From: a virus
Taxonomy: Duplodnaviria; Caudoviricetes
Direction: 5' to 3' (one strand)
Virus record (IMG/VR): IMGVR_UViG_3300025646_000056
Span: 1 to 53,261 of that record
DNA: 53,261 nt
The notes under the pieces are model-generated. The model was not told the origin of the DNA and searched no databases. It saw nothing but the letters and a program-made list of their open reading frames with translations. Below are positions 1-53,261 of this stretch, piece after piece. Numbering within the stretch: position 1 is the first letter of the stretch; each line of letters starts with the position of its first letter. The translations under genes were made by a program, and so were the position numbers.

Positions 1-8815: not shown

Positions 8816-10491
8816 TGTTAGATTTAACTGGATATCAAAATAATTTCGTATGGTGGATGGGTGTGGTTGAAGATCGAATGGACCCAGAGAGACTTGGGCG
8901 ATGCCGAGTAAGAATTTTCGGAATACACCCGTCAGATAAAAACAAAGTACCAACTCAAGATTTACCTTGGTCCCACCCAATTTCTCCATTAAACTCTGCT
9001 TCAATAAGTGGAATAGGTGAAACCCCAGTTGGTCCTGTAGAGGGTACTCATGTCTTTGGTTTCTTTCGAGATGGAGAAAACGCTCAGTACCCTGTCATGA
9101 TGGGAACTGTGCCTGGTATTCCACAGACTAGGCCTGATGTGGGTAATTCAGAAGAGTCCGGATTTCAAGATCCGGGTGAAAAGTATCCAAAGGATTCAGA
9201 AAAACATGGATTGGCAGAATCGGATGTTACCCGTCTTGCGAGATACAGATGGACAGATTGGGAAGGTTCAGAACAAAAAGAAGATAAACTTCCTCCATTG
9301 GTTCAAGATAAATTAGACAATAGAATAAAGTCTGTTCCTGTTGCAAACGGACTTGGTTTCTTTAGTGAACCGCCGACAAAATATGATGCAAAATATCCAT
9401 ACAACCATGTAGTTGTTACCGAGTCTGGTCATGTTTATGAAATGGATGACACTCCAGGCAAAGAAAGAATTCATGAATATCATTCTTCCGGTACTTTCAC
9501 AGAAGTATTCCCTAAAGGCACAAGAGTTCAAAAGGTTGTAAAGGATAACTATGAGTTTACCCTTGGTGATAACTATGTAAATATCAAAAAGATTCAGCTG
9601 GATGACGAAGGAAATTCACATGGCGGAAACTTGTATGTGACAATTGAAGGTGATGTTTATGAATTCATCAATGGGAATGTAGAAAGACAGATTAATGGTA
9701 GTGTAAAAGAAACCATTGGTGGGAATTATTCAACTCATGTGAATGGTGACAGAACAATCAACATAGAAGGAAGTGAAGTAACTAAGATTCATGGTGACTC
9801 CACGAGCGAGTGTTATAACCTCACAGAGCATGTCATTGGTGGTCAAAAGAGATATTGCGAGAGTGAAATAGTTCTGGATAGTCCAAGAGGAGTTAAGATA
9901 CAAACAGTCGGTGGTAACATAAACTTAACCGCTCTTGGAAAACCTGATGTGACATCACCGACAGGTTATATTAACGGCAACATTACCACTACGGCAACTG
10001 GAATCACTGAGGTAGTTTCTGAACAATCGGTTAGTCTATTATCGAACGAAGGTTCAATTGAATTAGGAACCAACAGAGGTGACATCATAGCCGTTTCCAG
10101 AAACAATATTGATATAACTTCGGCTTCGAATCTTCGTCTAAACTCAAACGGAGAAAGTAGATTCGTATCGAATCTTAACATGTATATGGGGACAAACAAT
10201 GATATTAATATCAACTGTTTGAACTTAAATGAAACAATTGATTTGAGTTACACAAATTTCACAGGAAATGCTCACAACACCAGATGTAAACTTTTTAGTT
10301 TTACAAGTGAAAGTGATGGAACCCTGAAGGTTTCAAACTCACTCTTCTTAAATTCCACATCAATGTTGTGCAAGTCTAGCGGACTTTCTAGTTTCAGTGC
10401 ATCTCAAATAAACATAGATTCGAGTGGTGCCACCAACATGAAATCAACAGGATTGACAAGTATATCAGGTCAGGTCATCAAGTTAAATTGA
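8815..10491 (+). CDS. g5: baseplate central spike gp5 (OB-fold plus beta-helix, no lysozyme domain)
   Basis: WWMGVVEDRMDPERLGRCRVRIFGIH..LPW..VFGFFRDG; YPYNHV.TESGH..DDTPGKERI; beta-helix repeats ending IKLN. Confidence 0.93.
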   Translation: MLDLTGYQNNFVWWMGVVEDRMDPERLGRCRVRIFGIHPSDKNKVPTQDLPWSHPISPLNSASISGIGETPVGPVEGTHVFGFFRDGENAQYPVMMGTVPGIPQTRPDVGNSEESGFQDPGEKYPKDSEKHGLAESDVTRLARYRWTDWEGSEQKEDKLPPLVQDKLDNRIKSVPVANGLGFFSEPPTKYDAKYPYNHVVVTESGHVYEMDDTPGKERIHEYHSSGTFTEVFPKGTRVQKVVKDNYEFTLGDNYVNIKKIQLDDEGNSHGGNLYVTIEGDVYEFINGNVERQINGSVKETIGGNYSTHVNGDRTINIEGSEVTKIHGDSTSECYNLTEHVIGGQKRYCESEIVLDSPRGVKIQTVGGNINLTALGKPDVTSPTGYINGNITTTATGITEVVSEQSVSLLSNEGSIELGTNRGDIIAVSRNNIDITSASNLRLNSNGESRFVSNLNMYMGTNNDININCLNLNETIDLSYTNFTGNAHNTRCKLFSFTSESDGTLKVSNSLFLNSTSMLCKSSGLSSFSASQINIDSSGATNMKSTGLTSISGQVIKLN

Positions 10492-10501
10492 GGAGTATGA
10501 A

Positions 10502-11572
10502 ATGTCTTGCAAAGATTGCCAGAACAATGTACCAGATAGAACAATTGATTTAGGATGTAGAGATGATGTCCTGTCTACCAATACTCTTGAACAAATTGCA
10601 GTTGGTCCAAGTTCAAGTATAAACGATTTAATCCAACAGGGAAAAATATCAATATCAAAGATCGATAGACCTTTGGACGCGGTGAAATATGTTTCATCGG
10701 CGGTGAAAGATATCAGTGTAAGATTCGGAAAAGTACAACCCGGACTCTACTATACTGAAGAGGATGCAAAGTCATTAAATGAACAAGTTGGTGTCGTATT
10801 TGATGACATTGAAAAGGGTCTTACTAATATTATAGACCAAATGGCAGAAAGAGAAAAAGAGATCAATGATTATGTCACCGATCAACTAAAGAACAGTTCT
10901 CTAGGTAAGACCATAGAAAATATATCGGAACCATGTGAAGATATTTTTGATGGATTTGAGTTTAACAGTCCGGTACTAGATTGGGAAAATCCAATAGCAA
11001 ACTCTCCAACTTTGAAGGTTGGTACATGTAGACTTGTTACTGGATGCCAATTCTGTGATTTTCCTGGCGACATAAACATTCCTCCGTTTCCAGGCATACC
11101 TTCCTGTAATTTCACACCAGTAAAATCTTCTCTTTGCGGTTTTGAATTTTTTGATCCTATTGCTACGATTACCAATGTTGTCAATGGTTTTCAGTTATTT
11201 GCTACTGAAGTTGGTTCGTTTGCATATGCGTTTGTTGACCTTGCAAATTTAGCAACAGGGTTTTTGGGTAGGTGTATTATTCGTATATTGAATTGTTTCA
11301 CATCTTATTTTACTGGTCAAAATTTAACAACCCAAGCCAATCTTTTGACATCAAATATAAGAGAACAAATTGCTGCTACCAGTGCTTATATGAATGCAAG
11401 AGCTGCTCAGATCAGTACAGTTCTTGCGACTATTCGAAACATCGTTCAGTCTGCTGTTAATGAATTATTCAGATTCTTATCTGAAATACTAAACATGTGT
11501 GATCCGTGTAAGATTGTGGAAGCTGTTTCGAATCCAGCATCTCTACCACAACTTCCTAATTTTGGTTTCTAA
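10502..11572 (+). CDS. hypothetical Cys-containing protein, probably virion-associated
   Basis: 356-aa ORF with GAGGAG SD between g5 and g25; three CxxC motifs; amphipathic/hydrophobic C-terminal helices. Confidence 0.7.
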   Translation: MSCKDCQNNVPDRTIDLGCRDDVLSTNTLEQIAVGPSSSINDLIQQGKISISKIDRPLDAVKYVSSAVKDISVRFGKVQPGLYYTEEDAKSLNEQVGVVFDDIEKGLTNIIDQMAEREKEINDYVTDQLKNSSLGKTIENISEPCEDIFDGFEFNSPVLDWENPIANSPTLKVGTCRLVTGCQFCDFPGDINIPPFPGIPSCNFTPVKSSLCGFEFFDPIATITNVVNGFQLFATEVGSFAYAFVDLANLATGFLGRCIIRILNCFTSYFTGQNLTTQANLLTSNIREQIAATSAYMNARAAQISTVLATIRNIVQSAVNELFRFLSEILNMCDPCKIVEAVSNPASLPQLPNFGF

Positions 11573-11601
11573 AATAGTCATACATAGAGTGGGAGAATAC
11601 C

Positions 11602-11991
11602 ATGCCGAATAGATTTACATCAACAGATTTAGATTTAAATTTTTCTGCTCATCCTGTTTCGGGAGATGTGTCAAAATTAACTGGCGTGAATGCGGTGAAA
11701 AAATCACTACAAAATATTGTCCTCATGAATGCTTATGAAAAACCATTTCATCCAGAAATTGCAGGTAATATAACCAACCTATTATTCGAACTGGAAAGTC
11801 CCTTCATCGAAGTTGACATTCGAGAACGATTGGAAAAACTCATAACAAACTATGAACCAAGAGTGAGAATCAGAGACATCAAAACAATATCCAACCCAGA
11901 AAAAAATTCATTAGATTTGAGAATATATTTTTCTATTGGAATTGGTGATGTCGTAGAATTAACCACCGTATCATTAGAGAGAATACGATAA
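11602..11991 (+). CDS. g25: baseplate wedge subunit gp25
   Basis: DLDLNFSAHP..AVKKSLQNIVL..EKPFHPE..NLLFE..NYEPRV. Confidence 0.95.
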   Translation: MPNRFTSTDLDLNFSAHPVSGDVSKLTGVNAVKKSLQNIVLMNAYEKPFHPEIAGNITNLLFELESPFIEVDIRERLEKLITNYEPRVRIRDIKTISNPEKNSLDLRIYFSIGIGDVVELTTVSLERIR

Positions 11992-13841
11992 TGTCTAAAA
12001 ACACTTCACTACCAATTGACAGTCTTGAGTTTGATGATATCAAGAACAATTTAAAATCATACTTACAATCTCAAGATGTTTTTAGTGATTACAACTTCGA
12101 AGGTTCTGGTTTAAATATTCTTTTGGATATTTTAGCATACAATACTCATTATCAAGCATTCTATAATAATATGGTAATTTCGGAATCGTTTATTGACAGC
12201 GCTACAAGGCCTGATTCTATATTTTCTTTGTTGAAACTCTTAAATTATCTTCCCCAGTCAACTCTGTCTTCCAAAGCAAAAGTTACTATTTATTATAGTG
12301 ATGTCACTGGTCAGACGAAACCATTTAACAATGCAATTTTACCAGAGAAAAAAATATTCACCACGACTGTTGATTCTACTACTTACAATTTTACAAATCC
12401 AAAGTCAGCTCAATTTGTTCCCTGTTCGTTCGATGCAAATGGAAATGCAACCGAATGGGTGGCAAAAGATGTAGAGATAGTGCAAGGAACATTCTTCTCC
12501 ACTGATTATATTTTTGATAACTTGGTTTCTAGAAGATATAAAATTCCTAATGCGTTTAGTGACAATCGTTATCTTAGAGTTTATATCAAAGATTCTGAAG
12601 AAGATAATAATTCAATCTCAAACGAATGGAAAAGATCAGATTCGCAGTTGACACTCGACGGAGAAAGTAAAGTATACTTCATCCAACGAAGTTTTGATGG
12701 ATATTATGAGATAGAGTTTGGTGATGATGTATTTGGAAAAAGACCAAATGTGGGTGATGTCATTTCGATTGAATATTTGGTTTCGAAGGGCGATGAAGCA
12801 AACGAAATCGGAAAAAATGACCGATCAGGGAATAGAACATTTTCATTATCATCTGAAGGTGTTGGATATGAAGTTGTTGTTCAGGAAAAAGCCACAGGTG
12901 GAGCAAAGAAAGAAACTTCTGCATTTGCGAAGAAAGTAGGACCACTTTATTTTCAATCACAAAACAGGCTTGTTACTCCACAGGATTATAGAACAGAAAT
13001 TCTTAGACAGTTTCCTCAAATAAAATCTCTGCTTGTTTATGGTGGGGAAGACGCAGTTCCACCTCAGTATGGAAAGGTTTTTGTTGTAGCAAATACAAAA
13101 ACTTCAGTACCGTTGTCTATTCAGGAAAAAGAAGGAATTATTCGTAATATCATAAAGAAGAAAAACATAGTTGGAATCATTCCAGAGTTTATTCCTGTTG
13201 ATTACACATATGTTCGACTGAATCTTGATGTCTTATACAATGACGAATATACTTCTCTTTCATCCGATGCGGTCAAATCTATTATCAGAAATCTGATACA
13301 AGAATACACAGACAATGCACTTGAGGATTTTGGTTCAAGTTTTAGAGGGTCTACAGTTATTCGAGACACAATAGAATCAGAACCTTCAATCGTGTCGGTG
13401 AATCTTTCAACCGGAATGGAAAAACGAATAGACCCATCTTCTTTCTTGAATATTAAAAAGGACTATGACGTAGTTTTCCCAGGCGGCATTCAAAAGAAAT
13501 CATCTGGTTCGAGTATAGAAAGTAATGTGTTTGTTGCAAATGGTGTTCGATCCTATCTCAAAGATAATGGATCGGGAATCGTACAGTTGTACTATATTGA
13601 TGGTCGAGGAAACCAAGTTGTAAGTCAATCAAATATTGGCACGATTAATTATGATAAAGGAACAGTTGTTATCAAACAACTGAAAGTAGAAAGTATTCCA
13701 AATGATTCTTACATAAGAATATATGCTTCATCTAAAACTAACGACATAGAAGTTGTAAGAAATCAAATACTCTCGATCGACGAAAACGATCCAACTTCAG
13801 TGAACATTACTATAAAATTATCAGACGACATACCAGCTTGA
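11991..13841 (+). CDS. g6: baseplate wedge subunit gp6
   Basis: LEFDDIKNNLK..DYNFEGSGL..LLDILAYNTHY..ESFIDSA; QNRLVT..DY; YGGED..PPQYGKVF. Confidence 0.96.
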   Translation: MSKNTSLPIDSLEFDDIKNNLKSYLQSQDVFSDYNFEGSGLNILLDILAYNTHYQAFYNNMVISESFIDSATRPDSIFSLLKLLNYLPQSTLSSKAKVTIYYSDVTGQTKPFNNAILPEKKIFTTTVDSTTYNFTNPKSAQFVPCSFDANGNATEWVAKDVEIVQGTFFSTDYIFDNLVSRRYKIPNAFSDNRYLRVYIKDSEEDNNSISNEWKRSDSQLTLDGESKVYFIQRSFDGYYEIEFGDDVFGKRPNVGDVISIEYLVSKGDEANEIGKNDRSGNRTFSLSSEGVGYEVVVQEKATGGAKKETSAFAKKVGPLYFQSQNRLVTPQDYRTEILRQFPQIKSLLVYGGEDAVPPQYGKVFVVANTKTSVPLSIQEKEGIIRNIIKKKNIVGIIPEFIPVDYTYVRLNLDVLYNDEYTSLSSDAVKSIIRNLIQEYTDNALEDFGSSFRGSTVIRDTIESEPSIVSVNLSTGMEKRIDPSSFLNIKKDYDVVFPGGIQKKSSGSSIESNVFVANGVRSYLKDNGSGIVQLYYIDGRGNQVVSQSNIGTINYDKGTVVIKQLKVESIPNDSYIRIYASSKTNDIEVVRNQILSIDENDPTSVNITIKLSDDIPA

Positions 13842-13848
13842 GGTTTAA

Positions 13849-16800
13849 ATGACTAACTATAATCGAAATAAAATCTCAACATCAGTTCCAGAAAATCTGC
13901 CGGATTTTGTTGTTGAGCAATATCCAAAGTTTGTTACATTTGTCGAAGAATATTACAAGTGGTTAGAATCACAGGATAATGCTTATTTTGCACCATTAAG
14001 TTTGAATGGTTTGGTAGATTTAGATACTACTGTAAATGATTTTGTTGATTATTTTAAATCTTATATCTTTCCAAAGTTCCCAGAAAAAAATAAATCAAGT
14101 AAAGGTGATGAACTTGATGTACGGATCACACTGAAAAAGATTCGTGATTTTTATCAAGCAAAAGGAACAAAAGATTCTATAAAGTTTTTGGTTAGATTGC
14201 TTTTTGATGTTTACTCTGAAATATATGTTCCATCCGAGGATATCTTTGTTGCATCTGGAGGTAGATGGGATCAACCGAATATTATTCGATGTCTAGACAC
14301 AAACCCTGCCAGAAATTCTACTCTCAGAAATCTTAGAATATCTTTTTATGATTCAAATGGTAATTCAACTGGGTCTGCTAGAATCAAAGACCTAAAGCAA
14401 TTCAGTAGGAATGGCAAACAGATAATAGAATTTGATTTGATAGAAATAATTGGTAATGTTGTTTATCCAGGCACGATGAGAGCAAAAACTAATCAGGGTG
14501 AGAATATAAACATTTCTTTGATTAGTATGGTGGATAAAATCACGGTTTCTTCCAAGGGTTCTAATTATTCTCTCGACGATACGATAGTAATTTCAACAAC
14601 CTCTGGTTATTCTGGTGTATCTGCGAAGGCTTCTGTTCAGTCTTTAGACAAAAACGGAGGTATTCGATCGATTCGAATTGATGATCCGGGTCTGTTTTAC
14701 TTTCCAATTAACAACCTTTTGCTTCATTATACTTTCGATGTGACTAGTCAGACAGGAACTGGTGCGAGTGGTTTCGAAATTTATACTTCACCCCTTGTCA
14801 AAAAACCAGGCGTTTATCAAAATAATGACGGACAGCTTTCATCCACCGAGAAACTACAAGATAACTTTAGATATCAAAAACATTCTTATGTTGTTCGAAC
14901 AGAAGCCAACCTAAATGAATATAAGAATACCCTACGGGATCTTGTTCACCCCGCAGGAAAATTGTTACTTGGTGATTATTTTGTTTATAGAAACCACCAA
15001 ATACCATTGGATGCTGCTGGTTTTGGATTGTTCTGTGTTCAAGAACCATTCTTTGCTAATTATTTCCCGTATAGTATTGCAACACTCGAAGATGGTGCTA
15101 CAACTGAAGTTGGAGCGTTTGGTATTCTTCCTTCAGACTTTGACCTTCGAGGTGTTTCGACAGAAGGATTGCAAGGTTCTAATCAAGATCCTCCTTTCTA
15201 TTTTGATTATTTTCCTTTTGGATATGATGGAACAACTGGGTATACGATTGCAGACGAAGAAAGTGCGAGGTCATTACTCGGTGATGGTATTTCTTCTGGG
15301 TGGAATGTCCAAAACTTTAATAGATTCGGTGGTCAAGGAGCCACTTTAGAATTCTTTGCACGAAAGAGAATCAACAAAGCGATTATAAATTTCTATCAAG
15401 AACAAAATGATAATACTGGTTTTTATAATCATCAAAATAATGCTTTTTCTGTTGGAGAATTTGTACATCAAGGAGAAGATGGTCCAAATCAGGCAAGAGG
15501 TAGAGTTCTGAAGTGGAGAGGAAATCCTCTTGCGAGCACTCCTGGCACTCTTACGGTTGAAGTCCTTAATGGTGAATTTGTAACTGGAGTAGACCCAGAT
15601 CAAATACCAACAGGAAATACTCTCGGGTGTATTGCATATGGACTCACTCAGGGAGAAGCATATACAGGCGGCGGAAACCTAAAAAGCATCATTCAATTCT
15701 GGACAGGTGATACCGCTTCTATTCATAATGAGAATGCGTTTTCGCCTGGAGATGTTGTTTATGAATACAACTCTTCCAGTGATGGACCGCCAAGAGGAAC
15801 CGTTCTTGGTTGGAGCGGTGGTACTTACGGAACACTTACTATTCAACTCACAAGATCACCAAACGGAATTCCAGCAGAATTCAGTGGTGATACCGATCCT
15901 GATAACTCAAACTACACAAATAGAATTTCTTTCGTGACAAATGGAGGAACGGCATACACAGGCGGTGGCGTCCTTGAATCTCTTATAACTTTCAGAACAG
16001 GCGGAAATACACACGCTGATGATGCTTTCACGATTGGTGCTACAGTTTCTCAAGGAGATGCTCAGGGAGTAGTTATAGGGTGGACTGGTGGTACTTACGG
16101 GCAACTTACACTCGAAGTAGTTACTGGTGATTTCCAAACAACAACAACTTCAACTGATCCTTTATCCGAATTTACCACAAACCATGAAGAAAAGATAATT
16201 TTAGGAGCCGATGGTTCAACATACACGGACGGGGGAAACGACAGAGCAATAATTGCGTTCTGGAATGGATTAACGAATCACTCTCCTTCTGCCTTTACCG
16301 TGGGAGAAAAGGTCCATCAAGGCGAGTTTGGAGACGATCAAGCAAGAGGAACAGTTATAGGATGGATTTCGGCTTCGGCTGCTCTGACTCTTAGGGTAGA
16401 TAATGGTTCCTTTAGAACCGGAACTGAAGGTGAAGTTCCAACTGATGTCACTACTGGGTGTATAGTTTTTGGTGAAACCACGGGAATCCCATACACAGCA
16501 GGTGGTTCTTCAGATGGAAACTCTGGAGGGTATGTAATAGCTCTTCTATCGACTGAAAATTTTTACAACGGGGGAATCGTCGAAAGTGTAGTAGGATTGC
16601 CCGGACATTCTGGTGGTCATATCTTATCGGTGCAAACTGAACCATATAATTATGGTGGATTTGTAACAAATCTTGTTGAATCATATTCACTTGAATATAC
16701 TGGATCAACTTTGCCTGGATGGCCTTCAGATAATAATGATTTTTGGATTGTTCACCCTCATCCAAATACATGGCATAAAAATGTATCAGAAGGAACCGGT

Positions 16801-17055
16801 TGGGGCGATATTACGATTGGTGATTTTATAAAGAGCTCTGCTAAGTTAACTTCACCTCCTATTCGTGATTTTGAATGCGATTCGACACAAACATCAAATG
16901 ATTTTTTTTTTACTCAACCAATGACTTCTCCTAATATCATTTCGTATGATCTAACGGGCGAATTCGTAGAAGAACCATTCAGTCTTACATATGATATTGA
17001 GAGTCCTACTTCATATACACTGAGAAATGAGTGGCATATCCTTCCACCAGAATGA
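13849..17055 (+). CDS. g7: baseplate wedge initiator gp7 with repeated inserted modules
   Basis: LPDFV..YPKFVTFVEEYYKWLE, FYQAKGT..LLF, KLQDN..YQKHSYV..LVHPAG; follows g6. Confidence 0.85.
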   Translation: MTNYNRNKISTSVPENLPDFVVEQYPKFVTFVEEYYKWLESQDNAYFAPLSLNGLVDLDTTVNDFVDYFKSYIFPKFPEKNKSSKGDELDVRITLKKIRDFYQAKGTKDSIKFLVRLLFDVYSEIYVPSEDIFVASGGRWDQPNIIRCLDTNPARNSTLRNLRISFYDSNGNSTGSARIKDLKQFSRNGKQIIEFDLIEIIGNVVYPGTMRAKTNQGENINISLISMVDKITVSSKGSNYSLDDTIVISTTSGYSGVSAKASVQSLDKNGGIRSIRIDDPGLFYFPINNLLLHYTFDVTSQTGTGASGFEIYTSPLVKKPGVYQNNDGQLSSTEKLQDNFRYQKHSYVVRTEANLNEYKNTLRDLVHPAGKLLLGDYFVYRNHQIPLDAAGFGLFCVQEPFFANYFPYSIATLEDGATTEVGAFGILPSDFDLRGVSTEGLQGSNQDPPFYFDYFPFGYDGTTGYTIADEESARSLLGDGISSGWNVQNFNRFGGQGATLEFFARKRINKAIINFYQEQNDNTGFYNHQNNAFSVGEFVHQGEDGPNQARGRVLKWRGNPLASTPGTLTVEVLNGEFVTGVDPDQIPTGNTLGCIAYGLTQGEAYTGGGNLKSIIQFWTGDTASIHNENAFSPGDVVYEYNSSSDGPPRGTVLGWSGGTYGTLTIQLTRSPNGIPAEFSGDTDPDNSNYTNRISFVTNGGTAYTGGGVLESLITFRTGGNTHADDAFTIGATVSQGDAQGVVIGWTGGTYGQLTLEVVTGDFQTTTTSTDPLSEFTTNHEEKIILGADGSTYTDGGNDRAIIAFWNGLTNHSPSAFTVGEKVHQGEFGDDQARGTVIGWISASAALTLRVDNGSFRTGTEGEVPTDVTTGCIVFGETTGIPYTAGGSSDGNSGGYVIALLSTENFYNGGIVESVVGLPGHSGGHILSVQTEPYNYGGFVTNLVESYSLEYTGSTLPGWPSDNNDFWIVHPHPNTWHKNVSEGTGWGDITIGDFIKSSAKLTSPPIRDFECDSTQTSNDFFFTQPMTSPNIISYDLTGEFVEEPFSLTYDIESPTSYTLRNEWHILPPE
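15376..16690 (+). repeat. four approximately 90-aa repeated modules plus four short closing segments in gp7
   Basis: Each module reads I.F..H...AF..G..V....rG.V..W....LT.....F....YT.GG; DNA GGTGGTACTTACGG recurs in modules 2 and 3. Confidence 0.85.
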
Positions 17056-17065
17056 GGAATCAATA

Positions 17066-18715
17066 ATGTATTTCTATGATTACAACTACGATGACCAACA
17101 GGGAGAAAAGTATAATGAAATTTATACTTATGATAAAACATGGAACGAATCAAGTTCAGCTAATAGACAAAAAGTAACAGGTGTTAATCTGGAAAATTTT
17201 TGGATTGATAAGTATGGACAAGATTTTTGTCCATATAGATCAGTGGGATACAGTGACATTGGATTTCGAAAACCAAATCAAAAAAGAGTAGGTGGAATTT
17301 CTATTGGTCAACCCGGTTCTTCTCCTTTAGAATATACTAATGGTTCACATCCTCGTTATATTCATTTTGGAAACAGATTAGTTGGTGTCTGTGGTCATTG
17401 TATGTCAAGTGTTGGTCTTCCCACTGGTAAAGCTGTATTTTTTAAATCTGACGGAACAGCAATAACATATGATATAGAAAATTGGCAACCTGCAAATGAC
17501 GTAGCATCGCAAACAGCTTTTATTCAAAATCCAGTAAATTTAACTTTTTCTTTTGGTGATTTTAGAATGTTTCGTTTAACATCAGATCCAGAACTAGATG
17601 GTATTCCTGCTGTGAAAAAAATGTTTGGATTTAGCAGTAGTGCAATTATGGCAAATCAATTATACCATCTTGGTCTTGGATTATTTATGCCAGGAATCGG
17701 AAATAATGGAGCTGGCGGACTTTTTGGTGGTGGACAAAGAATTGTTTGGTCTGGTGACTCTGGTACTCAGAAGTATATTAAAACAGATGATGGATGGTTT
17801 ATGACTTCGGCGGTAGGATCTGGACCCCCTTCAAATATCATGTCTACGTTGAATCTAGTGTCCGAAACAACTGATTATGAGGAGATTGCACCTTCTACTA
17901 AAAAATATTATGTAATGGAACAACTACAAGATTATACTCCATCAATAAATCAACAAAACAATAGTACTTTTTATGATTTTAAACTACAATCTAAATTATT
18001 TGCTGATAATGAATTTGGATCTTCGTCTAAACTATCAAATATAATAACAATGAAGAAAAAGTTCGGAGATGCTCCTTCGTTTAATCCAAATATATCGCCT
18101 GAACTGGAAATTGGAACTTTTTTTGGTTCAGGACTTACTCTTTATATAAACCCTGAAGGAAATTCAACTGTATTCTCTCCACTTCAAAATAATATGTATT
18201 CTGCAAATCAACCAAGTTCATCTCAAGTATCATATATCATGAACGATGGAAATGTTCTAGGAGATGGTTCAAATCTTCAAAACACAGATGTTTTTATTCC
18301 ATATGCAGGTGAAACTGGATCATTGGTTTGGGAAGTTACAAACCCTTGGGGAATGGATTCTGTTTCCTCTATAATTGATATTGTGGCTTTGGATCCACTT
18401 GTATACACCTATGGTTATGATCCATTAACTAAAGTGTTTTCTGGTACTGTTTCGGGTGGTACTGATTTTGATTTATCTATTCCTCCACAAATAAGTATTT
18501 TTTATTCTTTTTCGAGTGGAGCAACTGCATCAACAGTCACTGAAGAAACATTCAATTTAGAAATAGATATGTCCGATTTCGATACATTATATGGAGTGAC
18601 TCTCGGTGAATCTTTTATAGCTTATGGATCTGTAACGAGTCGGGTAAATGAGAATCAAAACATAAGTAGTACCGTTTATGGTGAATATACTTATGGTGGA
18701 TTGTTACCGAGTTAA
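17066..18715 (+). CDS. putative virion trypsin-like (PA clan) serine protease
   Basis: VGVCGHC, GDFRMFRL and SGDSGT occur in His-Asp-Ser order; likely start is ATG 17066 after a GAGG SD (track start 17027 overlaps g7). Confidence 0.6.
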   Translation: MYFYDYNYDDQQGEKYNEIYTYDKTWNESSSANRQKVTGVNLENFWIDKYGQDFCPYRSVGYSDIGFRKPNQKRVGGISIGQPGSSPLEYTNGSHPRYIHFGNRLVGVCGHCMSSVGLPTGKAVFFKSDGTAITYDIENWQPANDVASQTAFIQNPVNLTFSFGDFRMFRLTSDPELDGIPAVKKMFGFSSSAIMANQLYHLGLGLFMPGIGNNGAGGLFGGGQRIVWSGDSGTQKYIKTDDGWFMTSAVGSGPPSNIMSTLNLVSETTDYEEIAPSTKKYYVMEQLQDYTPSINQQNNSTFYDFKLQSKLFADNEFGSSSKLSNIITMKKKFGDAPSFNPNISPELEIGTFFGSGLTLYINPEGNSTVFSPLQNNMYSANQPSSSQVSYIMNDGNVLGDGSNLQNTDVFIPYAGETGSLVWEVTNPWGMDSVSSIIDIVALDPLVYTYGYDPLTKVFSGTVSGGTDFDLSIPPQISIFYSFSSGATASTVTEETFNLEIDMSDFDTLYGVTLGESFIAYGSVTSRVNENQNISSTVYGEYTYGGLLPS

Positions 18716-18719
18716 AAAA

Positions 18720-18727
18720 TATAAATA
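18720..18727 (+). promoter_or_regulatory. T4-type late promoter for g8
   Basis: Exact TATAAATA in the intergenic gap. Confidence 0.8.
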
Positions 18728-18744
18728 CCAAGAGGATAAAATAA

Positions 18745-21174
18745 ATGACCAATCTACAGTTTTCGTTTAATGTATCAGCAGCTCAATCATTTCTTAATGA
18801 TTTTTCATCAAAGAATGATTCTTACTATATGATGATTTCAAGACCTCAAGCATGGGTCAATGATGATATTCCTCCTGCCGTTGTAGATTCGGTTTCTGAA
18901 CAAGTTGACTTGTGGAAAAACTGTATTGCTGCCAAGAAAATAAATTCAGAGAATGTTCGTCTTGTAATAGACAGACATGACTGGGAATCTGGTGCTGTGT
19001 ATTCGCAGTTTTCTGATATTCAGGAAATTTTTAGATCCGTCACATACGATAATCAACCATTTTATGTAATGAACTCACAATACAAAGTGTACAAGTGTTT
19101 AGATAATAATGGTGGTTCTCAGTCCACAGTAGAACCAACACACACATACGCTGACATACAAACACCAGGCGCAGACGGATATGTGTGGCAATTCATGTAT
19201 CAATTATCAGAAAGTGATTTTGATTTTGTAACCGATGGATTTATCCCAGTTTCTCTTGCTGGATCTACCACTAAAATCGGAACCATTGAATACTTGCAAA
19301 GAGAAGTTCAAGAAAATGCAAGAGGTGGTGCTATATTTAATGTGAGGGTAAATCAGACAGGAAGTTACTGGCAAGATGCTAGAATATTAAAAGGTGGAAA
19401 GACTGTCGAAGATTTCTTCGTAAAACACAAAATAACAAACATAGAAAATGATCAAGAGTATTATGTAAATTCCGAGGGAGTGACATATGATGTCGCTAGG
19501 TTCTCAGCTGCTGGAATGAATTCTTTTTCTAAAGACTATTATCGTGGTTGGGCAATCACAGATTATGACATGGGTACATCGACGGGTGTTCCAAGCTTCG
19601 ATTATAGTGTCATTGGTTACTATAAGAAAATAATTGGAAACAGTGGTGATTTTGTTTACACGTCTCGATTCGAATCTGATCCAGAAACAACTCAAGGGTA
19701 TTATAATATAGTTCCTTATGTTTTCATTACAAACGGAACAGGTTCAACTCAAGAAACGAATGTAATCGTGGCTCCTGTGTTTGATGATGTTGTTGGTTCT
19801 ACTGATACTAGTTTAATACGAGACAACGAATTAACTGTGTTAGAATCTAAAAAGATAACTAGAGTCAGAACACTAGATCCCGGATCCGATGTGTATCAAC
19901 CTTTTGTTTTGGTGTCCCCTACACCTTCGGGATTAAATTCCGGTGCAGGGTTCAATGCTGACGCATTTGCTTCTCCGCTAGGTGGTCATGGATCAAATGC
20001 GGTGGAAGAATTGGGTGCAAATAAAGTAATGATTCGAGTTCTTCTCAAAGGTTCAGAATCAGGAGCTTTTGATGTTCAAAATGATTTTAGACAATTCTCT
20101 ATTATAAAAAACCCTCACAATTCAGGATGGACTTCAGATGTGGTCGAAGGTTCTGTTGCGGGTTCAAAGACACCAGACTATACAATATTGAATGTGAGAA
20201 ATGATCTGAATACCGTTTTGATTGATATGGCTAGCACATTACAACACTCACAAAGTGCCTTCACTATAGGTCAAAAAGTCCATCAGGGAGAATATAGCCT
20301 TAATCAAGCACGGGGAACAGTTTTGAAATGGATAGGAGGAGTCGCTGGACAACTCACACTATCGGTTGATAATGGAAAATTTAGAAGTTGTACACCTGAA
20401 GAGATTTCAACAACATCTGGTAGAATCTTTTATGGCGAAACAACAGGAACCGCCTATACAGGAGGAAGTGCTGGACCTTTTGGTGGATTTATTGATTCGG
20501 TCGTAACCAACAAATCTTTTGTGAATCAATCTTACCCAGAAGGATCTCTGGTATATGGTCTTGATTCTGGTTCTACAGGAAAGGTAGTATCATGGAGATC
20601 AGAATCTGACGGGGAACGAGGAACTTTAACTCTTCGAAATGTTGTTGGAGATTTTATTCCTCCAAGAGTAGCACTAGGAACCCAGTTGGACGGTGAACCA
20701 GTTTTTGGTTTTAGTGTCTCCTCAAATGGAAACTATAGCATATCAAATACACCGGTTTCAGTTATCACTAAGATAACCAAAGAACCAGTCACAGTTGATG
20801 AATCACATCGTCTCACCAAAAAGATTACATCGTTCTTTTCAGATCCAACATTCCAGTTAACTCCAAGTTTATTGGATCAACCATTGAAGAAGGAAAATGG
20901 TGTTTTCAACTCTACAATCGTGAGTATGAATTATACTGATGGAGTTACCTCTGGTGTTGATGGAAGTACGGTAGATTTTTATGTGACTTCAGTTTCTGGG
21001 TCATTAACAGGAGGGGATGTTTTAAATCTTTCTGGATTTACATCCTCATACATTTCAGGTTTAGAACCCGAATTTTTACCATACACCGGACAAGTGTTAT
21101 ACATAGAGAATGTAAGACCTGTACAAAGAAACTCAGATCAAGACGAAGAAATCAAACTCGTCATTGACTTCTAA
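18745..21174 (+). CDS. g8: baseplate wedge subunit gp8
   Basis: FYVMNSQYKVYKCLDNNGG, DGYVWQFMY, GGHGSNAVEELGA, NDFRQFSIIKNP, GQVLYIENVRP..R..DQDEEIKLVIDF. Confidence 0.93.
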   Translation: MTNLQFSFNVSAAQSFLNDFSSKNDSYYMMISRPQAWVNDDIPPAVVDSVSEQVDLWKNCIAAKKINSENVRLVIDRHDWESGAVYSQFSDIQEIFRSVTYDNQPFYVMNSQYKVYKCLDNNGGSQSTVEPTHTYADIQTPGADGYVWQFMYQLSESDFDFVTDGFIPVSLAGSTTKIGTIEYLQREVQENARGGAIFNVRVNQTGSYWQDARILKGGKTVEDFFVKHKITNIENDQEYYVNSEGVTYDVARFSAAGMNSFSKDYYRGWAITDYDMGTSTGVPSFDYSVIGYYKKIIGNSGDFVYTSRFESDPETTQGYYNIVPYVFITNGTGSTQETNVIVAPVFDDVVGSTDTSLIRDNELTVLESKKITRVRTLDPGSDVYQPFVLVSPTPSGLNSGAGFNADAFASPLGGHGSNAVEELGANKVMIRVLLKGSESGAFDVQNDFRQFSIIKNPHNSGWTSDVVEGSVAGSKTPDYTILNVRNDLNTVLIDMASTLQHSQSAFTIGQKVHQGEYSLNQARGTVLKWIGGVAGQLTLSVDNGKFRSCTPEEISTTSGRIFYGETTGTAYTGGSAGPFGGFIDSVVTNKSFVNQSYPEGSLVYGLDSGSTGKVVSWRSESDGERGTLTLRNVVGDFIPPRVALGTQLDGEPVFGFSVSSNGNYSISNTPVSVITKITKEPVTVDESHRLTKKITSFFSDPTFQLTPSLLDQPLKKENGVFNSTIVSMNYTDGVTSGVDGSTVDFYVTSVSGSLTGGDVLNLSGFTSSYISGLEPEFLPYTGQVLYIENVRPVQRNSDQDEEIKLVIDF

Positions 21175-21188
21175 GGAGCGAGATAAAT

Positions 21189-24100
21189 ATGCCTTCATAC
21201 GATCCAGACCTGACATCAGGTGATCCATACTACGACGATTTCGATGGTACTAAAAATTATCTGAAAATTTTGTTCAAGCCTGGATTTGCTGTTCAAGCTA
21301 GAGAACTTACTCAACTCCAAACGGTCTTACAAACACAAATCGAAAGATTTGGAAACTTTGTATTTAAAAATGGAACTCCTGTTTACGGATCTGGTCTTAC
21401 AGAAAAAAGCATATCTTTCGTCAGAGCTCAAAGTCTATCTGATGCGAATGTTTCTGCAATCGTTGGTGATGTTGTAACTGGAACCGGAGACAAGGCAAAT
21501 CTTCGTGCAAAGGTAATCAAGGCGGAAACTGGTTTATCATCTGGATCAGATACATTCCCAGTATTATTTTTGCAGTATCTAAGTGGTGGTGGTACAGCTG
21601 GAGATTTCTTCACGATCAACGATGAAGTATACAGTGAAAATCAAGATATATCATTCAATGTGAAAGAAAATGAAAATGATCTGATTGCTGCGACAGGCGA
21701 TGCACTGGCATGCTCTATTGACTCTGGTATATTTTATGTTGATGGATTCTTCGTTTATATAAATCCACAGACTGCAATCCCATACAGACTTTCTGAAGAA
21801 AATGAAATTGAAAAACCATCAGCGTTAGAAATTGGGTTCGAGTCTGGAGCTCCCGATGGCGTTCGATTATACCAGTACCCAACCAACAGAGTTGGTCTTC
21901 AGATTAACAAACAAGTTATTGATGCGTTCGATGATGCTACACTAACAGACCCATCTCGCGGATCTTATAACTATTCGGCGCCTGGTGCGGATCGGTATCA
22001 AGTTGATCCAGTGTTCACTTCCAAAGTATTGAACATAACAACAAACACCCCAAGTGAATTTATTGATGAAGATTTTGTCGATGTCCTTCGAGTCGAAAAT
22101 GGAATTGTTACCAGACGATACAACAGAACAGAACTTTCAGGTTTAGAAGATACTCTTGCAAGACGAACATATGATGAGTCTGGAAATTATACGGTAAGAC
22201 CTTTTAATGCAAGTGTATTGAATCATCTTAGAACTGACAAATATCAAGTTGATGTTACACTTACATCGATAAGTGAAATATTCTCTCAGGGTGACATTAT
22301 CTTTGGTTCTGGTTCTACCGCAGAAGTTCTTGATGTTCTTGATCGAACAAACTATGTCGGTGCAACAGCCCAACGACTCATTGTTGACATGCAAACTGGT
22401 CGGTTCGATGAACAAGACACCATAGTTGAAACTGGAGTTTCTCCTGCAGCGGGTGGTGTGATGACCAAGGTACAATTCCTTCCAGATGCGACTGGTGTAT
22501 ATTCTACAGAGCAAGGAGGAACGGCTGATAAACTAGCGGTTTCCATTAACCCAGGCAAAGCATATGTTTTCGGTTACGAGTTCGAAACACAATCCCCAAC
22601 CAACATCGAAACAGATAGAGCAAGAACAGATGATTCTCTCCAAGGAATCGATCTAAATGCTATTGTTGGTAATGCGATGATTGCAGAAACCGATTACCTC
22701 CCTGCAAACGATGAAGCTATCAAATATTCAGGAAACAGATTTGACAACTATCCGTTTGACAATACAACAACAATTCTCGGAGCTGCTGGTCCATTTAGTT
22801 ACAACAATTTCCCGCAGGTTGATTTGAAATCAGATTATGTTCAAATCAATATTCCATATAGAGCAAATGAATCTGCTAGAGCAAAGATCAATTACTGGGC
22901 TCCTCTTTTTGCCACCGAACACAATGCAAACTACGATAGCGCTTTGGTTCTTAGTAATTTTTCTTCAGCAACTCTTGCATCCTCATCCGATTCTCTGGTA
23001 GTTGGTCAAAACTCTGGAGCATATTACTTACCAACAGTAGCCACTGATGGCGGATATTCTACGATTGGTCAAGGTGTTGATTTTGCTCCAAATGAAAAAC
23101 TCGACAGGTATTTGCAGAAAATAGTTTTTAGTGAAGGTTATAGAAGTACCGCTAGGTATTCAACCTTTAGGGGACTAGATCATGCTGCTGATGCTGGTTA
23201 TAACCAGATTTATGGTGATTTTATGGGTGAGGTCGCAGAACAAGGAGCTACCTGTGCTGCCCTTCGACAGATTTTCTTAGGAAACATAGATCAAAGCGTG
23301 GGTGAAGGTGTTGGTCCAAGTGCATATCTTAGATCAGCTGGTATTGCAAGAAGATGGATTCCAGCAGGAACTGTTGCGAATAGAAGAAATAGTTCATTGA
23401 TAATTCAGTCTGCTGGTCCTGGCGGATTTTCCAAGGCCGGAAATGTTATTCAACAGGGATGGGCTGGTATCTCTGGAACCACTCAGAATTGTACCCCAAA
23501 TGCTTACGGATCTAGTATTCGAAGCATCGTGAACAAAAGCGTTTATGCGATTCGAGTGGGGGATGGATATCAAAACGATAGTGTACCATACAACGAAACA
23601 TTAAACTTTGCTGTTGGTGAAGTCGTCAGACAATTCCAATATGGTGTTACGAACGATGCCTCAGCTGGTGGATTTGAAATAGCTGGAGGTTTGTATACAA
23701 ATCCAAATGATCTCCAAGAAGCAATCGGTGAAGTTCTCGCATGGGTATTGACTTCTTCTGGACCTGTAGTTTACATTGAGCTCGTATCTGGAGATGTTCC
23801 ATTCTTACCAACATGCGGGTTTAATTCGTCTTCATATCCCGGAATCATTCCGACATCATTCAAAACATCATGCCCTAATAAATTTGTTGGGTTTATTGAC
23901 AGTGTTTCAACTGAAATTCCAGAAAACGGTGGGGAAACAATCGATTATGTATTGACGTATGGAGCAATTGATGGAACAGATCAAACTCTTGACGTTCAAG
24001 AAATTATTTTCGATGCGGACGATAACGGAATTTTACAAAACGGTTATTTGAATCTGATGCAAGATGATGTGATCGATGGTATTCCCAATTCAGATTTTAA

Positions 24101-27100
24101 TCCGGGTTCACCTGCAATATCTGGGAAGACGGTAGAAGGAATTGTAGAAGACGGATATGTTTCTGACAATTACAAGCATGGACAATATGTTCTTCAGTTC
24201 ACATATAATGACTGGGTTGACACAGTTTTGTCTTATGATGATTATATCAATAACGCGGATATAATCAACAAGGGCGTGGTTGTAAGTTGGGATCCAAGTC
24301 AGAACAAATTAATCACATCACTGTGTGATGGATTCCAAGGATTCCAAAGAGATTTAGGTTACATCTTTGGTCTATACGATCACACATGCGACAATAAGTT
24401 TGTTGCTTATGGTGCAAATGGAATTGCTTCGAACTCTACCGTTCTTTCAGACTTTTCAGCGATAGTCGATCTCAAGGACACATATAATGTAACAACGAAA
24501 AACTTTGTAGGGTTTGGAAGTTATATCGAAGGCGAAACCGCTTCTCAGTTGTTACAGTCCAAGAGTAATTTTGTCCCAGGCCGTTACTATACCGTCGGCG
24601 AATCTGTTGTTCAAGCTGTACCGGGTGGAACTCCAACTGGGTATGCAACTGGTGTGGTTGAATCCTTTTCTGCTAGGGATTTAGGAAATTCTGGTGACAC
24701 TCAAGACACTGTTCTTCTTATAAAGACCAATCCGGGTCCAACATTTGAAGTTGGATTTAATGCCTCTGGAATATTGGAAGGTACTGTTTCAAACGGGGTT
24801 TATGTTAAGAGTCCTACTGGTAGGATTACAACAAACACAAGTGCGTATGGATTAAGTAAATCATTCTTTAGTGGTCATCTGGGAACAGGTGGAAATTCTT
24901 CAGACCAATACTACAAAAACGTGCCAGTAACAATAGGTAACGCAAGAATTAGACAGATCCGTGAACTGTCAAACGATGCACACATAGTATCTTTCTTTGA
25001 TGTAAATATGTTCAACAAGAGAGAAAATAAGAGTTTCTTCTTGAGTGAAACAAAGAGTGTCTACTATGGATACGCTAAGAATTCTGATGCAGTTGGTCCC
25101 GACAACACATTTGGCGGCAAACTTTTCGATATACATCCAAATTATCTTGGTAGAGTTTATAACCCAGATAAAACTTCATTAATGTTTGAGGTTCCTGTCG
25201 GTGATGTTGTGAAGTCTATAAATTCTATGGACTACAGAGCGATTAAAGAATTTACAATAGACTTTGGTGTAAATACAGAAACGTCGATTTCGAGTGGAAA
25301 TTCTCTTCTTAGATTTGTGGGCGGAGGAAGTTCTGGTGGTGTGGTTGACGGTGTTGACCTGAACAATTACATCATGATAGACAACGACGGAAAGATCATG
25401 GATCTTCTTTCTGATGCGTTCACTCTTCGAACCAACAATACAGATTTTGGTGATTTTGGAAAACTTACCATCACCAAAAATCAAGGCGGTGGTACTGGAA
25501 CATTCCCAACAACAACTCGATTCTCCTTGATTGCTTCTCTGGATGTTAACCCAGGCGAAAATATTCAATCAAGTCCAATTCGATTCAAGAAACTGAAAGA
25601 ATTCACAGAAACATTTGCTTCTGGTGATATTAAAACAACCAAGGATGGACAAAAATACTTCGAGTTGTCAAATAATGATATCTATAGTTTCATCGATGCT
25701 TATGATAATGGTGTGGGACTTACCGCAGATGTTTACGACAAATTCACTCTTGACAATGGCCAGAGAGATAATCTGTACACAAGAGGTAGACTATATCTAA
25801 TCAACAATGGTCTTTCTGATTTTGGTTCAACAACAGATGTATCATTTGGAAATGCTAATTTTGTAACACCAGTAGAAGTGACATATCGTTACTTTGAACA
25901 CAGTGGAGTTGGTCCTTTCGTTGCCGAATCGTATATTAACGAAACTCCTCAACAATCTGACGAGTTGAAATTCACATTCGATGATATTCCAGTTTATGTT
26001 TCTCCAAATTCAGGAGAAGTTACTCGTCTGAATAAGGTAGTAGACTTCAGGCCATCGTTTAACGGTACAAACTTCACCGATGTTTTCCTACCAGCAAGTG
26101 GTCAAGCATTCAATATATCATACTCATACTACCTGCCTCGAATTGACCGGTTGGTGGTTACAAGAGATAAAAACTTTAAGATCATTAAGGGTGTTCCGGC
26201 TCTTGATCCGAAATCACCAGACGATGTAGTTGATGCGATGGAACTCTACAAATTCTATATTCCTGCTTACACATATAATCCAAAGGATGTCGTTTCCAAG
26301 TTCATAGAGAACAAACGATTCACAATGAGGGATATTGGTAAGTTGGAGAAGAGAATCGAAGAGATTGAATACTTCAGTACCCTTTCATCTCTCGAACGAG
26401 AAACAGAAGCCTTGTTTGTGAAAGATGCGAATGGTAACGATAGATTCAAGAATGGAATTATTGTAGATCAATTCACTGGTCACGATATTGGTGATGTTCA
26501 AAATCCAGATTACAATATCTCGATCGATTTTGAGAATCAAGAATTGCACCCACCATTCTCCTCAAGAAATGTTGACTTTGATGTTCTCACCCTCAACAGT
26601 TTGCATAAGACAACAGACAATCTAGTCATGTTGCCGTTTACAACCGAAACTCTGATCACTCAACCACTTGCAACCAATACTGCAAACTTGAATACATTCG
26701 GAGCACTGAACTGGTTGGGTCAAGTTGTTCTCGATCCACCTCTCGATAACTGGTACGATCTGAACCAAAATCCAGATGTTCTAATCAACGTCGAAGGCGA
26801 AAACGATGCTTGGGAGAACTTAGGATCCAAAGCATTCGGAACTAAGTGGAACGATTGGCAGTCGTCTTGGTCTGGTGTCGAATCAAGAATCGATAAGGCA
26901 AAACTGCCAAGCAAGGACAAATCCAAGAGAGTAACAAAAACAACTGTTCAGAAAGATCGAAACGGAATTACAAACAAAGCAGTTCCTGACAGAGTTCTAA
27001 ACAAAGTCGGAAACAGAATAGTTGATACGAGTATCATTCCATTCGTTCGTTCAAGAACGGTAAACGTGACAGCTACAAACATGCGACCCAACACAAGGGT

Positions 27101-28748
27101 TTATGTTTTCTTTGATGGTGTTGATGTAAGTGAACATTGTACCTTTGTCAAGTCTTCTCAGACTGTAAGACTGATTGACGAACCACTAATCACAGATTCA
27201 AATGGTGATATCAATAAGTCTGTTCAACTTAAGTTTACAATTCCCGCTGGTCAATTCCGAACAGGAAAGAAATTACTGAGACTAACCGATAGTCCTTCAA
27301 ATGCAGTATCTTCTACAAAGACAGCCGCAGAAACTATTTACTCTGCACAAGGAATCGTAGACTCTGACGATTTGACCTCAATCGCAACTCGTTTGCCTCA
27401 TATCGTAAGAAACGGCGTAAATGAAGATAGAATTCTAACAACTGAAGGGTCAAGAATTGCAAGAGATCCTCTTGCTCAAACATTCAAGATCATGGAATCT
27501 CTTTACCCTGAAGGTGTGTATGTCAGGAGCGTATCAGTTTACTTCAAGAAGAAGTCATCAACCCTTCCTGTCACTCTCCAACTTCGTCCTACGATCAATG
27601 GATATCCAAACAGCAATACAGTGTATCCTTTCGCAGAAGCCGTGAAAAAGGCTTCGGAAGTTAATGTAAGTGAAACACCTGATGTTGCTGATATTGGAAG
27701 TGCAACAACATTCACTTTCTCTTCACCTGTTCATCTTCTGCCAGGAGAACACTCTATTGTTCTTCTCTCAAACAGTGATGAATACGAAACATACATTTCA
27801 ATCATGGGTGAGAACCAAATCGGTACAGAAATTCCAGTAACGGAACAACCAAACACAGGTGTTCTTTATCGATCACAAAACGCTGGAACATGGGCGGCTG
27901 ACAAGAACGCCGATCTCATGTTCAAGATCGAGAAATGTGTGTTCGATTCTTCTGGACTCAATACTCTGACCCTCAAGGAAAGAAAGGGTTCTGATAACTA
28001 CACAGGATCAGTAAAGATAGACTCGTTCAATCTGAATGCAGGAGTAATCAACTGGCCAAGTTCACGCTACGAACTCAAAATGCGATTTACTCCAAACAGC
28101 GCACTCAATGTTTCTGCTTCCAGTACGGAATATCCTGTAACAGTGAACGAAACAGTTTCTCTTCGTGAATCTAAGAAGGTAAATCTTGCAAATGCGGATA
28201 CCAACAACACCTTGATTCTAAATGCTTATATAATCGGAGAAAGTTCTGATGTTTCTCCCGTCTTTGATTTGAATAGAGCTTCTTTGGTGTGTGTAGAAAA
28301 TAGAATCGAAGGAAATAAGGACACATCTAGAGGTGGTCAAGGATATAACGGAGAACTTGACGCGAAGGCTCCTCCGATATTAAGTGGGTCCGTGCCAAGA
28401 GCAAGATATATCACTCGACAAGTAAACCTCGAATCTGGTTTTGGTTCTTCGAATGTCAAAGTTATTCTGAATCAATATAAACCAACTGGTTCTGATATAC
28501 AAGTATTCGTGAAACAACAAGCAGAAGGAGATGACACTCCATTCGAAAATGCCGAATACCTAAAACTGACTCCAAATTATACAGAAAACTTGGATGGATA
28601 TCGTCAAGTCGAATACACACTGGACGAAGATTTAGCAGAACCAATGGGTCGATTTGCAATCAAAGTTTGTTTGTATGCTGACGGAGCTCCTGTGAATACT
28701 GCGGTAGTCCCACTAGTCAAAGATATGAGAGTGATTGCGTTAGCATGA
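21189..28748 (+). CDS. large baseplate/tail structural protein (VrlC / DUF4815-like)
   Basis: PYYDDFD..ILFKPGFAVQARELTQLQT, APGADR, LARRTYDESGNY, NKRFTMRDIGKLEKRI..EYFSTLS.LE, RFKNGIIVDQF, DPLAQTF, KDMRVIALA. Confidence 0.9.
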   Translation: MPSYDPDLTSGDPYYDDFDGTKNYLKILFKPGFAVQARELTQLQTVLQTQIERFGNFVFKNGTPVYGSGLTEKSISFVRAQSLSDANVSAIVGDVVTGTGDKANLRAKVIKAETGLSSGSDTFPVLFLQYLSGGGTAGDFFTINDEVYSENQDISFNVKENENDLIAATGDALACSIDSGIFYVDGFFVYINPQTAIPYRLSEENEIEKPSALEIGFESGAPDGVRLYQYPTNRVGLQINKQVIDAFDDATLTDPSRGSYNYSAPGADRYQVDPVFTSKVLNITTNTPSEFIDEDFVDVLRVENGIVTRRYNRTELSGLEDTLARRTYDESGNYTVRPFNASVLNHLRTDKYQVDVTLTSISEIFSQGDIIFGSGSTAEVLDVLDRTNYVGATAQRLIVDMQTGRFDEQDTIVETGVSPAAGGVMTKVQFLPDATGVYSTEQGGTADKLAVSINPGKAYVFGYEFETQSPTNIETDRARTDDSLQGIDLNAIVGNAMIAETDYLPANDEAIKYSGNRFDNYPFDNTTTILGAAGPFSYNNFPQVDLKSDYVQINIPYRANESARAKINYWAPLFATEHNANYDSALVLSNFSSATLASSSDSLVVGQNSGAYYLPTVATDGGYSTIGQGVDFAPNEKLDRYLQKIVFSEGYRSTARYSTFRGLDHAADAGYNQIYGDFMGEVAEQGATCAALRQIFLGNIDQSVGEGVGPSAYLRSAGIARRWIPAGTVANRRNSSLIIQSAGPGGFSKAGNVIQQGWAGISGTTQNCTPNAYGSSIRSIVNKSVYAIRVGDGYQNDSVPYNETLNFAVGEVVRQFQYGVTNDASAGGFEIAGGLYTNPNDLQEAIGEVLAWVLTSSGPVVYIELVSGDVPFLPTCGFNSSSYPGIIPTSFKTSCPNKFVGFIDSVSTEIPENGGETIDYVLTYGAIDGTDQTLDVQEIIFDADDNGILQNGYLNLMQDDVIDGIPNSDFNPGSPAISGKTVEGIVEDGYVSDNYKHGQYVLQFTYNDWVDTVLSYDDYINNADIINKGVVVSWDPSQNKLITSLCDGFQGFQRDLGYIFGLYDHTCDNKFVAYGANGIASNSTVLSDFSAIVDLKDTYNVTTKNFVGFGSYIEGETASQLLQSKSNFVPGRYYTVGESVVQAVPGGTPTGYATGVVESFSARDLGNSGDTQDTVLLIKTNPGPTFEVGFNASGILEGTVSNGVYVKSPTGRITTNTSAYGLSKSFFSGHLGTGGNSSDQYYKNVPVTIGNARIRQIRELSNDAHIVSFFDVNMFNKRENKSFFLSETKSVYYGYAKNSDAVGPDNTFGGKLFDIHPNYLGRVYNPDKTSLMFEVPVGDVVKSINSMDYRAIKEFTIDFGVNTETSISSGNSLLRFVGGGSSGGVVDGVDLNNYIMIDNDGKIMDLLSDAFTLRTNNTDFGDFGKLTITKNQGGGTGTFPTTTRFSLIASLDVNPGENIQSSPIRFKKLKEFTETFASGDIKTTKDGQKYFELSNNDIYSFIDAYDNGVGLTADVYDKFTLDNGQRDNLYTRGRLYLINNGLSDFGSTTDVSFGNANFVTPVEVTYRYFEHSGVGPFVAESYINETPQQSDELKFTFDDIPVYVSPNSGEVTRLNKVVDFRPSFNGTNFTDVFLPASGQAFNISYSYYLPRIDRLVVTRDKNFKIIKGVPALDPKSPDDVVDAMELYKFYIPAYTYNPKDVVSKFIENKRFTMRDIGKLEKRIEEIEYFSTLSSLERETEALFVKDANGNDRFKNGIIVDQFTGHDIGDVQNPDYNISIDFENQELHPPFSSRNVDFDVLTLNSLHKTTDNLVMLPFTTETLITQPLATNTANLNTFGALNWLGQVVLDPPLDNWYDLNQNPDVLINVEGENDAWENLGSKAFGTKWNDWQSSWSGVESRIDKAKLPSKDKSKRVTKTTVQKDRNGITNKAVPDRVLNKVGNRIVDTSIIPFVRSRTVNVTATNMRPNTRVYVFFDGVDVSEHCTFVKSSQTVRLIDEPLITDSNGDINKSVQLKFTIPAGQFRTGKKLLRLTDSPSNAVSSTKTAAETIYSAQGIVDSDDLTSIATRLPHIVRNGVNEDRILTTEGSRIARDPLAQTFKIMESLYPEGVYVRSVSVYFKKKSSTLPVTLQLRPTINGYPNSNTVYPFAEAVKKASEVNVSETPDVADIGSATTFTFSSPVHLLPGEHSIVLLSNSDEYETYISIMGENQIGTEIPVTEQPNTGVLYRSQNAGTWAADKNADLMFKIEKCVFDSSGLNTLTLKERKGSDNYTGSVKIDSFNLNAGVINWPSSRYELKMRFTPNSALNVSASSTEYPVTVNETVSLRESKKVNLANADTNNTLILNAYIIGESSDVSPVFDLNRASLVCVENRIEGNKDTSRGGQGYNGELDAKAPPILSGSVPRARYITRQVNLESGFGSSNVKVILNQYKPTGSDIQVFVKQQAEGDDTPFENAEYLKLTPNYTENLDGYRQVEYTLDEDLAEPMGRFAIKVCLYADGAPVNTAVVPLVKDMRVIALA

Positions 28749-28969
28749 CACATAAAAACTTCATAAATATCGAAGGTAGAACTGATTTGAAAAGAGATCC
28801 AAATTCTAAAGCCATTTTATCAAACAACAAAGATGCGTTTCTAGCCTATCAGGAAAAAAAGAAACAACAAGAAGAGTTGCAAAAAATAAAAGAAGAACAA
28901 GGATTTCTTCGTGAAGAACTCAATGAAATAAAAAATCTTTTACAGATATTGACCAGAGGAATTAACTGA
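28745..28969 (+). CDS. conserved small coiled-coil protein following the VrlC-like gene
   Basis: IEG..DLKRDPNSKAIL..ELNEIKNLL; ATGA overlap with the upstream gene. Confidence 0.8.
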   Translation: MTHKNFINIEGRTDLKRDPNSKAILSNNKDAFLAYQEKKKQQEELQKIKEEQGFLREELNEIKNLLQILTRGIN

Positions 28970-31887
28970 TGCCAGGTTCAACATTAGACAACTTACAGAT
29001 CACTGAAACATTTTATGGTTGGTACAACAAAACCAATGAAATCATCGACCTTCTAAATTCTTTAGTAGGGGATGGAATCTCTGGTGCTACACTTGATGAC
29101 GGTAATCTTATCATCACTCTTATCGATGGCACGACTCTTGATGCTGGTTATGTGATGGGATCTACTGGTACGAGTTTTGTTGATGCTTCTGTAATTGATG
29201 GGTATTTAATTCTTGGTCTAGATTCTGGTGCTTCTGTTACTGCTGGTTATGTTCAAGGTCCAACAGGTCAAACAGGAGCAAGGGGAGAAACCGGAGACAC
29301 AGGTGATCCAGGCACAACTGGTCCGACTGGAGAAGGTGTTCCGCCTGGTGGTTTTGCTGGTTATGCTCTGGTAAAAACCTCTGATGTTTCATATGAAACC
29401 GAATGGGCAGACGTTTCTTCTGTTGCTAGAAGTCATCCAGGCAAAATAGGTGGATATGAGGGTGGTACTGGTAGTTTGATTTTTGGTAGAGGACTTTCTC
29501 AGGACGGAAGATTGTTGTTCCCGAGATGGTCAACAAACTATTATATCTCACAGGTACACCAAGGACCAGGCATCGCGATGGCAGGTGCAACTGGTTTATA
29601 TCCTGTCGCTGGTCTTATGACTGGATTCACTAGCGGTTATGACGACGGATTGACTGCTGGTATCAAGGTATTAAATTTCCTCGAAAATACCTTACCATTC
29701 GAAGGGAATGTCTACACAGACGCCAACTCAGATTGTCTGGGGCAAACTCTTGATGGACCTCCCGGTTATTACTGGAATAGAATGAAATATTTCCCAACAT
29801 GTAAGTTACAACCATTCTATGTTGGAAACTATTGCTATATTGATAAGTATTTGACTTATATCGCTGGATATGAGAACAATATTCCAGATGCAAGAACTGA
29901 TCGAAGAGGTATGTATGCTTGGTTTGGTGTAATTCCTGCTAATTCATTCCCAACTGGAACACCCCAGAGTGAAGTTGTTCAGTTTGATGGATTTGTAGAA
30001 GGTTCTACTTGTGCATACTTCTTCAGGGATTCTGGTGTTGGTTTGTGTGGTAATGGTTTTGCTGTATCTGTCACAGATGAAGATTTTGATGTAACAGGAA
30101 TTACAACATGTGCTTGGACCGGTGACTATGTACGAGAAGTAACACCAGGCAGAACTGGTCCTATTTCTCTGTACCCAGAAGCTTCTGGTCCTCTTGGATT
30201 AGGAAATGGTTTTGTATTACAACCAGGCTGGTATTATCTCATGTCAGAATTTATTCCTACTGCTTGGTTTAGTGTTGGAAGTGCTCTTGACACCATAGGT
30301 TCAACATTAGCGTATGAAAAAGGCAGAAGTGGAGATCAAGTCTTATTCACGCATACAAATGCAGCAAATAATTTTGGTGATATGAGTTTGTTTGGTTTGA
30401 ATGGTTTTGAGTTAGCTCCAGAAAATGAAGTAACTGGTGTTGGATCACCATTCACTCCGAGTGCATATCTTGGTATTTCTAGCATTCGCCAATCAATGAA
30501 AACTATTCCAACCGGACTCTCTCCTTACCTATGGTTTACTCAAGGTCTGAGTGGTGGAGGGGTTGCAAGGTTTGGAACAGGTGATTCAGGAAATTACCTA
30601 AAGGGACACATTGGATTACATCCAATACATGAGAGTGTTGACCAATCTGGAGCAATTACAATTCGCCCACAAACTCCAGAACAAGCCTCTGCTCCAAGAA
30701 TTGGTATTTCCATAAAGAGTGCGTCTACTCAAAGAGACTCTCTAAGAAACATTGATCTTGGAACGAATCCTGCTGATGCTGCTAACTTCTGCACATACGA
30801 ATGGGACGGTCTAGTTGGATGGGGTGGAACTTATGAAGGAATCCAAGGTACTCCAGACAATATCAAATGTGATGAATGTTTTGGTGGTACTGCTGGTGGT
30901 CCAAGACCTTTTGACTGGCATAGAGTTATCTTTGGTGGATTTGGATCCAACGACACTGATTCGTATTACTCCAGTGTAAATGGATTAATCACATATAAGA
31001 TTCAACTTTCATGCGAAACTGGATTATGCCCAACATTCTGCGCTCCTCCTGGATTCCCCGTAACTGGAGCTCTATCCCCTGCACCTCAAGACTTAGTTTA
31101 TGTGTCGGAATTTGATCAAACTACAGAGGTTATGACTAACTGGACCAATCCATCGTTTGGTGGATCTACTAACGGTGATAATAACTTAGTCTATCCAAAT
31201 GGAGATCCTTTAATTATATTCGAGAACTGCAACAATGATGATGGTACAATATATGATTGTACTCAAACACTAGGTGGTGTTGAATATGTATTTGTTCCAG
31301 ATGTTAATCAGCCCGCGGAATTTGGAGACTTCAAATACTATCCAAGAGGAGCTAACAGAGGAAACCTTCAAGGTTTTAATCAAGACGGCGGTTACTCTTG
31401 TGATTCTCATTACCCAGGCAGTTCAATGAATCCGTTTGGATTAACAACCGCAGGTGCAACTGCAAATCCAGATCAGGGTTGGATTATGATATTCGATGAT
31501 TCTGGAAATACCTACTTCTTTGGTTTCTATAATGGAGAAACAGGAGCCGAGGGATCTGGTATTGTAAATGGTAGTCCAGTTGGTGCTACGAGTGGTTGTT
31601 TTGATTGTTATAAAGAACATACTGGTACAATGGGATCTTTTGATGGCTCCTTTAGTAGCTGCGGTAACTTAGAAAGTTTACCGCCTGGTTCCGATATAGA
31701 TCCAGGCGAGTTTGGAGGTCAAGGTGGTGGACCTGCTTCTATATCAACATATGTGAATGCACAAGAATCAATTCACGTAGCATGGTATGGGAATTTCCCA
31801 GGCACAGAGAAAAATCACTTGATCAAGTATACATCAACATTTGGTTGCACAAGTGGAACCGAATATCCAGAATATCAAGGGCCTTGA
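28969..31887 (+). CDS. fibre/fibritin-like structural protein with a collagen-like segment
   Basis: N-terminal ETFYGWYNKTNE attachment-type motif, two tandem DG.L...L..G....AGYV.G repeats, Gly-X-Y run, large Gly/Cys-rich C-terminal region. Confidence 0.7.
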   Translation: MPGSTLDNLQITETFYGWYNKTNEIIDLLNSLVGDGISGATLDDGNLIITLIDGTTLDAGYVMGSTGTSFVDASVIDGYLILGLDSGASVTAGYVQGPTGQTGARGETGDTGDPGTTGPTGEGVPPGGFAGYALVKTSDVSYETEWADVSSVARSHPGKIGGYEGGTGSLIFGRGLSQDGRLLFPRWSTNYYISQVHQGPGIAMAGATGLYPVAGLMTGFTSGYDDGLTAGIKVLNFLENTLPFEGNVYTDANSDCLGQTLDGPPGYYWNRMKYFPTCKLQPFYVGNYCYIDKYLTYIAGYENNIPDARTDRRGMYAWFGVIPANSFPTGTPQSEVVQFDGFVEGSTCAYFFRDSGVGLCGNGFAVSVTDEDFDVTGITTCAWTGDYVREVTPGRTGPISLYPEASGPLGLGNGFVLQPGWYYLMSEFIPTAWFSVGSALDTIGSTLAYEKGRSGDQVLFTHTNAANNFGDMSLFGLNGFELAPENEVTGVGSPFTPSAYLGISSIRQSMKTIPTGLSPYLWFTQGLSGGGVARFGTGDSGNYLKGHIGLHPIHESVDQSGAITIRPQTPEQASAPRIGISIKSASTQRDSLRNIDLGTNPADAANFCTYEWDGLVGWGGTYEGIQGTPDNIKCDECFGGTAGGPRPFDWHRVIFGGFGSNDTDSYYSSVNGLITYKIQLSCETGLCPTFCAPPGFPVTGALSPAPQDLVYVSEFDQTTEVMTNWTNPSFGGSTNGDNNLVYPNGDPLIIFENCNNDDGTIYDCTQTLGGVEYVFVPDVNQPAEFGDFKYYPRGANRGNLQGFNQDGGYSCDSHYPGSSMNPFGLTTAGATANPDQGWIMIFDDSGNTYFFGFYNGETGAEGSGIVNGSPVGATSGCFDCYKEHTGTMGSFDGSFSSCGNLESLPPGSDIDPGEFGGQGGGPASISTYVNAQESIHVAWYGNFPGTEKNHLIKYTSTFGCTSGTEYPEYQGP
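29257..29337 (+). repeat. collagen-like Gly-X-Y triplets
   Basis: GPTGQTGARGETGDTGDPGTTGPTGEG. Confidence 0.85.
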
Positions 31888-31888
31888 T

Positions 31889-32194
31889 ATGCCAAAACCA
31901 ATGTTAAACGGTGACTTAAATGATGCTTTGGGTCACAATCATTATCCAGCAACACCAATTGTCTCAAACTCAAATGTATTGATTGAGGGTAAACCTGTTG
32001 CAAGAGTTGGTGATGCGTATATCGGCACACATATATTCAACGGTGATCCAAAAATTCAACATCCAGCTGGTGTCGCACAAACAGGTTCTTCTAAATTATT
32101 AATCAATGGTAGACCTGTTCATCGTGAAGGTGATGCCATTTCTTGTGGTTCGATTGCTGGTAAAAGTTCATGTGTGACAATTGAAGTGCCATAG
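31889..32194 (+). CDS. PAAR spike-tip protein (gp5.4-like)
   Basis: GH..YP, VLIEGKPVARVGD, GSSKLLINGRPVHREGDAISCG; His/His/His/Cys metal ligands; probable start ATG 31889. Confidence 0.9.
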   Translation: MPKPMLNGDLNDALGHNHYPATPIVSNSNVLIEGKPVARVGDAYIGTHIFNGDPKIQHPAGVAQTGSSKLLINGRPVHREGDAISCGSIAGKSSCVTIEVP

Positions 32195-32207
32195 TTACTT
32201 TCGTTCT

Positions 32208-32215
32208 TATACATA
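32208..32215 (+). promoter_or_regulatory. variant late promoter for g13
   Basis: TATACATA in the intergenic gap, upstream of a GGAGG SD. Confidence 0.55.
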
Positions 32216-32234
32216 ATAAAGAACGGAGGTCTAA

Positions 32235-32987
32235 ATGGCAAGAGTAAGTTCCAGACAGGATCTGAAAGACTACTGCTTTCGTAGACTCGGATACCCAGTT
32301 GTAGAAATCAATGTAGATGATGCTCAGGTAGAAGATCGCATCGACGATGCGATCGAACTTTTCACAGAGTATCATTTTGATGGTGTCGAACCACAATATC
32401 TAAAGCACCAAATCACTCAAGAGGATATAGATAATCAATATCTGAATATGGATTTGGTTGACGAACGAGTAGTAAGTGTTGTTCGTTGTTTTCAGTTCGG
32501 ACAGAACACTTCTGCAAATCTGTTCAATGTAAAGTATCAAATTGCACTGAATGATTTTTATGGTCTTCGCAATCCCGTTTCACTTCAAAACTACGACATG
32601 ACAATGAGACATCTTGAGATGTTGGAAGATATTCTCACTCCTGAGAAAAAGGTAAGATTCAATCGAGTCACCAATCGACTTTATCTTGACATGAAATGGG
32701 ACGAAGAAGTAAATGTCGGTGATTGGTTAGTCTTTGAGTCATATGTCGCAGTAAATCCAGAAGTTTTCCGAGAGTTTTATAACGATCGCTTTCTCAAAGA
32801 ATATGCAACTGTCGTTATCAAGAAACAATGGGCTACAAATCTTTCCAAGTTCGAAGGACTGCAACTCCCAGGCGGGGTTCAGTTCAATGCTCAACAAATG
32901 TTGTCAGAGGCAAACGAAGAGAAAAGTCGTCTTGAAGAAGAGTTATCACTTAAATACGAATTACCACCCGACTTCATGACGGGATGA
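32235..32987 (+). CDS. g13: neck protein gp13
   Basis: SRQDLKDYCFRRLGYPVVEINV..QVEDRID..YHFDG; KFEGLQLPGGV; YELPPDFMTG. Confidence 0.96.
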   Translation: MARVSSRQDLKDYCFRRLGYPVVEINVDDAQVEDRIDDAIELFTEYHFDGVEPQYLKHQITQEDIDNQYLNMDLVDERVVSVVRCFQFGQNTSANLFNVKYQIALNDFYGLRNPVSLQNYDMTMRHLEMLEDILTPEKKVRFNRVTNRLYLDMKWDEEVNVGDWLVFESYVAVNPEVFREFYNDRFLKEYATVVIKKQWATNLSKFEGLQLPGGVQFNAQQMLSEANEEKSRLEEELSLKYELPPDFMTG

Positions 32988-32991
32988 TCCT

Positions 32992-33642
32992 ATGGCCACA
33001 AATCCATTTTTCAATCACAAACCAGCACAGTCATCCAGACTATTCGAAGACCTCACCATCGAAGCCATAAAAATGTATGGTAAAGATATGGTATATCTTC
33101 CCCGTACTCTAGTAAGAGAAGATACTGTCTTCGGAGAAGATAATTCTTCTATCTTTTCTGATGGCGTTGAAATGGAAATGTATATTGAGTCTATTGATGG
33201 ATTTGGTGCGAACGATCAAATCACACAATTTGGTTTTGAAATACAAGATACAGTCGATCTTGTAGTTGCAAAGAAAATCTTTGAACGAGGATTGAGTCAT
33301 ATAGAAAATATCACTCATCCACGCGAAGGTGATTTGATTTACTTTCCACTCTCCAACTATATCTTTGAAGTCAAATATGTAGAACATGAAAATCCTTTTT
33401 ATCAATTAGGAAAACTCTACACATACAAACTCTCTTGTCAACTATTCCGTTACTCTTATGAACAAATGCAAACAGGTTGGTCGGAAATCGACAAACTGGA
33501 ATCGATCGTTGCAGGCGTCACAAATGATTCTGGATCAGTTGTTCCTCAAGATGGATTTGGTCAAAACACGGATATTGAAACTGGAGGTAGTTCAATTCTT
33601 GACTTCTCAGAGAGAGATCCGTTCTCGGAGGGTAACTACTGA
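32992..33642 (+). CDS. g14: neck protein gp14
   Basis: NPFF..EAIKMYG.D..YLPR, PREGDLIYFP, FEVKYVEHENPFYQLGK, LDFSERDPF. Confidence 0.96.
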   Translation: MATNPFFNHKPAQSSRLFEDLTIEAIKMYGKDMVYLPRTLVREDTVFGEDNSSIFSDGVEMEMYIESIDGFGANDQITQFGFEIQDTVDLVVAKKIFERGLSHIENITHPREGDLIYFPLSNYIFEVKYVEHENPFYQLGKLYTYKLSCQLFRYSYEQMQTGWSEIDKLESIVAGVTNDSGSVVPQDGFGQNTDIETGGSSILDFSERDPFSEGNY

Positions 33643-34571
33643 TGTTCGGTAATCATTTTTATCACGAAACAATTCGAAACTCCGTTGTTGCTTTTGGTAC
33701 ACTCTTTAATGATTTGACCATTGTAAAGAAAGATGGAAACGGGGACGATCGTTTATCCATTCAAGTACCATTAGCATATGCAGCAAGAGAAAAATTTATA
33801 CAAAGATTAAAAGAAGATTCTCGATTAGACGATGACACAAACCCCAATCCACATGTTCAAATGACACTCCCTCGTATGTCGTTTAATATGGTTTCTATGT
33901 CATATGATGCTGGAAGAAAAAGAAACACAATCCACCGAAGAAGAATTAAAGATATTCAAGAAGAACAAGGATATCTTTCATATCAATACACAGAAGTTCC
34001 ATATAATTTTGGATTTGAACTTGGTGTTTATGCTACAACATTTGAAGATGGACTGCAAATCGTAGAACAAATAGTTCCCTATTTCACTCCAGAATTTAAT
34101 GTAACATTCCAAAGGGCGGGTGGAACATCTGACATCAATACTAAAATTGATCTACCCATAATCCTAGAATCTGTAAACTTGGATTACGATTATCTTGGTG
34201 ATTTTGAACAGAGACGATTACTGATATGGACTTTGACATTCAATGTTAAAACGCATTTATATGGGCCTATCAAGAGAGAAAAGACAATTCTCAGTACCTC
34301 TTCCACTCTCTTTGATTTGGATGGATTTACATCTGGTCAAATCACCGGACATCCCGGTGAGTTTGAGTTCCGATCATCTACAGGAAACACTTACTATGGA
34401 GCAACATCTCGTATAGACGTAGGAATCTCAGGAGGAACTGGTATCTTTATTGATGGTTCTCAAGAAACTCCAAATGCTGATCCACCTTATACATTCACAG
34501 AGTTCAAATATCAGTTCGACGATCCAAACGGTGGCGATGATGTGATTAATACTACTGGAGTTACAACATGA
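33642..34571 (+). CDS. g15: tail sheath stabiliser/terminator gp15
   Basis: FYHETIR..VAFGTLFN, VPLAY..EKF, TLPRMSF, QIVEQIVPYFTPEFN, YLGDF..RR. Confidence 0.96.
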   Translation: MFGNHFYHETIRNSVVAFGTLFNDLTIVKKDGNGDDRLSIQVPLAYAAREKFIQRLKEDSRLDDDTNPNPHVQMTLPRMSFNMVSMSYDAGRKRNTIHRRRIKDIQEEQGYLSYQYTEVPYNFGFELGVYATTFEDGLQIVEQIVPYFTPEFNVTFQRAGGTSDINTKIDLPIILESVNLDYDYLGDFEQRRLLIWTLTFNVKTHLYGPIKREKTILSTSSTLFDLDGFTSGQITGHPGEFEFRSSTGNTYYGATSRIDVGISGGTGIFIDGSQETPNADPPYTFTEFKYQFDDPNGGDDVINTTGVTT

Positions 34572-35008
34572 AGGAAGATAATGTAGAAAAGAATTTGAAC
34601 GAGGTTTTTGATATAGAACCCGTAGTGATTGAAAGTGAAATTGTATCCGAGAGAAAAGAATCATACGAAAGTAAAAAAGTAGATAGAGACTTCGAAGAAA
34701 TTCGAAGTAATCTTAAAGAAGTCATTGACCGAGGTAACGAGGCAATTGACGGTATTTTGCAAGTTGCTTCTGAAACAGAGAGTCCAAGGGCTTATGAAGT
34801 CGCCGCACAGATGATAAAGACCGTGGCGGACGCCAACAAGGATCTGTTGGACATACACAAGAAGCTGAAGGATGTGAAACAAGAAAAGACTACGGTTCAC
34901 AATACCACTAACCAGTCCCTATTTGTTGGTTCGACTAAGGAACTGCAAATGTTTCTAAAAGAACAAAAGAAAATGATGGAGGCAAAGAATGCCGAGGACG
35001 GACAATGA
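34568..35008 (+). CDS. g16: terminase small subunit gp16
   Basis: ESPRAYEVAAQMIK, TNQSLFVGSTKELQ. Confidence 0.95.
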   Translation: MKEDNVEKNLNEVFDIEPVVIESEIVSERKESYESKKVDRDFEEIRSNLKEVIDRGNEAIDGILQVASETESPRAYEVAAQMIKTVADANKDLLDIHKKLKDVKQEKTTVHNTTNQSLFVGSTKELQMFLKEQKKMMEAKNAEDGQ

Positions 35009-36617
35009 ACATTATCTAGGTAATCCTCTTCTCAAGGCCGCAGGTGTTGAACAAGAGTTTACCAAGGAAGAGGTTCAAGAATACATCAAGTGTTCTCAAG
35101 ACCCAATTTACTTTATTCAAAACTATGTGAAGATCGTCTCTCTTGACGAAGGCGTTGTACAATTTAAGATGTGGGATTTTCAGGAAGAAACGGTTCGTAC
35201 TATGCACAAGAACCGATTCGTGATCTGTAAGTTTCCTCGACAGACTGGTAAGTCTACAACTATGATTTCCTACATTCTTCACTATGTGTTGTTCAATGAC
35301 AACATGAATGTTGCCATTCTCGCAAACAAGTTGGCGACCGCCAGAGAACTTCTAGGTCGTCTTCAGTTGGCATACGAGAATCTACCAAAATGGTTGCAAC
35401 AGGGTGTAGTTGAATGGAATAAAGGTTCTATTGAGTTAGAGAACGGTTCTCGAATCCTTGCATCTGCGACATCATCATCTGCGATTCGTGGTGGTTCATT
35501 CAACATGATCTTCCTAGACGAATTTGCATACGTTCCACATGAAGTGGCAGATGAGTTCTTCTCTTCCGTATACCCAACGATCTCATCTGGTAAAGATACA
35601 AAGATTCTAATCGTTTCTACTCCACGCGGTATGAATTTATTCTATAAGTTCTGGGTTGGTGCAAACAAGAAAGAAGGAGAACCAGGCAAAAATTTGTTTG
35701 TTCCAATCGAAGTTCATTGGTCTGAAGTTCCAGGCAGAGACGAGAATTGGAAAAGACAGACTATTGCTAACTCTTCAGAAGAACAGTTTCGTACAGAGTT
35801 CGAATGTGAATTCCTTGGTTCGGTAAACACTCTAATTCATCATAAGAAACTGAAAACAATGACATTCGAAACTCCTCTGAAGAAAACGGACGAGGGATTG
35901 TGTATCTATGAAGTTCCAAAGAAGGATCGATCATACTTCATCACAGTTGACACATCGAGAGGTCTTGGTCAGGATTATCACGCATTCGTTGTGATTGATG
36001 CAACAGAGTCGCCGTACAATGTTGTAGCAACTTTTCGAAACAATACAATGCCTCCACTTCTTTTTCCAGATGTTATCTATCGAATCGCAAAAGAATACAA
36101 TGAAGCACAAGTTTTGGTAGAACTGAATGACATCGGACAGCAGGTCGCAGATGTTCTGCGGCAGGATCTCGAATATGAAAACATGCTTTCAACTTCTATG
36201 AAAGGTAGAGCTGGGCAGGTACTCGGTGAAGGGTTCGGTCAACAGGTTTCGTATGGTGTAAAGACAACTGCACCTCTGAAAAAGATTGGTTGTGCTACTT
36301 TGAAGAGTTTCATAGAAACCGACAAATTGATTACAAAAGACTACAATATCCTGGAAGAATTAATCAATTTCATATCAGTTCGAAATACATATGAAGCAGA
36401 TCCAGGCCACAATGATGACTTGGTTATGTGTCTTGTTCTATTCGCTTGGATGACAACTCAGAAATATTTTCAAGAATCTTTTGATCGTGACCTCCGTAAA
36501 CAATTATATGAAGATGAGATGAAAAAGATCGAAGAAGAAATCATGCCCTTTGGTTTTATAAATGATGGATTAGACGATGAATATCATGTGGATGAAGACG
36601 GAACTGTGTGGCAGTGA
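34989..36617 (+). CDS. g17: terminase large subunit gp17
   Basis: YLGNPLLK, PRQTGKST, IFLDEFAYVP, VSTPRGMN, HNDDLVM. Confidence 0.98.
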   Translation: MPRTDNEHYLGNPLLKAAGVEQEFTKEEVQEYIKCSQDPIYFIQNYVKIVSLDEGVVQFKMWDFQEETVRTMHKNRFVICKFPRQTGKSTTMISYILHYVLFNDNMNVAILANKLATARELLGRLQLAYENLPKWLQQGVVEWNKGSIELENGSRILASATSSSAIRGGSFNMIFLDEFAYVPHEVADEFFSSVYPTISSGKDTKILIVSTPRGMNLFYKFWVGANKKEGEPGKNLFVPIEVHWSEVPGRDENWKRQTIANSSEEQFRTEFECEFLGSVNTLIHHKKLKTMTFETPLKKTDEGLCIYEVPKKDRSYFITVDTSRGLGQDYHAFVVIDATESPYNVVATFRNNTMPPLLFPDVIYRIAKEYNEAQVLVELNDIGQQVADVLRQDLEYENMLSTSMKGRAGQVLGEGFGQQVSYGVKTTAPLKKIGCATLKSFIETDKLITKDYNILEELINFISVRNTYEADPGHNDDLVMCLVLFAWMTTQKYFQESFDRDLRKQLYEDEMKKIEEEIMPFGFINDGLDDEYHVDEDGTVWQ

Positions 36618-36629
36618 AAAACCATAATT

Positions 36630-36637
36630 TATAAATA
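36630..36637 (+). promoter_or_regulatory. T4-type late promoter for g18
   Basis: Exact TATAAATA; AAGGAG SD downstream. Confidence 0.85.
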
Positions 36638-36675
36638 TCAAGACATATATTGAGTTATTCAATAAGGAGAGCATA

Positions 36676-38508
36676 ATGGCCTTTCAAGTAAGTCCCGGCG
36701 TTCAAGTAAAAGAACTCGACCTCACCACAATCGTCCCAACAATTGCTACCACACCTGCTGGATTTGTTGGTCTTTTTGAGTGGGGCCCAGCAAACGAAGT
36801 AGTTACCATTTCTTCTGAAAACGAACTTCGAGAAGTTTTTGGACTTCCAAATGATAACAATGCTACATTCTGGTTTACCGCTTCAAGTTTCCTTCGTTAT
36901 GGAAGCAATCTTCAAGTGGTTCGCGGAGAGACAACAGGTTCAAAAAATGCTGGTGCAAGTGCAGGCGTCACTGGAGCATTCCCAATTCCGTTTGATCTTA
37001 CTTCACAGGTTACGGGCGGCGGTCCTTGGGCCAGTAAGGAATTTAATACTTACGGCGGATTTATGGCCAGATACCCAGGCAAGATCGGAAATGCACTCGG
37101 TATTGCGATCTGGGATTCCGCTGCATCTGGAACTAACGGTGCCGATCAAGGTGATTTTGCTGGTTGGGGACCAGAAGGTAGTACAGGGTTATGGGCGGGA
37201 TATATCGCTGGTGGAACTCCAGACGCATCACAATACGCAAGAAATGCCGTAGGTGAAGGTCATACAATGAATGACGAGATGCACATCATCGTCTATGATA
37301 GCTCTGGTCAAATCACGGGAACAAGATTCACACCACTCGAAGTGTATGAGGGTGTCTCAAAGGCAGTTGATGCCAGACTTCCAGATGGTTCTACCAACTT
37401 CTATAGAGCAGTAATCAACAACAAGTCAAATTGGATTATTGCAGGAAGAGCAATTCAAGAAGCAGATGCGACCGGATTTGAAGAAACTATTTCCGAAGTA
37501 TTCTATGGGGGTGACGGTGGATCAGGTGGATCGTTCGGAGCATTCTTTAATCCAAGTACCAACGACAAAGCTGAATTTAGAAACGGAAAATCTTTCACAG
37601 GCGGTTCTGCTGAAGGTGATGTTGGTTCAAGTGCCACTGGTGCTGCTATATTTGAACAATACAGTGAACGATTCGGGCCAGCTTCATCTGTCGATGTTTC
37701 ATTCTTGATTTCTGGTCCTGCCGATTCTAAGTTAGCAAATGAATTAGTTAGCATCGCAGAGTCGAGAAAAGATTGCATTGTTACATTGTCACCAGAAATA
37801 GATGATGTTAACATAACAACAGGTCAAGCTGATGCTATTATTTCACACAGAAACAGCATAAATCCAAAGAGTTCTTACGCAGTCATGGACAGTGGATGGA
37901 AAGTTGTTTATGATCCATATAGAGACACATACAGAACTGTTCCACTGAACGGCGATATTGCTGGTATCATGGTTCGTTCTGATGAAGATTTTGAACCTTG
38001 GTTCTCGCCTGCTGGTTTCAACAGAGGAAATCTGAAAAACATTGTCAAACTTCTATACAGCCCAGGCAAGGCTGATAGAGACAAGTTATATTCGAAGGGA
38101 ATCAACCCAGTTGTAAACTTTGAAAACGAAGGTATTGTCCTCTTCGGAGATAAGACAATGTTGGCAAAACCATCTGCCTTCGACCGCATCAATGTTCGTC
38201 GTCTGTTTACAATCGTTCAGAAGTCTATTGCTACTGCTGCTAGATTCTCACTCTTCGAGTTCAACGATGCGTTCACCAGAGCTGGATTTAGAAATCTGAT
38301 TGAACCATTCCTTAGAGATGTTCAAGCTAGACGAGGTATTCAAGACTTCAAGGTTGTTTGTGACGAAAGCAACAACACTCCAACTGTTATCGACAGAAAT
38401 GAGTTTGTTGCTGACATTTACATCAAGCCTTCAAGATCAATCAACTTCATCACACTCAGCTTTATTGCTACTCCATCTGGAGTAAACTTCGAAGAAATTG
38501 GTGCTTGA
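36676..38508 (+). CDS. g18: tail sheath protein gp18
   Basis: FQVSPGVQVKELDLT, WFSPAGFNRG, SAFDRINVRRLF, KPSRSINFITL. Confidence 0.98.
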   Translation: MAFQVSPGVQVKELDLTTIVPTIATTPAGFVGLFEWGPANEVVTISSENELREVFGLPNDNNATFWFTASSFLRYGSNLQVVRGETTGSKNAGASAGVTGAFPIPFDLTSQVTGGGPWASKEFNTYGGFMARYPGKIGNALGIAIWDSAASGTNGADQGDFAGWGPEGSTGLWAGYIAGGTPDASQYARNAVGEGHTMNDEMHIIVYDSSGQITGTRFTPLEVYEGVSKAVDARLPDGSTNFYRAVINNKSNWIIAGRAIQEADATGFEETISEVFYGGDGGSGGSFGAFFNPSTNDKAEFRNGKSFTGGSAEGDVGSSATGAAIFEQYSERFGPASSVDVSFLISGPADSKLANELVSIAESRKDCIVTLSPEIDDVNITTGQADAIISHRNSINPKSSYAVMDSGWKVVYDPYRDTYRTVPLNGDIAGIMVRSDEDFEPWFSPAGFNRGNLKNIVKLLYSPGKADRDKLYSKGINPVVNFENEGIVLFGDKTMLAKPSAFDRINVRRLFTIVQKSIATAARFSLFEFNDAFTRAGFRNLIEPFLRDVQARRGIQDFKVVCDESNNTPTVIDRNEFVADIYIKPSRSINFITLSFIATPSGVNFEEIGA

Positions 38509-38521
38509 TTCAGTAGTTTGT

Positions 38522-38529
38522 TATAAATA
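38522..38529 (+). promoter_or_regulatory. T4-type late promoter for g19
   Basis: Exact TATAAATA in the intergenic gap. Confidence 0.85.
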
Positions 38530-38550
38530 AATTAGAAACGGGAGTAACAA

Positions 38551-39120
38551 ATGGCCTCATTAAAGGTAGATAGAATCAAACAAGCTCTAGGAACTGGTGT
38601 AAGAAGTAATCTTTTCCGAATTGTTATCAATAAACCACCTGCGATCGCTATTCCAGATCAAGATAAGTTATCTCTTCTGGTCCGCGCTGCTCAGATTCCA
38701 GGCACTTCTTTAACACCAATCGAAGTTCCTTTCCGTGGAGCAAGATTAAAGATTCCAGGCGATCGTACTTTTGATCCTTGGACTGTTACAATCTATAACG
38801 ATCAAAACATGCAGTATAGAACACTATTCGAAACATGGTCAAATGGTCTTAAGGGATTTGTTTCAAATGTTTCAAGTGCAGATCCAAGTCAATATTACTG
38901 CGGTATTGATGTCTATCAATTAGATAACCAAGGAAATGAGATCGGAACAGCTTGGCAATTGGTCGATGCTTGGCCTGGAGATATTACAGCGATTGATCTT
39001 TCGAGTGATAATGAAAATACTGTTTCAGATTTTTCAATTACATTCCAATATCAATACTGGATTCATAATGTCGGAACACTTGGAACTGATGGCAACAACG
39101 CAGGCACCAACGAAGCCTGA
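38551..39120 (+). CDS. g19: tail tube protein gp19
   Basis: RSNLF, IEVPFRG..LKIPGDRTFDPWTVT, YQLD, AWP..I..IDL, FQYQYW. Confidence 0.96.
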   Translation: MASLKVDRIKQALGTGVRSNLFRIVINKPPAIAIPDQDKLSLLVRAAQIPGTSLTPIEVPFRGARLKIPGDRTFDPWTVTIYNDQNMQYRTLFETWSNGLKGFVSNVSSADPSQYYCGIDVYQLDNQGNEIGTAWQLVDAWPGDITAIDLSSDNENTVSDFSITFQYQYWIHNVGTLGTDGNNAGTNEA

Positions 39121-39145
39121 TATATTTTAAAATGAAGGAAGTGAT

Positions 39146-40723
39146 ATGCCTGAATTGTTTGGATTCTCTTTCGGGAGAAGTAACAAGAAAGTCTTAGACG
39201 ACACCGTTAAGAAAGTTGACGGAACGCTAGTAAACCCATCGTTCGTGCCACCAGACATGGACGATGGGTCTGCTATTGTCGGAGGTGGAGGATACTTTGG
39301 TCAGTATCTAGACATGGATGGAGCGATTCGATCAGATAATGATCTGATTATGAAGTATCGATCCATGGCTATGCACTCCGAAATTGAAATGGCAGTTGAA
39401 GATATTCTCAACGAATCTATTGTCTATGAGGTAGATTACCCAGCGGTCAAATTGCGTCTGGAACAGTTAAAGGTTTCGGATGGAATCAAGAAAAAGATTG
39501 AAGAAGAATTTACTACGGTTCTGAAACTTCTCAACTTCTCCAACAAGGGTTATGATATTTTCAGAAGATGGTATATCGAAGGTAGACTTTATTATCATCT
39601 GATCGTTGATCCAAAGAATCCTAAAAAGGGAATTCTTGAACTTCGAGCAGTTGATCCGATCAAAATGAAAAAGATCAAACAAGTCTACAAAGAAAAAGAC
39701 CCACAGACACAAGTTAGTATGGTAACAAAGGTAGAAGATTTCTTCATCTACTTTGACAAAGCATATATTGACAAGTACGGAACCGGTCTTCAGATCATCA
39801 ACACACAAGGTGTAGAAGGACTGAAGATTTCAACAGATGCCGTCTGTTATGTTCCTTCTGGTCTGTATGATTTCGAGAACAAAAGAGTAATCGGTTATCT
39901 TCACAAGGCAATCAAACCACTCAATCAACTTCGTATGATTGAGGATGCCGTTGTAATCTATCGCATCTCTCGAGCCCCAGAACGCCGTATCTTTTATATC
40001 GATGTAGGTTCATTACCGAAGACAAAGGCGGAACAGTATCTTCGAGAGATCATGAACAAGTATCGAAACAAACTCGTTTATGATGCGACCACAGGAGAAA
40101 TTCGAGACGACAGAAGACACATGAGCATGTTAGAAGACTTCTGGTTGCCTCGTCGTGAAGGTGGTCGTGGTACAGAAATCCAAACGCTTGATGGTGGTCA
40201 AAACCTAGGCGAGATGGAAGATGTCGATTACTTCAAGAAGAAACTCTATCGTTCATTGAATGTTCCAATCACTCGTCTCGAACCGGATACAGGATTCAAT
40301 CTCGGTCGTGCATCTGAAATCACCAGAGACGAACTGAAGTTTGGTAAGTTCATTGATAAACTTCGATCTTCATTTGCTCAACTCTTCATCAGTCTTCTCC
40401 GAACGCAACTTCTTCTGAAGGGTGTCATGCGTGAGGAAGAATGGAAAGATATTGAGCAAGACATTCGTTTTGATTTTAATCGTGATTCATATTTCACAGA
40501 ACTCAAGAACACAGAAATCATGAAAGAAAGACTTGAGTTGATTCGTGAAATGGAAGAACACATTGGTACATACTTCTCGCGTAACTTTGTTAAGAAGAAC
40601 ATTCTCCACATGTCTGAAAGAGAAATTGAGGAAATGGAGAAAGAAATTAACCAAGAAACTAAAGATGGTGATATAGATATGAGTGGTGGAATGGAAGATC
40701 AACAACCTCCACCGAGGAGATAA
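39146..40723 (+). CDS. g20: portal protein gp20
   Basis: LFGFS, YLHKAIKPLNQLRMIEDAVVIYRISRAPERRIFYIDVG, EDFWLPRREGGRGTEI. Confidence 0.98.
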   Translation: MPELFGFSFGRSNKKVLDDTVKKVDGTLVNPSFVPPDMDDGSAIVGGGGYFGQYLDMDGAIRSDNDLIMKYRSMAMHSEIEMAVEDILNESIVYEVDYPAVKLRLEQLKVSDGIKKKIEEEFTTVLKLLNFSNKGYDIFRRWYIEGRLYYHLIVDPKNPKKGILELRAVDPIKMKKIKQVYKEKDPQTQVSMVTKVEDFFIYFDKAYIDKYGTGLQIINTQGVEGLKISTDAVCYVPSGLYDFENKRVIGYLHKAIKPLNQLRMIEDAVVIYRISRAPERRIFYIDVGSLPKTKAEQYLREIMNKYRNKLVYDATTGEIRDDRRHMSMLEDFWLPRREGGRGTEIQTLDGGQNLGEMEDVDYFKKKLYRSLNVPITRLEPDTGFNLGRASEITRDELKFGKFIDKLRSSFAQLFISLLRTQLLLKGVMREEEWKDIEQDIRFDFNRDSYFTELKNTEIMKERLELIREMEEHIGTYFSRNFVKKNILHMSEREIEEMEKEINQETKDGDIDMSGGMEDQQPPPRR

Positions 40724-40726
40724 TCA

Positions 40727-41233
40727 ATGGCATCAGCAAACTATGATATATCAACCGAACAAGGTACAGACTTTGTTCTGAATATCAATTATTACGATGA
40801 TCTAGGAAATCCTATAGACATGTCCTCTGGTTACTGGGCAAAAATGGATGTCCGTGGTCAAAAGTTTGAAAATGATATAAATGACACTACACTCAAAATT
40901 AGATTTAGTACAGCAAACACATATGGGTTTACTAGTGATATAAGTGTAGGCAACAATAAAAAAGTTGCAGGTCACATTTCTCTCGATGGTGAGTATGTCT
41001 ACTCGGATGATTTAGAAGGTGCTACATCAAGTAATATAACTGGTCAAATTTCTTTATCATTCACCAAACAAGTTTCTCGACAACTTCCTTCTGGATCCTA
41101 TTTGTACGATATGATCTTGTTCAAGGACAGGGGTATATCAACTGGATCAACAGCCGATGCAATAGCAGAAAGATTAATGGCTGGCAAATTCATAATTACT
41201 CCATCAATCTCAAACCCAGACTTCGACGCATAA
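40727..41233 (+). CDS. small Ig-like virion structural/adaptor protein
   Basis: EQGTDF..PIDM..AKMDVR..GQISLS..GSYLYD..RLMAGKFIITP pattern common in marine T4-like virion proteins. Confidence 0.65.
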   Translation: MASANYDISTEQGTDFVLNINYYDDLGNPIDMSSGYWAKMDVRGQKFENDINDTTLKIRFSTANTYGFTSDISVGNNKKVAGHISLDGEYVYSDDLEGATSSNITGQISLSFTKQVSRQLPSGSYLYDMILFKDRGISTGSTADAIAERLMAGKFIITPSISNPDFDA

Positions 41234-41234
41234 A

Positions 41235-42107
41235 ATGCCATTACTCGTTGAACCAAGACTCAGATTTCATGTAGGTAAATTCGGTGGTTCCTTTGTGGAC
41301 ATTCACCGAACTTATGAACCACAATCAGAAAGTTCTGATAATACTCCGTATCTCCGAGAAAACAATTCGGCGTTTGGACAAAGTTTAGTTTTTGGTGTTG
41401 AAGGACAATATCCATGTCTTCCTTCATTTAGACAGAAACCACAAAACAGACCTTATTATTCTATAGAAAATGGAACAGATATACCAACGCAAGATTGTAA
41501 TGGTATAGATGGTTTCAGAAAAATGGTGACTCGGTATCTCAAACCAATTAATGAAGAAGATGATCCATTCTTGAATACGAATCCAGATTCTAACGGCGAT
41601 ATAATGAATAGTGATTATGCAGGGAATAGATACACATCCACTGGTAATATTTCACCGAATAGTTGGTCTGTTGTGAGTGGTATTGAATTCTCATTGTCTC
41701 CGGACATTCATGAAAACTTCAACCCAAGCCATAGAGATGAAATGAAGGTTTATTGGGCTTTTTCCGTTAGTGGTATCAACAAACCAAGTATTGTCACAGA
41801 CAACAGAAATCAACAATATTTGAATGTAGCAAATTTAAAAAAGAAAAGTACATTCTATTGGGCTGGAAACAGAATATATCTTGAGATCGAACATGGTTTT
41901 AACAGTATGGAATATTCTTATATTATTACCAATCTTGATGGTTGGATCGAAACCAAAAAGAAAAATTCTTTGATCATATCAAGATTCATTTCAGGAAACG
42001 ATGACGGTATTTTTAGAAATGCAGGTGGTTTTTATTCTCTTGGTCCAAAGAGTTCTCCGATGTTGCCAAGAGGAAGATGCCAGGTTATGTTCTTGAAGGA
42101 AACTTGA
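41235..42107 (+). CDS. hypothetical protein
   Basis: 290-aa ORF tightly packed (1-nt gaps) in the late operon; no recognised motif. Confidence 0.7.
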   Translation: MPLLVEPRLRFHVGKFGGSFVDIHRTYEPQSESSDNTPYLRENNSAFGQSLVFGVEGQYPCLPSFRQKPQNRPYYSIENGTDIPTQDCNGIDGFRKMVTRYLKPINEEDDPFLNTNPDSNGDIMNSDYAGNRYTSTGNISPNSWSVVSGIEFSLSPDIHENFNPSHRDEMKVYWAFSVSGINKPSIVTDNRNQQYLNVANLKKKSTFYWAGNRIYLEIEHGFNSMEYSYIITNLDGWIETKKKNSLIISRFISGNDDGIFRNAGGFYSLGPKSSPMLPRGRCQVMFLKET

Positions 42108-42108
42108 T

Positions 42109-43437
42109 ATGGCTGGAAGTAATCAAAAAGTACTTGGATATTTAAAAATCATAGACAAAACCAGCCCTGTTTTTAATGTTGGTCGTGATTATGGTAGGCT
42201 TATAAAAAGAAGAGACGAAATAACATTAGAAATAACAAAAAGAGACTCTAAGTTCGTTTATTACTATGATGATCCGACTGCAAAGTTCTTCACAGATCCA
42301 CCATGCAAAACAACATGTGAAAGAAAAATAGAAGTCATTTGTGGTCAAGATGTATGTGATACAAGTGGATTTGGAAGACCCATAGTAATCGGTGGTTCTT
42401 CAACTCGAAATGTAGGCGGAGGAGCCGGAGGAGGTGGAGCCGGAGGAGGTGGTGGAGGAGGTATTGGTGGAGGTGTACCCTGTATATCTCCTCCATGTTA
42501 TAGTGTTGAATGTCCGAACCCACCATGTGGTGAAGAGGAAGAAGAACCATTAACATGCGAAAATTCTGTTGGTTCTGGATCATGTTGTTTTAATACGGAT
42601 GTTCAGAATTGTTGTTATGTAACTTGTTATAAGAAGATACATTCTCCATCAGAAGAAGAACCTAATTGTTGTGGTGAAGGAGAATTGGTAAACTCCCCCA
42701 GTGGTCCGGTCTGTTTGAATGAGGATGGAACATATAGTGGTATAGCATGTGATGATCCAGCAAATGTCCAACCAGGCAACATAGACTTATGTACTATAAC
42801 CAAAAAATATTGTTTAACAGGTACAAATGACAGTGGAAATATGGTTTTTAGTGCAGAAGATGGGAGTGGATCTGTTTCTTTTAATCCAAACACCGGACAG
42901 TTTACCCCTCCATCTGGAGGTGATGAGAATGAAATAGATGCTCTTCCATGCGATTCTACTGGTTATGACACTTTCGAATCGACTTGTGGTTGTTTATCTT
43001 ATGGTTGTGCATGTAGAAAAACCGGCGATGAAGTAGAACAAGATGGTGGAGATATTGTTGATGGTGTGATGTATGTTGAATGTGAACATGGTGATTTGTA
43101 TGTTGGAATGGATGATGTTCCTGATTTGGGGGAAGTACCGGATCCATCTGGAGAAACGGATGCAATATTCTTAAACTCAACAAATATATGTGATGATCCA
43201 GATGGACGATGTACATCATATACACTTATAAGATATTGTGTAACCGGTTGTCCAGACCCAACATTCACAATAAAGAAAGTACCGGGTTGTTCTGTTAGTT
43301 GGAGGCCACCAAGTGAAGATAATCCACCAGAGTATGAATGGGGTGAAAATGAACAAGATGATTTGGGCGGAATTAGTTGGACACCGGGAGGTGTTGCAGG
43401 TGGTGGTCCATCCAGTGAATGTGACTGTGGTGGATAA
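42109..43437 (+). CDS. hypothetical Cys-rich acidic protein with poly-Gly linker
   Basis: 442 aa, about 33 Cys, GGGAGGGGAGGGGGGGIGGG linker, ends CDCGG. Confidence 0.75.
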   Translation: MAGSNQKVLGYLKIIDKTSPVFNVGRDYGRLIKRRDEITLEITKRDSKFVYYYDDPTAKFFTDPPCKTTCERKIEVICGQDVCDTSGFGRPIVIGGSSTRNVGGGAGGGGAGGGGGGGIGGGVPCISPPCYSVECPNPPCGEEEEEPLTCENSVGSGSCCFNTDVQNCCYVTCYKKIHSPSEEEPNCCGEGELVNSPSGPVCLNEDGTYSGIACDDPANVQPGNIDLCTITKKYCLTGTNDSGNMVFSAEDGSGSVSFNPNTGQFTPPSGGDENEIDALPCDSTGYDTFESTCGCLSYGCACRKTGDEVEQDGGDIVDGVMYVECEHGDLYVGMDDVPDLGEVPDPSGETDAIFLNSTNICDDPDGRCTSYTLIRYCVTGCPDPTFTIKKVPGCSVSWRPPSEDNPPEYEWGENEQDDLGGISWTPGGVAGGGPSSECDCGG

Positions 43438-43449
43438 AAACTTATTTCT

Positions 43450-43457
43450 TATAAATA
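43450..43457 (+). promoter_or_regulatory. T4-type late promoter for core/g21/g22/g23
   Basis: Exact TATAAATA in the intergenic gap. Confidence 0.85.
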
Positions 43458-43492
43458 AACAAGAACTGTTTCCAAAACACGGGAGATTTTAA

Positions 43493-44065
43493 ATGTCTTA
43501 TATTAAGAACATCATCGAAGGAATCATTGAAGAAAATCCTTCATTTACAAAGAAAGCAATTGAAGCTGCACTTTACGAAAAGATGGCAGAACGTCTTGAA
43601 CTCGCAAGAGAAGAAGTCGCTTCCAGTATGTTTGTAGAGGAAGAAGACATCTGCGAAGAGTGTGAAGAGGAGTGGGATGACGAAGAAGTCTTCGAAGAAA
43701 CTGACGAAGAGGAAGACGAGGAAGAGGACGAAGACGAAGACGAGGAAGAAGTAGAGGAGTCTGCTAAGAAAGCTTCTAAAGATTATGACGGTGATGGTAC
43801 AGTCGAATCAGGAACCGAGGAATGGAAAGGTTCAAGAGACAAAGCTATTAAGAAAGCCATGGCTGCCAGAAAAGAATCTTTCGACGGAATCAATGAAATC
43901 TCAACTGGACTACTGCACTCCGCCCGGCGTCGTGCCGGTGAAGATAAGATGTCTGCTCTTGACGGTGCAGCGATGGGTGAAAAGGGAGCCGCAGAACACG
44001 CCGCGAAGAGAACTCGTTTAATCAACAAGATCGACAAGAGACTTGCAAAGAAAACCCGTTCCTGA
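43493..44065 (+). CDS. prohead core protein (gp67/gp68-like)
   Basis: ALYEKMAERLE..REEVASSMF N-terminus, poly-Glu/Asp tract, KDYDGDG.VES...GSRDKAIKKAM; directly upstream of g21. Confidence 0.7.
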   Translation: MSYIKNIIEGIIEENPSFTKKAIEAALYEKMAERLELAREEVASSMFVEEEDICEECEEEWDDEEVFEETDEEEDEEEDEDEDEEEVEESAKKASKDYDGDGTVESGTEEWKGSRDKAIKKAMAARKESFDGINEISTGLLHSARRRAGEDKMSALDGAAMGEKGAAEHAAKRTRLINKIDKRLAKKTRS

Positions 44066-44085
44066 TTCTATAAAGAGGAATTAAA

Positions 44086-44739
44086 ATGCTTCTAATCACA
44101 GAACATTCAGACGATCTACAGGTCATTTCAGAGGCATCGGAAGATGGAAAGAAGAACATCTTCATTGAAGGTATCTTCATGCAATCTGAAAAGAAGAATA
44201 GAAATGGTCGTATTTATGAAAGAGCTATTCTATTCAAAGAGGCTGATCGTTATAACAAAGAGTATGTAGAAAAGAACAGAGCGATGGGTGAACTTGGACA
44301 TCCAGATGGTCCAACACTCAACCTCGAACGTGTGTCACATAACATCACCAATCTTAAGTTTGATGGTGATAATGTAGTAGGAAAAGCAAGAGTTCTTGAC
44401 ACTCCATATGGAAAAATCGTCAAGAGCCTTATCAGTGATGGAGTTAAACTTGGTGTTTCTACCCGTGGTATGGGTTCTCTCGAAGAGAGAAATGGAGCCA
44501 AGTATGTCAAGGAAGACTTCATGTTGACTGCTGTTGACATCGTTGCAGATCCTTCTGCTCCTGATGCTTTTGTAAATGGTATCATGGAAGGCAAAGAGTG
44601 GGTCTGGGACAATGGAGTCCTCCGAGAAAGACAAATCGAAAAGTATCACAGAGTAATTTCCGAGGCAGATCGAAGAAATCTTGAAGAAACAAAAATAAAT
44701 GTTTTCAGAGATTTTATGTCAAAATTATCAAATTACTAA
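44086..44739 (+). CDS. g21: prohead protease gp21
   Basis: MLLITE, IEGIFMQ..KNRNGRIY, GELGHP, LGVSTRGMGSL, DIVADPSAPDAFV. Confidence 0.98.
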   Translation: MLLITEHSDDLQVISEASEDGKKNIFIEGIFMQSEKKNRNGRIYERAILFKEADRYNKEYVEKNRAMGELGHPDGPTLNLERVSHNITNLKFDGDNVVGKARVLDTPYGKIVKSLISDGVKLGVSTRGMGSLEERNGAKYVKEDFMLTAVDIVADPSAPDAFVNGIMEGKEWVWDNGVLRERQIEKYHRVISEADRRNLEETKINVFRDFMSKLSNY

Positions 44740-44777
44740 ATAACAATACTGTAAGGTATATTCAAAGGAGTCCTTAG

Positions 44778-45863
44778 ATGAGTTCAGAAGACCTAACCCC
44801 AATCGAGGCCGCAAGAGCAATTCTTGAAGCGAGAAGATTACATAATGAGGAAGCTTCCGATTTGGTAGAGCATCTCGAAGAAGTCGAAGAGGACTTCGAA
44901 GGTATCGAAGAGGAACAAAAAGAAATGAAACCAAAGAAACCAAACATGTCTGGTGACAAGGGTGCCGCAGTAGAAAAAGACGTTAGCGGCAAGTCCTCAC
45001 AGGACACTCAAGGAAAGGGTCCAATCATCGGAACCGATAAGGGGACCGAAGGTAAGGACAAGAAGAACAAGGCTTCAATCTCCATGAAGTCATCCGATGC
45101 TTCTGGAAAGATCGAGAAGCCAAAGATGACCGCTACTGCGGAGCATATGGAAGCACTTTTCAATGGTGAAGACCTTTCCGAAGAGTTCAAGGATAAGGCA
45201 ACAACCATCTTCGAAGCCGCTGTCAATGATGCTCTCGGTCGTTACGCCGAAGCACTTGAGGAAGCCTATGAGGCGCAACTCATGGAAACAGCTGCTACAA
45301 TCGAAGAGAACCTTACAGATTCACTCAACGATTATCTCGACTACGTTGTCGAGAACTGGATTCAAGAGAACGAAGTCGCCATCGAAAGAGGCATTCGTGC
45401 AGAAGTCGCCGAATCCTTCATGAGTGGTCTTCGTGACCTCTTTGCCAACCACTACATCGACATCCCAGAAGAGAAGTTTGATGTAGTTGAAGGACTCGTA
45501 AACGACATCGAGGAACTTCAGAACGAACTCAACGAAGAGATCGAAAGAAACATGGCAATCCGCGAAGCAAACGAATCACTTGCTTGCGAACTCACATTCC
45601 GCGATATGACCGAAGGTATGGTCGATACTGATATCGAAAAACTTCGTTCACTTTCAGAAGGTATTGAGTTTGACAATGCCGAACAGTTTGCCGACAAGCT
45701 TGAAGTTCTTCGTGAGAACTACTTCAAGAAAGTCAACGGTGGATCAGAAGTCTCATTCATTACTGAAGAGACAGAAGAAGATGGTGATAACACCATCACA
45801 GAAGAAATTTCAGGACCAATGAGCTACTACGCTCAAGCTATTTCAAGAACAGTAAAGAAATAA
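44778..45863 (+). CDS. g22: prohead scaffold protein gp22
   Basis: ALFNGEDLSEEFKDKATTIFEAA, YLDYVVENW..ENE.AIERGI. Confidence 0.96.
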   Translation: MSSEDLTPIEAARAILEARRLHNEEASDLVEHLEEVEEDFEGIEEEQKEMKPKKPNMSGDKGAAVEKDVSGKSSQDTQGKGPIIGTDKGTEGKDKKNKASISMKSSDASGKIEKPKMTATAEHMEALFNGEDLSEEFKDKATTIFEAAVNDALGRYAEALEEAYEAQLMETAATIEENLTDSLNDYLDYVVENWIQENEVAIERGIRAEVAESFMSGLRDLFANHYIDIPEEKFDVVEGLVNDIEELQNELNEEIERNMAIREANESLACELTFRDMTEGMVDTDIEKLRSLSEGIEFDNAEQFADKLEVLRENYFKKVNGGSEVSFITEETEEDGDNTITEEISGPMSYYAQAISRTVKK

Positions 45864-45889
45864 TCTAAATCTAAATAAGGAGAGATTAG

Positions 45890-47335
45890 ATGCGTTACGA
45901 AGAAGTAAACTCACTTGCAGAGCAAGTACGAAGAAAGTGGAACCCAATTCTGGAGCACCCAGATTTAACTCCAATCAACGACACATACAAGAAGAACGTC
46001 ACAGCCATTCTTCTTGAGAACCAAGAGCAATACCTCAGTGAAACCCCAACAAACTCGGGTATGCAACAGGGTATGATTTCATCACTCGGTGGTGCAGCTA
46101 CCGCACAACAAGGTGCTGTTCAGTCATTCGACCCAGTTCTCATCTCACTCGTTCGTCGATCAATGCCAAACCTGATCGCTTACGACATCTGTGGTGTTCA
46201 ACCAATGACTGGTCCTACCGGACTCATCTTCGCCATGAAGAGCAACTACGTTAGCGCTGCTGGTGCAAGAGATGCTGAAGCTCTCTTTAACGAAGCACGC
46301 ACTGGTTACGCAACCTCAAGTGCAGGCAAGACAACTGATGCTCTCAACTTAGGAATCACCAGTGGTTCCATGTTTGGTTATGGTGCAGCCGCTGTTGGTG
46401 ATCCTTTCAGTGATTTTGTTCACGGTGGTATTACAACCGCACAAGCTGAAGCACTTGGTGCATCCAACAAACCAGACTTCCAAGAGATGTCATTCTCAAT
46501 CGAGAGAACAGCAGTTCAAGCCAAGACTCGCGCCCTGAAGGCTGAGTACTCAACTGAACTCGCTCAAGACCTCCGTGCTGTTCACGGTCTTGATGCCGAA
46601 ACTGAACTCGCTAACATCCTCTCAACCGAGATCCTTAGCGAAATCAACCGAGAAGTAGTTCGTACCATTCTTAAGGTTGCCAAACTTGGTTGTCAACAGG
46701 ATGACCTCTTCCAGAAGGGTAGTGGCGCTTCCTTTGGTCAACCAAACGGTGGTGGTGTCGGTGGTGTATATGACATCCTCCGCGACTCAGACGGTCGTTG
46801 GAGTGCAGAACGCTTCCGTGGTCTGCTCTTCCAAATCGAACGTGAAGCCAACCAGATCGCCAAGGAAACCCGTCGTGGTAAGGGCAACATCGTCATCTGC
46901 TCTTCAGATGTCGCTGCTGCACTCGCCCTCAGTGGTTCAATGCAATCAACTCCAATGGGTGGCGGAAGCCTCCAAGTTGATGACACAGGTAACACCTTTG
47001 TCGGAACCATCAATGGTCGCCTAAAGGTCTACATCGACCCATATGCCGACTTCAACTACTGCGTAGTTGGTTACAAGGGTTCAAGCCAGTATGATGCTGG
47101 ACTCTTCTACTGTCCATACGTTCCACTACAGATGGTTCGTGCAGTAGGTGAGAACACCTTCCAGCCAAAGATCGGCTTCAAGACTCGATACGGAATGGTT
47201 TCAAACCCATTCGTTCTTAAGGACGATACCACACCAGATGGTGAAAACCTCACCGGTCGCAAGAACCAATACTATCGTGCCTTCCGCATTGACAACCTCC
47301 ACGGTATCAACTCAGGATCCGGCGCAACTCAGTGA
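45890..47335 (+). CDS. g23: major capsid protein gp23
   Basis: KWNPIL, LLENQE, DPVLISLVRRSMPNLIAYDICGVQPMTGPTGLIFAM, FYCPYVPLQM, FQPKIGFKTRYG. Confidence 0.99.
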   Translation: MRYEEVNSLAEQVRRKWNPILEHPDLTPINDTYKKNVTAILLENQEQYLSETPTNSGMQQGMISSLGGAATAQQGAVQSFDPVLISLVRRSMPNLIAYDICGVQPMTGPTGLIFAMKSNYVSAAGARDAEALFNEARTGYATSSAGKTTDALNLGITSGSMFGYGAAAVGDPFSDFVHGGITTAQAEALGASNKPDFQEMSFSIERTAVQAKTRALKAEYSTELAQDLRAVHGLDAETELANILSTEILSEINREVVRTILKVAKLGCQQDDLFQKGSGASFGQPNGGGVGGVYDILRDSDGRWSAERFRGLLFQIEREANQIAKETRRGKGNIVICSSDVAAALALSGSMQSTPMGGGSLQVDDTGNTFVGTINGRLKVYIDPYADFNYCVVGYKGSSQYDAGLFYCPYVPLQMVRAVGENTFQPKIGFKTRYGMVSNPFVLKDDTTPDGENLTGRKNQYYRAFRIDNLHGINSGSGATQ

Positions 47336-47361
47336 TAAAACGGATTTGATCCGACACTAGG

Positions 47362-47396
47362 AACAGGGGAGTCTTCGGACTCCCCTGTTTCTTTTT
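47362..47396 (+). terminator. rho-independent terminator after g23
   Basis: AACAGGGGAGTC-TTCG-GACTCCCCTGTT then TCTTTTT. Confidence 0.93.
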
Positions 47397-47399
47397 ATA

Positions 47400-47407
47400 C
47401 CTAAATA
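47400..47407 (+). promoter_or_regulatory. variant late promoter for g3
   Basis: CCTAAATA immediately after the terminator. Confidence 0.55.
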
Positions 47408-47421
47408 TTATGGAGGTGTAT

Positions 47422-47982
47422 ATGCCACAATATAATCAGTATGTCCAATACGCATTAGATAGACAACCCGACAACGAGAATCTTTTACAGACAACAGGAT
47501 TCCGTTTTGTTCTGAGTAGAGCTCCTGAGACTGTTTATTTCTGTCAGACTGCAAATATACCTTCAATTAGTGTGGGTGTGACTGATATTTTCAACAAACA
47601 TCCAACTCTACACATAGCAGATCCAAAAATGACATACGACCCTCTGACTCTTTCTTTTCTTGTGAATGAAGATATGGGAAACTGGTTAGAAATTTATAAT
47701 TGGATGAAAGAGTTTACGATATATGATGAATTTCTGAACCCAAAGTCATTGAAGGAAAGACAAATAGATTCCACAATCAAAGGATCTCCAGAAAACTATC
47801 AAGTAGACGGAACTCTTGTCATATTGAATAGTAATTCAAGACCACAAGTTACTGTAACTTTTAAAGATATGTGGCCAAATAGTCTCGGGGAAATTGATCT
47901 AAACGCAACGGATGGTGACGCTTCCCAAATAACTTGCACGGCTACTTTCCAGTATCGAGATTATTCTGTAGAAATTTATTGA
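47422..47982 (+). CDS. g3: tail completion / tube terminator gp3
   Basis: N.L...GFRF, YFCQTANIP.I, YDPLTLSFLVNEDM.NW.EIYNW, FKDMWP.SL; start 47422 after a GGAGG SD. Confidence 0.92.
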   Translation: MPQYNQYVQYALDRQPDNENLLQTTGFRFVLSRAPETVYFCQTANIPSISVGVTDIFNKHPTLHIADPKMTYDPLTLSFLVNEDMGNWLEIYNWMKEFTIYDEFLNPKSLKERQIDSTIKGSPENYQVDGTLVILNSNSRPQVTVTFKDMWPNSLGEIDLNATDGDASQITCTATFQYRDYSVEIY

Positions 47983-48007
47983 CACACGATAGACTACAGT
48001 GTATATT
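47979..48007 (+). promoter_or_regulatory. sigma70-type promoter for uvsY
   Basis: TTGACA (47979-47984)-N17-TATATT (48002-48007). Confidence 0.75.
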
Positions 48008-48013
48008 TGAATT

Positions 48014-53261: not shown

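Follow-up and report, generated by a model that had tools for sequence, protein, structure and literature searches.

The gp7 gene of this virus encodes four repeated modules followed by four short glycine-rich strands, and it raises the question of whether each strand completes one of the modules in reverse order, as it would if every module were inserted in the preceding one like a Russian doll. The window, that is, the whole stretch of DNA analyzed, comprises the 53,261 nucleotides of IMG/VR record IMGVR_UViG_3300025646_000056, in which all features described below lie on the + strand. The array host, gp7 (13849-17055, 1068 aa), is a baseplate wedge protein according to Pfam PF23786 Baseplate_wedge (35.7 bits, cut-off 27, residues 7-43) and PHROG 17744, baseplate wedge subunit (E 3e-43, residues 7-281), and it is flanked by gp6 (11991-13841; PF21379, 63.7 bits; PHROG 219, E 2e-139) and gp8 (18745-21174; PF09215, 44.7 bits; PHROG 438, E 2e-72). 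The N-terminal gp7 matches, the gp8 match and the order gp6-gp7-gp8 are as in T4-type phages, with an extra 562-aa ORF between gp7 and gp8 here, and the source virus is a T4-like marine myovirus.

The gp7 ORF contains four modules of about 90 aa, each with a YTxGG end, exactly where a previous sequence-only reading of this DNA had placed them: YTGGG, YTGGG, YTDGG and YTAGG start at residues 605, 703, 792, and 882 (nucleotides 15661, 15955, 16222, and 16492), respectively. Every module consists of an N-terminal strand (N1-N4), a linker and a core. Module 1 (15367..15675) starts with RINKAIINF and ends in YTGGG (HMM domain 506-609, independent E 6e-36), module 2 (15676..15969) starts with NLKSIIQF and ends in YTGGG (608-707, 2e-26), module 3 (15970..16236) starts with VLESLITF and ends in YTDGG (708-796, 1.5e-24), and module 4 (16237..16506) starts with NDRAIIAF and ends in YTAGG (795-905, 2e-43). 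These scores are by construction, because the HMM was trained on these same sequences; BLASTP of gp8 against gp7 gave four HSPs with E values from 1e-26 to 2e-11, and the gp7 repeats are real. The module showed no family match in Pfam or PHROG, a PDB sequence search with gp7 returned 0 matches, megablast of the gp7 gene against GenBank phages found no match, and neither did tblastn of the module region against 50,697 GenBank phage records. PHD2, the best PDB candidate for the module profile (E 0.08), was judged a chance match and rejected.

Four closing segments had been proposed downstream of module 4, and all four are present within 16525-16677 with the pattern GGxhxShh. Closer 1, GGYVIALL (16525..16548, residues 893-900), is contiguous with module 4 and forms a strand in the module-4 model described below. 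Closer 2, GGIVESVV (16570..16593, residues 908-915), closer 3, GGHILSVQ (16612..16635, residues 922-929), and closer 4, GGFVTNLV (16654..16677, residues 936-943), are by their motif the putative last strands of modules 3, 2, and 1, respectively, closer 4 being placed by the insertion boundary as well. The pattern GGxhx[ASTN]hh occurs six times in gp7, compared to a mean of 0.033 and a maximum of 1 in 5000 residue shuffles. Furthermore, only module 4 reaches the closer part of the module HMM (profile positions 2-111, compared to 2-95 in modules 1-3).

The closers follow each other at a spacing of 15, 14, and 14 residues, and this regular repeat agrees with an alternative that we consider unlikely, namely that the modules are tandem beads on a string, complete without the distal strands, and that the GG-strands make up a separate small beta-meander or sheet, or else a zipper binding another baseplate protein. 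Against it, four modules and four closers would take two separate, matched duplication series, and no DNA-level tandem repeat was seen when it was looked for in the gp7 array, closers included.

The HMM boundaries agree with the earlier statement that the next module begins immediately after YTxGG; however, the strands just 3' of modules 1 and 2 (GGNLKSII at 608 and GGVLESLI at 706) also match the closer motif, while the strand just after module 3 fits it more loosely. Shifted or shared-strand topologies can therefore be drawn as well. In these, N2, N3, and N4 would close the preceding modules and closers 2-4 would fill the N-strand slots of modules 2-4, or adjacent open sheets would share strands, giving an out-and-back chain that is not a strict doll. 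Eight strands for eight slots fit this arrangement too, although we regard it as quite improbable on the evidence of the linkers, loops and model given below.

The gp7 of related contigs indicates how the array is joined to its host. On 11 contigs gp7 measures 580-600 aa and contains neither modules nor closers, and at the corresponding site it shows a variable loop of 4-12 residues between GATQEF(F/L) and (E/Q)YTGS, e.g., EFFARK-LVGG-SLEYTG. In the window, closer 4 continues into the host sequence LVESYSLEYTG. According to this comparison, the four modules and four closing strands constitute a cassette (residues ~507-943, 15367..16677) that is one insertion into the short variable loop. As the cassette is a single-point insertion, the chain must exit and re-enter at one point and the ends of the array must be adjacent in space. 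Even four tandem domains in one loop, as in the beads-on-a-string alternative, must still return over about four domain lengths, which is the span of the closers and a further point against that alternative.

The array-bearing gp7s found were that of the window, P0004 and P0005, which are about 70% identical. The expectation that module number equals closing-strand number in homologues held, with 4:4 in the three array-bearing proteins and 0:0 in the 11 contigs; these were the only two states seen, and no 1:1, 2:2 or 3:3 form of gp7 was found in the databases searched. A gp7 tree built from the 500 N-terminal aa does not recover the array as monophyletic: P0004 clusters with the module-less L010 (support 100/99), and none of the 200 bootstrap trees explains the array by one change. 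The cassette comes or goes as a unit, and gp7 remains intact. An IMG/VR scan with the array protein as query found no relative, later scans with gp7 alignments (one of which covered + strand ORFs of at least 150 aa in loci L009-L066) recovered module-less gp7s only, and protein searches returned no further array-bearing proteins. Among 1.84 billion representatives scanned, module relatives were limited to this small clade, in its gp7 and gp8. P0008 and P0009 were dropped as module relatives, since their sequences read as unrelated repeat proteins.

The gp8 protein provides a copy of the module with its closer in place. The ending YTGG-SAGPF-GGFIDSVV reported for it is present at gp8 residues 571-587, and module A with the contiguous closer GGFIDSVV extends over 20197..20520 (gp8 residues 485-592, HMM independent E 3e-45). 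It shows 47% identity with gp7 module 4, was found in every clade gp8 examined, and its family is likely the source of the gp7 modules. The same GG-segment appears to be part of the domain in both module 4 and gp8 module A, which argues against the distal strands of gp7 as a separate sheet. This copy had been called single, but it is not plainly so, with weak HMM matches to a possible second module in six gp8 ORFs (independent E 0.36-4.8). BLASTP pairs gp8 GGFIDSVV with gp7 GGNLKSII and the next gp8 segment with gp7 module 2, so that GGFIDSVV lies at the N-strand place of the weak second module and a shared strand is conceivable. In addition, the gp8 homologue P0007 shows a loop of only ~1 residue ahead of the closer; N(i+1) might therefore close module i even across a zero-length loop. 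Both observations speak for shifted or shared strands.

In the nested reading, a cassette of ~437 residues would have entered gp7 at a short, variable loop on the surface of the C-terminal part. Its building block would be a small beta-barrel module, of which the adjacent wedge protein gp8 has one copy with the closer contiguous. A complete module would comprise an N-terminal strand, a core ending in YTxGG, a loop of 5-7 residues and a closing strand GGxhxShh, and each further gp7 module would have been placed between the YTxGG turn of the preceding module and its loop-plus-closer. The chain would run outward via modules 1, 2, 3, and 4, and on the way back module 4 would receive closer 1, module 3 closer 2, module 2 closer 3, and module 1 closer 4, before the chain rejoined gp7 beside its exit point. 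The outcome would be an elongated four-barrel arm on the edge of the baseplate, and the chain would cross each joint twice. We infer the pairing of closers with modules and the rigidity of this arm, which might serve in decoration or adhesion, or in support of another baseplate component. The nested fold of the gp7 array we judge to be slightly better than an even bet. The fuller proposal, that an undescribed beta-barrel module of ~90 residues underwent three rounds of self-insertion, always at one and the same glycine-rich turn, giving a four-level same-fold doll in a baseplate protein, and that the resulting double-threaded arm evolves recursively and comes and goes as a single cassette, appears to us evenly balanced between true and false.

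Several comparisons fit this nesting. Removing N4 to closer 1 on paper leaves YTDGG-STENFYN-GGIVESVV, and removing the next two levels leaves YTGGG-GLPGHS-GG... and YTGGG-TEPYNY-GG..., junctions that mirror the contiguous YTAGG-SSDGNS-GG of module 4 and YTGG-SAGPF-GG of gp8. The restored loops have 6-7 residues, compared to 5-6 in the contiguous copies, and this 6-7-residue loop, retained by all closers, weighs against shifted strands. Each N-strand is joined to the following core via a linker with a conserved His, and the same motif and linker are found in N1 and in the gp8 N-strand, neither of which has a preceding core. By this homology the N-strands belong to the next core, which argues further against their closing the preceding one and leaves modules 1-3 without a local closer.

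Sequence similarities among modules and closers follow a corresponding pattern. Cores 1 and 4 and gp8 module A have HQGE..QARG in common, and position 3 of their proposed closers is aromatic; GWxGGTYGxLT is common to cores 2 and 3, whose proposed closers show xxxSV. The share of residues invariant in the three orthologues is 78, 88, 38, and 50% for N1-N4 and 38, 62, 88, and 75% for closers 1-4, respectively, with seven of eight residues invariant in closer 3 as in N-strand 2. The rank correlation between N-strand and closer conservation is +0.8 for reverse pairing and −0.8 for forward pairing (four pairs from three sequences; hand-count p ~0.17), a pattern that favours the reverse order.

Structure prediction was carried out on the whole array and on parts of it. 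AlphaFold2 of the whole array (gp7 485-965, 3-row alignment) gave a mean pLDDT of 36.5 and a pTM of 0.24, too low for the model to be used, with no strands in the closer region, and the closers are left unattached to modules, as they would be if the modules were beads on a string. Module 4 together with all four closers gave a pLDDT of 67, with a core of 75-89, and the N-strand and closer 1 were modeled as strands. The closer 1 strand comprises model residues 102-110, and the surrounding 10-residue blocks average pLDDT 53 and 63. The N4 strand lies in block 1-114, which is spanned by the structure alignments, and its presence there would be a further point against shifted strands. Closers 2-4 are unplaced in this model and mostly coil, with 10-residue blocks averaging pLDDT 42-55; their low confidence may be due only to the 3-row alignment there. 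They form no confident domain of their own in it, and the short strands at closers 3 and 4 (model residues 135-137 and 146-149), which would suit a separate distal sheet, have a pLDDT below 50. A complex prediction of modules 3-4 plus closer 1 with closers 2-4, run without controls, gave 0.01 and 0.19 (mark 0.32) and weighs neither for nor against the nesting; as its output does not include contacts, it is also blind to nested as opposed to shifted arrangements. Thus, the nesting with reverse-order strand donation proposed by the sequence-only reading agrees with the insertion, loops and conservation, but no confident model shows closers 2-4 joined to modules 3-1, respectively.

Recursive nesting of one fold is already known and was solved in Si3 of the cyanobacterial RNA polymerase beta' subunit. 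[quoted passage not shown] Si3 and the gp7 array are both lineage-specific insertions at a single point of a host loop, and in both a small beta fold is repeated in an arrangement other than plain tandem. They differ in the host, which here is a phage baseplate wedge protein, and in that the gp7 array would be more regular, with four levels and all closing strands at the end, although its topology is inferred here and solved in Si3. The contractile sheath proteins (T4 gp18, pyocin, diffocin) are described as having 'Russian doll' domains, each inserted in another (PMC6088184). They share with the proposed gp7 array the insertion of domains in one another in a contractile-tail protein; however, their nested domains have different folds and two to four levels, whereas in gp7 the same module would be self-nested four times.

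If true, the gp7 array would be a second, far more regular natural self-recursive domain insertion after Si3, located in a virion protein in which it plausibly matters how long and how stiff a projection is. Such an array would offer a simple system for discontinuous-domain folding and for the growth of baseplate arms by cassette gain and loss, and with its regular layout and closing strands in line at the end, the nesting history would be readable from sequence alone. If it is not nested, gp7 carries a clade-specific repeat insertion, ordinary for phage tail proteins.

Finally, the module-4 model was compared with known structures. Foldseek searches of PDB and BFVD gave no match with E <= 0.001, and the ESM Atlas gave no usable match. 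With VIA-align wide, the best match was 4zgn_B (Z 5.3, rmsd 3.6, 75 residues aligned, model range 1-114). The best matches were translation-factor small beta-barrels (eIF2gamma domain III, SelB) and baseplate triplex or gp6-J-like proteins, several baseplate proteins having Z scores of 3.6-4.7 (9f4a_AY, 8v3w_E, 8rk3_o, 7kh1_A5, and 9ki1_H). All module-4 matches are below a Z of 8, under which a match may be only a common arrangement, and the likeness of the modeled module to small beta-barrels is taken as resemblance only, not membership. Among the structure matches listed, mostly weak barrels, there is no SBHM entry, and the module may still have that fold. Some of the matches span long discontinuous chain ranges, e.g., 122-686 in 9qgl_A.

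The gp7 encoded in the window (13849-17055, 1068 aa) carries, at residues ~507-943, an array of four modules of about 90 residues followed by four short closing strands (closers). Scans of IMG/VR and JGI metagenomes with gp7 alignments found 11 contigs (L003/L016, L004/L009, L005, L006, L007, L008, L010, L011, L012, L013 and L015) whose gp7 has only 580-600 aa. These short gp7s show 54-67% identity to the window gp7 either side of the array, and the module, the YTxGG motif and the closer are absent from all of them. The array is bounded by EFFARK-RINKAIINF and GGFVTNLVESY-SLEYTG, and at the same site the short gp7s show EFFARK-LVGG-SLEYTG, EFFGQFDDGEYTGS, EFLGKKGSSDVSANPYVGS and similar sequences, i.e., a short loop of variable length. 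This indicates that residues ~507-943 are one insertion at a single point of a surface loop, and this single-point insertion of a cassette, read from sequence comparison, is the main new result. The first and last residues of the array must therefore be together in space; a chain which runs out through four domains must return, and only the four closers and their linkers of 6-7 residues are available for it.

The sequence-only reading had described four modules ending in YTxGG, closed only after the last one by four segments, and all of its coordinates were correct. The motifs YTGGG, YTGGG, YTDGG and YTAGG start at gp7 residues 605, 703, 792 and 882 (nt 15661, 15955, 16222 and 16492), and closers 1-4, GGYVIALL, GGIVESVV, GGHILSVQ and GGFVTNLV, occupy residues 893-900, 908-915, 922-929 and 936-943 (nt 16525-16677). 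In gp8, the module copy (module A) shows the contiguous YTGG-SAGPF-GGFIDSVV at residues 571-587. BLASTP of gp8 against gp7 gave four HSPs (E 1e-26 to 2e-11), and the five module copies share an alignable stretch of about 90 residues, in which identity to module 4 is 37-48%; the modules are true repeats. A module HMM, built from the very sequences scored so that its scores hold by construction, delimits gp7 domains at 506-609, 608-707, 708-796 and 795-905, and only the last one reaches the closer part of the profile.

Each gp7 module also begins with a strand (N1-N4: RINKAIINF, NLKSIIQF, VLESLITF and NDRAIIAF), separated from its core by a linker of 9-15 residues with a conserved His, so that N-strands, cores and closers number four each. 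No core precedes N1 or the gp8 N-strand, yet both share motif and linker with N2-N4; by homology, the N-strands therefore belong to the following core, and modules 1-3 then have no closer nearby. When the segment from N4 to closer 1 is removed on paper, YTDGG-STENFYN-GGIVESVV is obtained, and two further removals give YTGGG-GLPGHS-GG... and YTGGG-TEPYNY-GG.... These products reproduce the contiguous patterns, YTAGG-SSDGNS-GG in module 4 and YTGG-SAGPF-GG in gp8; the loops measure 6-7 residues after removal and 5-6 residues in the contiguous copies. We infer that the short linkers would hinder closer 2 from reaching any module other than module 3 fused to N4.

Two classes of core were distinguished: cores 1, 4 and gp8 module A (HQGE..QARG), with a 67-nt DNA repeat at 70% linking modules 1 and 4, and cores 2 and 3 (GWxGGTYGxLT, with a 38-nt DNA repeat at 79%). 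Closers divide likewise, with an aromatic residue at position 3 in closers 1 and 4 and xxxSV common to closers 2 and 3, a match which fits reverse and forward order equally. Across three orthologues, invariant positions represent 78, 88, 38, and 50% of N1-N4 and 38, 62, 88, and 75% of closers 1-4. The rank correlation of conservation is +0.8 for reverse pairing and -0.8 for forward pairing (n=4), and since 4 of the 24 permutations reach +0.8 by hand count, these data give only a hint in favor of reverse pairing.

Other topologies were considered. In a shifted arrangement, each module would be closed by the N-strand of the next one, with closers 2-4 in the vacated N-slots; in another, strands would be shared. 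The closer motif GGxhx[ASTN]hh has six matches in gp7 (mean 0.033, maximum 1 in 5000 shuffles), two of which, not listed in the sequence-only reading, are the strands after modules 1 and 2; the strand after module 3 fits more loosely. Furthermore, BLASTP pairs GGFIDSVV of gp8 with GGNLKSII of gp7, and the following gp8 segment (20557-20670, residues ~605-642; SYPEGSLVYGLDSGSTGKVVSW...) with gp7 module 2. The gp8 homologue P0007 shows almost no loop ahead of its closer. For these reasons the shifted and shared-strand topologies are both possible. The gp8 segment after module A, weakly matched by the HMM (independent E-values 0.36-4.8), is possibly a diverged second barrel; a third stretch (20884-21042, residues ~714-766) matches more weakly still. 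The sequence-only reading had also placed the gp8 copy inside another module, for which the second module would be this weakly matched segment.

Structure prediction of the whole array from a 3-row alignment gave a pLDDT of 36.5 and a pTM of 0.24, with no strands in the closer region. Module 4 with all four closers, modeled from a 12-row alignment rich in paralogues, reached a pLDDT of 67 (75-89 in the core), with strands at model residues 6-11 (N4), 28-31, 39-47, 52-59, and 102-110 (closer 1, where the two surrounding 10-residue blocks average 53 and 63). Closers 2-4 were mostly coil (block averages of 42-55), as nesting would predict for this truncated construct and as a thin alignment there would also produce. 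The four closers might instead make up a four-strand sheet of their own. The proposal that each module is inserted into the previous one is partly supported, by indirect sequence arguments and the single-point insertion; no confident model pairs closers 2-4 with modules 3-1. We consider it probable that the chain runs out and back in some manner, with distal strands completing the modules, and hold strict nesting to be slightly favored.

The best fold match of the module 4 model (residues 1-114) was domain III of eIF2gamma, a weak one (VIA Z 5.3, 75 residues aligned); several baseplate wedge and triplex proteins also matched weakly (Z 3.6-4.7), and Foldseek found no match at E ≤ 0.001 in PDB or BFVD. 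The module is best called a small beta-barrel, with no family assigned. No Pfam or PHROG family and no sequence relative in PDB were found for it, and its region had no tblastn match among 50,697 GenBank phage records. When 1.84 billion representative proteins were scanned exhaustively with HMMER, five matched at E ≤ 0.001: one gp7 (P0005), two gp8s (P0006 and P0007), and P0008 and P0009, whose sequences we judged to be those of unrelated repeat proteins. Two more, P0004 (gp7) and P0010 (gp8), came from word-indexed searches. Identity to the window gp7 is about 70% for P0004 and P0005, and both have four modules and four closers, the equality anticipated for homologues. By tblastn, gp8 matched 520 GenBank phage records, mostly T4-like cyanophages of Synechococcus and Prochlorococcus, none covering 80% or more of gp8; in the 25 of these matches listed, coverage ends between residues 423 and 529, so the module-bearing region of gp8 is confined to this clade.

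In a maximum-likelihood tree built from the first 500 residues of gp7 (12 rows, midpoint root only), the array-bearing proteins did not form one group. P0004 is sister to the module-less L010 (support 100/99), the window gp7 and P0005 cluster with a module-less clade of L009/L005/L008, and in none of 200 bootstrap trees does one change explain the array label. This scatter suggests more than one event of clean loss, or of transfer through recombinational exchange of the gp7 C-terminal region, each involving the whole cassette.

Contractile sheath proteins, with differing domains inserted in one another, have an established description as a "Russian doll" (PMC6088184). Recursive insertion of one same fold was solved in Si3, a 150 Å body in the trigger loop of cyanobacterial RNA polymerase, where distant chain segments make up four of the eight sandwich-barrel hybrid motifs (PMC10895346); it is listed as a nested architecture with six levels (PMC13114784). 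The principle of nested insertion is therefore already known. The gp7 array would add to it a new module family, a phage baseplate wedge protein as host, a strict regularity, with all closers gathered at the end, and cassette-like gain and loss.

In the window, a 53-kb part of an uncultured virus record estimated as about 29% complete, the structural genes stand in a T4-like order: gp6 (11991-13841; PF21379, PHROG 219), gp7 (PF23786, 35.7 bits; PHROG 17744, E 3e-43) and gp8 (18745-21174, 809 aa; PF09215, PHROG 438). Between gp7 and gp8 there is an ORF without annotation (562 aa, 17027-18715, plus strand), whose first ATG overlaps the gp7 end. It has no Pfam or PHROG match and no tblastn copy in any of the loci retrieved; in all 11 related contigs gp8, with its module, directly follows gp7. 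This ORF may have arrived along with the array. Downstream of gp8, ORFs of 2519 aa (21189-28748, plus strand, immediately 3') and 972 aa (28969-31887) encode putative large structural proteins.
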